DNA from: TPA_inf: Saccharomyces | Lineage: Eukaryota | NCBI GenBank assembly: GCA_000146045.2 | Contig: BK006943.2 | Coordinates: 192,001 to 256,000, forward strand | Direction of reading: 5' to 3' | Length of the DNA: 64,000 nucleotides | Part shown: piece by piece, positions 1-64,000 of the stretch | How the letters are laid out: each line of letters starts with the position of its first letter | How positions within the stretch are numbered: position 1 is the first letter of the stretch | The notes under the pieces: model-generated | Seen by the model: the letters and a program-made list of their open reading frames with translations, nothing else | What the model was told of the DNA's origin: nothing | Databases searched by the model: none | Translations under genes and position numbers: made by a program

Positions 1-1
1 G

Positions 2-298
2 AGACAACCCTGTTCTCCCATTATACAACACACACACGTTAAGAGACGCAAACGGCCTCGTCTGAGGATCGTAGCCATCAAGAGGAAGCGGAGGCGTCGA
101 AGACCACATCGCATCGAGCGTCCACTCTCAAATATGTACCCAATAATGGAAATCCAGATGGTGGCTGTTCCACTTGCTCTTCCCAGTCCAACTGCACTGG
201 TGCATTATCAGCAGCAGCAACAGCAGCTCCCGCAACATCATCCCTGGTACGACCTCTCGCTTTCTGAAGAAGCCCTCTCGACCTGCTGTTGTAGTTGA
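2..298 (+). CDS. 3' end of an upstream gene entering the window (partial; basic Arg/Lys-rich then poly-Gln C-terminus). Possibly YJL118W by synteny.
   Basis: Frame 2 is open from position 2 to the TGA at 296-298 (..KRRKRPRLRIVAIKRKRRRRRPHRIERP..YQQQQQQLPQHHPWYDLSLSEEALSTCCCS*). There is no in-window start codon of 60 aa or more, so it is absent from the ORF track. The name comes only from the expected gene order. Confidence 0.3.
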   Translation, partial: RQPCSPIIQHTHVKRRKRPRLRIVAIKRKRRRRRPHRIERPLSNMYPIMEIQMVAVPLALPSPTALVHYQQQQQQLPQHHPWYDLSLSEEALSTCCCS

Positions 299-530
299 CC
301 TATAACTGAAAATTCACACCCGCATTACCCAGCGCGCCCGCACGTGCTCTTTATGGAAACTATAATGAATAACGACCAAAGAACATCTTTTTTTCTCTCT
401 CACACAAATAAAGCTTTTCATGTTTATAGATATATAGCACATACTTTTACTAAGTTTTCTAGATTGATTACGACTCTTCCAGTTGCACATTTTTTCATAG
501 CGAAAGTACAAGAGTAGGAAGAGTGGCACA

Positions 531-1466
531 ATGGCGGTTCAACAAAGAAAGAAGAAAGAGGGTAGAAAGTCCGATAAAAATGCCCCATCGGTCCCACAAG
601 TAGATGCATCATTAGACAAACCACTTGATATTGATGCTCCTCCTACTATTTACAGTGTTAATTTGAAACCAGAATATGGTACAGCTGCATTGAATTTGTC
701 CGCGGATTTCATCAGACAAGAACAGGCATTGGCTAATAAGTATTTGTTCTTCCATCCCGTCATCCTTGTTGTTCTAACCATTGGGCTGCTTATTTACTTG
801 ACGCCAAGAATTGTCTTTCCGATAAGGAATACAGGATCCGTTGCTGGATGGTTCTACCAGCTGGCTCGTATTAATAAGAAGGTCGTCCTCAGCGGTTTAG
901 TGTTCACCGCAATTGGTGCATCTTTCTTGTTCACCCTCCTCTCACGTGTATCTGACTCGTATTTCAAGTCGAAGATCAACCAACTTGTTGGTTCTAAAGG
1001 TGAGAAAGTTTTCGGCATCAATTTGAATGATTTGGTGGCAAGACATGAAACAAAGGATCCAGTGGTGAACAATACGCATATCATCGTTTATAGAGAAACG
1101 CCCATTGCATTGATTTCGTTAGCCCCTAACATGACATTAAGTACTGATGAAAATTTAGTCATGAGTGTTACTACTGTGGGTTGTCGTCGTGTATATGTAA
1201 AAAGTGGCATTATCGAAGATTTGATTGATTGGGCTATGCTACACTCCAAAAATATTAGAAGCAGCGGCAAATACGGGGAGACCATGAAACTCTTGATTGA
1301 TGTCTACTCATTCGATAGCACGCTTAAGGAAATTTTGAAGAAAAAAGGGTTCACTTATATTCAAAGCATTAGAGTCTCTGAAAATCGACTACTAGGCGGT
1401 TTGTTCGGTGTGAAGAAGGAATTATGGGGTTTGCAATTCCATTTTAAAGCCGAACACAAGGACTAG
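531..1466 (+). CDS. PHO86: PHO86 (YJL117W), ER membrane protein needed for ER exit of the Pho84 phosphate transporter
   Basis: 311-aa ORF starting at an ATG, with hydrophobic segments. Its position next to NCA3 and ASF1 matches chromosome X gene order, and the size matches the annotated 311 aa. Confidence 0.75.
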
Positions 1467-1859
1467 GATACTGTTATTTTTATAGCCAAAAAATGAAAAA
1501 AAACAGCATGGCATCTTGTTAGTTCTGTTGCAACTCGCAGGAAGTAACAAAATAAACACTATAATATTTCCATATATTTATATATATGTATACAAACACC
1601 TTGTTAACAAAAAAAAAATAAACGAACTAAAGAAAACCGTAATGCAGAGTACACCTTGAAGAGAGAGAAAAGAAAATCTTTGAATCCATAGCATAATAGC
1701 GATCAACGAAACTTTTTAAGAAGTAAAATGAACTGAAAGGAGAAAAATATAACGGAATCCCAATGTATAATAATAAATAGAGAGCGGAAGAAAAAGAATA
1801 ATAAGGGGAATTGAGGGTATCAAAATACAAGACATTCTTTTACCGAAAAGAAGAATGAC

Positions 1860-2873
1860 TTAATAGAAAACAAATTCAGCAGATCCAGATAAAACAGAAA
1901 CTGTGCAACCATCGGAACCATCTCCGGTGAAAGAGCCATCTTCATACGCACAGCTGCCCTGAACGTTAGCGCCATCGGATGCAACTATTTTAACGTTAAA
2001 GTTGGCAGCTTGGTTACTGTTGGGGTTTGGAATCAACGACAAGTATGTTTCTCCATTAGTGGAACCAGCACCTAACACTAGTGGAGCCCAGTTGCCGACA
2101 TCCGAACCAGAAGTACCCCAAATGCACCCATCTTCTGCAGATACACCGGCGTTGTTAATATAGTACTGAGCAGAAGTCTTTTTACCCTGCCATTGATAAT
2201 AAGTGTCTTCATCAACGACTGAAATTGGTTGTGAATCTCCACCATCAACCACTGTGGGAATCACCATGTTTTCTGATCCTGGGTAATCCGTCCTACATAG
2301 AGCAATGGAGTCAGACTTTTTGTTAATGGCCTTAGCAGATGTTTCATCCGTAGAACATAAATCGCTGGTATCAGTGTTGGTACGGTACAAGTAACCATTT
2401 TTACAGTAAAGACCACCAACAGATTTACCATCGCTTGGTTGGTCAGAAGGCCATTGAGTCTTTGACATTCCAGGTTCACATGCATAAGAACAGTAGTAGC
2501 CATCCTTACATTCGGACGAAGTGTTGGCATCCATGTCCATGACAGAGGCCCATCCACCAAATCCTAGCCAGTCCAAGGAAACTATACCGTTTACAGAAGG
2601 GAAGTCCGAACATTTGACAGTACCATCTTGGAATCCGCCATCACGCTTCTGTTCAGAGGTATCCTTCTCAGATGAGGACAATGTAGTGGTAGTAGCAGCA
2701 GATTCTACAGTACTAGTAGCGGCATTGGAATCTATGTATTGAGTGACAGTGACAACCGCTGGTTTTTCATCTTTGTGATGATCTTCATGGTGACTGTCCG
2801 CTGGAGCAGGTGCAGGGGCAGAAAATGCGACAGAAGAAAGGGAAGACAATATTAAAGCTGCGGAAATTTTCAT
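1860..2873 (-). CDS. NCA3: NCA3 (YJL116C), secreted SUN-family protein (SIM1/UTH1/NCA3/SUN4)
   Basis: 337 aa. It has an N-terminal signal peptide ([24 protein letters not shown]), a Ser/Thr-rich region and a Cys-rich C-terminal SUN domain (..[38 protein letters not shown]..). Confidence 0.85.
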
Positions 2874-4070
2874 TATGTGTTAGAGAGAGACGAGTTAAGT
2901 ATGTGCGACTATACTAGTATTATAATATTAAAGGAAAGTAAGGTACCGTCTATGAGGAGACTGTTAGTTGGATATCAGTAATGAGACGAAAAAGCTCGAA
3001 ATGAATGGATATATTCTTTTTGCTACTGGCAACTGTTGAATATTTAATGTTAAAACAAACTAACTGAGGTATATTCGTATCTGTATGTACACATATACTA
3101 TATACAGGAAAAGATAAGCAAGAGAGAGGATATCAACTACGAGAGCGATCGATTATATATCAAAAGCTGTCCGCTTTGCCACCCATAATCGGCGCTTAGT
3201 TTCGGAGTTCAATCATAATTCTACCACCTTACACTCAACTTACTCTTTAACTCCTATAGTATAATATCGCCACTGACCCCATATTAAAAAAATTTTTTTG
3301 CTCGATCTTCTATCCTCTTTAGGTTAATTGTCGCTGTTATTGTCTAGATTTTTTCTCGGAGATGGCGCATCTATTTGCCGTCAAAAGATCCTCTCATACC
3401 ATATTAAGTAAATTGCCTCCATTTCTTTTTCCTCGGGCAGAGAAACTCGCAGGCAACTTGCTCTCGAAGTGGTCACGTGCGGGTCTAGGCCTGCATAATC
3501 GGCCCTCACAGAGGGATCCCGTTACCCATCTATGCTGAAGATTTATCATACTATTCCTCCGCTCGTTTCTTTTTTCAGTGAGGTGTGTCGTGAAAGAAAA
3601 CCCACAATTAAACTTTCAACAACCGGGCGACTAGGAAGAGAGTAGTGGGCGCGGATGACGAAGGCTAAGGTCACTTCTTCGTTTCCTTTATTGGGGTTTC
3701 CGTGTAGCCTTCCCCTGAATAGTGTGGGACGTTTTATGAGAAGCCGTAAGAAATAGGCAAATTGAGTTATGACAAGTAGACATGATGCCGCAGCCTTGCC
3801 TGACTTTACGTCTCCTTCATGAATAAGTTTTTCTATCGAGTTCTTTTCCTTTTTTCGCCTTAATTAGCTCAATTAAGCCTGTCCTCACTACTTTTCTTTT
3901 TCTTATCGGCTTTGTGCCACACCTAACCTTCGAATGCTGTTTTATTCCGTTCTTACATGGGATGGTAATGCCTTGGCGAGAATTTCGATTTTCAGGATAT
4001 TGTCTTGGTGGCGTCTTTTGCTGTTACTATGTGTTTAAGAGAGAGCTGTTCTACAAAGAACTTTTCATTT

Positions 4071-4112
4071 ACGCGTTTTTTCCTTTTTTTTTTTTTCTCA
4101 TCCTAAACGCGT
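4071..4112. promoter_or_regulatory. Two MCB (MluI cell-cycle box, ACGCGT) elements in the ASF1 promoter
   Basis: ACGCGT occurs at 4071-4076 and 4107-4112, roughly 175-215 bp upstream of the ASF1 ATG. ASF1 is a known G1/S MBF-regulated gene. Confidence 0.45.
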
Positions 4113-4286
4113 AAATCTGTTCCCTTTTTCATGTAATGGGCGTACAACCGACGATGGAAAAATGAATCTTGCAATTTTAATACTAACACTTGGAATAACT
4201 CCAAACAGGTAAGAGGCTCACAGAATCTCGAAAGTGTAACAGCGTACTCTCCCTACCATCCAATTGAAACATAAGATATAGAAAAG

Positions 4287-5126
4287 ATGTCAATTGTTTC
4301 ACTGTTAGGCATCAAAGTCTTAAACAACCCGGCAAAGTTCACTGATCCATATGAGTTTGAAATCACTTTTGAATGCTTAGAATCTTTAAAACATGACTTA
4401 GAGTGGAAACTAACCTATGTTGGGTCCTCTCGTTCTCTAGACCATGACCAGGAATTGGATTCCATTCTGGTAGGCCCCGTTCCCGTAGGTGTTAATAAAT
4501 TTGTGTTTTCTGCTGACCCTCCCTCCGCCGAGCTGATTCCTGCGAGTGAATTGGTTAGTGTGACTGTTATTCTATTAAGTTGTTCTTATGACGGGAGAGA
4601 GTTTGTTAGGGTCGGTTACTACGTGAATAATGAGTACGATGAAGAAGAGTTAAGAGAAAATCCGCCAGCAAAGGTACAAGTAGATCATATTGTAAGAAAT
4701 ATACTGGCTGAAAAGCCAAGGGTAACAAGGTTTAACATTGTTTGGGATAATGAAAATGAAGGGGATTTATACCCACCTGAACAGCCCGGCGTAGATGATG
4801 AAGAGGAGGAGGACGATGAAGAAGAAGATGACGATGAAGATGATGAAGACGACGAAGATGACGATCAAGAAGATGGAGAGGGAGAGGCGGAAGAAGCGGC
4901 AGAGGAGGAAGAAGAGGAGGAAGAGAAGACTGAAGACAACGAAACGAATCTTGAAGAAGAGGAGGAAGACATAGAAAATAGTGACGGCGATGAGGAAGAA
5001 GGAGAAGAAGAGGTGGGGTCTGTAGACAAGAATGAAGATGGTAATGATAAGAAGAGGAGGAAAATAGAAGGGGGGTCCACGGATATTGAATCCACTCCAA
5101 AGGATGCGGCACGTTCAACGAATTAA
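4287..5126 (+). CDS. ASF1: ASF1 (YJL115W), histone H3/H4 chaperone
   Basis: 279 aa. The N-terminal core is conserved ([47 protein letters not shown]). The long poly-Asp/Glu acidic tail (about 4790-5040) is typical of yeast Asf1. Confidence 0.95.
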
Positions 5127-5312
5127 GAATTTATGGGTTATAAGATTAATGGTACCTGCAAGAGAGGTACACTTTATAAAATGTATAAATAAAAAAATAA
5201 CAGACATAAGATAAAGTCGGGTTAGGGCAACAGCTACGTAAAAAATAAAAGGCAGTAATATTTTCCATTTAAGTTGATTTTCTTATTATTGTCGTTGAGA
5301 ACAAAAAGAAAT

Positions 5313-5385
5313 TGGACGAGTCCGGAATCGAACCGGAGACCTCTCCCATGCTAAGGGAGCGCGCTACCGACTACGCCACACGCCC
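5313..5385 (-). tRNA. tA(AGC)J: tRNA-Ala(AGC)
   Basis: The reverse complement reads GGGCGTGTGGCGTAGTCGGTAGCGCGCTCCCTTAGCATGGGAGAGGTCTCCGGTTCGATTCCGGACTCGTCCA. It has a cloverleaf, anticodon AGC, the G3:U70 alanine identity pair, A/B boxes and no intron. A T-tract lies downstream on the minus strand. Confidence 0.95.
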
Positions 5386-5400
5386 TAATATTATTGATAT

Positions 5401-5493
5401 TGTTGTTTATCAAAGTGAGATACGTCAGTATGACAATACGTCATCCTAAAAGTTCATAAAACACATATGAAACAACTTCATAACAGAACGAAC
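5401..5493 (+). repeat. Sigma (Ty3 LTR) 5' fragment, truncated by a later insertion
   Basis: TGTTGTTTATCAAAGTGAGATACGTCAGTATGACAATACGTCATCCTAAAAGTTCATAAAACACATATGAAACAAC... matches the start of the sigma consensus. It begins exactly 16 bp upstream of the tRNA-Ala 5' end, the canonical Ty3 integration position. Confidence 0.6.
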
Positions 5494-5494
5494 A

Positions 5495-5544
5495 TGTTGG
5501 AATAAAAATCCACTATCGTCTATCAACTAATAGTTATATTATCA
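5495..5544 (+). repeat. First ~50 nt of a diverged delta (Ty1/Ty2-type LTR). The rest continues at 12115-12382, split by the Ty4 and solo-delta insertions.
   Basis: TGTTGGAATAAAAATCCACTATCGTCTATCAACTAATAGTTATATTATCA matches the delta 5' end (TGTTGGAATAGAAATCAACTATCATCTACTAACTAGTAT..TATATTATCA). Confidence 0.55.
5540..5544. repeat. Ty4 target-site duplication, left copy (TATCA)
   Basis: TATCA lies immediately 5' of the LTR TGTTGG. The same pentamer lies immediately 3' of the 3' LTR, at 11769-11773. Confidence 0.8.
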
Positions 5545-5915
5545 TGTTGGAACGAGAGTAATTAATAGTGACATGAGTTGCTATGGTAACAATCTAATGC
5601 TTACATCGTATATTAATGTACAACTCGTATACGTTTAAGTGTGATTGCGCCTATTGCAGAAGGAATGTTAAACGAGAAGCTCAGACAATACTGAAGCTGT
5701 GTTAAAGACCTATTAGTTGAACATGTTATGGTAGGTACATATATGAGGAATATGAGTCGTCACATCAATGTATAGTAACTACCGGAATCACTATTATATT
5801 GGTCATAATTAATATGACCAATCGGCGTGTGTTTTATATACCTCTCTTATTTAGTATAAGAAGATCAGTACTCACTTCTTCATTAATACTAATTTTTAAC
5901 CTCTAATTATCAACA
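5545..5915 (+). repeat. Ty4 5' LTR (tau), 371 bp
   Basis: Exact direct repeat of 11398-11768. Begins TGTTGG and ends CAACA. Confidence 0.95.
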
Positions 5916-7157
5916 TGGCGACCCCAGTGAGGGGTGAAACAAGAAATGTTATTGACGACAACATTTCTGCGCGGATTCAATCGAAAGTCAAAACAAATGA
6001 TACTGTCAGACAGACGCCATCATCATTAAGAAAAGTTTCTATTAAAGATGAACAGGTGAGACAATATCAAAGAAACTTAAATAGGTTTAAAACCATACTA
6101 AATGGTTTAAAGGCAGAAGAGGAAAAACTTTCTGAGGCTGATGATATTCAGATGCTAGCTGAAAAATTATTAAAACTCGGAGAAACCATTGACAAGGTTG
6201 AGAATAGGATTGTGGATCTAGTTGAAAAGATACAATTATTGGAAACAAACGAGAACAATAATATATTACATGAACATATAGATGCTACAGGGACTTACTA
6301 TTTATTCGATACGTTAACTTCAACCAACAAAAGATTCTACCCTAAGGATTGTGTTTTTGATTATAGGACTAATAATGTCGAGAACATTCCTATTCTCTTA
6401 AACAATTTTAAAAAATTCATCAAGAAATATCAATTTGATGATGTCTTTGAAAATGATATCATAGAAATCGATCCTCGTGAAAATGAAATCTTGTGCAAGA
6501 TAATCAAAGAAGGACTCGGTGAAAGTTTAGATATCATGAACACAAATACAACTGACATTTTTAGGATAATCGATGGTTTAAAAAAACAAATATAGAAGTT
6601 TGCATGGTAGAGATGTCAGAATTAGAGCCTGGGAAAAGGTTTTGGTTGATACAACATGTAGAAATTCCGCATTGTTAATGAATAAACTTCAAAAGTTGGT
6701 ACTAATGGAAAAATGGATTTTTTCTAAATGCTGCCAAGATTGTCCTAATCTAAAGGATTACCTACAAGAAGCTATCATGGGAACCTTACATGAATCCTTA
6801 AGAAATTCTGTGAAACAACGTTTGTACAACATTCCACATGACGTAGGAATTGATCACGAAGAATTTCTAATCAATACTGTTATTGAAACAGTAATTGATT
6901 TGAGCCCAATTGCAGACGATCAAATAGAAAATAGCTGCATGTATTGCAAATCTGTTTTCCATTGCTCAATTAACTGCAAAAAGAAACCAAATAGGGAACT
7001 TAGGCCTGACTCGACCAATTTCTCAAAAACCTATTATCTACAAGGTGCACAGAGACAACAACCACTTAAGTCCAGTGCAAAACGAACAAAAGTCTTGGAA
7101 CAAGACACAAAAAAGGTCGAACAAAGTGTACAACAGCAAAAAACTGGTAATTATTGA
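5915..7157 (+). CDS. Ty4 TYA (Gag). In this copy it is split into two frames (5915-6595 in frame 2 and 6582/6600-7157 in frame 0) by a frame break at an A7 run.
   Basis: A 226-aa ORF starts at the LTR-proximal ATG. A 185-aa continuation ends NRELRPDSTNF... and contains the Cys/His motif (CMYCKSVFHCSINC). The two parts match a single gag of about 414 codons if one A is removed from 6580-6586. Confidence 0.7.
5916..5933 (+). promoter_or_regulatory. Ty4 minus-strand primer-binding site, complementary to the 3' end of tRNA-Asn(GUU)
   Basis: TGGCGACCCCAGTGAGGG is the reverse complement of the tRNA-Asn 3' end (...CCCTCACTGGGGTCGCCA). It lies directly after the LTR terminal CA and overlaps the TYA start codon. 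Confidence 0.75.
7008..7014 (+). promoter_or_regulatory. Programmed +1 ribosomal frameshift heptamer CTT-AGG-C (TYA to TYB)
   Basis: CTTAGGC lies in the TYA frame (Leu-Arg), and the TYB frame (frame 1) is open across it. It is the same heptamer as the Ty1/Ty2 +1 frameshift site. Confidence 0.75.
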
Positions 7158-10100
7158 TACCGGTTCCGGAGTAAACATTACCAATGACAAAACCTTACTG
7201 CATAATTACGAAGACAGTAATCGCAGTACACGATTTTTTGGTATTGGGAAAAACAGTTCAGTGTCTGTTAAAGGGTATGGCTATATAAAAATCAAGAATG
7301 GTCACAACAATACTGACAATAAGTGTCTATTAACTTACTATGTACCGGAAGAAGAATCCACTATAATCAGCTGTTATGACTTAGCCAAGAAAACCAAAAT
7401 GGTTTTAAGTCGAAAATATACCAGATTGGGAAACAAAATCATAAAAATTAAAACCAAGATAGTTAATGGTGTCATTCACGTAAAAATGAACGAGTTAATT
7501 GAACGTCCTTCCGATGATTCAAAAATAAATGCAATAAAACCTACTTCTTCTCCTGGATTTAAACTAAATAAAAGGTCTATTACCTTGGAAGATGCTCATA
7601 AAAGAATGGGCCATACAGGAATTCAACAAATTGAAAATTCCATAAAACATAATCATTATGAAGAATCCCTTGACTTAATCAAAGAACCAAATGAATTTTG
7701 GTGTCAAACCTGTAAAATCTCTAAAGCCACGAAAAGAAATCATTATACCGGGTCTATGAATAATCATAGTACTGATCATGAACCAGGCTCATCATGGTGC
7801 ATGGATATATTTGGCCCTGTATCAAGTTCAAACGCGGACACTAAAAGGTACATGCTTATTATGGTGGATAACAACACGAGATATTGCATGACCTCCACAC
7901 ACTTCAATAAGAATGCTGAAACTATTTTAGCTCAAGTTAGAAAGAATATTCAGTACGTGGAAACACAATTTGACAGGAAAGTCAGAGAAATTAATTCAGA
8001 CAGAGGTACTGAATTCACAAATGATCAGATAGAAGAATATTTTATTTCAAAAGGAATACATCACATACTTACTTCTACACAAGATCATGCTGCTAACGGA
8101 AGAGCAGAAAGATACATAAGAACAATAATAACTGATGCAACAACACTCCTAAGACAAAGTAACTTAAGAGTAAAATTTTGGGAATACGCAGTAACTTCTG
8201 CTACCAATATAAGAAATTACCTGGAACACAAAAGTACAGGTAAACTACCATTGAAGGCAATCTCACGTCAACCTGTGACAGTGAGATTAATGTCATTCTT
8301 ACCATTTGGCGAAAAAGGAATAATTTGGAATCATAATCACAAAAAATTGAAACCATCTGGACTTCCTTCTATAATTCTATGCAAAGATCCAAATAGTTAT
8401 GGATACAAATTCTTTATACCATCCAAAAATAAAATTGTCACATCTGATAATTATACAATTCCCAACTATACAATGGACGGTAGAGTAAGAAATACTCAGA
8501 ATATTAACAAGAGTCATCAATTCAGTTCAGATAATGATGATGAAGAAGATCAAATCGAAACGGTCACAAACTTATGTGAAGCTTTGGAAAACTACGAAGA
8601 TGATAATAAACCAATTACTCGCCTGGAAGATTTGTTCACAGAGGAAGAGTTATCTCAAATAGACTCAAACGCAAAATACCCATCTCCTAGTAATAACCTA
8701 GAAGGGGACTTGGATTACGTATTTTCTGATGTTGAGGAATCTGGAGATTATGACGTTGAATCTGAACTTTCAACGACAAATAATTCAATCTCAACTGATA
8801 AAAACAAAATTTTGTCAAACAAGGATTTTAATTCAGAACTTGCATCGACTGAAATATCCATCAGTGGAATCGATAAGAAAGGATTAATAAATACAAGTCA
8901 TATTGATGAAGATAAGTATGATGAAAAAGTCCACAGAATTCCATCGATTATACAAGAGAAACTGGTAGGAAGTAAAAATACTATTAAAATCAATGACGAA
9001 AACAAAATCTCCGACAGAATTCGTAGTAAAAACATTGGGAGTATTTTAAACACTGGACTCAGTAGATGTGTAGATATCACCGATGAATCTATTACTAACA
9101 AAGATGAGTCAATGCACAACGCAAAACCCGAACTAATTCAGGAGCAGTTAAAAAAAACAAATCATGAAACTTCGTTTCCTAAAGAAGGGAGCATTGGAAC
9201 AAATGTAAAATTCCGAAATACAAACAATGAGATTTCTTTAAAAACAGGCGATACGAGTTTACCAATAAAAACTTTAGAAAGCATTAACAATCACCATAGT
9301 AATGATTATTCCACAAACAAAGTTGAAAAGTTTGAGAAGGAAAATCATCATCCGCCCCCGATTGAGGACATTGTGGATATGAGTGATCAAACTGATATGG
9401 AATCAAACTGTCAGGATGGTAATAACTTAAAAGAATTAAAAGTCACCGATAAAAATGTACCAACTGACAATGGAACAAATGTGTCACCAAGGTTGGAACA
9501 AAATATTGAAGCATCTGGATCACCAGTACAAACAGTTAATAAAAGTGCCTTCTTAAACAAAGAATTCAGTTCTTTGAACATGAAAAGAAAACGGAAAAGA
9601 CACGATAAAAACAATAGTCTAACAAGCTATGAATTAGAAAGAGATAAGAAGCGTTCAAAAAAGAATCGAGTGAAATTAATTCCAGATAATATGGAAACAG
9701 TTTCAGCACCAAAAATTCGAGCCATATATTATAATGAAGCTATTTCAAAAAATCCTGACCTCAAAGAAAAACATGAATACAAACAGGCATATCATAAAGA
9801 ATTACAGAATTTAAAAGATATGAAGGTATTTGATGTCGATGTGAAGTACAGTAGATCAGAAATCCCTGATAATTTAATAGTACCCACCAACACGATATTC
9901 ACAAAGAAAAGAAATGGGATTTATAAGGCTAGGATAGTCTGCAGAGGTGATACTCAGTCACCAGACACTTACAGTGTAATAACTACAGAATCTTTAAATC
10001 ACAATCATATTAAGATATTCTTAATGATTGCAAACAACAGAAATATGTTTATGAAGACCCTGGATATCAATCATGCATTCCTATATGCTAAATTGGAAGA

Positions 10101-11325
10101 AGAAATATACATCCCACATCCGCATGATAGGAGATGTGTAGTCAAGCTAAATAAGGCGTTATATGGTCTAAAACAGAGTCCTAAAGAATGGAATGATCAT
10201 CTAAGACAATACTTGAATGGAATTGGACTGAAAGATAACTCTTATACTCCGGGATTATACCAAACCGAGGATAAAAATCTAATGATTGCAGTCTATGTTG
10301 ATGACTGCGTAATTGCGGCAAGCAATGAACAGAGATTGGATGAATTCATAAACAAATTGAAAAGTAATTTTGAACTGAAAATTACAGGAACATTAATAGA
10401 CGATGTACTCGATACAGATATATTAGGAATGGATCTAGTATACAACAAAAGACTTGGTACTATCGATTTAACATTAAAATCATTCATAAATAGAATGGAT
10501 AAAAAATACAACGAGGAATTGAAAAAGATTAGAAAAAGTTCAATTCCGCATATGTCAACTTATAAAATAGATCCTAAGAAAGACGTACTGCAAATGTCAG
10601 AAGAAGAGTTTAGACAAGGTGTTCTAAAGCTACAACAATTACTAGGTGAACTAAACTATGTCAGACACAAATGCAGATACGACATTGAATTTGCTGTTAA
10701 GAAAGTGGCTAGACTAGTAAATTACCCACATGAAAGAGTCTTTTATATGATTTACAAAATAATCCAGTACTTGGTTCGGTATAAAGATATTGGAATACAC
10801 TATGACCGAGACTGTAATAAAGACAAAAAGGTTATTGCTATAACTGATGCATCAGTTGGATCAGAATATGATGCTCAATCAAGGATTGGAGTTATATTAT
10901 GGTACGGTATGAATATTTTTAATGTTTATTCTAACAAGAGCACAAACAGATGTGTATCATCAACAGAAGCAGAGCTTCATGCCATTTATGAAGGCTATGC
11001 AGACTCAGAAACGTTGAAGGTAACATTAAAGGAGCTAGGAGAAGGAGACAATAATGACATTGTCATGATCACTGACTCAAAGCCAGCCATTCAAGGATTA
11101 AATCGCAGCTATCAACAACCAAAAGAGAAATTCACTTGGATAAAAACTGAAATAATAAAAGAAAAAATTAAAGAGAAGAGTATAAAACTGTTAAAAATTA
11201 CCGGCAAAGGTAATATTGCTGATTTACTAACAAAACCAGTATCAGCATCTGATTTTAAAAGATTTATACAAGTATTAAAAAATAAAATAACATCACAGGA
11301 TATTTTGGCCTCAACAGACTATTGA
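7012..11325 (+). CDS. Ty4 TYB (Pol: protease, integrase, reverse transcriptase, RNase H), expressed as a TYA-TYB fusion by +1 frameshifting
   Basis: Frame-1 ORF. The track calls 7045-11325 (1426 aa). Motifs: IIDTGSG (aspartic protease), H..H..C..C integrase zinc finger plus DDE core, AVYVDDCVIAA (RT YXDD), and ITDAS..E..D RNase H. Confidence 0.9.
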   Translation, partial: RPISQKPIIYKVHRDNNHLSPVQNEQKSWNKTQKRSNKVYNSKKLVIIDTGSGVNITNDKTLLHNYEDSNRSTRFFGIGKNSSVSVKGYGYIKIKNGHNNTDNKCLLTYYVPEEESTIISCYDLAKKTKMVLSRKYTRLGNKIIKIKTKIVNGVIHVKMNELIERPSDDSKINAIKPTSSPGFKLNKRSITLEDAHKRMGHTGIQQIENSIKHNHYEESLDLIKEPNEFWCQTCKISKATKRNHYTGSMNNHSTDHEPGSSWCMDIFGPVSSSNADTKRYMLIMVDNNTRYCMTSTHFNKNAETILAQVRKNIQYVETQFDRKVREINSDRGTEFTNDQIEEYFISKGIHHILTSTQDHAANGRAERYIRTIITDATTLLRQSNLRVKFWEYAVTSATNIRNYLEHKSTGKLPLKAISRQPVTVRLMSFLPFGEKGIIWNHNHKKLKPSGLPSIILCKDPNSYGYKFFIPSKNKIVTSDNYTIPNYTMDGRVRNTQNINKSHQFSSDNDDEEDQIETVTNLCEALENYEDDNKPITRLEDLFTEEELSQIDSNAKYPSPSNNLEGDLDYVFSDVEESGDYDVESELSTTNNSISTDKNKILSNKDFNSELASTEISISGIDKKGLINTSHIDEDKYDEKVHRIPSIIQEKLVGSKNTIKINDENKISDRIRSKNIGSILNTGLSRCVDITDESITNKDESMHNAKPELIQEQLKKTNHETSFPKEGSIGTNVKFRNTNNEISLKTGDTSLPIKTLESINNHHSNDYSTNKVEKFEKENHHPPPIEDIVDMSDQTDMESNCQDGNNLKELKVTDKNVPTDNGTNVSPRLEQNIEASGSPVQTVNKSAFLNKEFSSLNMKRKRKRHDKNNSLTSYELERDKKRSKKNRVKLIPDNMETVSAPKIRAIYYNEAISKNPDLKEKHEYKQAYHKELQNLKDMKVFDVDVKYSRSEIPDNLIVPTNTIFTKKRNGIYKARIVCRGDTQSPDTYSVITTESLNHNHIKIFLMIANNRNMFMKTLDINHAFLYAKLEEEIYIPHPHDRRCVVKLNKALYGLKQSPKEWNDHLRQYLNGIGLKDNSYTPGLYQTEDKNLMIAVYVDDCVIAASNEQRLDEFINKLKSNFELKITGTLIDDVLDTDILGMDLVYNKRLGTIDLTLKSFINRMDKKYNEELKKIRKSSIPHMSTYKIDPKKDVLQMSEEEFRQGVLKLQQLLGELNYVRHKCRYDIEFAVKKVARLVNYPHERVFYMIYKIIQYLVRYKDIGIHYDRDCNKDKKVIAITDASVGSEYDAQSRIGVILWYGMNIFNVYSNKSTNRCVSSTEAELHAIYEGYADSETLKVTLKELGEGDNNDIVMITDSKPAIQGLNRSYQQPKEKFTWIKTEIIKEKIKEKSIKLLKITGKGNIADLLTKPVSASDFKRFIQVLKNKITSQDILASTDY

Positions 11326-11397
11326 TAATTAATTAATGAAGTTCTAAACACACAATGAATATCTGTTGAAGTACAATAATATATCTTTAAGGGAGCA

Positions 11398-11768
11398 TGT
11401 TGGAACGAGAGTAATTAATAGTGACATGAGTTGCTATGGTAACAATCTAATGCTTACATCGTATATTAATGTACAACTCGTATACGTTTAAGTGTGATTG
11501 CGCCTATTGCAGAAGGAATGTTAAACGAGAAGCTCAGACAATACTGAAGCTGTGTTAAAGACCTATTAGTTGAACATGTTATGGTAGGTACATATATGAG
11601 GAATATGAGTCGTCACATCAATGTATAGTAACTACCGGAATCACTATTATATTGGTCATAATTAATATGACCAATCGGCGTGTGTTTTATATACCTCTCT
11701 TATTTAGTATAAGAAGATCAGTACTCACTTCTTCATTAATACTAATTTTTAACCTCTAATTATCAACA
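11398..11768 (+). repeat. Ty4 3' LTR (tau), 371 bp
   Basis: Exact copy of 5545-5915. It is preceded by a purine-rich tract (AAGGGAGCA) and followed by the TATCA target-site duplication at 11769-11773. Confidence 0.95.
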
Positions 11769-11782
11769 TATCAATATATTAT

Positions 11783-12114
11783 TGAAGATTGGGTGAATTT
11801 TGAGATAATTGTTGGGATTCCATTTTTAATAAGGCAATAATATTAGGTATGTAGATATACTAGAAGTTCTCCTCCAGGATTTAGGAATCCATAAAAGGAA
11901 ATCTGCAATTCTACACAATTCTATAAATATTATTATCATCATTTTATATGTTAATATTCATTGATCCTATTACATTATCAATCCTTGCGTTTCAGCTTCC
12001 ACTAATTTAGATGACTATTTCTCATCATTTGCGTCATCTTCTAACACCGTATATGATAATATACTAGTAACGTAAATACTAGTTAGTAGATGATAGTTGA
12101 TTTTTATTCCAACA
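11783..12114 (-). repeat. Complete solo delta (Ty1 LTR, ~332 bp) in inverted orientation, with an ATTAT target-site duplication
   Basis: The reverse complement matches the delta consensus from end to end (TGTTGGAATAAAAATCAACTATCATCTACTAACTAGTATTTACGTTACTAGTATATTATCATATACGGTGTTAGAAGATGACGCAAATGATGAGAAATAGTCATCTAAATTAGTGGAAGCTGAAACGCAAGGATTGATAATGTAATAGGATCAATGAATATTAACATATAAAATGATGATAATAATATTTATAGAATTGTGTAGAATTGCAGATTTCCTTTTATGGATTCCTAAATCCTGGAGGAGAACTTCTAGTATATCTACATACCTAATATTATTGCCTTATTAAAAATGGAATCCCAACAATTATCTCAAAATTCACCCAATCTTCA). It is flanked by ATTAT at 11778-11782 and 12115-12119. Confidence 0.85.
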
Positions 12115-12382
12115 ATTATCATATACGGTGTTAAGATGATGACATAAGTTATGAGAAGCTGTCATCGAAGTTAGAGGAAGCTGAAGTGCAAGGATTGATA
12201 ATGTAATAGGATAATGAAACATATAAAACGGAATGAGGAATAATCGTAATATTAGTATGTAGAAATATAGATTCCATTTTGAGGATTCCTATATCCTCGA
12301 GGAGAACTTCTAGTATATTCTGTATACCTAATATTATACCCTCTATCAACAACAGGATTCCAACAATTATTTCAAAATCCAC
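12115..12382 (+). repeat. Continuation (about nt 46 to the end) of the diverged delta whose first 50 nt are at 5495-5544
   Basis: ATTATCATATACGGTGTTAAGATGATGACATAAGTTATGAGAAGCTGTCATCGAAGTTAGAGGAAGCTGAAGTGCAAGGATTGATAATGTAATAGGATAATGAAACATATAAAACGGAATGAGGAATAATCG...GAGGAGAACTTCTAGTATATTCTGTATACCTAATATTATACCC...CCAACAATTATTTCAAAATCCACCCATATCTCA aligns to the delta consensus at about 80% identity. Confidence 0.6.
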
Positions 12383-12399
12383 CCATATCTCAGATTTCA

Positions 12400-12520
12400 C
12401 ATCAGTATTGATTAAAATATTAATTGCTACCAGTTCTAATAAATCTAATGTTTACATCATATAGTAATATATCTTTTGAGAAATGTGACTGGCGTTATAC
12501 AGAAACCGAATTACACGTTT
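12400..12520 (+). repeat. Diverged tau-like (Ty4 LTR) remnant
   Basis: ..ATTGCTACCAGTTCTAATAAATCTAATGTTTACATCATATAGTAATATATCTTTTGAGAAATGTGACTGGCGTTATACAGAAACCG.. resembles the tau segment GTTGCTATGGTAACAATCTAATGCTTACATCGTATATTAATGTACAACTCGTATACGTTTAAGTGTGATTGCGCCTATTGCAGAAGG. I aligned this by eye only. Confidence 0.3.
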
Positions 12521-12734
12521 TAAATACTAATTATTAAAATTTATCCTGATAAGTTGATCTTTATTTCCGTACAGCACAACCGATAGAGGAGATGTTTAAA
12601 GTGTTTAAGCTCACTTTATAGGGTGAAACACATTTTGACGACCGTAAAAGGTCATTTGATTTGGTATTGAGGTCGAGAAAATATTTTCAAATAGTGAAGG
12701 ATACATTAAACACGCTCACAAAACAACATAAAAA

Positions 12735-12806
12735 TCCGTGATAGTTTAATGGTCAGAATGGGCGCTTGTCGCGTGCCAGATCGGGGTTCAATTCCCCGTC
12801 GCGGAG
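12735..12806 (+). tRNA. tD(GUC)J: tRNA-Asp(GUC)
   Basis: TCCGTGATAGTTTAATGGTCAGAATGGGCGCTTGTCGCGTGCCAGATCGGGGTTCAATTCCCCGTCGCGGAG matches the classic yeast tRNA-Asp sequence, with anticodon GTC. It is followed by a T9 Pol III terminator at 12809-12817. Confidence 0.95.
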
Positions 12807-13304
12807 ATTTTTTTTGGCCCTTGATGACTGTTCTGGTACAATTTCCACCTTGAATGAGGGTATAAGATACCGATGATATATATTCAGACTATTTCTACGA
12901 CACAGAAAAACAATCGACCAAGCCGTCCTTGAACATGCTGCAGAACTTCCTTTTTTTTATTTTTTTTGGCTCATCTACGTAATCCTATTATCTTTTATTA
13001 AATTTTGAAGCTATGAGTTTCTTTCCAGCGACTTGGAACCAATAGTTGACAGTGAGTGCATACTTGAGTATTTTCCCCCTACATTGTACAGTCCTCCTCA
13101 GACCTGGTATCCCTGTTTAATGTGGTCGCTCATCGGACTTTTCCGTCCGATAGGAATTCGCTCAACTTTGACAGGCGGAACTACTTTCACATCGATTTTC
13201 TCAGGAAAGACGGCGTAAACAAGAGAAGAAATTAACTTTCTACAGAAAGTACAACCATATAAACCCTTCGTAGAGCTCCAATTAGTAGCAAATAATGACA
13301 AATA

Positions 13305-15449
13305 ATGTCAGTGAACGACCAAATAACTCATATAGGAAAAACATTGTCCACAACGGCTTCCGCTTTTTTAAACTACCAAAAATCGAACAGCAACACTCAA
13401 GATGTACTGACCAATAATGGGCCTTATAAGAATTTATTATCAAATACCGTCAACAATGCGAGCTCAACTTCATACTTTTACAAGAGGACTGAACACGGTC
13501 GCTTTGTAAAAAATGCATCTAACACTTTTGAGGATATTTACTCCAAGACAAGAAGGGGCGATGTATTCAGGAACAAGTTCACAGACAACAAAACATGCTT
13601 CAGAATGCTCACGTACATAAGTGATGATTTGTTGAACGAGATCCCAACTAAGGAAGGTCTCAAAAGTGATGCAGATGGCAAGCTTCTAACCGAAGGAGGC
13701 GAAAATGAAAATCTCAGGAAGAACGCATCCAAAAAAGAAACATCGCTGTTTCAGGGCTTTAAAAGCTACCTACCAATAGCGGAGCTTGCCATTGAAAACA
13801 CTGAAAGATTAAACTATGATACAAATGGTACAAGCGGTACGGTTGGTGCGAAAGATGTTATGTCTAAAACAAATGAGCGAGATGAAATTCACACAGAGCT
13901 TCCTAACTTCCAAGATTCATTTCTCATACCGCCTGGGGTAGAAACTAAAAAAATAAGCTCCTCTTATTCTCCTAGTGCATTAAAAAGTTTTTCTCAAACT
14001 CTTGTAAATAGTTTAGAGTTTTTAAATATTCAGAAAAATTCTACGTTATCCGAAATAAGAGACATTGAAGTTGAAGTTGAGAATCTGAGACAAAAGAAAG
14101 AGAAACTGTTGGGTAAAATTGCGAACATAGAGCAAAATCAATTACTATTGGAAGACAACCTCAAACAGATTGATGATAGGTTGGACTTTTTAGAAGAGTA
14201 CGGATTGGAGGTGATCGAAGCTAATAGCGACGAAAATGCAGAAGATGATGGTATGAGTGAGCGAAAGGCCCTTAAAAATGATGCTATAAGAAATGAGGGT
14301 GTCACCACAGAGAGCATATCATCAGAGGCTTCTAATCTACCTCCAAGGAGAAGGCAACAACTTCGAGACGATAACTCATTGAATAGATTAGGTGCCTTTT
14401 ATAGCAAATCCAAAAAAAGACACAGAAAAAGCTTCCCAACATTCCAGCAGCTTTACGAGCCAGGAACAAAAATTGGCTCTATAATGTCCACTCACGATGA
14501 TTTCCTCACTTGCCTAGATTTTGATGCGCCCTTTGGTACCTTATGTACAGCCGGATATCTTGATCACACGGTAAAAATTTGGGATTTATCCAAACAAAAC
14601 AAAATTGGAGAACTAGCAGGACATCTTGCTACAATTAATTGTATGCAAATCAATCGTGACTACGGAACTCTTGTTACTGGTGGTAGAGATGCGGCTTTAA
14701 AATTATGGAATTTGAATTTAGCTCAACAACTTTACCAGGAAACGCAAAATCTTACCTCTCCTACAAATCATATTGATTCTCCATGTGTTCATACATTTGA
14801 GGCGCATACAGATGAGGTTACTGCATTATCATTAGATCCTAGTTTCTTGGTGAGTGGTTCACAGGATAGAACAATTAGGCAATGGGACTTACGTTCCGGG
14901 AAGTGCTTGCAAACCATTGATCTGAGCTTTGCAAATGTCTTAACAACATCCACTAATGTCGATTTATCAAAGAGCACACTTCTTACTCAAAGAAATGAGA
15001 GGCCTAGTATAGGTGCACTACAAAGTTTTGATGCAGCGCTAGCAACGGGTACAAAAGATGGTGTTGTAAGGCTATGGGATTTAAGATCCGGAAAGGTGAT
15101 TCGTACTTTGAAAGGGCATACAGATGCCATAACGTCATTAAAATTTGATTCCGCGTGCCTGGTCACAGGTTCATACGACAGAACAGTTAGAATCTGGGAC
15201 TTAAGAACTGGGTTGTTGAATAAGTTTCATGCGTACAGTGCGCCAGTTCTTTCGTTAGATCTCTTCCAAGAGAACGCTGCAGTCGTTGTCGCAGACGAAC
15301 CAAGTGTCCAGATATACGATAGCGAAAAGGATGAAAGCTGGTCTTGCGTCGAACAAGGTAACGAGACTAGCGTTAGTACCGTTAAGTATAAAGAAAATTA
15401 CATGGTTGAGGGTCGTGAAAATGGGGACGTAAATATTTGGGCCGTATGA
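13305..15449 (+). CDS. MDV1: MDV1 (YJL112W), mitochondrial division adaptor (Fis1/Dnm1-interacting WD40 protein)
   Basis: 714 aa. It has an N-terminal extension, a central coiled coil (..EIRDIEVEVENLRQKKEKLLGKIANIEQNQLLLEDNLKQIDDRLDFLEE..) and a C-terminal WD40 propeller (repeated GH..D....WDL motifs). Confidence 0.85.
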   Translation: MSVNDQITHIGKTLSTTASAFLNYQKSNSNTQDVLTNNGPYKNLLSNTVNNASSTSYFYKRTEHGRFVKNASNTFEDIYSKTRRGDVFRNKFTDNKTCFRMLTYISDDLLNEIPTKEGLKSDADGKLLTEGGENENLRKNASKKETSLFQGFKSYLPIAELAIENTERLNYDTNGTSGTVGAKDVMSKTNERDEIHTELPNFQDSFLIPPGVETKKISSSYSPSALKSFSQTLVNSLEFLNIQKNSTLSEIRDIEVEVENLRQKKEKLLGKIANIEQNQLLLEDNLKQIDDRLDFLEEYGLEVIEANSDENAEDDGMSERKALKNDAIRNEGVTTESISSEASNLPPRRRQQLRDDNSLNRLGAFYSKSKKRHRKSFPTFQQLYEPGTKIGSIMSTHDDFLTCLDFDAPFGTLCTAGYLDHTVKIWDLSKQNKIGELAGHLATINCMQINRDYGTLVTGGRDAALKLWNLNLAQQLYQETQNLTSPTNHIDSPCVHTFEAHTDEVTALSLDPSFLVSGSQDRTIRQWDLRSGKCLQTIDLSFANVLTTSTNVDLSKSTLLTQRNERPSIGALQSFDAALATGTKDGVVRLWDLRSGKVIRTLKGHTDAITSLKFDSACLVTGSYDRTVRIWDLRTGLLNKFHAYSAPVLSLDLFQENAAVVVADEPSVQIYDSEKDESWSCVEQGNETSVSTVKYKENYMVEGRENGDVNIWAV

Positions 15450-15876
15450 TAGGCATTGCATTGCAATCAAGTCAACCCATTTGAAGAAAAATAAATATCG
15501 AGTGCATATGTGAATAGCTGCTCGCTCAGATATATATAAATAAATATTCGTTCTGGAATGTAAATAAAGTATCGTCAATACCTTGGATGGTTTATCAGCG
15601 AAATCGGTGCTGTAGATGTTGCCCTGTCATATTACTACAGATGTCTTGGAAGCAATCACCATACCTGCATTATCCTTACCCGGAAAAAGAAAACTTTCGT
15701 GAATAATGATTAATATTTAAGTGGCGACTTTTTCATCCTTGCTATTGAAAAAAAAAAAAATGAATAATTGTTATTAAGCGTTAGCAGATGCCAAATTGTC
15801 GAAATGATTTCAAATACAGAGAATTAGCCGCAAATATTAAGTAGTACCTGAATCACGAGACATACAACTCGGAAAA

Positions 15877-17529
15877 ATGAACTTTGGAAGCCAAACACCT
15901 ACAATTGTGGTTCTAAAAGAGGGAACAGACGCATCTCAAGGTAAAGGTCAAATCATCTCTAATATCAATGCCTGTGTTGCAGTCCAAGAGGCATTGAAAC
16001 CAACTTTAGGTCCCTTAGGTTCTGATATTTTAATTGTGACATCGAATCAAAAGACTACTATTTCTAACGATGGTGCCACGATCCTAAAATTATTAGATGT
16101 AGTACATCCTGCTGCCAAAACTTTAGTGGATATTTCTAGAGCTCAGGATGCCGAGGTGGGTGATGGTACAACTAGTGTAACCATTTTAGCTGGTGAGTTA
16201 ATGAAAGAAGCCAAGCCCTTTTTGGAAGAAGGCATTTCATCTCATTTGATTATGAAGGGCTACAGAAAGGCCGTTTCTTTAGCTGTGGAGAAGATTAACG
16301 AATTAGCTGTGGATATTACTTCAGAGAAAAGCAGTGGCAGAGAATTACTTGAACGCTGTGCTAGAACTGCAATGTCGTCGAAATTGATTCATAATAATGC
16401 AGATTTTTTTGTTAAAATGTGTGTTGACGCCGTGCTATCCCTTGATAGAAACGATTTGGATGACAAATTAATAGGTATTAAAAAAATTCCAGGTGGTGCT
16501 ATGGAAGAATCTCTTTTCATCAACGGTGTCGCCTTTAAGAAGACATTTTCGTATGCTGGATTTGAACAGCAACCCAAAAAGTTCAACAATCCTAAAATTT
16601 TAAGTTTGAATGTAGAACTGGAGTTGAAAGCAGAGAAAGACAATGCTGAAGTACGTGTAGAACATGTTGAAGATTACCAAGCTATTGTAGATGCGGAGTG
16701 GCAATTAATCTTTGAAAAGCTAAGACAAGTGGAAGAAACAGGTGCCAATATTGTACTATCAAAGTTACCTATCGGCGATTTGGCTACTCAATTTTTTGCT
16801 GATAGAAATATTTTCTGCGCTGGTAGAGTGAGCGCAGATGATATGAATCGTGTCATCCAAGCTGTTGGAGGCTCTATACAATCTACTACTTCAGATATAA
16901 AACCAGAGCATTTGGGTACTTGTGCTTTGTTTGAGGAAATGCAAATCGGGTCAGAACGCTACAATTTATTCCAAGGTTGCCCACAAGCTAAAACATGTAC
17001 ATTATTATTAAGAGGAGGTGCTGAGCAAGTTATTGCCGAGGTTGAGAGATCATTGCACGATGCAATCATGATAGTTAAGAGAGCGTTACAAAATAAACTG
17101 ATCGTTGCTGGTGGTGGTGCTACAGAAATGGAAGTATCAAAATGCTTGAGAGATTATTCAAAAACCATAGCTGGTAAGCAACAAATGATAATCAATGCCT
17201 TCGCTAAGGCTTTAGAAGTTATTCCAAGGCAACTCTGTGAAAATGCTGGGTTTGATGCTATAGAAATATTAAACAAACTAAGATTGGCTCACAGCAAAGG
17301 TGAGAAATGGTATGGTGTTGTCTTTGAAACAGAAAATATTGGCGATAATTTTGCCAAATTCGTATGGGAACCTGCTTTAGTAAAAATCAATGCTTTGAAC
17401 AGTGCCACAGAGGCTACTAACTTGATTTTATCTGTTGACGAGACGATCACTAATAAAGGTAGTGAAAGTGCCAATGCTGGCATGATGCCTCCCCAAGGGG
17501 CTGGAAGAGGGAGAGGTATGCCAATGTAA
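15877..17529 (+). CDS. CCT7: CCT7 (YJL111W), cytosolic chaperonin CCT/TRiC subunit eta
   Basis: 550 aa. Group II chaperonin signatures are present: [10 protein letters not shown], ..[10 protein letters not shown].., [14 protein letters not shown]-binding motifs and [12 protein letters not shown]. It ends in a Gly/Arg/Met-rich tail. Confidence 0.9.
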
Positions 17530-17921
17530 TTAACACTCTAAAAAACATGTGCTGCATACATTTTATTATTACTCTTTTTGCAGTAGTTATTTGCATCAAA
17601 GGTAATTTCTTTCAATCATAAATAAGTTAATACTGTATTGATAAAACCTTATTCTTTTCTTTTGTATACTCTGTATCTTAAAGTAATTCTAGGTCTAAAG
17701 AAAAATGAAAGAAGTAATGAAAACTCCGAGAAACAAATCATATCATTGGTCGTCATCCGGGTTGGATGTCATGCAGCTGCATTCCATTTCTTCGGCAAAA
17801 TGTACGTAATATTCGATTAGAACCCTGTTTTGCAACTGATTATGCTACTATGTATTTATATATGCATACATATGATGATATTATATTTGAAAAATGATGC
17901 TGATTTTTTTGAAAAAAAGAT

Positions 17922-19577
17922 CTATCCTCCTTTATTCCCTTCTTGTTTTACTGTCCTTTGCAAACGTTCCTCAAGAGCTCGACATTTCCCGTCTAATTCA
18001 TTGATATGTCTCCTATATAAATCTGTAACAAGTTCTAACTCATTTATTCTAGTTTTGAGCTTTATAATTTCTTCTTCTTTGTGCAATTTAGTGGATAACT
18101 GATCACCTAAATCTTTAGCTGGGTGATTTTCAAATTTTCGTCCAGAAACATCAGAACTAGAAACACTATTTGAGATGGATTGTGAATTTGCTTTGGATAT
18201 ACAGGGAGCTTTAGAAGATTGTAGAAACGGTATGAAATGAGGCGGTGTCGTCTCGGTTTTCACGTTGCTAATCGCACGATCTCTCGTCTCAAGCATGTCG
18301 TTAATAGAAGCCATGTGGAAAGATAAAGGGGCTGGGTCGTTACGCTTAGCAGATATTATATCTGGGGAAGACATCGTCGATCTAATTTGATTCGGTACCT
18401 CGGATGGATTAGAGTCAGTCGTCCGTGAAGAAGTGGGTGCCAGAGTTGCGGCGGTAGAGGCAATACCATTATTGCAATTGGACACTATTTCACTTCCGTT
18501 ATTTGATATTGAAGTACTGCTCAAGCTTCCAAGCAGCATTGATAAGTGAGGTAATTGAGGAGAATCTGCGCCTGTTTTTGATGTTACTGAATGTGAAGCA
18601 TTGAGGGGGAAAGAGGCTGCGTTGAATTGCGACCGTTCTTTGATAAAAGCAGATTGGTGTGCAGAATTTGAATACTCTTTAACGTCCGTATAACTTGGGA
18701 ACGTAAGTAACTTCTCTTGGTATATAGCAGTATCTTGTTTGGGCAGTTTAGGCTTTAAGTTTGGTCTCGAACAATCTCCCGACATCAGTACCTCTAATTT
18801 TGTTGCTGATAGGTGAGAATCGCTTCTTTCCTTAGACTCCGTTTTTGGCTTCTTGGATATCTTCGCAGTAGATGATGTTCCCATTAAAAGTTGCGAACTT
18901 TTTTTCTTTTTATCTTCAGATGTTACTCTGTTAGCTTTGCGACCGCTTGATTCTATATTACAATCACCCTTAAGCTCTGCAATCAGCGTCTGATTCCGAA
19001 AGTTGTCCAGATTATGTGCATGATTTGTATTACTTTTCCTATTTCGAGACTTTATTACATCAGTTTTCAAACTAATTGGCCTGGGTTTCCCATGAAGCTT
19101 TAAAAAGAGACCACACGCATTACAAAGCATAGCTCCATGCTCATCTCTTCTCCATAATGGTGTTGTAGAGGTTAAACAGTTCTTACAAACAGGAACATTA
19201 GCATCATTGGATACGTTATTATTGCAATTGGCATCCATTGTTTGTCCATTATTCTTAACTTGATTTTTAGGTAATATATGGTGTAATGAATTCGTATCCG
19301 GACTCATTCTTCCAGCAGTAGATGTGGAAAAAGACTTGTCATTCGCCTTAAAATTCATATTGTTGCTTATTGACGCTCCTGCTTGCGATTCACGCAATTG
19401 AACTGCCGATTTTTGCTCGGCAGATACTGCTTCATAACCTAAAGGTGGCCATCTCCCAATATGCCCTTCTTCTTCGCTTTGATTTAAGCTGTTGAGGTTT
19501 TCACTTGATTTTGGTTCAAATACATTATCTCGTTTTCTAATGTTATAGCCTCGAAGAGTTGTAGCCTGCGATGCCAT
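17922..19577 (-). CDS. GZF3: GZF3 (YJL110C), GATA zinc-finger repressor of nitrogen catabolite-repressed genes (DAL80 paralog)
   Basis: It has a GATA finger, [37 protein letters not shown], and a C-terminal leucine-zipper coiled coil. The track ORF (19604) starts at GTG. The first ATG at 19577 gives the annotated 551 aa ([15 protein letters not shown]..). Confidence 0.85.
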
Positions 19578-19999
19578 AATATTACCAGTAGAATTGTAGA
19601 GCACAGTACAAATACCCGAAATGATATTCGTATATCTAGTATTATAGCTTCAACCGCTTGCAATATGTTCTCTTTCAAACTACCTTATTATCAAGCCTAT
19701 ATCTTATTTTTCACTGATTAGGATTGATAAGCGCAGATAAGCGAAGATAAGAAAATTTTCACTCTGTTCGCCCGCTATTTAGGATCAGTAATTTTAGTAA
19801 CGTTAATCACTAGGAACGACGAGAAAGATGACAGAATAATATCTCATTGAAACTTGAAGTAGCGTAATTGAAATATTAAGTTCAAACTCAGAAAGGGGCA
19901 GCTATCACGAATGAATAACAATATTTTCAATGAAAGATTTCGTTCAACAGCATAGTGTTTTACTTTACAAAAATTTACATAATACTTCACCTTTTTTTT

Positions 20000-22900
20000 C
20001 TAATCTAAATACCTATCAAAAGGTTCCCCTAAAACGTTTTCAACAACCTTGACCAAACCGGTCCTGACTTCACGTTCGATCTCTTCATCATCATCTTCCA
20101 ATAACTCAGCGATGACGGGAACGAGCTGTGGCAATAGAACTAACCAACTTTCACCTATCTTTGAGTATATCAACTTCATGGCTCTAATAGCCCATAATTT
20201 TTCATTGGAGGAACAGGAAGCTTTCATGTGTTCAACGATTAGTTTATTCAAAATTTGGTTATGCTCATCAACGCCACTATTGTTAGAAGCCAGAGCGCCA
20301 ATTGCCTTGACCAGGTACTTCCCAATAGAGTTTTCTATATTAGATAGTTGATTGACCAAGGATACAGAAATTAACTCGAATCTGGAAGTTGATTTCCAGT
20401 ATTCGTCTCTATCAAACTTTAGCGAAGAGGTTAGAGAGTTGATTACCAAACGTCTTAAATTAACGTTTTCCATGTCCTTGCTAATGAATCTTTTTAACAA
20501 CATATCAACAGGTTCTAACAAATACGTGAAATAGGAAGTAATTATACCTCTCAAATTTTCTTGAAGCTTGTTGAAAAATTTGAAAAATGCCAACAGTCTT
20601 TCTGTTTCAGTGATACCTGCATTTGTAACGCCTTCACCGTCAAACGCCCATCTTACTAATATAACAAATAGCGGTCTAAATACTTTGTCATTCATCTTCA
20701 GGACGTAAGAGTTGGAAATTTCGTGAACGGATGCCTCTATCCTACTAATTGTATTATTATCGAAACTGGAAATGGATCTAAATTCGAATAAAGATAATAG
20801 TAACTTAAAAAATATTGGCGATTGTGAGGTTGCGGATTTTTTATCAATATTTTCAACAGTGGATTCTAATGTACTCAAAAATAGACTAACAGCAACTGTA
20901 TCATTGGACGTTGCTATTTCAGTGGACCAAATTCTGAATAAAACTTTCAAAACTTCCTTCAAATCTATATTCTCAATTATCAATGAAATTACTGACAGCC
21001 TAATGCTGCTGTCAACTTCACGGGAAAAATAAATAACATGCAAAACATCCAAAATATTTGACATCAAGAAACTTGGTATCCTTTTGATTAGACCGGCGAA
21101 CAGCAACAGTATAGCAACTTGCAACTGCTCTTTTAATGGGTTACTACTATCTGCCAATGAAGCATCAAATAATTTAATAGAAGGTGGGACTATTTTTGGA
21201 TAGAACGCAATTGACTTGACTCCTAAAACTTGAACACAGTTAGTTATCAATGCCAACGAAGATATCTTGACCTCTGTCATATCAGAACTAACTTTTTCAG
21301 TAGCAAGGGTGAGGGCTTGAGTTAATATGGACCCCTCAAGCTTCTTACCATATTTGCTCACTAAAGCCGTCATCGTGTTCAATATTACTTGAGAAATAAC
21401 AACAGATTTAGATTCCAAAGGCATTCTGTCGAGCAAAACCTTCATCACATTGTTAACTATAGGAATAGCTTCAGAGCCTTCTAACTCGAATTTGGACCCT
21501 ATTACCAACGTTAGGTGGTATCTAATATCTTCATTAGTGGATGTACTGAGTAAGGGTAATACCGCATTAACAAACTCGTCAACTGGTAGAATTTGTAACA
21601 CATTGCCAAGCACCTTGAATAGAATCTCCTTTATTTCAGTCGTGTGATCTGATAATGATGTTTCAGAGTCGGAAGCTTCCTCATTTTCTTGGGAAGTTAT
21701 ACATGAAAAGGTTAATTCTACAGAATTAATGAAAAAAAGAACACCTTCTAAAAGGGTTCCAAATTCTTCCCTGATGTTTCTAATTAACTTTTTATCGCTT
21801 GTTTCATCTAACAAAACAGAATATACCTTTAGTCTTAAATTTCTCCTCACATCGTAATAATCTTGATCTGTTTCCTCGGTTATTTTATTGATAAACTCAA
21901 AGGTATTGTTCATAAATGTCAAAAATTCACTTTCCGAAAAATTCAAGACACCATTTGAAAACAAGACACGGGATTCTAGTGATTTCTTCTTTTCCGAGGA
22001 GCTCTTTGATGATGTCAACAATTTGATGATATCGAGTAAGTCATTCAAACCTGATAATTCCTCATTGACATGTAGATCAACGAGTAGGGCCTTAATAAAC
22101 TCAATTAATATTCTTGCCTCGCCAATTTTAAAGTTGACTAAAGCTGAAGAATACTGTTGTGCAATCAAGAAAAGGAACGAGCCCAGTGCCTTTACTGGAT
22201 CAAGTGTTTTGATTAACGTAGAAAATAATTTAACCCTCCTATGTCTTGGAACATGTTGCAAAGCGGTTGTGAAGCTCAACAAAAGGAACTCCATTTCCTC
22301 TTTTTCATTTCCTTTGCTATTCTTGATCAAGGCAGGGACAACAGTTAGTATCGTACGCTCAACAACTTTAGTTGTGAATTCATCATCTTGACGAATACTA
22401 TGGGCTCCCATAAAAGTAAAGATAGGCATTACAGAATGCAAAATAACTTCCGAACTTAAAGTAGCAAGAGATCCAATTACAAGTAATAGTTTGTTTTGGA
22501 CTTGCGGAGATGCAGAATTTCTAATAGCGGATACCAATATATCTGCCCTTACGTTGGTTAGTTCTGTACAGCCATGTTCCTTCAAGTATGTGATAGTGTT
22601 CAGCGTACAAGAAATCAAAGTTTCTTGCGCATATAAAACCGGTAATCCACCGTCTTGATCCAAAGTTTCCAGATCTGATAATAAGGAAAGTAAAGTGAAC
22701 AAAAGCTTTTCGGATCCAACATTTCTGACTTTATCAAGTGCTTCCAAAATAATCGTCAACTTTCTCAGGTGCAATTCCGCCAGTTGCGAAACCTCCTCTT
22801 TCAAAAATGCGTTTTTACTTGTTGATGAACGTCTTCTTCTTCTTTTAGAAAAGTCTGTCTGATCCATTTCGTTACTGATACTGTTTTGATTTAGTATGGA

Positions 22901-25309
22901 TACAAAAATATCGGAATCTAACGGCAATGATTGTAGTACACCGACTGTATCGTACGATGATTCTACGTTACTCGAAGAATCCACGATATTTTGGACGATT
23001 TTTAGTTTTTGAGCATTATTTAATGAAGCGAATATGCTGATAAGCCTCTCGGCAGCTATGTTAGCTAACTGCTCATAATCTGAGTTAAGAGCACTGAGAA
23101 CAAAATCGATCATGAATGACTGCTTTTCTTTTGGTGATACCAAATTAACTAAAGAGCGCTCAAAATGCTCAAAGTTTGTTTTATTAGCAATACAACTCTT
23201 TTCCCAACTAGATCTGTTTTCTAAGTAGTGGGAAATAAATTCCTCAAATAGGGAGGAATAAGAAGATGCATAAGTCGGACTCTTGTTCAGGTTATCCAAC
23301 AACACTGTCTTGGCATACGGAGAAGGTATTAGTAGGGCTTGATTAGCCCAAAACATCAAAAAGACTTTTTCATTTCTCTTTGGCGTTAAAATTCTGGATA
23401 TGTCATAATTCTCAGTAACGTACTCATTCAAAAATCCTGATAACCATGCCTCACTATCTTTGGGATTTAACATAGGAATGGTAACGTTCTCTCCGTAAAG
23501 TTTATCAGACAAAAAGTAGTGCTTAGTGGATGGTCTTTTAGCAATCAAGGAAAGAATCTTCTTCACGCCAGTCCTAACTTTTATAGAAGCATCTCGCAAA
23601 GCGCAAATCAAGCATGGAACTAAAGTAAAAATATTAACTTCCTTTTCAATACTATTAATATATTTTGCAATATTGTTTAAAGATATTAGCTTTAGCGCGG
23701 TTGGAGCGGCTGGAGATATAGTTACTCTTAACAAAAACGTTATTCTTGATTCTAAAGTAGTGAAAAATGAAGTCAAGAAGGAACTTGCTTTATAGCCTTT
23801 ACCAATAGCTTCAGTGAATAAAGATAAAACCTTTTTGTATCTTTCTCCAGTTTCTGTTAGCATGGACACATTCGTTGTGTTTATCAATTCTGAATGCTTA
23901 TCCAAGAATGTTTGAAATGAAGCGGTATCCTTTTTAGTAGTTTCCACGGGGTCGCTTAACTGCTTTACAATGTCGGTGTTAACATCGGCATTAGTGAACA
24001 AAGATGTAGTAAGCCTGATTTCGAAGAGTTCGCCTGTCAGTCCCAATGATTTCAAACATTTTAACACCAAATCTTCATTTATGGAGATAAAATATTCGAA
24101 TAGTTCTACTAATTGTGACTTGTCCTCTAAAATTTCGGAAAGGTAAATCAAATCAGTGATTATCAACCTAACTTCGTATCTTTCTAGTCTTATTTTTTTT
24201 AGTAGGCTAAGAATAATGTTCAATTTGGACCGATCATACCTTGCTATGGATCTTGTATAGGAAGTAATGAATTTATCACAAACTGGTTTGTCTTCCTTAT
24301 CTAAGAAGGTTAGTATAGACACAGTGTCGAACTTGCTATCAAATAACTTGAAAATTTTGGAAGGTAGCTGATCTACGTTACCTTGTCCTTTTAATGTTTG
24401 GAACAGCTTACAAATCGTGAGGAGTGCTGAATGTTTTGCCTCTTTAGCATCTAAGTTTGAAAGAATGGTTTCCATGGCAGCTAAGATAATTGTTTTCTTT
24501 AAAGGCAAAGCTGTAGCAAATACAACTAATATGGTATGTGCAGCTATTTGACAATCCTTTGATTTAGAGGCTAAAAGTTTAGCAGATATTTCAAGTAAGA
24601 TTGGAACAAGCTGATTCAGTTTTTCATCGTTGTTTGAATTGAAAGCAACAACGTTAATAAAGCAGCATGTTGTAAATAAAAGCTGGTTAGTATACGTTGC
24701 ATTATGCTTAATACATTGATCCAAATAACTGGTATAAAGTTTCAGAAAATCCATGTCATTAAAGAGCTTTATCATGGTTAGCGCCGTTGGGGGCTTTTCA
24801 CTTCTAACAAAATTCGACAAACAATTAAACAAAGGGGGCAACTTAATAATGCTGAGAATTCTCTTAAAGACAGGTGTTTGGTAGTAGTTGAGAGTGGACA
24901 AAAGCAGCATCTCTGTGTTTTTAACATGTATTTGAAAACGACGAACCAACCATTCTGTTGCATGTAGTGTAGGTGCTAAATACCATTTAGAAGAAGCCAA
25001 TAGCAAGTAAGCATTGATAGCATTATCCAAATCTTTAATTTCTTCTTTTGTTTGGACATTTCTATCAAGAGAAATGGAAGACTCTGAAAAGAGTGTTCTT
25101 GAGAAAATGGCAAATTTTGGCTCAATTTGGCTCAATTCTTCAAGAGCCTTACTAGCGTTTTCAAAAATGAAATCGTAATCTTGTGTTGCAGCCGTCTTTG
25201 AGTTATAAATCAAAGAAGCAGAATGAAGTTTTTGTCTTCTCTTTCTATCCAACGCAACAGTAGCATTGTTGGAAGCAACTTGAGCTAATTGGTCACTCAA
25301 CGAAGACAT
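20000..25309 (-). CDS. UTP10: UTP10 (YJL109C), SSU processome / t-UTP HEAT-repeat protein (HEATR1 ortholog)
   Basis: About 1769 aa of alpha-helical HEAT-repeat protein with no obvious enzymatic motifs. Its position between GZF3 and PRM10 and its size match. The track start at 25315 is TTG. The first ATG is at 25309 (MSSLSDQLAQ..). Confidence 0.8.
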   Translation of the reverse strand: MSSLSDQLAQVASNNATVALDRKRRQKLHSASLIYNSKTAATQDYDFIFENASKALEELSQIEPKFAIFSRTLFSESSISLDRNVQTKEEIKDLDNAINAYLLLASSKWYLAPTLHATEWLVRRFQIHVKNTEMLLLSTLNYYQTPVFKRILSIIKLPPLFNCLSNFVRSEKPPTALTMIKLFNDMDFLKLYTSYLDQCIKHNATYTNQLLFTTCCFINVVAFNSNNDEKLNQLVPILLEISAKLLASKSKDCQIAAHTILVVFATALPLKKTIILAAMETILSNLDAKEAKHSALLTICKLFQTLKGQGNVDQLPSKIFKLFDSKFDTVSILTFLDKEDKPVCDKFITSYTRSIARYDRSKLNIILSLLKKIRLERYEVRLIITDLIYLSEILEDKSQLVELFEYFISINEDLVLKCLKSLGLTGELFEIRLTTSLFTNADVNTDIVKQLSDPVETTKKDTASFQTFLDKHSELINTTNVSMLTETGERYKKVLSLFTEAIGKGYKASSFLTSFFTTLESRITFLLRVTISPAAPTALKLISLNNIAKYINSIEKEVNIFTLVPCLICALRDASIKVRTGVKKILSLIAKRPSTKHYFLSDKLYGENVTIPMLNPKDSEAWLSGFLNEYVTENYDISRILTPKRNEKVFLMFWANQALLIPSPYAKTVLLDNLNKSPTYASSYSSLFEEFISHYLENRSSWEKSCIANKTNFEHFERSLVNLVSPKEKQSFMIDFVLSALNSDYEQLANIAAERLISIFASLNNAQKLKIVQNIVDSSSNVESSYDTVGVLQSLPLDSDIFVSILNQNSISNEMDQTDFSKRRRRRSSTSKNAFLKEEVSQLAELHLRKLTIILEALDKVRNVGSEKLLFTLLSLLSDLETLDQDGGLPVLYAQETLISCTLNTITYLKEHGCTELTNVRADILVSAIRNSASPQVQNKLLLVIGSLATLSSEVILHSVMPIFTFMGAHSIRQDDEFTTKVVERTILTVVPALIKNSKGNEKEEMEFLLLSFTTALQHVPRHRRVKLFSTLIKTLDPVKALGSFLFLIAQQYSSALVNFKIGEARILIEFIKALLVDLHVNEELSGLNDLLDIIKLLTSSKSSSEKKKSLESRVLFSNGVLNFSESEFLTFMNNTFEFINKITEETDQDYYDVRRNLRLKVYSVLLDETSDKKLIRNIREEFGTLLEGVLFFINSVELTFSCITSQENEEASDSETSLSDHTTEIKEILFKVLGNVLQILPVDEFVNAVLPLLSTSTNEDIRYHLTLVIGSKFELEGSEAIPIVNNVMKVLLDRMPLESKSVVISQVILNTMTALVSKYGKKLEGSILTQALTLATEKVSSDMTEVKISSLALITNCVQVLGVKSIAFYPKIVPPSIKLFDASLADSSNPLKEQLQVAILLLFAGLIKRIPSFLMSNILDVLHVIYFSREVDSSIRLSVISLIIENIDLKEVLKVLFRIWSTEIATSNDTVAVSLFLSTLESTVENIDKKSATSQSPIFFKLLLSLFEFRSISSFDNNTISRIEASVHEISNSYVLKMNDKVFRPLFVILVRWAFDGEGVTNAGITETERLLAFFKFFNKLQENLRGIITSYFTYLLEPVDMLLKRFISKDMENVNLRRLVINSLTSSLKFDRDEYWKSTSRFELISVSLVNQLSNIENSIGKYLVKAIGALASNNSGVDEHNQILNKLIVEHMKASCSSNEKLWAIRAMKLIYSKIGESWLVLLPQLVPVIAELLEDDDEEIEREVRTGLVKVVENVLGEPFDRYLD

Positions 25310-25704
25310 TTTCAAAGTTATTCGTACTTTGGTGGCCAGTTAGATAAGTCTGATTCTGAAAGGTAATAAAGAAAGTATTTGTTACACCTTCGAAAATATC
25401 TAGCTCATCGCTAACTGAAAATTTTTTTCTTTGCTTAACGCAGAAAGAAAAAAGAAAAAAAAAAAAGTCATGTGACTTGAATATTATTAATCTATGTATG
25501 TTATGATTATTGGCTATGAAACCATAAAATTGAAAAAAAGGATTCATAAGCTGATATGTTATTTGTACTTAATGCTATATTTATAATTTACTTTTGAAAT
25601 TTTTCTTAGTGGGTCAAAGTCTTCTTTGATACTGAAGAATGACCCAATGGCAACACTTGGTCCATTGGTTAACAAGTTTCTAACGAAGTGGACCTTGTGA
25701 GAGC

Positions 25705-26856
25705 TTATAAACTGAAAAGACCAGTTTTCTTTTTACCAAAGGGGTAGACAAAGAGTGAAGAAGCAAATAGTCCCACAGAAATACCGACACAAACTTGAAT
25801 CATTGTCATACCAAATGACATTGAGGACGATGGATCGGAGGTGCTTGTCGTAATGGTTTCATTAGCATTAACAATTGTATTTGCACTTTGCAACCCAGAC
25901 AACAACGAATTTTGTGAAGCAATACCAGATGGCACTTGAACGAAGATTGCGGGAAGCATAGCTGATACCGCTAAACCTTTCCAAATTCTGGAATATAGAT
26001 TACCTAAAACACCTATGACAAATGCAGCTAAGGCGGCAGTAAACTCTGTCGAATTCGCAAAATGCTTACCGGCCCAATATGTTACGACATAACCGGTGCA
26101 AGAAATGAAGACCATAACTGGCAGTTGTGAGATGTGTGCTTGATTTAATAACGAGATACTAATGGTAAACGCTGGAACGAAGAGGAACCTGAACCACGGA
26201 GAAATTAATTGAGGACATGAAATTTCGTTAGTGGCATTGTGATACATCCATCCAAACAAAGCTGAGCCCAATGTTATGCCAAAACCCAAAAACAAAGAAT
26301 AAATAATGGCGTAGAACATACGGACCGCGCCAGCAACTAGGCTTCGACTTTGCAGTTCTAGTGCACCACACAGAATAATATAACCTGGCAGGATTAATGC
26401 CAATGAGCCTTGTGTAACTGCACCAAAGCAGATGTGAGAACGAGGGATAGAGCCAAAAGCTCTACCGCAGAAGCTAACGACAATAGATGCAGAAATTTCG
26501 AAGACGTTTGAATACATGTATGACTTTTGTGAAAGAATAAATTGTAATGACCCCACACAAAGCCCCATAAAAAATGAGATTGCCAGGTTTACCCAATCGC
26601 CACCAAAGGCATACGGAGTGACCATAGCGGAACAAAATGCATATAAAAGAACACACATCCAAGGTGGATATAGATTCGTGTCAGCCAAAATTTGATCGAG
26701 TAAAGCATTACCTTCATCGGCACCTAAGGTATCATGGACAACTCTTTTGTAAACGGCATGAACTTGATGCAGCTTCCAAAGGTTTAGACCTTGAGTACAC
26801 CTAACCAATTGAACTTCGGAAGTTCTTGTTGTTGCATCACCAAATGAAACAATCAT
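25705..26856 (-). CDS. PRM10: PRM10 (YJL108C), pheromone-regulated multi-pass membrane protein (ThrE/DUF1212-DUF3815 family, C-terminal transmembrane half)
   Basis: 383 aa from the ATG at 26856 (MIVSFGDATTRTSE..), with many hydrophobic helices. The track ORF begins at an upstream TTG (26874). Confidence 0.8.
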   Translation of the reverse strand: MIVSFGDATTRTSEVQLVRCTQGLNLWKLHQVHAVYKRVVHDTLGADEGNALLDQILADTNLYPPWMCVLLYAFCSAMVTPYAFGGDWVNLAISFFMGLCVGSLQFILSQKSYMYSNVFEISASIVVSFCGRAFGSIPRSHICFGAVTQGSLALILPGYIILCGALELQSRSLVAGAVRMFYAIIYSLFLGFGITLGSALFGWMYHNATNEISCPQLISPWFRFLFVPAFTISISLLNQAHISQLPVMVFISCTGYVVTYWAGKHFANSTEFTAALAAFVIGVLGNLYSRIWKGLAVSAMLPAIFVQVPSGIASQNSLLSGLQSANTIVNANETITTSTSDPSSSMSFGMTMIQVCVGISVGLFASSLFVYPFGKKKTGLFSL

Positions 26857-28016
26857 ACAACCTGGAAGATACAAAACTGACCATCTATTTCAAGGACTCT
26901 AGAAGTCATAACCATATATTCTTCAAGCCTATGCGTCGGAGCACCATACATCATAAGAGCTCTACACATGCGTAGGATGAACCGGTGTCTTTGTAAAATG
27001 TCTGCAATGTGAACCGTAATTTTCGCTTCAGTTTTTAGTCTTTTCTTCAGTCTAGGCATTCTGCCTTTTTTAGCCTTGCCTTTTAAATTTTGTAATCTGC
27101 TACGCTTGGCAACTGGTACGTCTTTGTTTCCAGCAGTAGAAGAAATACCTTCATCATCTGTTGTTACAGCTTGTGAATCTGAAAAGATTGAGCTTGAATT
27201 TTGATCTTCATTTTGGTAAAGTTTCAATAATGACCCTAGTACTCCACTTTTCACTTGAGATGGAGGGGGTACGTATGTGGAGGTTTCAATAAACCCTTCG
27301 TTATCGTCGGATGAATTGTTTTCTGCATAATCATCAAAATGATCCACTGCAGGAGCCAGAAATGAATTTTTTGAACTTGAGCCTAACGTTTCGCCATCCG
27401 ACGTACAATTTACGTCACCTTCTAATTTGAGAGCCTCCAGTTTTTCTTTATCGTCGCCCTCATGAACGTCTACGATTTTAGACGCATCAGCTAGATCGGA
27501 TAAGGGAATTTCTTCATTACGGTTATTTTTTTCTATATCATTCTTCCCATTTTCATTTTCTGAAGGTATTGGTGCCAAGCCAGGGACCAAACCCCCTTGA
27601 TTTCCAGTCAGGTTATTTATTATCTTCTTGATGAACGTCTCATCGTCTCCATCCTTACCATTGTTCCTTAAATGTGTGAAAGAAACTTTAGGCTTCCTCT
27701 TGTGGCGAGCAGGCCTATCTTCTTCATCTTGTCCATCTGTGCCCTTAGAATTATCGCTGGTTTCTGTAGATCTTGAAGACAAATCATTTTCTAGAGCATC
27801 CGTATCAGCAGTGAATCTTACATTTTTGTTATCATTATTAGAAATACCTAGATCACTGATGCTTTTACCACTTAAATTGCCTTTTTTGCTCTCGGCTGAA
27901 TTGGAAGTGCGATGGTCACTACTATCTTCAAGATTCACTCCCGCTTGACTTTGCTCGGAGCTTCCCACCCGAAAATCTGACACAGGAGTGGTTGGTTTTT
28001 CATTTCTACCGTCCAT
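26853..28016 (-). CDS. YJL107C, hydrophilic Ser/Asp-rich protein whose C-terminus begins the ThrE/DUF1212 domain. It is apparently the N-terminal half of a gene split from PRM10.
   Basis: 387 aa. It ends ..YGAPTHRLEEYMVMTSRVLEIDGQFCIFQVV*. Its TGA stop (26853-26855) overlaps the PRM10 ATG by 2 nt, and the two ORFs are in different frames. Confidence 0.75.
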   Translation of the reverse strand: MDGRNEKPTTPVSDFRVGSSEQSQAGVNLEDSSDHRTSNSAESKKGNLSGKSISDLGISNNDNKNVRFTADTDALENDLSSRSTETSDNSKGTDGQDEEDRPARHKRKPKVSFTHLRNNGKDGDDETFIKKIINNLTGNQGGLVPGLAPIPSENENGKNDIEKNNRNEEIPLSDLADASKIVDVHEGDDKEKLEALKLEGDVNCTSDGETLGSSSKNSFLAPAVDHFDDYAENNSSDDNEGFIETSTYVPPPSQVKSGVLGSLLKLYQNEDQNSSSIFSDSQAVTTDDEGISSTAGNKDVPVAKRSRLQNLKGKAKKGRMPRLKKRLKTEAKITVHIADILQRHRFILRMCRALMMYGAPTHRLEEYMVMTSRVLEIDGQFCIFQVV

Positions 28017-28837
28017 TGTATAGCCTATCGGTTATTCGATCTTTTTTCTTTTGTTATTCTATATCTAAAAGATAAAAGTCGCACACCGCTAAGTAAGTAA
28101 GTAAGTGTTATATAAGATTTATTTAGCTACGTTCTCAGATATAGTAGGCTTAAAACAAACGTAAAACATAGTTATATATTAATATGCAATTCGGTTTATT
28201 TCTTTTTCAAGATTCTTCCGAATTTCGTCATATTGGGTTCGCAATTTTTGGCGATGGCTTTGCTTCGATATTTTTCGGATGAAAATAGTCAAAGGACACT
28301 AGAAACACGAATGGCGCGCTGATTACGGAGACGTCGGGCTAAGACAAAGAGGGTCCATTCGGCGTGCTGGTGGTACTGTGACAGATAAACCCAATGCCCC
28401 ACTTTTCTCGAGGAGTTGAAACAAGCGGGACAACTGCTACGTCATAAAAATGGGAGTACCAAGGGAGGAGCCATAAGCCGGGTAAAATTTGGCGCTGTTT
28501 TTCTTAATCTAAAAATAGTTCAACAATAAAATTTGGGCTCCGCCCATCCAGACCAAAGCAATCTTCGGCCTTAACAAGCCAAAGGGAACGAAACCCAGAC
28601 TCTACCATGCATTTCGAACATGTTGTAGCTAACTACACTGGTAACCCAGATACCTATTCTCTCAGTAGCTGTTTCACCAAGACTCCGCACTCATGGTAAG
28701 TAGAAAAAGAAAACTCTCACAAAAATCTGAGTGGCACAGCTTTTCCAAATACGCTTTTTAAACTTGGAGAAATAAAGATGTATTACCCGCTGGTGCCTTA
28801 AAATATCCTTTTCTCCGGTTGTCCAATAATTTATGTT

Positions 28838-28847
28838 ACGGCGGCTA
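28838..28847 (+). promoter_or_regulatory. URS1 (Ume6-binding site) of the IME2 promoter
   Basis: ACGGCGGCTA matches the URS1 consensus TCGGCGGCTA at 9 of 10 positions. It lies at -552 to -543 relative to the IME2 ATG, where the IME2 URS1 is described. Confidence 0.6.
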
Positions 28848-28932
28848 TTTGAGTTTTTGTGGAAATCTCTATCATTAATAAATGTCAGCCTTGTGTCTTA
28901 AATGCAATTCAACAGGGAAAAGGCGCGAGACT

Positions 28933-28941
28933 TCGGCGGCA
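28933..28941 (+). promoter_or_regulatory. Second URS1-like core (TCGGCGGCA) in the IME2 upstream region
   Basis: The GGCGGC core with a TC prefix, about -457 relative to the ATG. Confidence 0.35.
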
Positions 28942-29389
28942 AAAAGCCACAGACAAGTGCTGGTTGCAAAGAGGTAAAGAAGTAATGTGTGTAATCAAAT
29001 AGATATATTAAGGTAGCAACTCACCGGTCTGTCCATTTTCTTTTCCTGAATAACTTCTTCTGTCTTCACACATTCATTTCATTTTTATTTTCCAATATCA
29101 CTCAACGAGAAAGAAGTTACAAGATCTATCTTTCAAAATAGTTTACAGTTACCTTTACTTTACCCTTTCCCTTTTCAGTTTGTTACCCCTTCTCCTAAAA
29201 GTTTTATTTTTTGGGTAAAGATATAAAGGACACTCCAGTCGGTTAAGGTGGCTGTCTAGAGAATATAAACCTGTATTTATTTACCAGGCTTATCAGAAAA
29301 GTTAATCGTGTTCTTAAATATTCATTGAAAAGGAACGTGATACAGACGTAATAAAAGAAGAGTACTAAGCTTAACTTAATAGGTCATTT

Positions 29390-31327
29390 ATGGTTGAAAA
29401 ACGTAGTAGACAGAGTTCCAGTAGTGGCTCAGAGTTCAGTGTTCCACCTGATGTCGATAACCCGCCACTTTCTATCCCTTTGAAGACTTTATCAGACAGA
29501 TATCAGCTGATCGAAAAACTAGGTGCAGGATCATTTGGTTGTGTAACTTTAGCCAAAGCGCAATTTCCTTTATCGAACATATTGGGTAAACAACATGATA
29601 TAAGGGGTACTTTAATGGATCAGCCTAAAAATGGTCACCAAAACTATATAACAAAGACACAAGGTGTAGTGGCTATAAAGACAATGATGACAAAACTGCA
29701 TACACTCCAGGATTATACGAGGGTCAGAGAAATTAAGTTCATACTGGCAATCCCAGCGAATGACCATCTGATACAAATTTTTGAGGTCTTTATTGACTCT
29801 GAAAATTACCAATTACATATCGTAATGGAATGTATGGAGCAAAACCTATATCAAATGATGAAACATAGAAGGCGCCGAGTTTTTTCGATTCCTTCTTTGA
29901 AATCTATTCTATCGCAGATACTGGCTGGGTTAAAACACATCCACGAACATAATTTCTTCCACAGAGATTTAAAACCTGAAAATATTCTTATCACACCAAG
30001 TACCCAGTATTTTGAAAAGGAGTACATGAACCAGATTGGATATCAAGATAACTATGTCATTAAACTTGCAGATTTTGGTTTGGCACGCCATGTTGAAAAT
30101 AAAAACCCGTATACGGCCTACGTTTCCACAAGATGGTATAGATCGCCTGAAATATTATTAAGAAGTGGTTACTATTCCAAACCTTTGGATATTTGGGCAT
30201 TCGGGTGCGTGGCGGTGGAAGTTACTGTATTCAGAGCTCTCTTCCCCGGTGCTAACGAAATCGATCAGATATGGAAAATTTTAGAAGTTCTTGGTACACC
30301 TATCAAACGTTCTGATTTTGTTAATACAAACCACATCACAGCTCCACCACCTGGTGGATTTTGGGATGATGCCAGTAATTTGGTCCATAAATTAAACTTG
30401 AAATTGCCTTATGTAGAAGGTTCATCGTTGGATCATCTACTTTCTAGCTCCCAACTATCCGATTTATCTGAGGTTGTCAAAAAGTGTTTAAGATGGGATC
30501 CTAATGAAAGGGCAACAGCCCAAGAGCTTTGTGAAATGCCATTTTTTGAAAACACCGTGGCATCCCAAGTAGACGCAAGAGGCAATGTGACTAATACAGA
30601 ACAAGCATTGATTTTTGCAGGTATAAATCCAGTAGCGACCAACACAAAGCCCATATATTTTAACTCTTCAACAAAATTGCCCGCAGAAACAGAGTCTAAT
30701 GATATTGATATCAGCAACAACGATCACGATTCTCATGCTATGTGCTCACCAACATTAAATCAAGAAAAACTAACTTTGGTAGAATTTTTAAACGAATTCG
30801 TTGAAGAAGATAATGATGATCACTCAATACCTGATGTTGGAACAGATTCTACCATTTCAGATTCTATTGATGAGACTGAATTATCAAAAGAAATTCGTAA
30901 TAATTTGGCCCTTTGTCAACTACCAGATGAAGAAGTCTTAGATCATTCATTATCGAATATTAGGCAGTTGACAAATGATATTGAAATTATAAATAAAGAT
31001 GAAGCAGACAACATGGAACAGCTATTTTTTGACCTGGAAATTCCTGAAAAGGATGAGTTTCAGAGAAAACAACCATTTAATGAACATGCAGATATTGATG
31101 AAGACATCGTTCTACCATATGTGAACAACTCAAATTACACACATACAGATAGGTCACATCATAGAGGTGATAATGTTTTGGGTGATGCCTCTTTAGGCGA
31201 TTCGTTTAATTCAATGCCAGATTTTACTCCAAGAAATTTCTTGATACCTACATTAAAAAAATCACGGGAAAAGTTCGAGCCTCATCTATCCAATTCAAAC
31301 CAACATTTTGGAAATGTAACCTTCTAA
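29390..31327 (+). CDS. IME2: IME2 (YJL106W), meiosis-specific Ser/Thr protein kinase (CDK/MAK-like)
   Basis: 645 aa. It has kinase subdomains (GAGSFGCV glycine loop, HRDLKPENIL, DFGLAR, a TAY activation-loop motif and WYRSPE) and a long C-terminal regulatory tail. Confidence 0.9.
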   Translation: MVEKRSRQSSSSGSEFSVPPDVDNPPLSIPLKTLSDRYQLIEKLGAGSFGCVTLAKAQFPLSNILGKQHDIRGTLMDQPKNGHQNYITKTQGVVAIKTMMTKLHTLQDYTRVREIKFILAIPANDHLIQIFEVFIDSENYQLHIVMECMEQNLYQMMKHRRRRVFSIPSLKSILSQILAGLKHIHEHNFFHRDLKPENILITPSTQYFEKEYMNQIGYQDNYVIKLADFGLARHVENKNPYTAYVSTRWYRSPEILLRSGYYSKPLDIWAFGCVAVEVTVFRALFPGANEIDQIWKILEVLGTPIKRSDFVNTNHITAPPPGGFWDDASNLVHKLNLKLPYVEGSSLDHLLSSSQLSDLSEVVKKCLRWDPNERATAQELCEMPFFENTVASQVDARGNVTNTEQALIFAGINPVATNTKPIYFNSSTKLPAETESNDIDISNNDHDSHAMCSPTLNQEKLTLVEFLNEFVEEDNDDHSIPDVGTDSTISDSIDETELSKEIRNNLALCQLPDEEVLDHSLSNIRQLTNDIEIINKDEADNMEQLFFDLEIPEKDEFQRKQPFNEHADIDEDIVLPYVNNSNYTHTDRSHHRGDNVLGDASLGDSFNSMPDFTPRNFLIPTLKKSREKFEPHLSNSNQHFGNVTF

Positions 31328-33054
31328 TAATTTGTCATTTGACTGACGAATCGTTAGGCACAGTTATATAGTTATATACACATAGACATACATATGTTCG
31401 CATATATATTATATTACTATGCATTCACCTAAATAGCTACTGCTCTATTAATACAGTGCTTTTTCGATGGCTTTAATTTAACTTATTAGACATTACTTTG
31501 CGTTTATTCCCCTCCAATATATTTTTATGTTTGTTTTTCTTGAACATTTTATGATTTCTTGCTCTTGGCGGCTACTGATTTTGTTAAGCAACTCATCAAG
31601 AGGTCAAAAAAAGTAGAACGAGATCTTTGTGTTCGGTTACCCGGCTCAGATCCTAACTTGGTATGTTTATTCGTATAAGTTACTGTTGTCCACAGGCAAT
31701 ACTCTGCAGAAAATTAAAACGGCATTAATGCTAGGACAACCAGAACTGTTACTACTGTATGTGCGATAGTTGATAACTGCAACATTATGCCCGGTATATT
31801 CTCAAAAAACCCTATTACTGCATACGAAGAAATCGCAAGAGAAATCTTTCGGTTTGGAAAAGCTCACTGTGAGGTTCCTTGGAGCCAATAGTAATACAGC
31901 ACAATCCAAGGAAAAATCTGGCCTATATGCAAGGAAGGAGAGATAGTCAAAAGCATTCTTTCCCCTAGAAGTTGGTGCATATATGGCATCGTTAAAACAT
32001 ATTACCCCCAAAATTTCTTCTCTAAACGATGTGCTTGGCCTTTGTTTTGGTTTTTGATGTCGGTCGTTTGAGGCCCCTTGCGGAAAATCGAGATCGCCGA
32101 ATGGCACGCGAGGGAAGGGAAATAAGGTTTAAAGGCACTGAAACAATAGGCAAGAAGTAGGCGAGAGCCGACATACGAGACTAATGTGTCCGCGTTTCTA
32201 AGGCCACTTTTCAATGAAACGGATATTGATATGCTAGTAAAAGGACGAGCTCAAGAGCGAAAATATAAGTAAAGAATTCGAGTGCACTTGTCTCCATGCA
32301 GCAAGATTTCATATGAGTCTTTTTTATCTTTTTACTTTTTACATTACACGATATGCACTTTATGAAAATTTAACGAGGTTGGAAGCCGGATAATCAACCA
32401 AAATCAGGCACGAAGGCACACTCGTATATGCATGTTGTTGAAACTCTGTTACGCTGAACTAACAATCACACATGTAGAGGTCACCGGGAAAAGTTGCGAC
32501 CCCATGGAAGGTCGATCTCTTCGTTTGGCTTTGCTTGGCTGGCGGCATTGCGCTTCTTCGCTTATACCCGTCTCTTGACGCTCGAGCTCGTTCATTGAGA
32601 TACCTTTATTCTTGCACATTTTCTGGCTTTTTTCGCTACTCGGGTACATGTAATCATGCACACAGAAGGTGCTGTAGGGTGAAAGTTCCTTTGTGCTGTC
32701 GTTTGTTTTTAATGCCAAACTTTCTGGTGATCAATAACCACCTCTTTTTCCTTCAGGAAACCTTATTATTGTTCTTGGATAGTACTAGGAAGTATATAAG
32801 GAACCTCGATTTTGGTATTGCACGGCTATACACATCTAAGAAACTTTGTATAAAAGGTGGCTACCCTATTCATAGCTTGATATCAATAGGCCATCTCATC
32901 ACTTTTTATTGAAAAGGAAAGGAGGGAAATATATCTGATTCAAATTACTTGTTTGCTTCTCTTTAAGACAAAAGCATAGATAATTTCAGCGTGGAACGCC
33001 GGAATAAGATTGGTACCCTCGTCAGAAAGTTACAAATACCGCTTCATCTTCAAA

Positions 33055-34737
33055 ATGACTTCACCGGAATCACTATCTTCTCGTCATATCAGGCAAGGAA
33101 GGACATACACAACCACAGACAAGGTCATATCGCGGTCGTCGTCGTACTCATCTAATAGTTCAATGTCTAAAGATTACGGCGATCACACACCCTTGTCCGT
33201 CAGCAGTGCAGCTTCAGAGACATTACCCTCACCTCAGTATATGCCGATAAGGACATTCAATACAATGCCTACAGCTGGCCCAACGCCTTTACATTTATTT
33301 CAAAATGACAGGGGCATTTTCAACCATCATTCTTCATCAGGCTCATCAAAAACGGCATCAACAAATAAAAGAGGAATAGCAGCAGCAGTAGCATTGGCAA
33401 CTGCTGCCACCATACCATTTCCACTGAAAAAACAGAATCAAGATGATAATTCCAAGGTCTCGGTAACACACAATGAATCATCGAAAGAAAATAAAATTAC
33501 ACCCTCCATGAGAGCAGAAGATAACAAACCTAAAAATGGTTGCATCTGCGGTTCAAGTGACTCCAAGGATGAGTTGTTTATACAGTGTAACAAATGTAAA
33601 ACGTGGCAGCACAAGTTATGTTATGCTTTCAAAAAATCAGATCCAATAAAAAGAGATTTTGTTTGCAAAAGATGTGACAGTGATACGAAAGTGCAGGTTA
33701 ATCAAGTAAAACCAATGATATTCCCTAGAAAAATGGGAGATGAGCGATTATTTCAATTTTCATCCATAGTGACAACTTCAGCATCGAACACAAATCAGCA
33801 TCAACAGTCTGTGAATAACATAGAGGAACAGCCCAAGAAACGTCAACTTCATTATACCGCCCCAACAACTGAAAATAGCAATAGTATACGGAAAAAATTG
33901 AGGCAAGAAAAACTGGTAGTATCAAGCCACTTTCTGAAGCCACTACTGAATGAGGTAAGTTCTTCCAATGACACGGAATTCAAAGCAATAACAATATCAG
34001 AGTATAAGGACAAATATGTTAAGATGTTTATTGATAACCATTATGATGACGATTGGGTTGTTTGTTCTAACTGGGAAAGCTCAAGGTCAGCTGACATCGA
34101 GGTAAGAAAATCATCAAATGAAAGAGATTTTGGAGTCTTCGCTGCAGATTCTTGTGTTAAAGGTGAGCTAATTCAAGAATATTTGGGCAAAATTGATTTT
34201 CAAAAAAATTATCAGACAGATCCAAATAATGACTATCGTTTGATGGGAACGACAAAACCTAAAGTACTTTTTCATCCACATTGGCCTTTATATATAGACT
34301 CTCGAGAAACAGGCGGATTAACAAGATACATAAGACGGAGTTGTGAGCCCAATGTGGAACTAGTAACGGTAAGACCGCTTGACGAAAAACCAAGAGGAGA
34401 TAATGATTGTAGAGTTAAATTTGTTTTAAGGGCTATAAGAGATATTCGTAAGGGAGAAGAGATAAGCGTAGAATGGCAATGGGATTTGAGAAATCCTATT
34501 TGGGAGATAATAAATGCATCTAAAGATTTGGATTCCCTACCGGATCCCGACAAGTTCTGGTTGATGGGGTCAATAAAGACTATTTTAACAAATTGTGATT
34601 GTGCATGTGGGTACTTGGGCCATAATTGTCCAATAACTAAAATCAAAAACTTTTCTGAAGAATTCATGAGGAATACGAAGGAATCCCTATCTAATAAATC
34701 TTACTTTAATACAATAATGCACAACTGTAAGCCATAA
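33055..34737 (+). CDS. SET4: SET4 (YJL105W), PHD-finger plus SET-domain chromatin protein (SET3 paralog)
   Basis: It has a PHD finger (CICGSSDSKDELFIQCNKCKTWQHKLCYAF..CKRCD) and a C-terminal SET domain. The 560-aa protein starts at the first ATG (33055). The track ORF starts at TTG 33010. Confidence 0.8.
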   Translation: MTSPESLSSRHIRQGRTYTTTDKVISRSSSYSSNSSMSKDYGDHTPLSVSSAASETLPSPQYMPIRTFNTMPTAGPTPLHLFQNDRGIFNHHSSSGSSKTASTNKRGIAAAVALATAATIPFPLKKQNQDDNSKVSVTHNESSKENKITPSMRAEDNKPKNGCICGSSDSKDELFIQCNKCKTWQHKLCYAFKKSDPIKRDFVCKRCDSDTKVQVNQVKPMIFPRKMGDERLFQFSSIVTTSASNTNQHQQSVNNIEEQPKKRQLHYTAPTTENSNSIRKKLRQEKLVVSSHFLKPLLNEVSSSNDTEFKAITISEYKDKYVKMFIDNHYDDDWVVCSNWESSRSADIEVRKSSNERDFGVFAADSCVKGELIQEYLGKIDFQKNYQTDPNNDYRLMGTTKPKVLFHPHWPLYIDSRETGGLTRYIRRSCEPNVELVTVRPLDEKPRGDNDCRVKFVLRAIRDIRKGEEISVEWQWDLRNPIWEIINASKDLDSLPDPDKFWLMGSIKTILTNCDCACGYLGHNCPITKIKNFSEEFMRNTKESLSNKSYFNTIMHNCKP

Positions 34738-35326
34738 ACGAAATTTTAAAATTAATAGTATTCATTTTAATCTTTTTTGAAAGCTTAATTTTATCATCAT
34801 AATTTTTCTTCCAAAACTTCAATCTTGGTATTTTTTTTCGCATTGGTCTTCATTTTTTTTCTTTTGTTTTTAGCTTTAATGTTGAAAGCGTGAATATCAA
34901 AACACTTTTATAATAAATCACCACTTTGTAACTATAGAGAACAATTCATGCTTTATTTATAGATGCCACGATTAAGCATCAATCATTAGTTGAGAGGATC
35001 CTTAACGTTAAAATCCACCGCACTTTTCCTTTCAAAAAGCTGCATTGTTTCCATAATTCATTTCATGGCAGGTTAATGACTTATTTGATATGAAGAGTGA
35101 GGTTCTTATCAAATGAAATTCCTACATATGAATTTTTTAAAAGAGAGTTTTTCGTTTTACGATATTTATTTACTTCATCATCGTTTATCATTTTTCACGT
35201 AGCAAATTTTGAAGCTTCAACTTATAACTCATTTGCATCCGATTCACATATTTCAGCTGACTATAAATTTGGCAACAGCTTCGTGACTTGAGCATAAGAA
35301 AAACATAGACTTGTTGGATATAAAAT

Positions 35327-35776
35327 ATGGCTCACAGGGCTTTCATACAGGTTATAATCACAGGAACTCAAGTTTTTGGAAAAGCATTCGCCGAGGCGTA
35401 TAGACAAGCGGCTTCACAATCAGTGAAACAAGGTGCTACAAATGCATCTAGAAGGGGAACAGGAAAAGGCGAATATGGTGGTATTACGTTGGATGAGAGT
35501 TGTAAAATTTTAAATATTGAAGAATCCAAGGGCGATTTAAACATGGACAAGATTAATAACAGGTTTAACTATCTATTTGAGGTTAACGATAAAGAAAAAG
35601 GTGGAAGCTTCTACTTACAGAGCAAAGTTTATCGAGCAGCAGAAAGGTTAAAATGGGAACTGGCTCAGAGAGAAAAAAATGCGAAGGCGAAAGCAGGGGA
35701 CGCTTCAACAGCGAAACCTCCTCCGAATTCAACAAATTCATCTGGTGCAGATAATAGTGCAAGCAGCAATCAGTAG
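35327..35776 (+). CDS. PAM16: PAM16/TIM16 (YJL104W), J-like subunit of the mitochondrial presequence translocase motor
   Basis: 149 aa, MAHRAFIQVIITGTQVFGKAFAEAYRQAAS.., with a degenerate J domain (..ILNIEESKGDLNMDKINNRFNYLFEVNDKEKGGSFYLQSKVYRAAERL). Confidence 0.9.
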   Translation: MAHRAFIQVIITGTQVFGKAFAEAYRQAASQSVKQGATNASRRGTGKGEYGGITLDESCKILNIEESKGDLNMDKINNRFNYLFEVNDKEKGGSFYLQSKVYRAAERLKWELAQREKNAKAKAGDASTAKPPPNSTNSSGADNSASSNQ

Positions 35777-37024
35777 TCAAGGAAGCCTCCATCATTACGT
35801 CACAAGTGTTATCGAAAGCATGCAGCAGTGCATATATTTTCCTAGTTGGTTGCTTCCTGTACGTTAGGAATCTTCAACCACCATCCTTGTATTTAGTTAA
35901 TATTAGTATATGTACCAAAGTAAATATACTCAGATGCCATCTCGATATACGCACCGTACACGAAAATGAAATTAAAAAAAAAATGTTGGAGCACAAGCAA
36001 GGCAGCATCAGAACGTACCGTCAGTTGGTACCAAGACAAGTCCATCCCCGTAGGCACTACAAATTATGGGAATGAGAAAGTATACAAAATATAAACTGTC
36101 TTATCATGAAGAAGAGTCGCTTAGGAATTTAAACTTTCAAATCGCATTACGCAATTCTCTAAAAACGCGAACCTTTCCCTGATATGTAATCAGGGAATTT
36201 CCTCAGAATAATATTCGATCTAAGAAACCGGAAACGAAATGAAAATTGTTACTACTTTGTTTAGGAGTAGTCAAAGTTCATTCAGCTATGGGTTATGATG
36301 AAATGATTTAAATTATTCTCGCTCCAGTATTAACTTATTACGTAATATGAGCTTAAAAGAGCAAGCTCCTCATCACTCACACTCCATAACATGAAGAACG
36401 AAAATAACCTAATCTTTAGGTTTCTATGGTATAATGAAATTAATATTATCTAAAGATAGTATTAACCACTACTGATGTTAGCCTTTTGAAAAAAAATCAA
36501 AAGAAAAATTTGAATTTTAAAGAAGAAGTAACAAAGGGAAGAAGTTTTTGCCAATCGGACAACACTAGCTCTATTTATACTTTTCTGTTGCTCCAAAAAC
36601 AGGAAAGAACAAATTTTTCAATTTAGTGTGACCCGGCTAATAATAAAGAGGGAAGTAATAGGTAGGGTTTTACTGGCAAGAAATCCATATTGTTGCTCCC
36701 GAATAATATTATAAATTCTTGTAATTAATACAAAGTTTCTAGATCCACCTTGTTTAAAAATATAAAGTTATGCTTAAAATTCTTCAGGGAAGAAGGTTTT
36801 CAATGGATGATTTTACATTTTTGACGAATTCCTGAGAAACTAAATTACAATGTAAAACTGTACATAAATATAAATATTATTGTTGATACGGAAAGTAAAA
36901 TAAAAAAAAGAAACGCTAAAGAATACTGAATTGCCAACCTAAGTAAAAAATAAGCGATAAAATCAAAGAAACGGACAGAATGCATATAAAAACTGTAATC
37001 AGTAATAAGCCCAAAAAATAGTGA

Positions 37025-38881
37025 TCAGTCCATTTCAAAAATTGGTAAAAATTGTCCCATTACGAGAATTGGGATATTAAACGAGTCCCTTTTTACTGTC
37101 CAACAACAGGCACACTTCAAATAAAGACCGTTACTTAATAATAAATTGCACTTAGTAAAGATTGCTTTTCCATCCGTAGTAAAAGAAAACCCTTCTGTAA
37201 TTTTTGACGAGGTAGAAGAACATGCGTTCAACATCAATAGTTTTTTCCTTTTATTGATATCATTGTAACCAAATGCCAGCAATTCGTTAAATATTTGAAA
37301 GTAATTCGAAACGCTTTTATGATCCAGATATTCAAAAATAAAGGAGGTGCGGTCTAATAGTAAATTTTTGTTAAAACCTGTTAAAGAATAGAATTCGTTA
37401 CTGACAAAACAAATCTCGCCTGATCTTCTCCAGATGCACATCGGTGTGCAGCTTACTAATTTTGCCATGTTCTCCAAATCTAATAAAGCCCTTTGCAAGG
37501 TAACTTCCTGTAATAGCAAATCCTCTTCAATCATATTGGATGTTAACGAAATGAAAATTGGAGCATATCTTTCTAGTATAGAGCGTATTATAACTTCTAA
37601 ATCATATCTCAAATTATGCTTTTGGGTACTGTGTTCGTCTTTTACTGAGGCAGATTTATCAATTTCAGCTCCTTCAAGAAATTTTTTTCTTAAAGTAGTT
37701 AGCAGTTTGGTGTATGCGAGCTTGTAATTATGCGGTTTTATTAAACATTTATTGTCATATAGGTCTTGAGGAGTCTTTACTAATTCACGAAACTTTGAAG
37801 GTGATATGAAATCGGTATCATGTTTCTCCAGATCTGCATCGGAGTGACTAGAACTGTCACATTCGCTTTCCAGTTTGGCGTTATGTGATGGGTGTGTATT
37901 AGCGTTTGCTCCACGATTCAAATGCAGCATGTCTAAAGATATAAAGGGCCTAGACACTACTTCATCATATGTATTGAAAGTAGAAGTGGAATGGCCGATC
38001 GAGGAGTCCTTTTGGTCATTCACGCTTTTTGTCGAGTTTAAAAGGTTCGTTAAATGCAATGACGAATTTCCCCGTGTAGATGCGCTAGGATTGGGATATT
38101 CTGATTCTTGGAGGGAAAATATCTGGGAGTTATTCGGTAAAAACGGCGTTGAAATATCTACTATATCCTTTAATTTCATGTATTCGTCATTGCACCACAT
38201 ACTATCAAAGTGAATATTAGTTTCGTCATCGACATCATCGTCACTCTTATTACTATCGTCCATTCCAGAGTGCACAGGAACGTTTGAAGTAGCAACCAAA
38301 CAATTGGTAGCCAGCGGCTGCTGCATTGCTTTATGTTGCTCTAGGAAATGCGACTTTAAATTGAGAGTACTCTTCCGTACGGTGGGTATGATGGGGTCAT
38401 TCATTAAATGTACTGCTTGTGAAGCTGATATATTATTAGAAGTATTTTCTAAGACGGTCTGGCGGTTATTCGTATTGAAGTTCGTAATACGTGGAATAGA
38501 TCCAGCGCTTTGAAAGTTATCATTTATATTATACGTATATTGGATATTCGTATTGTGGGCAGGTGTTTTGCCTGGTTTTTCCTGATCTGAAGATAGAAAA
38601 TCTCGCTGCAGATGTACGCTTGAGGGGGATACCGTCTTCGACGGCACATCATGTATTACCAGCCTCTTCCCCAAATTCAAGTATGGTTGTGTTCCATGCT
38701 TCTCAATTCGTTTTCTTGATTTCCTTTTCTTATCTCTGCAAAACTTCCCAATATTTCTTTTTAAACAGTTTTGACATGGCCTCCCTACGTCACACTGTAT
38801 ATGTTTGGTATGACAGAATTCACAAGCTGTCTGGATAGACTTTCTCGTCTGTTTCAACTCTGAAGGTAGTTTTTTGGTCAT
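37025..38881 (-). CDS. GSM1: GSM1 (YJL103C), Zn2Cys6 binuclear-cluster transcription factor
   Basis: 618 aa. It has the N-terminal Zn2Cys6 motif CEFCHTKHIQCDVGRPCQNCLKRNIGKFC, with a PAS-like region downstream. Confidence 0.85.
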   Translation of the reverse strand: MTKKLPSELKQTRKSIQTACEFCHTKHIQCDVGRPCQNCLKRNIGKFCRDKKRKSRKRIEKHGTQPYLNLGKRLVIHDVPSKTVSPSSVHLQRDFLSSDQEKPGKTPAHNTNIQYTYNINDNFQSAGSIPRITNFNTNNRQTVLENTSNNISASQAVHLMNDPIIPTVRKSTLNLKSHFLEQHKAMQQPLATNCLVATSNVPVHSGMDDSNKSDDDVDDETNIHFDSMWCNDEYMKLKDIVDISTPFLPNNSQIFSLQESEYPNPSASTRGNSSLHLTNLLNSTKSVNDQKDSSIGHSTSTFNTYDEVVSRPFISLDMLHLNRGANANTHPSHNAKLESECDSSSHSDADLEKHDTDFISPSKFRELVKTPQDLYDNKCLIKPHNYKLAYTKLLTTLRKKFLEGAEIDKSASVKDEHSTQKHNLRYDLEVIIRSILERYAPIFISLTSNMIEEDLLLQEVTLQRALLDLENMAKLVSCTPMCIWRRSGEICFVSNEFYSLTGFNKNLLLDRTSFIFEYLDHKSVSNYFQIFNELLAFGYNDINKRKKLLMLNACSSTSSKITEGFSFTTDGKAIFTKCNLLLSNGLYLKCACCWTVKRDSFNIPILVMGQFLPIFEMD

Positions 38882-39300
38882 ATGTATATATATTCTTGTA
38901 TGCTGTATCCAAATATATTATTTCTTTACTCCCTTTATTGCTAAGCTGTAATACGTTAAATCATTCGAAATATGATCTATTCATGCAAAAACTTGATGTG
39001 TGTAACAAAGAAAATATCCGGTTCAGAGATCCGAACAAATGATAGTCGTACCCTTCCCCTTAGTGTTAACTCGTTTAAGCAGGCTATGATGATTAGTAAA
39101 TCGTTTCAGCCTCTTCTCATTTCGACAATTTTTGAGGCCTTCCCTTAGTGAGAGGGGAGATAACCAATCAGCACAGAGAACGACGACGGCGCGGAGGCTG
39201 GGCGGTTAAAAGAAGATAATGTGAAATAGATCAACAAGCTTTCTGGTGGCAAAACGGCAGTCAGAGATATACAAAAGGGGCAAGATAAGTGAGGGAGGCT

Positions 39301-41760
39301 ATGTGGAAATGGAATGTGCGCAGATGGGCGGGCGCAAGAGTAAACATTAGCAAGAACCGATTAAGTGTAATTAACGTTGGAAGTAGATACTTATCGACCG
39401 CAAGAAGTCCACTGTCTAAGGTTAGAAATATAGGAATTATAGCCCATATCGATGCAGGTAAAACTACCACAACAGAGAGGATGCTTTATTATGCAGGAAT
39501 CTCAAAGCATATTGGAGACGTCGACACTGGCGATACGATAACTGATTTTTTAGAGCAGGAGAGATCCCGAGGTATCACAATTCAAAGCGCTGCGATTTCA
39601 TTCCCATGGCGAAATACTTTTGCAATAAATCTTATTGATACGCCGGGACATATAGATTTTACTTTTGAAGTGATTAGGGCTTTGAAAGTTATTGATTCAT
39701 GCGTGGTCATTTTGGACGCTGTTGCCGGCGTAGAGGCACAGACAGAGAAGGTTTGGAAGCAAAGTAAATCGAAGCCCAAAATCTGCTTTATCAACAAAAT
39801 GGATCGTATGGGGGCGAGTTTCAACCATACAGTCAATGACTTGATAAATAAATTTATGAGAGGAACAACTACCAAACCGGTGTTGGTAAACATTCCTTAC
39901 TATCGAAAACAACCGACTAGCAATGATTATGTTTTCCAAGGTGTTATTGACGTCGTAAATGGGAAGCGATTAACCTGGAATCCAGAAAATCCTGATGAAA
40001 TTATCGTGGATGAGTTGGATGGTACTTCTCTTGAGCAGTGTAATCGTTGTAGGGAATCGATGATAGAGACTTTGACTGAATACGACGAAGATTTAGTCCA
40101 GCACTTCTTAGAGGAGGCAGAAGGCGATTACTCCAAGGTTTCCGCACAGTTTTTGAACGCTTCAATAAGAAAACTGACTATGAAGAATATGATTGTACCT
40201 GTCTTATGCGGTGCGTCTTTTAAAAATATTGGCGTGCAGCCTCTATTAGATGCTATAGTTAATTATCTCCCTTCGCCCATTGAAGCCGAACTACCAGAAC
40301 TAAATGATAAAACCGTTCCAATGAAATATGACCCCAAAGTTGGATGTTTAGTAAACAACAACAAAAATCTTTGCATTGCTCTTGCATTCAAAGTGATTAC
40401 GGATCCAATCAGGGGTAAACAAATATTCATTAGAATTTATTCAGGTACACTAAACAGTGGCAATACCGTTTATAATTCTACTACTGGGGAAAAATTTAAA
40501 TTGGGTAAATTACTGATACCCCATGCGGGAACATCACAACCTGTAAATATTTTAACTGCGGGCCAAATCGGATTGCTTACTGGCTCTACAGTCGAAAACA
40601 ACATATCTACTGGAGATACACTAATAACGCATTCGTCGAAGAAGGATGGGTTGAAATCACTTGATAAAAAAAAGGAGTTGACGTTAAAAATCAATTCTAT
40701 CTTCATTCCCCCACCAGTTTTTGGTGTTTCCATCGAACCAAGGACTTTAAGTAATAAAAAATCGATGGAAGAAGCTTTAAACACTTTAATTACTGAAGAT
40801 CCCAGTCTTTCAATTTCTCAAAATGATGAGACTGGCCAAACGGTTTTAAACGGTATGGGTGAATTACACCTTGAAATTGCCAAGGATCGATTGGTTAATG
40901 ACCTAAAAGCAGATGTTGAATTTGGTCAGTTGATGGTGTCCTACAAAGAAACAATTAATTCAGAAACAAATATAGAAACGTATGAGAGTGATGATGGATA
41001 TAGATTCTCCTTATCTCTGCTACCAAATTCCGATGCCCTTCCTAACTGCCTTGCATATCCATTAGGAGTCAACGAGAATTTTCTGATAATGGAAAAAAAT
41101 GGTAATTGGGATAAAGAATGGAAATACCAAGTTTCTTTCGAATCAATTCTAAATTCTATTATTGCAAGTTGCATTGTGGGACTTCAAAGAGGCGGAAAAA
41201 TAGCTAACTTTCCCTTATATGCATGCTCCATCAAAATCAATAGCGATTGGTCAGTCCCACCTGATATTGAAACTCCACAAGAAATCTTAAAAATTACTAG
41301 AAACTTAATTTTTAAAGCTCTCAATGACTTAAAACCTGAAAAATACAACCTTCTGGAACCCATCATGAATCTTGATCTAACAATCCCTCAATCTGATGTT
41401 GGTACGGTGTTACAAGATCTAACAGGAGCAAGAAAGGCTCAAATTCTGTCTATTGAAGACGAATCAAGCGTGTCAAATTCTGGCGCATCCACTTGTAATT
41501 CTCCAGAGAACAGCAATAGGATATATATTCCCTCTGATGCTGTTACAACCCTACACGCAACCAAAGATAAAAAAAACACTCAAGAGACCAGTTCTAATGT
41601 AAAAAAAATTATAAAAGCGAAAGTGCCACTAAGGGAAATTACCACCTACACCAATAAGCTAAGGAGCTTATCGCAAGGGAGGGGTGAGTTCAATATTGAA
41701 TATTCCGATATGGAGAAAGTTACCAACGATCGCCTACAATCAATACTTCACGACTTGTAG
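39301..41760 (+). CDS. MEF2: MEF2 (YJL102W), mitochondrial elongation factor G2 (ribosome recycling GTPase)
   Basis: It has the EF-G family G domain ([31 protein letters not shown]). The first ATG at 39301 gives 819 aa. The track ORF starts at GTG 39289. Confidence 0.9.
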
Positions 41761-41938
41761 CAAAAATGTCCTTAATAAACGCCTTGTTATATCTTTATCA
41801 AAATGGTTTTTACAACTATCGAATAGTGTGAACCGATAACTGTGTAGTTGTATATTAATAGAACTTTACTTTTGCGCAGGAACAAACATTTTATTGCGAC
41901 ATAGGCATACCTTGCCCTCAGAGATCTTTATATTCTTG

Positions 41939-42011
41939 TTCCTCGTGGCCCAATGGTCACGGCGTCTGGCTACGAACCAGGAGATTCCAGGTTCGAGTCC
42001 TGGCGGGGAAG
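41939..42011 (+). tRNA. tR(ACG)J: tRNA-Arg(ACG)
   Basis: TTCCTCGTGGCCCAATGGTCACGGCGTCTGGCTACGAACCAGGAGATTCCAGGTTCGAGTCCTGGCGGGGAAG has a cloverleaf, anticodon ACG and no intron. A T-tract terminator lies downstream (TTCTTTTTGT). Confidence 0.9.
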
Positions 42012-42319
42012 AATATTCTTTTTGTCACTAACACAACCATTCTATAAATTGAAGAGAAAAATTAAATGGCCAATATTCTACGTGCTTGTTATTAGAAACT
42101 CGCAACAATTGTTCTGCAAGGCCCCTCATTTTTTTTTGCTATATAAAATAATAAATGGTCACGTTGGCATAAGTTTGTGTAGAAATGCTTAAGATCACTT
42201 GCAAAAATATAAACTGAATAATAAAAAAAAGAGGTATAATACTGGTCGTTGCTTTTTCAATCACCGTGTCACCCAAATCGATAATGTCAACTTTCTTTCA
42301 CAACCGAAGTAAAAGGAGT

Positions 42320-44356
42320 TTAACATTTGCTTTCTATTGAAGGCTTATTTTTTTTTACATATTCTGCAATTTCAGCTCCTAAAAAGGATGTCAATTCACC
42401 TTTTGAATCGTCTAAATGGGTAAGTCTATCACACGTAGAAAGCAAATCATAATTGATCGACTTTGAAATTTTTGAATCATGTTTGTAATCTGGATGTTGT
42501 AGTACAAAATTTCTAAAGAATTTTGCTGTTGTTGGCAATTCACCGCTTGCTCTATCAGAAATTAGCTTTAAATAATAGTATAGTCTCTCGTGTTTGGAAG
42601 AATGCTTTAATTCTTTCCAATCTTTGGTTACAAACCCTTTTTGGCATAGGATTGGCGTAACAAATTGAGGAAATATACCATTCTCTGGATTATGGAAAAT
42701 CTCGCTTATAGAATAATCTTCAGTTTCCACATCGGTGTCGTTGCGAAATGATTTTTTCCAATGAAATTTTTCAAATAGGATAGCATCTCTGTGATGGGCT
42801 ATCTTCATATTTTCCCATACTTTGGACATATGAATATATGCGTTAATATTATCGGAAAAGGTCAAAATGCTATCGACAATCAAGTATATGAGCACGGAAT
42901 ACGCAGCGTTCTCAAAATCTAATAGTTGCACTTCAAATGGTCTGAATTCCACTCTCCAACCAGGAGAATCCTTTTTGTCCGGGGTTGCTTGTTGTGTGGG
43001 GGGTTTAAAACGTAATGTCTGCCAATTTGTACTTTGGATGTTTTCAAAGTGATTTGAAGACGTTTTGTTGTCCTGATTCAACAGTTCTTCGAATGTAGAT
43101 ACTGGATCTCTTATGTAGAGATGCGCAAAATGTTTAGCAAGATCATAGTCCAGTGGCGCCTTATCATTCTCTAGTAGTCGTCCTAATACTTTTTCATTAA
43201 TAGGTACATTTGTGTCGTTATAAGTCCTATTGAAAAATTTCGACCCACCCAAGAAAAGATCAACCGAACTATATCTTGACTTTGGTATTTCAAGGACTTT
43301 ATCTTGTACGTCTTTGGCAATGCCTCCAAATCCGTTCTTGTTGTATTTGGGTAGTAATGGCGCAACACCTCTTTCCTTCGGAGTACGGTCGTCCACCGCA
43401 CCAGATATCACATTCCAACGAACATCTTGGTCGGCTAGCCAACCTTTAAAAGCAGGCGCAGCGGCAGAGAAGGCTAGCATTATAGGTGCAAAATTCACTA
43501 ATGCATCGTACAGGTAACGTGCCTTGTTGATATTGGGTGCCTGAAAGGTCACTTGTAAGCACGAACAGCCCATGCCAAAACCCATGGAATCCATATAAAT
43601 GAAACCCGGTTTGGAAGCCAGTTTCGCCTCTTTGTCTTCTGGTAAAAACCAATCTCGATCGTAGATGGAGTCATCCGTTTCTGGAGTAGCTATATCTTTA
43701 TACATGGGAACATTCATGCAAACTTTTTCACCACGCCTGGTCCTGATGGATGCTGTCAAGTTAGGAAACCTGACATGTCTGTTAATGACTTCATCGGGTA
43801 AAAACAGAGACCTGGAAGCGGCATTTTTATGATTCCACGGATCCTTAATGTTAATAAAGTCGGGGCATCCCATCCTCGGGAAGACAGTCAGCGTCAAAGG
43901 GACAGACCTGGAGCCCACATGCAAGTTATTTTTACTATCTTGTCTCGCATATTCAGATAGCTTATATTCTGCAATGGCACGTCTTTTTTGCATGTTAACC
44001 TCAACGTAACTACCCACGTAATTCAAATATGGAGAAGCTGGTGTTGCCTCTAACATATACCGGCCATACTCAGGGTGAAAACTCACATCGTTAGCCTCAC
44101 AAAGGGACGAATCCTCCATATTAAGCTCAGTGAGTATCTTGTCATGGCAAACGTCGAGCATAGAATTTCTCTCCTTATCATCAAAATCTACAACCATGTA
44201 CTCAAGCTCGTCTCCCCAAAAAAGAGGGTCATTGTCTCTTTTACCAGCAGCTTGGAAAATATACAACAACTGCTCGATACCTTCATCCCTTATGTGTTCA
44301 TTGTACGTCCTAGACTCAAACCACTGCAAAGGCGTGCCCAAAGCTAAGAGTCCCAT
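42320..44356 (-). CDS. GSH1: GSH1 (YJL101C), gamma-glutamylcysteine synthetase (glutamate-cysteine ligase)
   Basis: 678 aa: MGLLALGTPLQWFESRTYNEHIRDEGIEQLLYIFQ.., a eukaryotic GCS catalytic-subunit fold. Confidence 0.92.
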   Translation of the reverse strand: MGLLALGTPLQWFESRTYNEHIRDEGIEQLLYIFQAAGKRDNDPLFWGDELEYMVVDFDDKERNSMLDVCHDKILTELNMEDSSLCEANDVSFHPEYGRYMLEATPASPYLNYVGSYVEVNMQKRRAIAEYKLSEYARQDSKNNLHVGSRSVPLTLTVFPRMGCPDFINIKDPWNHKNAASRSLFLPDEVINRHVRFPNLTASIRTRRGEKVCMNVPMYKDIATPETDDSIYDRDWFLPEDKEAKLASKPGFIYMDSMGFGMGCSCLQVTFQAPNINKARYLYDALVNFAPIMLAFSAAAPAFKGWLADQDVRWNVISGAVDDRTPKERGVAPLLPKYNKNGFGGIAKDVQDKVLEIPKSRYSSVDLFLGGSKFFNRTYNDTNVPINEKVLGRLLENDKAPLDYDLAKHFAHLYIRDPVSTFEELLNQDNKTSSNHFENIQSTNWQTLRFKPPTQQATPDKKDSPGWRVEFRPFEVQLLDFENAAYSVLIYLIVDSILTFSDNINAYIHMSKVWENMKIAHHRDAILFEKFHWKKSFRNDTDVETEDYSISEIFHNPENGIFPQFVTPILCQKGFVTKDWKELKHSSKHERLYYYLKLISDRASGELPTTAKFFRNFVLQHPDYKHDSKISKSINYDLLSTCDRLTHLDDSKGELTSFLGAEIAEYVKKNKPSIESKC

Positions 44357-44703
44357 TTTATTCTTCTATATGTATATTTTCGATACTCTAAACCACCCTA
44401 CAATGTAGCCCTATACTAAATCTGCTCAATTTTCAGCTTCTACAAGTGACTCGAGACCACGTGGAAAGATCCAACTACTCCAGCACAACGATTCAATATA
44501 ATCGATTGCTCCACTCATAAGAGGCAAGAACAAGCTTCAACTTTTGGTAAGCCGCCGTTTATAAACAGGGAAGATGTCCTTTGTCAAGGGAGGCACAGAG
44601 CATGGCCAATTTGGCAAATTGCAGGTTTTTCTGAGTGAAAAATGAAAAAGCATTGTAGTAGAGTCGGCTCACTGAAAAACCGGGGAGGACGAAAAGGTTT
44701 CCA

Positions 44704-44740
44704 GCCACAGTTGTAGTCACGTGCGCGCCATGCTGACTAA
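44704..44740. promoter_or_regulatory. GSH1 promoter regulatory cluster: Met31/Met32 site (GCCACAGTT = reverse complement of AACTGTGGC), Cbf1 CDEI site (CACGTG, 44718-44723) and Yap1/AP-1 response element (TGACTAA, 44734-44740). A second CACGTG lies at 44458-44463.
   Basis: I read the motifs directly. They lie about 350-385 bp upstream of the GSH1 ATG (minus strand). This fits the described Met4/Cbf1/Met31-32 and Yap1 control of GSH1. Confidence 0.55.
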
Positions 44741-45262
44741 TGGCAGCCGTCGTTGGGCAGAAGAGAATTAGTATGGTACAGGATACGCTAATTGCGCTCC
44801 AACTACCAAGGTTGTTGAGGGAACACTGGGGCAATAGGCTGTCGCCATTCAAGAGCAGCAACAGGCATGGGAAGATTCGCTTTTTTTTTTTGAATTACAA
44901 TAGTATGTCTGATGTCTGCAAGAAGTAACAGGCGTGTGCACAAGAATACGTGTGTGTGCGTAAGCGTATGCACTGGTGGCATAACTTATCTAAGAAGTAT
45001 ATATCACTGACATAGAAATGTAGATATACAGGTATTTTTCTCGATAATCGATAAAAATCTCGTCGCGCTGAACCAAACTTGGTGGTTACGGAGAGTTTTT
45101 CTCTCATCATTACTGTCTTTCGCATTGATTTCCCCTTTGACCGATAAAATCCCTTGGATTCATAAGATTAAACAAAGAGGTGATCAAAGAGAACCCTGTG
45201 AAAGTTTATGTTTATAACCGGGCATAAAGTGAACTAGACACTTTCAAGAAGCCAACCAAAGC

Positions 45263-47086
45263 ATGAGTAACGAAGCTTACCAGCATGATCATACCGTAAA
45301 TCCTCACCAGAAGATAGTTGTGAACAGCTACGATTGGTTACAGTTCCGTGATGAGCAAGATCACTGTAAAAGTAAGAACCCGATAACGCACGCTTCTCCA
45401 GGGGTCGGTTCGAATGCACAGAATTCAGACATAGCGGAGGCCCCTCAGGTATTCCACCCTTCCTATCAATCTCTGGTCAACGTACCGTCCGAGAGCCCGC
45501 GACCTGATCAGACTTCAGGGTCCAATCCTGCCGTTGGACTGCTTCATAATGCAGAGGACAAAGCGTCAGGGCAAGAAGAAGAAGGAAGTCAATATGAGAT
45601 TCAATATTCGGTATTTCGTCCGCTGCATGCATATCCAACCAAGGGCCTAGCATATGAGCAGCTCCGAAGAAAAGAAGAACAAGAACAGAGGGAAAACTTC
45701 AACCATTTGGTTTCTGACTGTATTGAGGCTGTAGAGACATTTGGACGCGAACTCGAGAGAATCCAAACTGGCTCAAGTGGGTCGTACTTTGTGTATGGAA
45801 CACGGGCCGACGAAAGCGTTCCGGTGGGGGTCTTCAAGCCCAAGGATGAGGAACCATATGGCCCATTTTCTCCCAAATGGACCAAATGGGCACACCGCAC
45901 GTTTTTCCCATGTCTGTTTGGCAGAAGTTGTCTGATTCCAAACCTCGGGTACATCTGTGAAAGTGCGGCTAGTTTGTTGGATAGGCGACTGGAAACGCAT
46001 CTAGTACCCTATACAGATACTGCATCTATAGAGTCTTTTAATTTTTATGATAATAGAAAAAAATGGGTATTGGGATACAACCTTCAGAAGAAGAAACAAA
46101 AAAAGCTGGGTTCTTTCCAACTTTTTTTGAAGGAGTACATCAACGCCGATGAGTTCTTTCATAAATACCCATTACCTGGGATGTATTCAGATGTTAAACA
46201 TTCATTTCATCGTAAGTCATCCGGCGAAGATATCAATCATAAACCAGAGACAACCAGGAACCTAACAGATGAGACAGAACCGTCCAAGCAAATAAATTCC
46301 TCTCCAATTTCGACGGAATCTGAAGAAAATTCGAAATTTGAATGGACAGAATCAAGTTTGAGTCAGTTCAGATTGGAACTAGAAAAACTAATTATCCTTG
46401 ATTATATAATGAGAAACACAGATAGAGGTCTAGACAATTGGATGGTGAAACTAATCAAACTTTCAAACAATAAGTGGAGACTCAAGTTAGCCGCCATCGA
46501 CAATGGGTTGTCCTTTCCCTGGAAGCATCCTGATGAGTGGCGTCTGTACCCATATGGCTGGTTGTATTTGCCTCTGCAACTACTAGCCAAACCATTTTCT
46601 GAGCAAATGAGATCTCATTTCCTACCGATATTGACAAGCACTAATTGGTGGGAAGAGTCGTACCAAGAATTCTTGGCCCTATTTAGCAGGGACCAAGATT
46701 TTAACGTCCGAATGTGGAAGAAGCAATGGGCAGTATTAAAAGGACAGGCGTTCAACGTTGTCGAAACATTGAAAGACCCACGACAAGGCCCCTTGGAATT
46801 GGTTAGAAGGACAAGGTGCCAGGTAATAGATGAGAAGATGCAAGTTCCCTGTTGCCCACCTCCAGTTTCTATTTTCAAAAACGCCATAGACGAACCTATT
46901 GGATCATATTCCACTTCACCAATGGTACTCCCTAGCACCCCAAGCACAATTCCATTTCATGCACATAACCAAAGCAATAGTAATCCTGTATACTATGATT
47001 CCACTCTGCACCCATTTGCTAATAAAACAGTGATAGCAGAGCGGCTACAAATAGTCAATTCCACCCCCGTATTCACCTGGTGTTGA
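45263..47086 (+). CDS. LSB6: LSB6 (YJL100W), type II phosphatidylinositol 4-kinase
   Basis: 607 aa. It has a type II PI4K catalytic core (..GSSGSYFVYG.., ..DRGLDNWMV.., ..IDNGLSFP..) flanked by low-complexity termini. Confidence 0.85.
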   Translation: MSNEAYQHDHTVNPHQKIVVNSYDWLQFRDEQDHCKSKNPITHASPGVGSNAQNSDIAEAPQVFHPSYQSLVNVPSESPRPDQTSGSNPAVGLLHNAEDKASGQEEEGSQYEIQYSVFRPLHAYPTKGLAYEQLRRKEEQEQRENFNHLVSDCIEAVETFGRELERIQTGSSGSYFVYGTRADESVPVGVFKPKDEEPYGPFSPKWTKWAHRTFFPCLFGRSCLIPNLGYICESAASLLDRRLETHLVPYTDTASIESFNFYDNRKKWVLGYNLQKKKQKKLGSFQLFLKEYINADEFFHKYPLPGMYSDVKHSFHRKSSGEDINHKPETTRNLTDETEPSKQINSSPISTESEENSKFEWTESSLSQFRLELEKLIILDYIMRNTDRGLDNWMVKLIKLSNNKWRLKLAAIDNGLSFPWKHPDEWRLYPYGWLYLPLQLLAKPFSEQMRSHFLPILTSTNWWEESYQEFLALFSRDQDFNVRMWKKQWAVLKGQAFNVVETLKDPRQGPLELVRRTRCQVIDEKMQVPCCPPPVSIFKNAIDEPIGSYSTSPMVLPSTPSTIPFHAHNQSNSNPVYYDSTLHPFANKTVIAERLQIVNSTPVFTWC

Positions 47087-47413
47087 TTTTTTGGAAAATA
47101 ATTCAATACATACTCAATATAAAGAAATCATAACTCTACTTTAGCATATAGGAAATAGACTCTTTCGAAAAAACCTCTTTCTGTAGTGTTAGAAAGCAAC
47201 CGGCTATTATTTTTGTGTGTCTTCGAAAAATCGGAACCCAAACAGATCTTAGCGGATTCATGGTAAAAATAGCCTTGAAGAATTTAGGAAAATAAATAGA
47301 TACTCAAAAAGGAATAGAGGATCTTAACAAATCATTACATTACTTAACTCACATTAAAAGCAAACACCTTTCTTAAGCTGTTGGTGCAAAAAAGGATTAC
47401 ATCTATTGCCCTT

Positions 47414-49654
47414 ATGAATTTGTTTTGGCCATCGGAAACCAAAAAGCAAAATGAAATACCTGGTGGCGATTATACACCTGGGAACTCACCTTCAGTACAA
47501 AAGGGTTATCAATTCCTCAATCGAGACATATTTAAAAGTTGTCCACGAATTATGGAAAGGCAGTTTGGTGAGTGTCTGCACAATAGAACGCATTTAATCA
47601 AGGATTTAATTTCTTCTGGCAATGTTGGACTAGGTCCCATTGAGATTGTTCACATGTCCTACTTAAACAAACATGAAAAAGAAGAGTTTGGTGAATATTT
47701 CTACGTTACAGGGATCGAAGTTTCCGGTCCTGCAATGCCCGTAGAGTTTCTTGAAGTGCTAAAATCGAGTAAGCGGATTTCCAAAAATATATCGAATAAT
47801 ATCATATTGACTTATTGCTGTTTTAATTTTTTCAGCAATCTAGACATCCGTATTAGATACGATGCTGACGATACTTTCCAGACAACGGCAATTGACTGTA
47901 ACAAGGAAACCACTGACCTGACCATGACAGAAAAAATGTGGGAAGAAACGTTCGCAAGTTCTGTCATCCGAGCGATAATAACAAATACTAATCCAGAGTT
48001 AAAACCTCCCGGTTTAGTAGAGTGTCCATTCTACGTTGGAAAAGATACTATCTCCTCTTGCAAAAAGATCATAGAATTACTCTGCCGATTCTTACCACGG
48101 TCACTGAATTGCGGGTGGGATTCTACCAAGAGTATGCAAGCCACCATTGTCAATAACTATTTAATGTATAGTTTAAAAAGTTTTATTGCAATCACGCCAA
48201 GCCTAGTGGATTTTACAATCGACTACCTGAAAGGACTTACCAAGAAAGATCCAATCCATGACATATACTACAAGACGGCTATGATCACAATTCTAGATCA
48301 CATAGAAACAAAGGAGTTAGACATGATAACTATTTTAAATGAGACGCTCGACCCCCTTTTATCTCTGCTAAATGATTTACCGCCTCGCGATGCTGATTCA
48401 GCACGATTAATGAATTGCATGAGTGACTTGCTGAACATTCAAACAAATTTTTTGTTAAACAGGGGTGATTACGAACTAGCATTAGGCGTCTCTAACACAT
48501 CAACCGAACTAGCCTTAGACTCTTTTGAATCTTGGTACAACCTAGCGAGATGCCACATCAAAAAAGAGGAGTATGAAAAGGCTCTCTTCGCAATAAATTC
48601 AATGCCTCGTTTGCGCAAAAATGATGGACACCTGGAAACAATGTACAGTAGGTTTCTTACCTCCAATTATTATAAAAAGCCATTGAATGGTACCCGCGAA
48701 CACTACGACTTGACTGCAATGGAATTCACGAATCTCTCGGGAACGTTGAGGAATTGGAAAGAGGATGAGTTAAAACGGCAAATTTTTGGAAGAATCGCAA
48801 TGATAAACGAAAAAAAAATCGGTTATACAAAGGAAATCTGGGATGATATTGCGATAAAGTTGGGTCCGATTTGTGGTCCACAATCTGTGAATCTGATTAA
48901 TTATGTCTCCCCTCAAGAGGTCAAAAACATAAAAAATATCAATTTAATAGCAAGGAATACGATCGGCAAACAATTGGGATGGTTTAGTGGTAAAATATAT
49001 GGGTTATTAATGGAAATTGTGAACAAAATTGGTTGGAATGGCTTATTAAACATCCGAACAGAAGCTTTCATGATGGAAACTGAATTCTATCAAGCTTCTA
49101 ACAACATTATCGATGAAAACGGTCATATACCGATGGAATCCCGAAAGAAAAGGTTTTGTGAAGGGTGGCTAGATGATTTATTTTTAGATTTATATCAAGA
49201 CTTGAAATTGAGCAAGATTAGCCTAAGCAATAAAGATGAAAAACACAGCGGATTAGAGTGGGAACTTTTGGGTTTGATCATGCTGCGTACCTGGCATTGG
49301 GAAGATGCCGTAGCTTGTCTAAGAACAAGCATAGTAGCTCGATTCGACCCCGTAAGTTGCCAGCAGCTGCTAAAAATATACCTGCAACCTCCAAAAAATA
49401 TTCAAGAGGTTACATTACTAGACACAGATACCATAATAAGTTTATTAATTAAGAAAATATCATATGATTGCAGGTATTATAATTATTGCCAGATATTTAA
49501 TCTGCAACTGCTAGAAAAGCTATGCAACGAATTGGGGACGCATATACTGCGTAATAAGATCCTTCTTCAACCTTCCATAGGAGACGAAATCATGGTCATG
49601 ATCGATGCCATGCTTGCGTGGATAGCCGACCTAGATCACACAGTACAACCTTGA
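47414..49654 (+). CDS. CHS6: CHS6 (YJL099W), exomer/ChAPs cargo adaptor for Chs3 export from the TGN
   Basis: 746 aa from the first ATG (MNLFWPSETKKQNEIPGGDYTPG..), an alpha-helical TPR-like ChAPs-family protein. The track ORF starts at TTG 47381. Confidence 0.8.
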   Translation: MNLFWPSETKKQNEIPGGDYTPGNSPSVQKGYQFLNRDIFKSCPRIMERQFGECLHNRTHLIKDLISSGNVGLGPIEIVHMSYLNKHEKEEFGEYFYVTGIEVSGPAMPVEFLEVLKSSKRISKNISNNIILTYCCFNFFSNLDIRIRYDADDTFQTTAIDCNKETTDLTMTEKMWEETFASSVIRAIITNTNPELKPPGLVECPFYVGKDTISSCKKIIELLCRFLPRSLNCGWDSTKSMQATIVNNYLMYSLKSFIAITPSLVDFTIDYLKGLTKKDPIHDIYYKTAMITILDHIETKELDMITILNETLDPLLSLLNDLPPRDADSARLMNCMSDLLNIQTNFLLNRGDYELALGVSNTSTELALDSFESWYNLARCHIKKEEYEKALFAINSMPRLRKNDGHLETMYSRFLTSNYYKKPLNGTREHYDLTAMEFTNLSGTLRNWKEDELKRQIFGRIAMINEKKIGYTKEIWDDIAIKLGPICGPQSVNLINYVSPQEVKNIKNINLIARNTIGKQLGWFSGKIYGLLMEIVNKIGWNGLLNIRTEAFMMETEFYQASNNIIDENGHIPMESRKKRFCEGWLDDLFLDLYQDLKLSKISLSNKDEKHSGLEWELLGLIMLRTWHWEDAVACLRTSIVARFDPVSCQQLLKIYLQPPKNIQEVTLLDTDTIISLLIKKISYDCRYYNYCQIFNLQLLEKLCNELGTHILRNKILLQPSIGDEIMVMIDAMLAWIADLDHTVQP

Positions 49655-50081
49655 ACAAAACGGTGCTCTTAGTATTATTATATAACCACTACGGTTGGAT
49701 GGACTGAGGGTAAGGGTAACCGTATACCTTTTATTTTTTTTTTTACATTTTGAACTGGGAAGAAAATTTTTTTTGCGAGGGATTGACGGCTAACGCCAAA
49801 ACACTCCGAAGAGAATGAGAAAAGCTTGGGCATCGCTCGAAGTCATCGAACGGGACTATTTTTGTTTAAAATTTCACCAGATCTGCTTGATAAGGGTAGT
49901 TTAGCTTGTGTATTTGGGAAAGGTACGCAAAAGATATATTTTACTAAGATCTTTAAATATTTTTAGCTTGAGGTAATACATGCTAATTTTAGTTGATTAG
50001 AGATTCTGAAAAATTCGTTTTAGTTAGTGTTTAAGAATAGTGGCGTTTATCGTTTTGCCCATTTAATAATTAGGAAAAAAT

Positions 50082-53000
50082 ATGTCAGGGTCCTTTTGGA
50101 AGTTTGGACAAGATTTTGGTTCACAGTCTCCATTAGCTAAACTGTTGAACAGGGCTTTCATTAAGATCGATGATAAGCCCACTAGTACGGAAGCAGGGAA
50201 AATTGACTCTAATAGCACAGATGAAAGTTTAGAAAGCAATTCTTTTAAATCAGAAGACGAAGAAGAAGAATATGAGCTGCCTAACAGAGAAGAAGACTAC
50301 AAAGCTTATAAGCCAAACCTGTCTCTACTGAATGATCTTTTAGATGATGAGGAGTTATATACAGAACTGATGTGCTCGAACTTCAAGCTACTAGTGTACT
50401 TGAAGTACCCTGAAGTTTTGTCCAAATTGATAGATTATGTCAGAAATAGTACCATACTTGAGTCCAATATTGATAGAGTTACTTCAGAAGACAGAGATTT
50501 AGTACGTGGTGAAGACAAGGACACAACGGAGGACTTTGAGAATGCTAAAGCAGATAAGAAAAACATTGATGGTACTTTTGAAGAAAAAGAACGTACTCGT
50601 AGTGGTGAAGAAGAGGAACTGGAAAATGAAGAAAATGATAGTGCATCTGAGGATACTAGAGTCACTCTACCTCATGAACTAGAGGAACATGATGATACGC
50701 GAAGAGCCAGAATAGCGGCCGAAATATTGTCCGCTGACGTGTGGCCCATATCATCTGCTTTGATTGAAAACGAAGGACTTCTCGCTAAGCTTTGGTCGAT
50801 CCTCAGGCTACCTTCTCCATTGTCAATTGAAGCGTCAACATATTTTATGAAAATAAACGAACGCCTCTTGGATATGAATATGGACGGAATAATTGAATTC
50901 ATATTAAAAAAGGAACACATTGTTGACGATTTTTTAGCACATATAGATAATCCGCCTTTGATGGATTTTTTATTAAAAGTAATATCGACCGATAAGCCAG
51001 AAATATCAAATGGAGTTATACAACTGTTTAAAAAACAGAACTTGGTTCCAAAGTTGATTCATTTACTCGATCCTGTTTTTGATTCTTGCACACAATCTGC
51101 AGCCGGTGATTTTCTGAAAGCTCTGGTTACTATTAGCGGTAACTGTCCTAATGAGATTACTTCGAGCATAGGGCCTAATGAATTAACAAGGCAATTAGTT
51201 TCTCCAAATATGATGAAACAACTTATGGATATAATGCTCAAGGGAGGCAATTCGTTAAATAATGGCGTTGGCATTATCATTGAGCTGATAAGGAAAAACA
51301 ATTCTGATTATGATACCATACAAACAAATTATACTACCATAGAATCTCATCCGCCAACAGATAGAGACCCAATTTATTTAGGATATTTGGTTAAAATGTT
51401 TTCTGAACACATGGCCGATTTCAACAAAATACTAACTGAGAAGAAGATTCCCCTTTTACAGACGTCCTATGGAACGATTGAACCGTTGGGATTTGAAAGG
51501 TTTAAGATCTGTGAACTTATTGCTGAACTATTACACTGCTCAAACATGACTTTATTGAATGAACCGAGTGCCTATGACATTGTAAGAGAGCGTGATGCCG
51601 AAAGAGAGAGAATCTTCAATTCACAAAATTACGTAGATTCTAACGATCGTAGTGAATTAAAAGAAAATGAAGACGACAATACAGGTGATGCTGATGATGA
51701 AGTGGAAGATGATACAAATCAGGTAGAATCCGCTAATACCTCCATTGATGGTGAAGAAGTTATCGATAAGTTAAATTCTTTACAGATAGAAACCAACAAA
51801 GTAAACCAGAACATGAATAATGAAGAGCAACATAGTTTAATGCCAGACTTCAACAATGGTGATTTTAAGGACGAGGAAGATGAAAATCCATTTGAACCCC
51901 AATATTCAGACGTCATTTTGGATTCTTCTGATATAGAAAAAAACTTTCGTGTGTCTCCCAACGTTGGAGATCAGCTGAAAATCAGTTTACAAGATACCAG
52001 AGTAATAGATACTATGCTCGAAATGTTTTTTCACTTCCAGTGGAACAATTTCCTTCATAACGTAGTGTACGATGTTGTTCAGCAGATTTTTAACGGTCCC
52101 CTCAAAATAGGTTATAATAGGTTCCTTTTAGATGATCTCCTAATCAACATCCGTTTAACTGATATGATTATTAACGGAAACAATGAATGCATAGAATATG
52201 AGAAAGGACATGACACCAGGCTTGGATATATGGGCCATTTGACCCTAATTGCGGAAGAAGTCACCAAATTTACTGCATATATTGAAGAGATGAACATCAC
52301 CTTTGAAAATACTGAAGTAATGAGTTCTTTATTTGAGAGTAAATGGATTGCCTATACGGAGGATGTTCTAGAGGATCTAAAGGAGAAATACAACGCCATA
52401 TTAGGCGATATAGCTGAAGAAGGAGACATGTTGCAAGATGAAGAAGAGGATGCTGTATACGACAAGGGAGAGCGCACTATGGGTACAGTCGATGACTACA
52501 TTAATGACATAATGCAAATGGACAATGTACGGTGTCAAGAGGAGGAAGAGGATGAAGGAGAAGGGTATGTCAGCTTTGATGAAGATGAACCCCAAGAATA
52601 TCGTAATGGTGATTCCGTTAGAAGCAAAGAATCGAATTCATCAGAAGGCAAACGTGACCAAGAGCAGCTTTACTATGAGTACGTTAACGAAGATGGTACA
52701 AAAACAAGATTAAACTTCAATCCTGATTCTGACGCCACGGAACAAGTTCCAGGTGAAGTGAATCGCGATCATAAGATACCATTGAAGCTTAAGCGAAGTT
52801 TTACGGATGCATGCAAATCTGAAACAATACCAAATAATACAGTTAATGCTAAGGAAGAAAGTGTATTTCAATTTAGCAATGAACTTAGTGACGGCTGGGA
52901 GTCATCACCTTCTAATTCTATACCCAAGCGTGCTTCTCCATCAAAAAATGGCATGAATTCACCTATGTTTCAACACCAGTTTGAACTTCATAGCCCCACC

Positions 53001-53258
53001 GATGAATTTGGAGGTCATAAAGACGAAATATTAAGCGCGGAAGGCCATGACTACGACATAGATGAATACGATGAACTGAGCGATGACAGTGATGAAGAGT
53101 ATGATAACTGTGAAGACGAAGACAGTTTGGATTATGCTGATTCCGCCGCATATGCATTGTGTAGATCCAAAAGTAAGGACAAGATATCATGGGATGAAGA
53201 AGAACAGGCGCGATTAATGGGCGTTGTAAAATTTAATTCAGAGCATTACAGGGACTAG
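50082..53258 (+). CDS. SAP185: SAP185 (YJL098W), Sit4 phosphatase-associated protein (SAPS family)
   Basis: 1058 aa. It has a SAPS-domain core flanked by acidic Ser/Asp/Glu-rich low-complexity regions. The size and position match. Confidence 0.8.
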   Translation: MSGSFWKFGQDFGSQSPLAKLLNRAFIKIDDKPTSTEAGKIDSNSTDESLESNSFKSEDEEEEYELPNREEDYKAYKPNLSLLNDLLDDEELYTELMCSNFKLLVYLKYPEVLSKLIDYVRNSTILESNIDRVTSEDRDLVRGEDKDTTEDFENAKADKKNIDGTFEEKERTRSGEEEELENEENDSASEDTRVTLPHELEEHDDTRRARIAAEILSADVWPISSALIENEGLLAKLWSILRLPSPLSIEASTYFMKINERLLDMNMDGIIEFILKKEHIVDDFLAHIDNPPLMDFLLKVISTDKPEISNGVIQLFKKQNLVPKLIHLLDPVFDSCTQSAAGDFLKALVTISGNCPNEITSSIGPNELTRQLVSPNMMKQLMDIMLKGGNSLNNGVGIIIELIRKNNSDYDTIQTNYTTIESHPPTDRDPIYLGYLVKMFSEHMADFNKILTEKKIPLLQTSYGTIEPLGFERFKICELIAELLHCSNMTLLNEPSAYDIVRERDAERERIFNSQNYVDSNDRSELKENEDDNTGDADDEVEDDTNQVESANTSIDGEEVIDKLNSLQIETNKVNQNMNNEEQHSLMPDFNNGDFKDEEDENPFEPQYSDVILDSSDIEKNFRVSPNVGDQLKISLQDTRVIDTMLEMFFHFQWNNFLHNVVYDVVQQIFNGPLKIGYNRFLLDDLLINIRLTDMIINGNNECIEYEKGHDTRLGYMGHLTLIAEEVTKFTAYIEEMNITFENTEVMSSLFESKWIAYTEDVLEDLKEKYNAILGDIAEEGDMLQDEEEDAVYDKGERTMGTVDDYINDIMQMDNVRCQEEEEDEGEGYVSFDEDEPQEYRNGDSVRSKESNSSEGKRDQEQLYYEYVNEDGTKTRLNFNPDSDATEQVPGEVNRDHKIPLKLKRSFTDACKSETIPNNTVNAKEESVFQFSNELSDGWESSPSNSIPKRASPSKNGMNSPMFQHQFELHSPTDEFGGHKDEILSAEGHDYDIDEYDELSDDSDEEYDNCEDEDSLDYADSAAYALCRSKSKDKISWDEEEQARLMGVVKFNSEHYRD

Positions 53259-53590
53259 GAAATAATACTAATTAAATAATTCTAATAATTCTAATATTAA
53301 TAACAATAATAATAAGAATAATAATTATACAATAACACATGTATTTCCTAACTCACAATCGTTTGGACTACATATGCTGTCTAGTGCCTTATTGCGACTT
53401 TGCCCGTTTGATAACTTACTTCGATTGTTTAGTATTCAAAAAGGAAAAAGGCGTTTTCTTTTTCGTGTACTTTTTTTCGAAATTCTGTTGAATTTATTCG
53501 AACTCAGAATTGGTCCATCAAGAGCATCCAAAATACAAAATAACTCATCATCACACAAGAAGAAGCACAACTCCAAGCAATTTCTACAAT

Positions 53591-54975
<1,385 letters not shown>

Positions 54976-55254
54976 ATTTTAGGGATATGTACATATACGC
55001 ATACGTATAAAATCATGTAAATAACAATAAAATTTGACACACTTTCTTCGGCCCCAATGGCCATTCAATTCCAGACCGACGCGTCTTCTAAGTTATAATG
55101 CTATGAAATTTCAACAAGTTAATTAAAAGTAAGCATAATAATAAAATCAGGTAATGGATTCACCAAAAAAAAAAATAAAAAAACAAGGGCAGAGGGGTGA
55201 CCATTAGTACGAAACACTAAATATAGTATTAAAATAGTTCAACTCCACCTCCAA

Positions 55255-58200
55255 ATGCCCTTTTTGAGGAAAATAGCGGGGACAGCACATACACATTCTA
55301 GGTCTGATTCGAACTCATCTGTGAAATTCGGCCATCAGCCGACTAGTTCGGTAGCATCAACCAAAAGTTCAAGCAAAAGCCCTCGTGCAACATCTCGCAA
55401 AAGCATTTATGATGATATTAGAAGCCAATTTCCCAACCTAACCCCCAACTCTACCTCTTCTCAGTTTTACGAAAGCACGCCAGTTATCGAACAATCCTTT
55501 AATTGGACGACAGATGACCACATCTCAGCTGGAACGCTTGAAAACCCAACGAGCTTTACAAACAGTTCTTATAAAAATGACAATGGACCTAGTAGCCTCT
55601 CTGATTCGAGGAAATCCTCCGGTGGCAATAGCGTAAATAGTTTGTCCTTTGACAAGCTAATTCTATCGTGGGATCCTACAGACCCTGATGAATGGACAAT
55701 GCATCGCGTCACCTCATGGTTTAAATTTCATGATTTTCCAGAATCCTGGATATTGTTTTTCAAAAAGCATCAATTGTTTGGTCACAGATTTATAAAGTTG
55801 CTTGCATATGATAATTTCGCTGTTTATGAAAAGTATTTGCCGCAGACTAAAACTGCTTCATATACCAGGTTTCAGCAGTTATTGAAAAAAACAATGACCA
55901 AGAACGTAACAAATAGCCATATTCGTCAGAAGAGCGCTAGCAAACTTAAAAGTTCCAGGTCTTCCAGCGAATCGATCAAATCAAAATTAAAAAATAGTAA
56001 ATCGCAAGAGGATATTTCAAATTCTAGATCAACGTCAGAATCTGCATTGAGCCCAACAAAATCGGGCCCTTCCAAGACCGATGAAAAGAATTTTTTACAT
56101 TCTACTTCAACACACCAAAAAACCAAAAGCGCAAGTTCACTATACAGAAGAAGTTTTATATCCCTAAGAGGCTCATCATCGAGCAATGCTTCCTCAGCAA
56201 AATCACCTTCAAACATCAAGTTAAGTATACCGGCTCGGCCGCACTCAATTATTGAATCTAACAGTACACTTACCAAATCGGCGAGCCCACCTGCATCTCC
56301 TTCGTATCCTAGCATATTTAGAAGACATCACAAAAGTAGTTCATCTGAGTCGTCATTATTAAATTCCCTTTTTGGTAGTGGAATAGGCGAGGAAGCTCCA
56401 ACAAAGCCTAATCCACAAGGTCATAGTCTGTCTAGTGAAAATTTAGCTAAAGGAAAATCTAAACACTATGAAACTAATGTGTCTTCACCTTTAAAACAAT
56501 CTTCACTACCCACTTCGGATGATAAAGGTAATTTATGGAATAAATTCAAAAGAAAGAGCCAAATAGGGGTTCCTAGCCCAAATACGGTAGCTTATGTAAC
56601 GTCTCAAGAAACTCCATCCTTAAAATCGAATTCGAGTACTGCTACCTTAACCGTACAAACGGCAGATGTAAATATACCATCTCCATCTTCATCACCACCG
56701 CCAATACCCAAAACTGCAAACAGAAGTTTGGAGGTCATCAGCACAGAAGATACACCTAAAATTTCTTCAACCACGGCGTCTTTTAAAGAAACGTATCCTG
56801 ATTGTATTAATCCAGACAAGACAGTTCCAGTGCCGGTAAATAATCAAAAGTATAGTGTAAAGAACTTTTTACTGGACCAAAAATTTTATCCTCTGAAGAA
56901 AACAGGGTTAAATGATAGTGAGAATAAATATATTCTGGTTACCAAAGATAATGTTAGTTTTGTTCCGCTAAACTTAAAAAGTGTAGCAAAATTATCCAGT
57001 TTCAAAGAATCTGCTCTCACAAAATTGGGAATCAATCACAAAAATGTCACTTTCCATATGACAGACTTTGATTGCGATATTGGTGCTGCAATTCCAGATG
57101 ATACTTTGGAATTTTTGAAAAAAAGCTTGTTTTTGAACACTTCTGGAAAAATTTATATCAAAGACCAAATGAAGCTTCAACAAAAACCGAAACCTGCTCC
57201 TCTCACCTCAGAAAACAATGTTCCTTTAAAATCGGTGAAAAGTAAGAGTTCAATGAGGTCCGGAACAAGCAGTCTGATAGCATCGACAGATGATGTTTCC
57301 ATTGTCACTTCGTCTTCTGACATAACATCATTTGATGAACATGCATCAGGAAGTGGGCGCAGGTACCCCCAAACCCCGAGTTATTACTATGACAGAGTTT
57401 CCAATACTAATCCAACTGAAGAATTGAATTATTGGAATATTAAAGAAGTTCTTTCTCATGAGGAAAATGCACCAAAAATGGTTTTTAAAACAAGTCCAAA
57501 ATTAGAACTCAACCTACCAGATAAAGGAAGTAAATTAAATATTCCTACCCCCATAACAGAAAATGAAAGCAAGAGTAGTTTTCAAGTGCTAAGAAAAGAT
57601 GAGGGGACTGAAATTGATTTCAATCATCGTAGGGAATCGCCTTATACAAAACCAGAACTGGCACCAAAAAGAGAAGCTCCCAAGCCTCCCGCAAATACTT
57701 CTCCTCAGAGGACCTTATCAACTTCTAAACAGAATAAACCGATCCGCCTAGTGAGGGCAAGTACAAAAATTTCGAGAAGCAAAAGATCGAAACCATTGCC
57801 GCCACAATTATTATCATCTCCTATAGAAGCTAGCAGCTCGTCTCCTGATTCGCTTACTTCCTCATATACTCCTGCTTCGACTCATGTTTTGATACCGCAA
57901 CCTTATAAGGGTGCAAACGATGTTATGCGTAGGTTGAAAACAGACCAGGACTCGACGAGTACTTCCCCATCTTTGAAAATGAAACAGAAAGTGAATCGCT
58001 CAAATTCAACTGTATCGACTTCAAATTCAATTTTCTATTCTCCTTCACCATTGTTAAAAAGAGGTAACTCAAAAAGAGTTGTTTCGTCGACATCTGCGGC
58101 CGATATATTTGAAGAGAATGACATAACATTCGCGGATGCTCCGCCGATGTTTGACAGCGATGATAGTGATGACGATTCTAGTTCATCCGATGACATTATC

Positions 58201-59691
58201 TGGTCCAAGAAAAAAACAGCTCCTGAGACTAATAATGAAAACAAAAAGGATGAGAAAAGCGATAACAGTTCTACGCATTCTGACGAAATATTCTATGATT
58301 CTCAAACGCAGGACAAAATGGAGAGAAAGATGACCTTTAGACCATCTCCGGAGGTCGTTTATCAAAATTTAGAGAAATTCTTCCCAAGGGCTAACTTAGA
58401 TAAGCCAATCACTGAAGGAATAGCTTCACCAACATCTCCGAAATCCTTAGACAGCCTACTTTCACCAAAGAATGTGGCTTCATCGAGAACTGAGCCAAGC
58501 ACTCCTTCCCGTCCCGTCCCTCCTGATAGCTCATACGAGTTCATACAGGATGGACTTAACGGTAAAAATAAACCATTGAATCAAGCTAAGACACCTAAAA
58601 GAACAAAAACCATAAGAACCATTGCACATGAAGCTAGTTTAGCAAGAAAAAACTCTGTAAAACTAAAAAGACAGAACACCAAAATGTGGGGTACAAGAAT
58701 GGTCGAAGTGACCGAAAACCATATGGTGTCAATTAATAAAGCCAAAAATTCGAAAGGTGAGTATAAGGAATTCGCCTGGATGAAGGGTGAAATGATAGGG
58801 AAGGGATCTTTCGGTGCTGTTTATTTATGTTTAAACGTTACTACAGGTGAGATGATGGCCGTTAAGCAGGTTGAGGTCCCCAAGTATAGCTCACAAAATG
58901 AAGCCATTCTAAGTACCGTGGAAGCATTAAGATCTGAAGTGTCCACGTTAAAAGATTTAGATCATCTTAATATTGTTCAATACTTAGGTTTTGAGAATAA
59001 AAACAATATTTACAGTTTGTTTTTAGAATATGTTGCTGGTGGCTCCGTGGGATCCTTGATTAGAATGTATGGAAGATTCGATGAACCGTTGATCAAACAT
59101 TTAACAACACAAGTATTAAAAGGATTGGCATACCTACACTCGAAAGGTATTCTCCACAGGGATATGAAGGCAGACAACTTACTTTTGGATCAAGATGGTA
59201 TCTGCAAAATCAGTGACTTCGGAATTTCAAGAAAATCAAAGGACATATACTCTAATTCGGATATGACCATGCGAGGAACAGTCTTCTGGATGGCTCCTGA
59301 AATGGTTGATACAAAGCAAGGCTACAGTGCAAAAGTTGATATATGGTCTCTGGGATGCATCGTTCTGGAAATGTTTGCTGGTAAGCGCCCGTGGTCCAAC
59401 TTAGAAGTCGTCGCAGCCATGTTCAAAATTGGAAAGTCAAAATCGGCACCACCAATTCCTGAGGACACTTTACCATTGATATCGCAAATCGGACGAAATT
59501 TTCTGGACGCATGCTTCGAGATAAATCCAGAGAAAAGGCCAACCGCTAACGAGCTTCTTTCTCATCCTTTTAGTGAAGTAAATGAAACATTCAATTTCAA
59601 ATCTACCAGACTCGCGAAGTTTATAAAGTCAAATGATAAGTTAAACTCTTCAAAATTAAGGATAACCTCTCAGGAGAATAAAACTGAATAG
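55255..59691 (+). CDS. BCK1: BCK1 (YJL095W), MAPKKK of the cell-wall integrity (Pkc1-Mpk1) pathway
   Basis: 1478 aa. It has a long Ser-rich regulatory N-terminus and a C-terminal Ser/Thr kinase domain (GKGSFGAVYL, HRDMKADNLL, DFGISR, GTVFWMAPE). Confidence 0.9.
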   Translation: MPFLRKIAGTAHTHSRSDSNSSVKFGHQPTSSVASTKSSSKSPRATSRKSIYDDIRSQFPNLTPNSTSSQFYESTPVIEQSFNWTTDDHISAGTLENPTSFTNSSYKNDNGPSSLSDSRKSSGGNSVNSLSFDKLILSWDPTDPDEWTMHRVTSWFKFHDFPESWILFFKKHQLFGHRFIKLLAYDNFAVYEKYLPQTKTASYTRFQQLLKKTMTKNVTNSHIRQKSASKLKSSRSSSESIKSKLKNSKSQEDISNSRSTSESALSPTKSGPSKTDEKNFLHSTSTHQKTKSASSLYRRSFISLRGSSSSNASSAKSPSNIKLSIPARPHSIIESNSTLTKSASPPASPSYPSIFRRHHKSSSSESSLLNSLFGSGIGEEAPTKPNPQGHSLSSENLAKGKSKHYETNVSSPLKQSSLPTSDDKGNLWNKFKRKSQIGVPSPNTVAYVTSQETPSLKSNSSTATLTVQTADVNIPSPSSSPPPIPKTANRSLEVISTEDTPKISSTTASFKETYPDCINPDKTVPVPVNNQKYSVKNFLLDQKFYPLKKTGLNDSENKYILVTKDNVSFVPLNLKSVAKLSSFKESALTKLGINHKNVTFHMTDFDCDIGAAIPDDTLEFLKKSLFLNTSGKIYIKDQMKLQQKPKPAPLTSENNVPLKSVKSKSSMRSGTSSLIASTDDVSIVTSSSDITSFDEHASGSGRRYPQTPSYYYDRVSNTNPTEELNYWNIKEVLSHEENAPKMVFKTSPKLELNLPDKGSKLNIPTPITENESKSSFQVLRKDEGTEIDFNHRRESPYTKPELAPKREAPKPPANTSPQRTLSTSKQNKPIRLVRASTKISRSKRSKPLPPQLLSSPIEASSSSPDSLTSSYTPASTHVLIPQPYKGANDVMRRLKTDQDSTSTSPSLKMKQKVNRSNSTVSTSNSIFYSPSPLLKRGNSKRVVSSTSAADIFEENDITFADAPPMFDSDDSDDDSSSSDDIIWSKKKTAPETNNENKKDEKSDNSSTHSDEIFYDSQTQDKMERKMTFRPSPEVVYQNLEKFFPRANLDKPITEGIASPTSPKSLDSLLSPKNVASSRTEPSTPSRPVPPDSSYEFIQDGLNGKNKPLNQAKTPKRTKTIRTIAHEASLARKNSVKLKRQNTKMWGTRMVEVTENHMVSINKAKNSKGEYKEFAWMKGEMIGKGSFGAVYLCLNVTTGEMMAVKQVEVPKYSSQNEAILSTVEALRSEVSTLKDLDHLNIVQYLGFENKNNIYSLFLEYVAGGSVGSLIRMYGRFDEPLIKHLTTQVLKGLAYLHSKGILHRDMKADNLLLDQDGICKISDFGISRKSKDIYSNSDMTMRGTVFWMAPEMVDTKQGYSAKVDIWSLGCIVLEMFAGKRPWSNLEVVAAMFKIGKSKSAPPIPEDTLPLISQIGRNFLDACFEINPEKRPTANELLSHPFSEVNETFNFKSTRLAKFIKSNDKLNSSKLRITSQENKTE

Positions 59692-59820
59692 CTATTAGGA
59701 TCGATCTATACTTAAGATATTTATGCATACGTAATAATATAGAACAATAAACATAGATGACGGAATGACGGAATGACTGAAAATTAAGAACAAAGAAAAT
59801 TAAAAAATTTCTGCTGATAC

Positions 59821-62442
59821 TTATTCAGACGAAAAATGGTGCACAATAAGGGTGTCAAAACGACGATTCGACCCTTCAAATATTACAGTCCTCACCTCTT
59901 CGCTGAAGGGCTCACTTTCATCAGGAAGGTCCTCTCCAATAATAAAGGTAGTCTCCTCTATATCAGCTAAAGCAGTATCTGATAAACCAACATCAAGCAC
60001 AGTCTCTATAAAGGACGGCTTTTCAATTGCTTCTTCTGGAACTTTCGTTTCAAAGGGGATATCCACAATTTTAATGGTAGATTCGTTTAGCCAGTCATGC
60101 TCAGCAAATGCAGTTGACAAATCTTTTGCGAAATCAATATTCTTGCTGTTAATAAATATACTACAGGATGCATTATCATTATTATAGCCATCTCTATAGC
60201 ATATCAATAAGAGAAGATATAGTCCAAGATAATCGGATTGTGTCAGGTATGGTTTTGGAAGTAATAAATTGAACCGTTTCCTCTTAAAGCGATCAGCATT
60301 TAATCTGCCATAGGTATTTGAAATTTGAACGGCAAAATTTGCCTTGAGTGACTGGAAAATAGACTTGAAGAAAGTAGATGATAGTTCATTCAGACCTAGG
60401 AGATGAGAATAAATGTGATCAAAGTTTGCGTATTTTTCATCAATGAAGACTGGGCTCCCTCTATACTCATACGAGGCCCCTTTTAATGGCAATAAGATCA
60501 GATCTGTGGAATCCATTTTCATCGTCGCTATATTAGCTGCCTTTTCACGCATTGTAGAAAATATGACTTCACTTGAAAATGGTATTTTGCTCAGGTTTGA
60601 AAATATATCAAAAATTTGTAATAGTGAATCTGTATTTGCGGTAAAGTGGGGATCATCATTATATAGAGAAGATGATTGCAGCAGATCAGTTGTCCGTTCA
60701 GTGAGCAATCGTAAATGAATGGCCCTCAATGCACCGACTCCCTCAAACGGGGTCAATTTTTCATCTATAACACTTAAATTGGTATCCACATCGTCAACGC
60801 TTTTAGACCAGATATGAACCATCTTTTTTATTTTGAATGTGTTAGATTTCAATGTGGAATCAGTAGCTGTTGTCATTCTGCTCAAGGAGGTTTCGTTCTT
60901 ATGTTTATTATTCTTAGGCTTGGGAGATACCCCTAAAGACAGGTAATTTAGCAGCTTTAGAGATGGAGAGATCGCTTCTGTAGTGTTTATCACCGTGGTC
61001 AGTTCACCAATTCTATATTTGCTAACATCTGCCAATGAATTAAGTTGAGTGTTAATTTCAGTCTTGTCCACACCCTCAGAATCGAGACCATCTGCTGCAC
61101 CATCATCTTCTGCAGGTGTAGATAAGGATTTGCGAACACCATCCCGGTATGAATCTGGGTAAACAAGCTGAGTCAGAGGAGTAGTGACAAAAGTAGAAAC
61201 TAATGCCATCAACACAAACATACCAAATATTTTTCTACTGATAATGCCCGCATTCAAACCAACAGTTAAGACAACGATTTCAACGATACCTTTGCATGAC
61301 ATCAAAACACCGGCTGCAGTGGCTTCTCTCCAAAATAAGCCAGTAAGTTTAGCTGTAAGAGTACCTGAAATAATTTTGGTGAAAATGGCGATGCCGATTG
61401 TGGCGAAAACATAGCCCCAATCTCTTCCCTCATTTAATAGAGTCAAATCGACATTTAATCCTGCAACAGCAAAGTAGATTGGAATGAAAACAATGTTAGG
61501 AATATCTTCCATCCTTTCTGTTAATTTAACAACGTAGTGATCATCTCTAGGAACTACTAAGCCAGCAATGAAGGCGCCAAAAATAGGATGAACTCCAATA
61601 ATATCCGTAAAATAAGCAGAAATGAACATGATGAATAGAATGCACATCGTTGCCAACGGTGAAGGCTTGCTTCTGTCCAATTCATGGGTCCTTATGAGCA
61701 CCCATCTTAATAGGTATTTTAAGGGAAAGAAATAAATCAAAAACCATGCAAACGTGATAAGCAGAATATAAACGGTATTGACAGGGCTCCCTTCTGCACT
61801 AGAAAGAATAATACTTAATGCTAACAAAATCCATCCCATTATATCGTTAATGATACCCGCCGCAAGGACAACGATACCTGCTCTATCCTTGATCAAGCGC
61901 AATTCATTTAAAATACGACATAAAACTGGAAAAGCCGTAACGGAGATGGAAACAGCTATAAATACCATGAAGACAGAGAATTTAATATGCCTTTCGCCTT
62001 CTGTTTTGTTTGCATAAGTGTGAAATAAAGGAATCGCCAGCAGACAACCAAAACCGAATGGCACTGCTAAAGTGACTATACCTATCACGAGTGCTTTCTT
62101 TAGGTGTTTCTTGATGAAAGCAATATCCACTTCTAAACCTAAAAAAAACATAAACAGTATTATTCCCAAATTCGCCACTAAATTTAGCCCCGGGATCGAT
62201 GATGTAGGGAAAATTGTGTTTGTATAGTTTGGAATTTGACCAAATATAGTAGGCCCCAAAATAACACCAGATATAACTTCTGAAATGACTTTAGGCTGCC
62301 TCATCATTGAAAAGGGAATGTGAATTAAATTGCATACCAGTAGTATGAGACATGCTTGAAAGAGAAATAATGTAAGCGGCGAACTGGAGTTGTAGTGGAA
62401 CGGATTTACACCCGACAGAATTCCTCCTACAGTGTTTGCCAT
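59821..62442 (-). CDS. KHA1: KHA1 (YJL094C), putative K+/H+ antiporter (CPA2 family)
   Basis: 873 aa from the ATG at 62442 (MANTVGGILSGVNPFHYN..). It has 12 or more transmembrane helices typical of Na+/H+-exchanger-fold transporters, plus a cytosolic C-terminal domain. Confidence 0.85.
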   Translation of the reverse strand: MANTVGGILSGVNPFHYNSSSPLTLFLFQACLILLVCNLIHIPFSMMRQPKVISEVISGVILGPTIFGQIPNYTNTIFPTSSIPGLNLVANLGIILFMFFLGLEVDIAFIKKHLKKALVIGIVTLAVPFGFGCLLAIPLFHTYANKTEGERHIKFSVFMVFIAVSISVTAFPVLCRILNELRLIKDRAGIVVLAAGIINDIMGWILLALSIILSSAEGSPVNTVYILLITFAWFLIYFFPLKYLLRWVLIRTHELDRSKPSPLATMCILFIMFISAYFTDIIGVHPIFGAFIAGLVVPRDDHYVVKLTERMEDIPNIVFIPIYFAVAGLNVDLTLLNEGRDWGYVFATIGIAIFTKIISGTLTAKLTGLFWREATAAGVLMSCKGIVEIVVLTVGLNAGIISRKIFGMFVLMALVSTFVTTPLTQLVYPDSYRDGVRKSLSTPAEDDGAADGLDSEGVDKTEINTQLNSLADVSKYRIGELTTVINTTEAISPSLKLLNYLSLGVSPKPKNNKHKNETSLSRMTTATDSTLKSNTFKIKKMVHIWSKSVDDVDTNLSVIDEKLTPFEGVGALRAIHLRLLTERTTDLLQSSSLYNDDPHFTANTDSLLQIFDIFSNLSKIPFSSEVIFSTMREKAANIATMKMDSTDLILLPLKGASYEYRGSPVFIDEKYANFDHIYSHLLGLNELSSTFFKSIFQSLKANFAVQISNTYGRLNADRFKRKRFNLLLPKPYLTQSDYLGLYLLLLICYRDGYNNDNASCSIFINSKNIDFAKDLSTAFAEHDWLNESTIKIVDIPFETKVPEEAIEKPSFIETVLDVGLSDTALADIEETTFIIGEDLPDESEPFSEEVRTVIFEGSNRRFDTLIVHHFSSE

Positions 62443-62736
62443 TTGATAGAATATAAATAATACAACTTCGTAATAATAATAATCGTTGGTATCATTTGAT
62501 GTGTGCTTTAGCAACAAGAGATGATATAATAAGCGAACAGTTTTTGTTTTTTATTTTCCCTTACTGGAGCTCAGCCACATTAATGCGAGACGCAACGGGT
62601 GCATAATATTGAAAGCGCATTTACAGCAGAAAAATGCTTTCAGTATTTATTTTGAGATGCTGAATATAAATATTTAGAGAATACATCCGTAGTAGTCTAC
62701 AGTAAGATATAAATCAATGCTTCGGGTGTTTGTATA

Positions 62737-64000
62737 TCAAAGTGTCTTTCTATGCTCACCCAAAAATTTTCTTTTGCTTATAACTTTATAAAGCTCTTCG
62801 TCTTCTACTAGATTACCAACTAATTCTTCTATGTTCTTGAAAAGCATCATAAAAGCAAAATGAGGTTCATTTAACGGGAACTTGAGGGGCGTATCAGGTG
62901 ATATCCAAAATTCGGGTCCGCGTGTGTACTCCTCAATATCTGTAATGTTCCTCAAATGTAGTTTATGAATGTACGACCAGTCGGAAAAACTAAGTGTGTA
63001 ATCTTTATCCGCCAGACATATCCGATGTAGTTTTTTGACGGCTTTAAGTAGCTCTTGCAAGTTCCTTAAATTACAGGTCCCCGAGTCCTGTAGTGCATAT
63101 TCAGCAGAAGAAACATATTCTAGAGGAAGTATTCCCTCTGGGCTAGATGCTTTTGATAATGAAGAAAATGATTCTTGCAGGCTTGCAGGAGGGGATGTCA
63201 CTCCAGAATCATTCTCTTCTGAATTATTATCGTTGAATTCAGAAATTTGACTGGATTGTGAGCTCGTTGTATTTTCTTCCAGATCACCATCAGCTGTGTC
63301 AGATTCTTCGAAAATTTCTCCAGTGTTCACCATAAAGGAAAGTGCTCTTTGACGCCCATTAAAAACGATGGACTTGACTTTATTATTGAATGATTCACCG
63401 ATCTTAATATCCAGAGAAGTGGAAATGTCAAACAACAGATCACCGACTGTAGATAGGATAGCCCCCATTAATGGCACGGCTCCCAACGCCCAAATCACAA
63501 AAAAAGCACGGCCTGCACCAGTCCTTGGAGCATAGTCTCCGTATCCAATGGTTAATAAGCACAAGAAACAAAAGTAAATACAATTGAAGTACGACCAATT
63601 TTCTGCGAATTTGAATACAAGAGCTCCCAATAACCAAAAAGCCATGAAAATTGCAATAGTCACCGACAAAGAAAACCAATGCTGCTTCCTTGAGGCCGTT
63701 TGTCGGATACACTTCATTAAGTCGAACGCTTCCCTTTCAGATAAATTTTTACTACTATCCATATAATGTTTCCACGATTTGGACCTGCCTTTTTCAACTC
63801 TGTGGAAAAAGAAAATTGGGCCAGAGGACTTTTGAATGATGGATCTTGTCATAAACACTATTAAACCCATCAAGACAACACCAGATAGCGAAAAGATTAA
63901 AACCATGATTTTGGCGCCAACCGACTTGGGCAGGATGTCACCTAGTCCCACGGTTAATAATGATACCGTGCAGAAATATAATGCATTTCCGTAAGTGATG
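62737..64000 (-). CDS. TOK1: TOK1 (YJL093C), outward-rectifier two-pore-domain K+ channel. Only the 3' (C-terminal) part is in the window. The gene continues past position 64000.
   Basis: It has a K+-selectivity-filter P-loop, TIGYGDYAP (about 63538-63546), flanked by transmembrane helices. The frame stays open to the window edge. The ATG at 63951 called by the track is internal. Confidence 0.8.

Follow-up and report, generated by a model that had tools for sequence, protein, structure and literature searches.

A known Ty cluster between two tRNA genes of yeast chromosome X, very probably built by repeated Pol III-directed integration and inter-LTR recombination

The 7.3-kb intergenic space (5386-12734) that separates the divergent tRNA-Ala and tRNA-Asp genes in the window, by which we mean the whole 64,000-nt stretch of chromosome X DNA analysed, is a known cluster of Ty elements, and we consider it highly probable that it was built by repeated Pol III-directed integration together with recombination between LTRs. 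Its elements, their nesting and their polymorphism have been described before, by the reference annotation and by a published re-annotation; the locus is a textbook case and not a discovery. The value of the present analysis lies in corrections, foremost that one seemingly old LTR appears to have arisen by recombination between a young LTR and an old one.

Elements between the two tRNA genes

The structure was checked by direct reading, BLAST, alignment to published LTRs and the empty-site alleles of other strains. An earlier note had read the space as nested LTR-retrotransposon insertions upstream of two Pol III genes. ARAGORN confirmed the divergent tRNA genes that bound it, reading, BLAST and empty sites confirmed the nesting, and every boundary and target-site duplication proved correct by reading, by BLAST against the Ty LTR references and in other strains. 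The gene order ASF1 - tA(AGC) - tD(GUC) - MDV1, together with published coordinates, places the locus on S. cerevisiae chromosome X, where subtracting 192000 from a chromosomal position gives the window coordinate downstream of the Ty4; upstream of the Ty4 the number to subtract is 191998. We take the two tRNA genes to be tA(AGC)J and tD(GUC)J. By direct reading, tRNA-Ala has a T run beyond its 3' end on the minus strand, and tRNA-Asp has one from 12807 onward. The features are, in order:

5313..5385, minus strand: tRNA-Ala(AGC) gene, the Pol III target on the left (ARAGORN)
5396..5400, plus strand: GATAT, left copy of the sigma target-site duplication (flanks the complete sigma in L007)
5401..5494, plus strand: Ty3 LTR (sigma) fragment YJLWsigma1, LTR positions 1-94 (match to TY3-LTR)
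5495..5544, plus strand: interrupted Ty1-type delta, piece 1 (LTR positions 1-50; 100% identical to TY1-LTR positions 1-50)
5545..11768, plus strand: Ty4 element YJLWTy4-1, 6224 nt (LTRs identical to TY4-LTR)
5545-5915, plus strand: Ty4 5' LTR, 371 nt
5915-6595, plus strand: Ty4 gag, truncated, continuing in the next frame at 6582-7157
6999-7005, plus strand: Ty4 +1 frameshift site CTT-AGG-C, in the gag frame, with pol in +1
open to 11325, plus strand: Ty4 pol (Pfam)
11398-11768, plus strand: Ty4 3' LTR, 371 nt
11769..11782, plus strand: interrupted delta, piece 2, TATCA (11769-11773) followed by ATATATTAT (direct reading; empty-site alleles agree)
11783..12114, minus strand: complete inverted Ty2-type solo LTR YJLCdelta3, 332 nt (TY2-LTR match)
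12115..12392, plus strand: interrupted delta, piece 3, ATTAT (12115-12119) followed by LTR positions 60-332 (mosaic of A-type and B-type mismatches)
about 12404-12517, plus strand: degenerate tau-like (Ty4-family LTR) remnant, aligning to tau positions 13-130
12735..12806, plus strand: tRNA-Asp(GUC) gene, the Pol III target on the right (ARAGORN)

The S288C annotation of chrX 197.4-204.4 kb lists the same elements in the same order, on the same strands and at the same coordinates, and records the nesting of the Ty4 and the Ty2 LTR in one Ty1 LTR. As given by Carr, Bensasson and Bergman 2012 (PMC3511429, File S2), it comprises YJLWsigma1, an interrupted Ty1 solo LTR, YJLWTy4-1 and YJLCdelta3. 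Their table differs from our reading in giving the interrupted LTR (REannotate chrX_s240) as one inactive Ty1 solo LTR without mention of a chimeric origin, in having no tau-like remnant and in a Ty4 that is 2 nt longer than that of the window. In the literature we found no paper describing the YJLWTy4-1 locus in detail. Some other assemblies have gaps here, and in one of them (L005) a Ty4 lies between N runs, as might be expected if the nesting were an artefact of assembling repeats. Such an origin is scarcely credible for the window, which is gap-free with matching 5-nt duplications at all junctions; moreover, L012, a chromosome-level assembly made independently, matches it at 99.976% across all 8178 nt of the interval, and the published reference annotation is in accord.

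The earlier note had placed a sigma fragment at exactly -16 of tRNA-Ala, and direct reading and the TY3-LTR match uphold this for a fragment of 94 nt, with 15 nt between sigma and the tRNA-Ala 5' end. The fragment is identical to the published TY3-LTR at 84 of 94 positions and aligns to the Ty3p LTR at 67%. Ty3 integrase is tethered by TFIIIB at the Pol III start site, and Sandmeyer et al. in 1988 reportedly located sigma 16-19 nt ahead of the 5' end of the mature tRNA. Ty3 integrates on the upstream side of the site where tRNA transcription starts, at a distance of 1-4 bp (PMC5911963), and the sigma at -16, with its 5-nt duplication in other strains, resembles this position-specific integration. 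Here, however, only 94 of 340 nt of sigma are left and the right GATAT copy is deleted, whereas L007 carries a complete 341-nt sigma with GATAT on both sides; full-length sigma is also present in L001, L002, L005, L006, L008, L014, L016 and L017. We attribute the reduction to a later Ty1 insertion and LTR recombination, discussed below.

The Ty4 has direct LTRs (TG...CA), which show no difference between them and match the published TY4-LTR at 100%. It is flanked by TATCA at 5540-5544 and 11769-11773; in L004, L007 and L010 the Ty4 is absent and TATCA is single. Directly 3' of the 5' LTR stands TGGCGACCCCAGTGAGGGG. Pfam returned Pol_BBD, rve, SH3_retrovirus and RVT_2, and within the pol ORF rve (aa 245-346) lies ahead of RVT_2 (aa 945-1156), the copia order. 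Because its LTRs are identical, we judge the Ty4 to be recent. A full-length Ty4 with a TATCA duplication inside a delta had been claimed before; the LTRs, duplications and empty sites support this, but gag is frameshifted by a one-base insertion. Seven A at 6574-6580, where the L005 Ty4 has six, lead to a stop at 6593-6595 and split gag into 226 and 191 codons, whereas the L005 gag is intact at 413 codons; the L012 Ty4 has the same truncated 226-codon gag. Since this insertion breaks gag, YJLWTy4-1 is probably non-autonomous. From L005 we used the Ty4 sequence and not its placement: its position near tRNA-Asp was rejected as a second Ty4 site on account of the N runs at both ends.

Nine nucleotides, ATATATTAT, separate the right copy of the Ty4 duplication from the solo delta. 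That this delta is complete and inverted, lies 9 bp from the Ty4 and is flanked by duplicated ATTAT (11778-11782 and 12115-12119) agrees with the earlier description, by reading and by the empty sites in L004, L007 and L010. Its assignment to Ty1 has to be corrected: the LTR is of Ty2 type, identical to TY2-LTR at 323 of 332 positions (97.3%) as against 82.8% to TY1-LTR, and Carr et al. 2012 (PMC3511429, File S2) list YJLCdelta3 as a solo TY2 element that 2 of 13 strains carry.

A tau-like remnant proposed downstream stands out from its surroundings, with a local score of 51 above all 656 background windows from the same 64 kb (mean 24, sd 3.5, maximum 41) and a core of 30 nt at 87% identity (12442-12471). 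It is a weak match all the same, of only ~115 nt at ~65% identity and with neither termini nor duplication, and is absent from the RepeatMasker-based annotation of Carr et al. 2012 (PMC3511429). LTR remnants of Ty1, Ty2, Ty3, Ty3p and Ty5 in 12393-12734, 5127-5312 and 12807-13304 did not rise above background.

Composition of the interrupted delta

Joined end to end, the three delta pieces make up a single LTR of 332 nt. In silico removal of the Ty4 with one TATCA and of the solo delta with one ATTAT gave ...GTTATATTATCAATATATTATCATATACGG..., exactly the uninterrupted sequence of L004, L007 and L010, in which the pieces are contiguous and both insertion sites exactly empty. These alleles establish that, as the earlier note held, the flanking pieces are parts of one LTR broken by the Ty4 and the solo LTR. 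L010 carries the same chimeric delta without interruption, and its flank is 100% identical over 549 nt.

The same note had called this LTR an old, diverged delta inserted into or next to sigma. Insertion into sigma is seen for a delta in L004 (deltaA, below); the age is another matter. Over positions 1-125 this LTR matches the published Ty1 LTR reference at 100%, and over positions 1-278 only 2 substitutions and a 6-nt indel set it apart from TY1-LTR (about 97% identity), which makes the 5' ~250-280 nt near-identical to TY1-LTR. Over its whole length the LTR aligns at 93.5% to TY1-LTR and at 79.5% to TY2-LTR. It seemed diverged because it had been compared with the neighbouring Ty2-type delta, to which it is ~80% identical.

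A single old delta next to or inside sigma, with four or five events and no recombination, would account for the three pieces forming one LTR in the window and for its low identity to the adjoining solo delta. We regard this account as improbable. The 80% figure is the difference between Ty1 and Ty2 LTRs and not a measure of age, and the joined LTR has no duplication of its own, with GAACA on its left and GATTT on its right. Its two flanks, moreover, belong to different elements. In L004, deltaA lies inside an otherwise complete sigma with GAACA on both sides, and a second delta, deltaB, lies about 1 kb downstream. The left flank of the interrupted delta is the deltaA flank of L004; its 3' flank, GATTTCACATCAG, belongs to deltaB. 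The mismatches change in the same direction: positions 1-249 have 2 mismatches to the L004 deltaA against 23 to deltaB, positions 283-332 have none to the L004 deltaB against 10 to deltaA, and the switch from A-type to B-type falls between positions 249 and 283. The last ~50-80 nt thus come from the older deltaB. Flanks and mosaic together indicate that the window allele is a deltaA x deltaB recombinant, a young Ty1 LTR joined to an older downstream delta.

GAACA forms the last 5 nt of the sigma fragment and is the target of the deltaA (Ty1) insertion; it is single, the site being unoccupied, in L002, L007 and L009, and present on both sides only for deltaA in L004. This assembly is also the only one with deltaA and deltaB together, the intermediate state. 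DeltaB has no recognisable duplication, and we treat it as a probable independent insertion on the grounds that its sequence and its flanks are distinct. In L007 the delta at the B site has an A-like 5' end, although there is no deltaA in the sigma of that strain; gene conversion therefore acted between these LTRs as well, and the A and B labels are blurred.

Sigma might instead have been cut by a non-homologous deletion, or by a Ty1 integration accompanied by one, an explanation that the L007 delta could be taken to favour, as could the fact that the window holds the end product alone. It is still less probable than a single old delta, since the left breakpoint falls at exactly the base where deltaA is inserted in L004, GAACA included, the right part and the flank beyond it belong to deltaB, and exactly one LTR length is left. 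Under LTR-LTR recombination, which we prefer, the sequences argue that sigma positions 95-340, one copy of the sigma duplication and an inverted sigma fragment were lost; in all, about 400 nt of unique sequence and one LTR length would have gone when the chimera formed.

Order of events and turnover of the site

Where four, probably five, integrations had been counted, the window records at least six insertions and one recombination. The sequence and the alleles of other strains trace a history that we consider highly probable. At -16 of tRNA-Ala a Ty3 inserted (duplication GATAT) and left a solo sigma. Further upstream lay, already present, deltaB, which is an old LTR of the Ty1 family, together with a tau-like LTR and a fragment of sigma in inverted orientation. 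A Ty1 then integrated in sigma at position 94 (duplication GAACA) and left the solo LTR deltaA. DeltaA and deltaB, direct repeats about 1 kb apart, recombined with deletion of the intervening DNA, yielding the 94-nt sigma stump and the chimeric delta. Into this a Ty2-type element integrated in inverted orientation at ATTAT (LTR positions 55-59), leaving a solo LTR, and, before or after it, Ty4 at TATCA (LTR positions 46-50). New copies would land in older ones because Ty1, Ty2, Ty3 and Ty4 integrate at or upstream of Pol III genes; this role of Pol III-directed targeting follows rules taken from the literature, in which Ty1, Ty2 and Ty4 integrate within about 1 kb upstream of such genes (PMC5911963).

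The target-site duplications had been said to let the insertions be ordered. They do so in that the delta was broken by both the Ty4 and the solo LTR, but they do not order the Ty4 against the Ty2-type delta. Carr et al. 2012 (PMC3511429) scored K11 and YJM789 as having the Ty4 and lacking the delta, which would put the Ty4 first; an independent solo tau in L009, only 4 nt away, could confound such calls. The junction of the Ty4 end, TATCA and ATATATTAT was absent from the metagenome contigs scanned, which therefore supplied no allele ordering the two.

We compared the window with 20 other assemblies, 19 of them informative. Window and assemblies together account for about 17 events, about 11 of them independent events outside the window allele, in what was ancestrally a space of about 1.2 kb. 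These further events, which have a 5-nt duplication wherever both junctions were assembled (in L019 only one was), include a full-length Ty2, a full-length Ty1, two solo taus, four other solo deltas and one sigma, the last a polymorphic second sigma at -17 of tRNA-Asp in L005. A full-length element in L003 was rejected as an occupant of the window solo-delta site; its duplication is ATATT, 13 nt upstream, and the insertion is independent. The delta and tau insertions all lie between the tRNA genes with 5-nt duplications, in keeping with the upstream targeting of Ty1, Ty2 and Ty4 (PMC5911963). At one site L003 has a full-length Ty2 where L013 and L015 have a solo LTR, as in the known formation of solo LTRs by LTR-LTR recombination (PMC5911963).

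A candidate micro-hotspot and its meaning

Four independent integrations lie end to end within TTATATTATCAATATATTAT (Ty1 LTR positions 42-59, 18 nt), about 620-640 nt upstream of tRNA-Asp:

ATATT: Ty2, in L003, L013 and L015
TATCA: Ty4, in the window
AATAT: tau, in L009
ATTAT: Ty2-type delta, in the window

Four events in 18 nt are tighter than the general targeting rule for Ty1, Ty2 and Ty4, and may reflect known nucleosomal hotspots. Tentatively, and with some doubt, we raise the possibility that TTATATTATCAATATATTAT is a micro-hotspot common to different copia-type families. If so, Ty4 and Ty2 would pick the same few bp, probably a fixed nucleosomal surface or a bendable AT tract, and the site would be a natural read-out of Ty4 target choice, which to our knowledge has never been measured experimentally.

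The strain comparison, with its roughly 17 events, reveals a fast turnover of this site. Recombination of the kind that seems to have joined a young LTR to an old one makes both LTR-divergence dating and insertion counts unreliable at such hotspots.

Composition of the inter-tRNA interval

The interval 5386-12734, described earlier as a nested Ty hotspot, is the exact gap between the 5' ends of a divergent tRNA-Ala/tRNA-Asp pair identified by ARAGORN. Element boundaries and duplications were taken from direct reading and BLAST, using as reference LTRs those of File S1 of Carr, Bensasson and Bergman 2012 (PMC3511429).

Features of the interval
5313-5385, minus strand: tRNA-Ala(AGC) (ARAGORN)
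5401-5494: sigma (Ty3 LTR) fragment, LTR positions 1-94, 84/94 identical to the published TY3-LTR
From 5495: interrupted delta, first piece (direct reading, BLAST)
5545-11768: Ty4; 371-nt LTRs, both with exactly the published TY4-LTR sequence
After the second TATCA: spacer of nine nt, ATATATTAT (direct reading)
11783-12114: inverted solo delta, 332 nt (direct reading, BLAST)
To 12392: interrupted delta, last piece
About 12404-12517, plus strand: tau-like stretch
12735-12806, plus strand: tRNA-Asp(GUC) (ARAGORN)

The geometry proposed in the earlier note was recovered. Sigma lies at -16 of tRNA-Ala, with 15 nt between its start and the tRNA 5' end; TATCA copies flank Ty4 at 5540-5544 and 11769-11773 (direct reading, BLAST); the solo delta lies 9 nt beyond the second of these, separated by ATATATTAT, and is itself flanked by ATTAT at 11778-11782 and 12115-12119. 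The elements published for sacCer2 chrX 197399-204392 correspond to window positions once 192000 is subtracted for those downstream of Ty4 and 191998 for those upstream, and because their coordinates fit at these offsets we place the locus on chromosome X. Pfam domains of flanking ORFs in other assemblies run Pho86, SUN, ASF1, then Mdv1, Cpn60_TCP1, GATA and U3snoRNP10, which we take to be the S. cerevisiae chromosome X order from PHO86 to UTP10. The U3snoRNP10/HEAT gene (window 20000-25315 equivalent, 1769 residues) is represented by two products of 231 and 1501 residues in two of these assemblies (L010 and L013), for which a frameshift, true variation or faulty assembly may each be responsible. 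A third tRNA gene, tRNA-Arg(ACG) at 41939-42011, contrasts with the crowded Ala/Asp pair, there being no detectable Ty LTR in the ~940 nt upstream of it.

The tau-like remnant suggested downstream is probable. Local alignment of 12393-12734 with tau gave a plus-strand score of 51, above every one of 300 shuffles (mean 28, maximum 43) and all 656 real-sequence windows of the same 64 kb (mean 24, maximum 41), while the other LTR families gave no signal in alignments of this segment. The aligned part corresponds to tau positions 13-130, is ~65% identical overall and 87% identical in a core of 30 nt, and has neither termini nor a duplication. Judged by this similarity, it is probably an ancient Ty4-family fragment; it is absent from the published annotation (Carr et al. 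2012, PMC3511429).

The solo delta is complete, inverted and ATTAT-flanked as claimed, but it is of Ty2 rather than Ty1 type: 323/332 positions agree with the Ty2 LTR reference, against 82.8% identity to the Ty1 LTR. This element, YJLCdelta3, was previously entered as TY2, active clade, and found only in S288c and W303 among 13 scored strains (Carr et al. 2012, PMC3511429), so that its Ty2 assignment is a confirmation of published work.

Empty sites and the origin of the interrupted delta

As proposed in the earlier note, we compared the window with other strains, using 20 loci of other assemblies (19 of them informative) retrieved through their ASF1 and MDV1 proteins. Removal of Ty4 plus one TATCA and of the solo delta plus one ATTAT yields GTTATATTATCAATATATTATCATATACGG, which was found uninterrupted in L004, L007 and L010. 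As the flanks of L010 match the window at 100% (12115-12663) and 99.8% (5127-5544), this locus represents the empty allele for both insertions. An independent chromosome-level assembly (L012) is 99.976% identical across the whole 8178-nt ASF1-MDV1 interval. Neither the cluster structure nor its duplications are artefacts. In L011 (GCA_033956085.1, CP135956.1) the equivalent of window 5037-12806, which holds the 3'-terminal 90 nt of ASF1, the entire Ty cluster and the two tRNA genes beside it, is replaced by a 34-nt loxPsym-like palindrome, ATAACTTCGTATAATGTACATTATACGAAGTTAT, with neighbouring genes ~99% identical to the window; this chromosome X looks engineered or synthetic.

The delta broken by both insertions had been called old and diverged. 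It is indeed broken by both, but once reconstructed it proves to be a Ty1 LTR, 100% identical to the published reference over positions 1-125 and differing over positions 1-278 by only two substitutions and one 6-nt indel (79.5% identity to the Ty2 LTR). The earlier label arose because it is only 80% similar to the neighbouring solo delta, itself Ty2-type.

Nine loci (L001, L002, L005-L008, L014, L016 and L017) carry a complete, GATAT-flanked sigma followed by a 25-nt spacer, a ~105-nt inverted sigma fragment and then an older delta, deltaB. L004 has the same arrangement plus a Ty1 LTR, deltaA, which is inserted behind sigma position 94 and flanked by GAACA copies; in L002, L007 and L009 this site is empty and GAACA occurs once. 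The interrupted delta of the window has a deltaA-type left junction, a deltaB-type right junction and flank, and no duplication of its own. Its positions 1-249 show 2 mismatches to L004 deltaA vs 23 to deltaB, and positions 283-332 show 10 vs 0. From the mixed junctions, the absent duplication and this switch in mismatches, we conclude that the window allele is a deltaA-deltaB recombinant. The exchange removed the remainder of sigma (positions 95-340) with its second GATAT, as well as the spacer and the inverted fragment beyond it (~400 nt plus one LTR length). Because L003, L010, L012, L013 and L015 share the chimeric allele, it predates Ty4 and the Ty2 LTR.

Other rearrangements were observed among the strains. 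The segment between the -16 sigma end and the inverted sigma fragment (ASF1-MDV1 interval ~585-660) is in opposite orientation in L002, L001, L006 and L008 relative to L007, which indicates that inverted sigma repeats recombined and flipped it; in L009 sequence between these repeats is deleted. The strains also fall into two haplotype groups, ~5% apart over deltaB, the region upstream of tRNA-Asp and the promoter of MDV1 (window 12109-13304 vs L002, L008, L014, L016 and L017), a high value for within-species variation.

Coding capacity of the Ty4

The long ORF of Ty4 has the copia-type Pfam order (protease-region beta-barrel, integrase, SH3-like domain, RVT_2), and the gag frame contains a CTT-AGG-C heptamer at 6999-7005, pol occupying the +1 frame. 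The element, reported as full-length, is structurally complete with TATCA on both sides, and is recent since both LTRs are identical, but its gag is frameshifted by an extra A in the run 6574-6580, ending after 226 codons (stop at 6593-6595) and continuing in the next frame. The 99.9% identical Ty4 of L005, with one A fewer in this run, has an intact gag of 413 codons. Because L012 carries the same 226-codon ORF, the break cannot be put down to a misreading in a single assembly. The old GenBank reference X67284 has two further single-base differences nearby, which explain the 2-nt coordinate shift relative to sacCer2; over 6574-6625 it reads AAAAAAACAAAATATAG...CCTGGGGAAAAGG, as against AAAAAAACAAATATAG...CCTGGGAAAAGG in the window. 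The segment thus exists in three versions, of which that of the window alone breaks gag, and this Ty4 is probably not autonomous. The reference annotation, too, marks the gag frameshift of YJLWTy4-1, the Ty4 of the window, as that of a mutant element.

Order of events and turnover across strains

In the order supported by sequence and strain comparison, deltaB, the tau-like remnant and sigma (Ty3) are earliest; deltaA then inserted into sigma and afterwards recombined with deltaB, and the Ty2-type element and Ty4 arrived last. The earlier note held that the duplications order the insertions; they do make the delta older than both, but they do not order Ty4 and the solo delta. In published scoring, K11, YJM789 and UWOPS83-787.3 have the Ty4, and the first two of these lack the delta (Carr et al. 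2012, PMC3511429), which would place Ty4 first; we do not rely on this scoring because the independent solo tau of L009 (AATAT), 4 nt from the Ty4 site, could be confused with it in low-coverage assemblies.

Further independent events were found in the 20 other assemblies (19 informative).

Additional insertions at the locus (5-nt duplication each unless noted)
L004: solo tau inside sigma, CATAT
L009: solo tau in deltaB, AATAT
L009: inverted delta nested in that solo tau, AATAC
L003: full-length inverted Ty2, ATATT
L013, L015: solo LTR at the same site as the L003 Ty2, ATATT
L001: inverted solo delta, GTTAG
L006: inverted solo delta, GAAAC
L013, L015, L018: full-length Ty1, AGTAT
L010: delta ~75 nt upstream of tRNA-Asp, ATTTG
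L019: inverted delta near window position 12646, single junction in contig
L005 (GCA_000975975.3): extra sigma at -17 of tRNA-Asp, CAAAA

The Ty4 sequence of L005 lies inside this -17 sigma (ASF1-MDV1 interval 1402-8123) with runs of N on both sides, and its placement is uncertain. Including those of the window, ~17 events fall within ~1.16 kb of ancestral inter-tRNA space, where we observed integration with 5-nt duplications, conversion of a full-length element to a solo LTR at one site, deletion via LTR-LTR recombination and, in some strains, inversion between inverted sigma copies. TFIIIB guides Ty3 integrase to sites no more than a few bp from where Pol III starts, the integrase of Ty1 binds subunits of Pol III, and for Ty1, Ty2 and Ty4 the insertion window is the ~1 kb that precedes a Pol III gene (review PMC5911963). 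On this literature the insertions here would be Pol III-targeted, and new copies would nest in older ones because target distance is set by the tRNA gene.

Four independent insertions tile 18 nt end to end at Ty1-LTR positions 42-59 (window 5536-5544 and 11769-11782), with duplications ATATT (Ty2; L003, L013, L015), TATCA (Ty4, window), AATAT (tau, L009) and ATTAT (Ty2-type delta, window). The chance of four so close among 11 copia-type events placed at random is ~0.002-0.006, or ~0.01-0.02 conditioned on the two window events. This clustering, noticed after the fact, is suggestive of a possible shared micro-hotspot.

All elements except the tau-like remnant are already in the S288C annotation, and Carr et al. 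2012 (PMC3511429) explicitly list YJLWTy4-1 and YJLCdelta3 as nested in one Ty1 LTR that extends over 197493-204392. Because both elements and nesting are published, the earlier note was a correct reading of an already known locus, to which we add the finding that the interrupted LTR arose as a chimera, the gag frameshift, the event count and the possible micro-hotspot. None of these additions changes the picture of how Ty elements work.

Follow-up and report, generated by a model that had tools for sequence, protein, structure and literature searches.

An extra adenine in the gag gene of YJLWTy4-1, a Ty4 retrotransposon on chromosome X of Saccharomyces cerevisiae S288C

The stretch of DNA analysed here (64 kb, referred to as the window) contains YJLWTy4-1, a Ty4 retrotransposon of S. 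cerevisiae S288C chromosome X that comprises YJL114W and YJL113W. The identity of the element and of the chromosome follows from two of its products, of 226 and 1548 aa, which match NP_012422.2 and NP_012421.2 exactly. The element has an ASF1-family gene upstream, and all the features of it described below are on the forward (+) strand. It is bounded by two long terminal repeats (LTRs, tau) of 371 nt (TGTTGG...CAACA) located at 5545..5915 (5' LTR) and 11398..11768 (3' LTR), the same length that is quoted for the Ty4 LTR (371 bp; PMC7175516). The two LTRs are identical over their full length (371/371) and are flanked by a target-site duplication, TATCA, with the left copy at 5540..5544 and the right copy, directly 3' of the 3' LTR, at 11769..11773. 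Since the LTRs have not diverged and the duplication is intact, the insertion is, by all appearances of its sequence, a young one.

The final base of the 5' LTR (5915) doubles as the A of the gag ATG. Immediately 3' of it, at 5916-5933, lies TGGCGACCCCAGTGAGGG, in the position expected of the primer-binding site; that of Ty4 adjoins the 5' LTR and is complementary to the 3' end of tRNA-Asn. No tRNA-Asn gene was found in the 64-kb window with which this stretch could be compared. A tRNA-Ala gene (5313-5385) precedes the 5' LTR by ~160 bp, i.e., an RNA polymerase III gene is near the insertion. The Ty4 element is nested among pieces of Ty1-type delta LTRs (window positions 5496-5544 and ~11815-12110). 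A stretch of ~49 nt from the 5' end of a delta (TGTTGGAATAAAAATCC..., 5496-5544) directly adjoins the target duplication on the 5' side, another delta, inverted, is found just 3' of YJLWTy4-1, and the whole nest is bounded by the tRNA-Ala gene on one side and a tRNA-Asp gene (12735-12806) on the other.

An open pol frame extends from 7003 to 11325 (ORF listing, 7045-11325, together with the fusion of the frames). It begins with a protease-like barrel, followed by the integrase core, an SH3-like domain and the RVT_2 reverse transcriptase, which is the copia order (integrase before reverse transcriptase); the Pfam matches on the pol ORF are PF22936 (residues 36-116), PF00665 (245-346), PF25597 (417-471) and PF07727 (945-1156). 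An exact look-up of the 1399-aa pol product of the window returned no record. The heptamer CTT-AGG-C (6999..7005), read in the gag frame, is by its sequence a Ty-type +1 ribosomal frameshift site leading from gag to pol; pol is predicted to be read in the +1 frame relative to gag, with the heptamer inside the gag-pol overlap. YJLWTy4-1 thus shows what characterises the Ty4 family (Ty1/copia-type, Pseudoviridae): paired LTRs, a target-site duplication, identity with sequences named as Ty4, the pol order, the CTT-AGG-C heptamer and a Pol III gene nearby.

The gag gene of this element is split. The frame that opens at the ATG at 5915 (5915..6595) ends in ..IIDGLKKQI at a TAG stop (6593-6595) and encodes only 226 aa. 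The rest of gag is found in the +1 frame (6582..7157; KNKYRSLHGRDV...GNY*), which opens after a TAA, has a stop ending at 7157 and includes both the Cys/His motif or knuckle (CMYCKSVFHCSINC, 6936-6977) and the CTT-AGG-C heptamer. The change of frame takes place at a homopolymer of seven A (A7, 6580..6586, in the context GGTTT AAAAAAA CAAATATAG), one A above the Ty4 consensus, T3A6, with A6 in 18 other copies. When one A is deleted, the two parts become one continuous ORF (413 aa plus stop) that runs through ..IIDGLKNKYRSLHGRDV.., and the fusion of the frames at CTT-AGG-C then gives a stop-free Gag-Pol of 1802 aa. This layout (the 226-aa frame with its TAG, the remaining gag with its motif and shift site in the +1 frame from 6582, and the A-run whose shortening by one A joins both parts into about 414 codons) is that of the original prediction, and both direct reading and the ORF listing bear it out. 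Being determined by the sequence itself, the split raises no question of chance.

The current annotation of the reference contains the same split. An exact-sequence look-up identified the 226-aa product as the 'gag protein' of S288C (NP_012422.2 / DAA08687.2), and the RefSeq 'gag-pol fusion protein' (NP_012421.2, 1548 aa) is an exact match to the frame that starts at an internal ATG (MNKLQ..., 6678..6680) and is joined to pol at CTT-AGG-C. The annotation of YJLWTy4-1 under these two accessions and the element in the window are the same object, matching residue for residue, with no difference in sequence. Counted from the gag start there are 19 ATGs upstream of the one at 6678, and translation of the 1548-aa product would have to begin at the twentieth; this product is a conceptual translation and unlikely to be made. 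The UniProt entries P47023 (Transposon Ty4-J Gag polyprotein, 414 aa) and P47024 (Gag-Pol, 1803 aa) still correspond to the DNA as it stood before 2011, in which the frameshift was hidden, and those who use them work with a pre-2011 conceptual protein that has ~17 wrong residues. In the description given by SGD, YJL114W belongs to a mutant retrotransposon.

In order to place the A7 run among other Ty4 elements, we have used 18 other copies with an uninterrupted gag, all of which read T3A6 and contain a contiguous 413-aa gag. Ten of them were selected through gag and read T3A6 by construction (they were chosen for carrying the repaired 413-aa Gag), and eight were selected through pol; the pol-selected copies that span the junction, chosen regardless of gag, read T3-A6-C-A3 in 8/8 cases and have gag contiguous. 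The repaired 413-aa Gag was found verbatim in strain EC1118 (CAY80410.1, 'EC1118_1I12_ty4_gagp') and on 167 contigs. Over 5.4-6.0 kb aligned at 99.8-99.9% identity, the extra A is the sole indel of YJLWTy4-1 with respect to other Ty4 copies. A scan of metagenome contigs for the junction, in which the length of the run was allowed to vary, recovered one contig only, which has A6 and was already in the set. The intact elements (CAY80410.1, L002-L004, L013, L014, L034-L040) resemble YJLWTy4-1 in their LTRs, the CTT-AGG-C heptamer and pol, at 99.8-99.9% nucleotide identity, but differ from it in having T3A6, a contiguous 413-aa gag and a 1802-aa Gag-Pol, and in lying at other genomic sites.

The same holds outside S. 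cerevisiae. A homology search with the repaired Gag retrieved Gag homologues of S. kudriavzevii, S. eubayanus and others that cover 98-100% of it (S. cerevisiae matches were absent from it, the representative of the 90% cluster being a pol fragment). In an alignment, five Gag homologues from three other Saccharomyces species cross the junction in a single frame, with L222, K223, K225 and Y226 invariant. A gag that is naturally in two parts, or that is joined by a programmed shift, is excluded by these observations, given that the 18 Ty4 copies and the five homologues of other species are all single-frame. The alignment of this TYA with other Ty4 copies had been proposed as a test along with the original prediction, and among the 18 other copies with uninterrupted gag it gives A6 throughout and no shared bipartite gag with A7. 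Because all 18 copies have T3A6 and the Gags of other species read through, A7 in YJLWTy4-1 is, as far as sequence comparison can tell, an inactivating insertion.

The reliability of the seventh A has to be judged in the light of the history of this small region of the reference. The 1996 Sanger sequence derived from FY1679 cosmids, and release R64 later changed exactly one transposon genome-wide, YJLWTy4-1 ('Deletion 198588 A; Deletion 198632 G', in Table S1 of Engel et al., 2014, PMC3962479, where the listed coordinates shift with each indel). According to this table and to our reconstruction of P47023.1, the bases removed were sequencing errors in what is now an AAA run at 6588..6590 (AAAA before 2011) and a GGG run at 6631..6633 (GGGG before 2011), and the 44-nt spacing of the two deletions fits these runs. 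When the pre-2011 sequence is reconstructed as A7 + C + AAAA ... GGGG, gag encodes 414 aa identical to P47023.1 / CAA89408.1 and the Gag-Pol fusion 1803 aa identical to P47024.3. A reconstruction with A8 + GGGG was also considered and rejected (the resulting 414-aa protein is absent from the protein collection). Since P47023.1 and P47024.3 are reproduced exactly only with A7 plus the two extra bases, the 1996 Sanger sequence must already have had A7. On this reconstruction, A7 and the two spurious bases added up to +3 and so masked the lesion before 2011, giving an ORF of full length but locally garbled, with KKQNIEVCMVEMSELEPGE where KNKYRSLHGRDVRIRAWE belongs (~17 out-of-frame residues).

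The doubt about the quality of the sequence that was raised with the original prediction was reasonable, because both spurious bases of 1996, which were genuine errors of the reference, fell within this one 52-nt stretch. The extra A could, along these lines, be a third error of the same kind that was never corrected, the true run being A6 and the copy intact. The 2011 update (strain AB972) dropped one A and one G and kept A7 (PMC3962479), and it relied on reads of 36 nt, with transposable elements explicitly outside the systematic analysis, so that the retention of A7 is weaker evidence than dedicated resequencing. Other bases of the reference make uncorrected errors in this element plausible as well. 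The A at position 7170 of the window is absent from all 28 other Ty4 sequences that cover this position, and the A at 8219, responsible for C768Y (Gag-Pol numbering), from all 19 that cover it. When the pol of YJLWTy4-1 was compared with that of seven copies, C768Y and H872D were the two residue differences. The sequences that lack the two A's include the same locus in another assembly (L001, see below) and two of the A7-bearing contigs (L027 and L028), which share with the element in the window the marker G at 8530. Because transposable elements were not systematically resequenced, 7170 and 8219 are possibly sequencing errors left over from 1996.

The seventh A itself is a different case. It is needed to obtain the 1996 protein, and the curators edited bases 2 and 45 nt away and left it untouched. 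The corresponding locus of a chromosome X from another assembly (L001, GCA_010356925.1) has it too and is not a reference copy, since two other bases differ from the window, and a third NCBI assembly encodes the same 226-aa product (KAG2514783.1). Finally, a look-up of the second-frame ORF (6600-7157) retrieved contigs from three Logan read-set assemblies (L026-L028) that carry TTT+A7, with the caveat that De Bruijn contigs from three near-identical copies can be chimeric. With A7 required by the 1996 protein, kept by the curation of 2011 and seen in L001 and L026-L028, we judge the run to be real and consider a sequencing error very unlikely. Of the two options left side by side in the original prediction, therefore, the inactivating 1-nt insertion is upheld by the T3A6 of the other copies, and the sequencing or assembly error loses its ground to the A7 of independent data. 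One of the Logan contigs, L026, has A7 on a background of SNPs (7788A, 8097T, 8118C, 8530C) unlike the chromosome X haplotype; chimeric assembly of the short reads, an exchange between copies by recombination or a separate origin of A7 could account for this.

Taken together, the observations make us confident that YJLWTy4-1 is a young element with a real +1 insertion (A6 to A7) in gag, non-autonomous but with pol still open. Ribosomes that start at the gag AUG would halt at the UAG at 6593-6595 after 226 codons, ~400 nt before CTT-AGG-C, and because this stop precedes the shift site neither a full Gag (413 aa, with its Cys/His knuckle) nor Gag-Pol (1802 aa) would be made from the mRNA of the element. 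Measured against an autonomous copy, it lacks an uninterrupted gag up to the shift site and has an uninterrupted pol. The additional A would have arisen by slippage of the primer strand on the A-run, either during the reverse transcription that made YJLWTy4-1 or later, during chromosomal replication. Since pol and both LTRs are intact, its RNA could be mobilised in trans, and would remain movable if the proteins of intact Ty4 copies act on it.

As regards the family, the other two Ty4 copies of S288C (on chromosomes VIII and XVI) are, according to their annotation, probably intact. Three full-length Ty4 elements have been counted in the reference (Carr et al., 2012), and the lesion explains why one of them cannot be autonomous. 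The original prediction had gone further, suggesting that the integrity of this copy matters for whether the family is mobile at all. This was overstated, as intact copies are found at several other sites in other strains: one (L013) adjoins V-ATPase/RabGAP/carrier and multicopper-oxidase genes, with the carrier-protein gene on one side and the multicopper-oxidase gene on the other, another (L014) lies between aspartyl protease and mannosyltransferase genes, a third (L002) adjoins an IF-2B-family gene and a fourth (L003) is near a diphthamide-synthesis gene. The different sites occupied by intact copies in other strains indicate that intact Ty4 has moved recently in S. cerevisiae, and the coding capacity of the family is, for the same reason, independent of YJLWTy4-1. 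Some other Ty4 contigs have pol lesions of their own; in both L026 and L028 pol is called in two pieces, 701 + 710 aa (locus positions ~3308-3345), and another contig (L009) has a stop at Lys1781 (Gag-Pol residue 1781), near the end of pol.

A second null allele was found at the same junction. In seven contigs (L024, L025, L029-L033) the last T of the T3 run is replaced by A (T6579A, position 6579, giving TT+A7), which turns Leu222 from TTA into a TAA stop and leaves an upstream product of 221 aa. Among the ten split-gag contigs listed, out of 17, seven have TT+A7 and three (L026-L028) TTT+A7. The TT+A7 contigs come from different samples and assemblers and have several combinations of SNPs. 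Split-gag contigs are a minority, 17 vs at least 167 with the exact intact Gag, figures that count contigs and not strains. Like YJLWTy4-1, the TT+A7 copies have gag truncated at the same homopolymer and an A-run lengthened to seven, but here by a substitution that shortens the product to 221 aa and leaves the downstream frame unchanged, whereas YJLWTy4-1 has an insertion.

Reverse transcriptases (those of HIV-1 and Ty1 among them) slip at homopolymers, a process known as 'dislocation', with a +1 insertion if the strands do not realign and the conversion of the neighbouring base into the base of the run if they do. By analogy, the two outcomes expected would be exactly the two alleles seen at the Ty4 junction, and the T-to-A nonsense allele may have come from the same slippage followed by realignment, although slippage during chromosomal replication would give the same products. 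A rather improbable extension of this idea is that the T3A6 junction is a recurrent slippage hotspot that generates gag-null copies (A7 and the Leu222 stop), and that these are kept, and perhaps spread on several SNP backgrounds, since intact copies supply Gag in trans. If this hotspot reading were true, a measurable share of the Ty4 copies of S. cerevisiae would be non-autonomous passengers. The hint of a mutational hotspot given by the second allele may be of use in asking how often intact Ty copies carry defective ones along.

The existence of the nonsense allele also bears on two functional interpretations of the split. One is that the copy is leaky: RNA polymerase or the ribosome would slip on A7, so that AAA AAA C becomes AAA AAC, at a frequency sufficient for useful amounts of Gag and Gag-Pol. 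By codon reading, if tRNA-Lys slipped by +1 on AAA-AAA-C, the exact wild-type peptide GLKNKYRS would indeed result. However, no stimulatory element is evident around the run and the next codon is a common one, and all the other copies and related species are single-frame, with nothing to suggest that a shift site has been selected for. In yeast, sliding or transcriptional slippage generally becomes efficient only with ~10 or more A, and A7 is well below this. Moreover, a nonsense codon at the same place is beyond rescue by slippage, which points to plain loss of function. Leakiness of any use to the element is accordingly something that we find hardly credible. Rescue by a ribosomal shift of -1 on T-TTA-AAA is rejected, since such a shift leads into the wrong frame and only +1 or -2 would restore gag.

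The other interpretation takes the truncation itself as functional. The 226-aa N-terminal Gag, or a C-terminal piece translated from an internal AUG, could act as a trans-dominant inhibitor of Ty4 in the manner of Ty1 p22. The finding, in multiple data sets, of two distinct alleles with Gag cut short at codons 222-226 would fit this idea, and truncated Gags are known restriction factors of Ty1 (PMC8458377, PMC10951436, PMC7055915). The Ty1 p22/p18 copy-number-control factor and the domesticated Ty1' Gag restriction factor are, like the product discussed here, truncated Gags from a retrotransposon copy. They are nonetheless C-terminal fragments with demonstrated inhibition (p22, the product of an internal transcript, corresponds to the C-terminal half of Gag), whereas the translated Ty4 piece is the N-terminal half. 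No Pfam domain was found, the copies with split gag are the small minority already described (17 contigs vs at least 167 with intact gag), and a mutational hotspot alone would give the same pattern. A dampening of Ty4 activity by the N-terminal Gag fragment itself is less likely than the hotspot reading, and the trans-dominant inhibitor, in either of its forms, appears to us extremely improbable. The preferred reading is still that of a young copy inactivated by one inserted A.

The lesion as such is already known, since the RefSeq annotation encodes it and the paper of 2014 on the update of the reference records it. Among the papers found that name YJL114W, YJL113W or other Ty4 ORFs, none treats the lesion in its title or abstract, and two papers on Ty4 and frameshifting do not mention it. 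What is mildly new is how the lesion came to be masked until 2011, along with a further null allele at the junction and the two possible residual errors of the reference; the importance of all this beyond bookkeeping is small. Elsewhere in the window, on the minus strand, there are two ORFs in the same orientation (25705-26874 and 26853-28016, of 389 and 387 aa) that overlap by 22 nt, and this pair could be another gene split by a change of frame in this strain.

Follow-up and report, generated by a model that had tools for sequence, protein, structure and literature searches.

Evidence that YJL107C and PRM10 of Saccharomyces cerevisiae S288C are pieces of one ThrE-family gene broken by loss of a single T

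The ThrE family of exporters takes in ThrE of Corynebacterium glutamicum, an exporter of threonine and serine, and in Escherichia coli the ThrE and ThrE_2 parts are encoded as separate proteins, YjjP and YjjB. The textbook Prm10 of yeast is a 383-amino-acid (aa) protein with five transmembrane segments, and the L156Q variant of PRM10 reportedly originates from Kirby et al. 2016. This variant (numbered on the 383-aa open reading frame [ORF]) is reported to enable mevalonate uptake in engineered laboratory strains, as cited in PMC11561230 and PMC12941471; the leucine, histidine, tryptophan, and uracil supplements given in PMC11561230 point, as a guess, to CEN.PK2-1C as the strain used there. That a frameshift splits YJL107C from PRM10 (YJL108C) is already known in the literature: Albert et al. 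2014 (PLoS Genet; PMC4207643, Table S4 note 2) describe YJL107C/YJL108C as one ORF in RM that is split in BY, and the table treats YNR065C/YNR066C, a different locus outside our window, as likewise split in S288C/BY and a single ORF in RM. Those authors name the cause as "a stop mutation in BY," whereas the sequence examined here shows a T run shortened by one base, which puts a TGA in frame.

We examined this locus in a 64,000-nucleotide stretch of Saccharomyces DNA (the window), where the two ORFs lie between UTP10 and IME2 and overlap by four nucleotides.

20000-25315, minus strand: UTP10, neighbour of the ancestral PRM10 locus on one side
25705..28016, minus strand: ancestral PRM10, whole gene, 2313 nt and 770 aa with the missing T present
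25705..26856, minus strand: PRM10/YJL108C ORF as annotated, 383 aa, exactly NP_012427.1 (S288C)
26853..28016, minus strand: YJL107C ORF from the ORF list, 387 aa, exactly NP_012428.1 (S288C)
26853..26856, minus strand: ATGA overlap, with ATG at 26856-26854 and TGA at 26855-26853 in different frames
29390-31327, plus strand: IME2, neighbour of the ancestral PRM10 locus on the other side

YJL107C is made up of 381 native residues followed by 6 out-of-frame residues (CIFQVV) and a stop, so that the ORF list translation ends in ...YGAPTHRLEEYMVMTSRVLEIDGQFCIFQVV*, and its native part corresponds to the disordered hydrophilic N-terminal region and roughly 37 residues at the beginning of ThrE. The PRM10/YJL108C ORF is the 3' part of the gene and holds the remainder of ThrE together with ThrE_2, which is the membrane-spanning portion; its start codon is an internal methionine codon, Met388 of the intact protein, and no ATG precedes it in that frame. 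An earlier note made from the sequence had described a hydrophilic 387-aa upstream ORF ending in the beginning of a ThrE domain, a polytopic membrane half downstream, and a stop/start overlap (ATGA) in different frames, and each of these descriptions holds: the overlap is seen directly on the minus strand, the ORF list and a Pfam match to the start of the ThrE profile agree on the upstream half, and both a hydropathy scan and the helices of an AlphaFold model place the membrane segments in the C-terminal half.

A three-way DNA alignment of the window with S. cerevisiae CQI and S. paradoxus located the break precisely, since the sole indel falls within a run of T's, 17-20 nt upstream from the overlap.

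26873..26876, minus strand: lesion, a T4 run (A4 on the plus strand) that is T5 in intact alleles (TTT TTG, encoding Phe381 Leu382)
26853..26873, minus strand: out-of-frame tail of YJL107C from the frame translations, TGT ATC TTC CAG GTT GTA (CIFQVV) followed by TGA

At this site the run is T5 in CQI, against TTTCT in S. paradoxus; among the species compared, five T's in a row occur only in S. cerevisiae, the others having TTT CTG, TTT CTT, or TTC CTG. Adding one T to the window allele yields an ORF of exactly 770 aa, in line with the earlier expectation that a single-base change would fuse the two ORFs into a protein of about 770 aa. That note had placed the junction at 26840-26880, and the lesion does fall inside this interval, but the mutation is in the T run at 26873-26876 and not at the ATGA. 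The ATGA arises when conserved codons for Cys-Met-Ile (TGT ATG ATT) are read in a frame shifted by one base, and these codons are kept in 6 of 6 species checked, including S. cerevisiae, S. paradoxus, S. mikatae, S. kudriavzevii, and S. eubayanus; the overlap is thus a by-product of conserved coding sequence and no evolved signal.

The relatives compared here carry the gene in one piece. Single ORFs are found in S. cerevisiae strains (770 aa, including YJM789, EC1118, and PE-2), S. paradoxus (772 aa), S. mikatae (775 aa), S. kudriavzevii (779 aa), S. eubayanus (776 aa), and S. uvarum (763 aa), and the Saccharomyces orthologues align collinearly with the repaired protein at 100% coverage and 82-99% identity. 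The intact 770-aa ORF lies between the IME2 kinase gene and UTP10 in CQI, with the same position in S. paradoxus, and also occurs in 10 S. cerevisiae strains besides CQI. Collinear alignment together with this neighbourhood in CQI and S. paradoxus identifies the repaired gene as an orthologue of fungal PRM10. Once the T is restored, the window gene has 99% identity, across all 770 aa, to intact PRM10 (e.g., the 770-aa "Pheromone-regulated membrane protein 10" of YJM789) and shares its IME2-UTP10 locus and its ThrE plus ThrE_2 architecture; the window allele differs in having one T fewer at 26873-26876, which leaves the 387-aa and 383-aa ORFs. The junction EIDGQFLYLPGCMIVSFGD is identical in 10 aligned sequences, save for Tyr in place of Phe381 in Nakaseomyces glabratus, and Met388 is invariant across 56 homologues. 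Comparison with S. paradoxus gave a dN/dS of 0.081 overall, with 0.14 for the N-terminal half and 0.012 for the C-terminal half. The proposed alignment check therefore recovers a contiguous ORF in five other Saccharomyces species and 11 other S. cerevisiae alleles, and the finding that would have spoken against a split gene, orthologues that are themselves two genes, was not encountered among the relatives compared, which have single ORFs throughout.

These comparisons bear on the converse history, in which two genes are ancestral and the single ORF seen elsewhere is a secondary fusion. We found no support for an ancestral two-gene state, and each of the 120 best homologues listed is a single ORF, with both Pfam domains in nearly every one; hundreds of further yeast homologues have both domains as well. 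Further, neither half alone has a complete ThrE domain, and the S288C allele falls within the diversity of intact S. cerevisiae alleles, its closest neighbour being 4 substitutions away. On the evidence of the homologues, the strain alleles, and this nesting we rejected an ancestral two-gene state, to which we give practically no credence.

The domain content gives the same picture. Pfam matches were located on the repaired 770-aa translation, with coordinates converted from residue numbers.

26257..26984, minus strand: ThrE (PF06738), repaired-protein residues 345-587
25753..26187, minus strand: ThrE_2 (PF12821), repaired-protein residues 611-755

Taken separately, residues 345-383 of the upstream ORF match positions 1-40 of the ThrE profile (E value, 8e-8; 32.4 bits), and the start of the downstream ORF matches positions 40-240 (E value, 5e-56; 190.2 bits), followed by ThrE_2; in the repaired translation, ThrE is matched unbroken over positions 1-240 of 241 (E value, 3e-70; 236.9 bits). 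ThrE_2 is matched over positions 2-128 of 129 at 33.9 bits in the separate downstream ORF and 35.7 bits in the repaired translation, the Pfam cut-offs being 26.3 bits for ThrE and 27 bits for ThrE_2. The profile search suggested for the fused translation thus produces a continuous ThrE plus ThrE_2 alignment. The frameshift cuts ThrE at profile position 40 of 241, leaving neither half alone with a complete ThrE domain, and since a single domain is divided exactly at the ORF junction, chance offers no explanation. An AlphaFold model of the intact allele gives pLDDT values below 50 for roughly the first 320 residues, while residues 452-760 form 12 helices, ~10 of them of membrane length (an approximate count), with pLDDT mostly 70-90; a hydropathy scan likewise confines hydrophobic segments to residues 453-761. 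The break falls within a subdomain modelled with confidence, in its first beta-strand (E379-384). A search of the PDB by sequence matched none of the solved structures, and a Foldseek search of the AlphaFold model against the PDB returned nothing significant (best E value, 0.05; TM-scores, 0.07-0.29). The repaired protein matches both domains of the ThrE family over their full length and has a polytopic topology, which places it in the ThrE exporter family with a predicted role in transport; what sets the fungal proteins apart is a long N-terminal stretch of about 320 disordered residues.

The T4 allele is narrowly distributed in our strain sample, which comprises 15 S. cerevisiae loci (11 T5 alleles and 4 T4 loci). 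Every T4 locus was 99.98-100% identical to the window, and T5 was seen on 11 other haplotypes, which suggests that T4 belongs to the S288C lineage alone, a provisional statement because the sample is small. Besides the lesion, the S288C allele has 2 private substitutions, both synonymous, and its closest intact counterpart is 4 differences away; with just two other private changes, neither altering the protein, the break is recent. The window allele is accordingly a polymorphic, strain-specific pseudogene (T4 versus T5, with published loss of downstream translation), and the recent strain-specific pseudogenisation that had been suggested is borne out by T4 occurring on the S288C haplotype only, with intact relatives. 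Homopolymer-length errors are common in sequencing, and the missing T could in principle be an error in the reference sequence or assembly, with the gene intact in S288C. Yet T4 and the 387-aa and 383-aa ORFs are present in four independent assemblies (one NCBI genome and three from public read sets), the exact 387-aa protein is present on 68 contigs, and published ribosome profiling shows translation stopping in BY and not in RM (PMC4207643). We consider a reference error exceedingly improbable and rejected it, as independent assemblies and published footprints both show the break.

Those published data also answer the earlier call for ribosome profiling across the junction, with downstream translation largely lost in BY (PMC4207643). 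In BY (S288C), mRNA and footprint counts are 633 and 761 for YJL107C and 664 and 21 for YJL108C, and in RM they are 1464 and 6682 for YJL107C and 1820 and 2145 for YJL108C, which corresponds to a downstream/upstream footprint ratio of 0.028 in BY (about 3%) versus 0.32 in RM. In the BY/RM hybrid the mRNA log2 fold change is 0.35 (not significant) and the footprint log2 fold change is 5.05, meaning that the PRM10 half of the BY allele has ~33-fold fewer footprints than that of RM at equal mRNA (PMC4207643). Active Hog1 induces both ORFs (12.7x and 7.65x), a co-regulation that fits a single gene. Prm10 is merely listed among membrane-associated mRNAs by del Alamo et al. 2011, which is uninformative on translation of the downstream half.

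The ~33-fold fall in footprints past the stop argues against programmed -1 frameshifting or transcriptional slippage at the T run, which would restore the 770-aa protein (~85 kDa, with junction peptide …EIDGQFLYLPGCM…) in S288C. It is true that a -1 shift leads from the upstream into the downstream frame and that it would occur at a homopolymer, but the sequence at the site, CAG UUU UGU, is no X XXY YYZ slippery heptamer, and a run of four T's is known to be too short for appreciable transcriptional slippage. RNA folding of the 141 nt from the T run onward was no better than shuffles (z = +0.20). The frameshift is present in none of the relatives, and the two-frame arrangement is therefore without conservation. 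Lacking a heptamer, a stimulatory fold, and any relative with the arrangement, programmed -1 frameshifting was rejected, and we regard frame restoration of either kind as highly unlikely.

Taking these lines of evidence together, the domain split, the repair, and the intact relatives agree with the earlier note's main reading, two halves of one ThrE-family gene with a 1-nt frameshift, and because a single T was lost, YJL107C and PRM10 are very probably pieces of one recently disabled transporter gene, the loss having occurred in the S288C lineage. A synonymous CTG-to-TTG change specific to S. cerevisiae would have made the T5 run, creating a site presumably prone to replication slippage, and the five-T run would then have lost one T. 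The deletion from T5 to T4 shifts the frame and so brings in a TGA stop six codons on. The product is a 387-aa protein in which the disordered hydrophilic N terminus is followed by two helices and half of one strand from the cytosolic portion of ThrE, and the annotated PRM10 ORF is the leftover frame read from its first in-frame ATG, an invariant internal methionine. In the published profiling, ribosomes mostly halt at the premature TGA, both halves being present on mRNA at equal levels. We infer that in S288C the gene has recently become a null allele, or at most a strongly hypomorphic one, although strong purifying selection maintains it in other lineages; there is counter-evidence to a complete null in the 21 YJL108C footprint reads from BY, by which trace translation is possible (PMC4207643).

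Those same 21 reads are compatible with a different outcome of the lesion, in which some of the downstream half is still produced, at a low but useful level, through reinitiation at the ATGA overlap or by way of an internal transcript; the transporter would then work in two parts or in N-terminally truncated form. The geometry of the ATG/TGA overlap resembles some viral termination-reinitiation systems, the PRM10 ATG is the first of the downstream frame, and E. coli YjjP and YjjB offer a general bacterial precedent for ThrE and ThrE_2 as separate proteins. The L156Q gain of function has, moreover, been reported in laboratory strains (cited in PMC11561230 and PMC12941471); should those strains carry T4, the downstream half must yield a working protein. 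Set against this, the BY counts of 21 (YJL108C) versus 761 (YJL107C) and the shortfall relative to RM at equal mRNA (PMC4207643) leave little downstream translation, and eukaryotic reinitiation after an upstream ORF of 387 codons is known to be very inefficient. No TGGGA/UGGGA (TURBS-type) motif is present in the 150 nt upstream of the ATGA, the -3 position of the PRM10 start is a T, and 31 AUGs lie ahead of it. The ATGA is also conserved coding sequence in species with intact genes, and the S288C break falls inside a beta-strand of the ThrE domain, away from the natural ThrE/ThrE_2 boundary at which the bacterial two-gene arrangement splits. We rejected TURBS-type reinitiation on the missing motif and the poor start context, and leaky scanning on the 31 AUGs from the YJL107C AUG to the PRM10 AUG; expression by reinitiation, as the earlier note had allowed, is thus disfavoured. 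Low-level production of the downstream half at a useful level strikes us as unlikely on the whole, and a low-level 383-aa PRM10 fragment acting as a working N-terminally truncated transporter in S288C-type strains is likewise improbable. If it were true, the L156Q mevalonate-uptake phenotype would stem from a broken allele, and a natural eukaryotic gene would be partly functional despite a cut within a domain.

The importance of a broken PRM10 in S288C is practical rather than conceptual. Yeast functional genomics is done mostly on S288C derivatives, where results for yjl107cΔ and prm10Δ describe fragments, and the textbook Prm10 is itself a fragment of a conserved fungal protein of about 770 aa with about ten helices. 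For studies of the PRM10 family, or for mevalonate-uptake engineering with L156Q, the allele of the strain is worth checking. The locus would also illustrate a mechanism of loss in which a synonymous change makes a homopolymer and a slippage deletion then strikes that homopolymer. In the CP005xxx genome series, ten strains with the intact 770-aa ORF have only the 383-aa PRM10 annotated.

The 387- and 383-amino-acid (aa) proteins encoded in the window are letter-identical to the S288C reference proteins YJL107C and PRM10/YJL108C, and the pair is flanked by a 1771-aa open reading frame (ORF) containing UTP10 and by the 645-aa IME2 kinase.

26853..28016, (-) strand: YJL107C (NP_012428.1), 387 aa, C-terminal end ...EIDGQFCIFQVV and then stop
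ATG 26856 to 25705, (-) strand: PRM10/YJL108C (NP_012427.1), 383 aa
ATG 26856-26854 and TGA 26855-26853, (-) strand: ATGA overlap, start and stop in different frames

The Pfam ThrE profile (PF06738) is shared between the two ORFs: positions 1-40 match the C terminus of the upstream ORF, YJL107C, and positions 40-240 match the N terminus of the downstream ORF, PRM10, where ThrE_2 (PF12821) follows. Inserting one T into the four-T run (T4) at 26873-26876 (-) yields a 770-aa ORF in which ThrE 1-240 is unbroken (E = 3e-70). The earlier note's reading of two halves of one ThrE-family gene, which a single-base change would fuse into about 770 aa, is thus upheld, as is the profile match that it proposed to seek in the fused translation.

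In a DNA alignment of the window with the intact allele of S. cerevisiae strain CQI and with S. paradoxus, the only indel lies in the T run (CAG-TTTT-G, CAG-TTTTT-G, and CAG-TTTCT-G, respectively); one base has therefore been lost from the five-T run (T5) of TTT TTG, which encodes Phe381 and Leu382 of the 770-aa protein. A 1-nt frameshift had been proposed at the ATGA junction; the frameshift is real, but the lesion lies 17-20 nt upstream of it. Past the deletion come six wrong codons (CIFQVV) and then the TGA. The ATGA itself comes from coding sequence that is conserved, TGT ATG ATT, seen in a frame shifted by one base; this TGT ATG ATT is present in S. cerevisiae, S. paradoxus, S. mikatae, S. 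kudriavzevii, and S. eubayanus. T5 (TTT TTG; window 26871-26879 (-)) is confined to S. cerevisiae among the species compared (loci L002, L017, L018, and L019), the codons at this site being TTT CTG in S. paradoxus and S. eubayanus, TTT CTT in S. mikatae, and TTC CTG in S. kudriavzevii. From this distribution we infer that a synonymous Leu codon change created a slippage-prone homopolymer in S. cerevisiae, which would later have lost one base.

A homologue search with the repaired 770-aa protein returned single-ORF homologues throughout, with 1171 proteins at E <= 1e-20. The comparison with other strains and sensu stricto species suggested earlier found one contiguous ORF in all six Saccharomyces species tabulated: S. 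cerevisiae (770 aa), S. paradoxus (772 aa), S. mikatae (775 aa), S. kudriavzevii (779 aa), S. eubayanus (776 aa), and S. uvarum (763 aa). The S. cerevisiae match (99% identity, 100% coverage) stands for a cluster of 204 member sequences, and 770-aa entries with strain names include YJM789, EC1118, and PE-2. These six entries apart, the best 120 of the 1171 homologues are 648-1255 aa long, and nearly all of the best 120 carry both Pfam domains. The junction EIDGQFLYLPGCMIVSFGD is the same in 10 aligned sequences, the sole exception being Tyr for Phe381 in Nakaseomyces glabratus, and the Met388 at which PRM10 is annotated to start does not vary across 56 homologues. With domain content, topology, and synteny all in agreement, the repaired protein is a ThrE family member and the orthologue of fungal PRM10. 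In one S. cerevisiae protein of 705 aa (P0004), whose assembly bears the label "collapsed", two blocks are missing in frame from the disordered N-terminal region (alignment columns 122-140 and 240-286), and several further substitutions are present; either natural indel variation or an artefact of assembly may account for this.

All four loci encoding the exact 387-aa protein have T4; at 99.98-100% identity to the window across 2.9-4.2 kb, they represent the S288C haplotype. T5 and an intact 770-aa ORF are found in all ten CP005xxx strains (14-50 mismatches to the window over 5.3 kb) and in CQI (42 mismatches over 6.0 kb). Deletion aside, just two substitutions are private to the S288C allele, and both are synonymous; the nearest intact allele is 4 substitutions away, and dN/dS versus S. 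paradoxus is 0.081 overall, 0.14 in the N-terminal half, and 0.012 in the membrane half. These sequence comparisons argue for strong purifying selection on the PRM10 gene and for a recent break in the S288C allele. The window allele qualifies as a polymorphic pseudogene, and the recent strain-specific pseudogenisation suggested in the earlier note agrees with the restriction of T4 to the S288C haplotype among the loci compared. The ten CP005xxx chromosome X records (L007-L016), with their intact ORF at locus coordinates 1340-3652, are annotated with only a 383-aa PRM10 from the internal Met and no upstream gene; apparently, the S288C gene model was carried over to these frameshift-free strains.

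Albert et al. 2014 (PMC4207643) profiled ribosomes in RM and in the S288C derivative BY, which bears on expression of the downstream half; according to note 2 of Table S4 in that paper, YJL108C and YJL107C are one ORF in RM, and this ORF is interrupted in BY.

Raw read counts for the two halves in BY and RM (PMC4207643)
BY, YJL107C: 633 mRNA reads, 761 footprint reads
BY, YJL108C: 664 mRNA reads, 21 footprint reads
RM, YJL107C: 1464 mRNA reads, 6682 footprint reads
RM, YJL108C: 1820 mRNA reads, 2145 footprint reads

Comparing alleles within the BY/RM hybrid gives an unchanged mRNA ratio (log2 0.35, p 0.5) and a footprint ratio of log2 5.05, or ~33-fold (PMC4207643). Active Hog1 induces both ORFs (12.7x and 7.65x), and this co-induction and the equal mRNA of the halves fit a single transcript. 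Expression by reinitiation, raised as an option in the earlier note, is not supported by the 21 YJL108C versus 761 YJL107C footprints in BY, and there is no UGGGA motif in the 150 nt upstream; with T at -3 and 31 earlier AUGs, the site was rejected as one of termination-reinitiation. It was also rejected as a programmed frameshift site, there being no slippery heptamer at the T run and no more RNA structure from the run onward than in shuffles (z = +0.20). The sequence offers no support for a rescue mechanism. Low-level functional expression of the downstream half in S288C was kept in consideration because PRM10 L156Q (383-aa ORF numbering) is reported to enable mevalonate uptake (Kirby et al. 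2016, as described in the citing papers PMC11561230 and PMC12941471). With T5 in the L156Q strains, the mutated position is just Leu543 of the intact protein; with T4, the 383-aa fragment must be made and be functional, which we regard as very improbable in S288C. Another BY-specific split that is one ORF in RM, YNR065C/YNR066C, lies outside the window (PMC4207643 Table S4) and is, like the YJL107C/PRM10 pair, induced by active Hog1 (3.27x and 2.42x).

The intact allele was modelled with AlphaFold2 (mab47b999c481; 56-sequence alignment as input), and the cut lies within the modelled fold. Mean pLDDT is 61.8, with the ThrE region mostly at 70-90. Residues 1 to ~320 are disordered in the model and are followed by helices (322-356, 361-374), strands (379-384, 387-394, 399-406), and further helices, with ~10-12 membrane helices predicted at residues 452-760. 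The break (381|382) falls inside the first modelled strand, such that YJL107C is predicted to retain two helices and half a strand and the PRM10 fragment to begin at strand 2; the cut site differs from the natural ThrE/ThrE_2 boundary. Among solved structures, a phmmer search of the PDB copy gave no match, and Foldseek with the intact PRM10 model (residues ~320-760) gave nothing significant (best E 0.05, TM-scores 0.07-0.29); the ThrE family appears to be without an experimental structure in the PDB copy searched.

The SGD description of YJL107C presumably notes its merger with YJL108C in fungal relatives. The split is already known, having been described by Albert et al. 2014 (PMC4207643), and the 770-aa YJM789 protein is already in public databases under the name PRM10. 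New in this analysis is that the lesion is pinned to a T5-to-T4 change at 26873-26876, that the homopolymer arose specifically in S. cerevisiae, that the S288C allele has very few other private changes, and that the cut is modelled inside a beta-strand.

Between PRM10 and UTP10, an 84-aa ORF (25293-25547 (-)) overlaps the TTG-extended start of the UTP10 ORF and was called as a gene by automatic callers on two public-read-set assemblies; it has no Pfam match on record and is likely spurious. Elsewhere in the window, a retrotransposon-type ORF (7045-11325 (+), 1426 aa; Pfam RVT_2, integrase core, Pol beta-barrel, and SH3-like domains) is preceded by a 226-aa ORF (5915-6595) without a Pfam match, and both lie between tRNA-Ala(AGC) (5313-5385) and tRNA-Asp(GTC) (12735-12806); the interval 5313-12806 probably holds a Ty element inserted beside tRNA genes. 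Two 244-aa ORFs (53510-54244 and 54241-54975 (+)) overlap by 4 nt, both with TTG starts from the bacterial-code list, and their overlap (53510-54975) probably reflects the acceptance of TTG as a start codon, an artefact rather than a second split gene.
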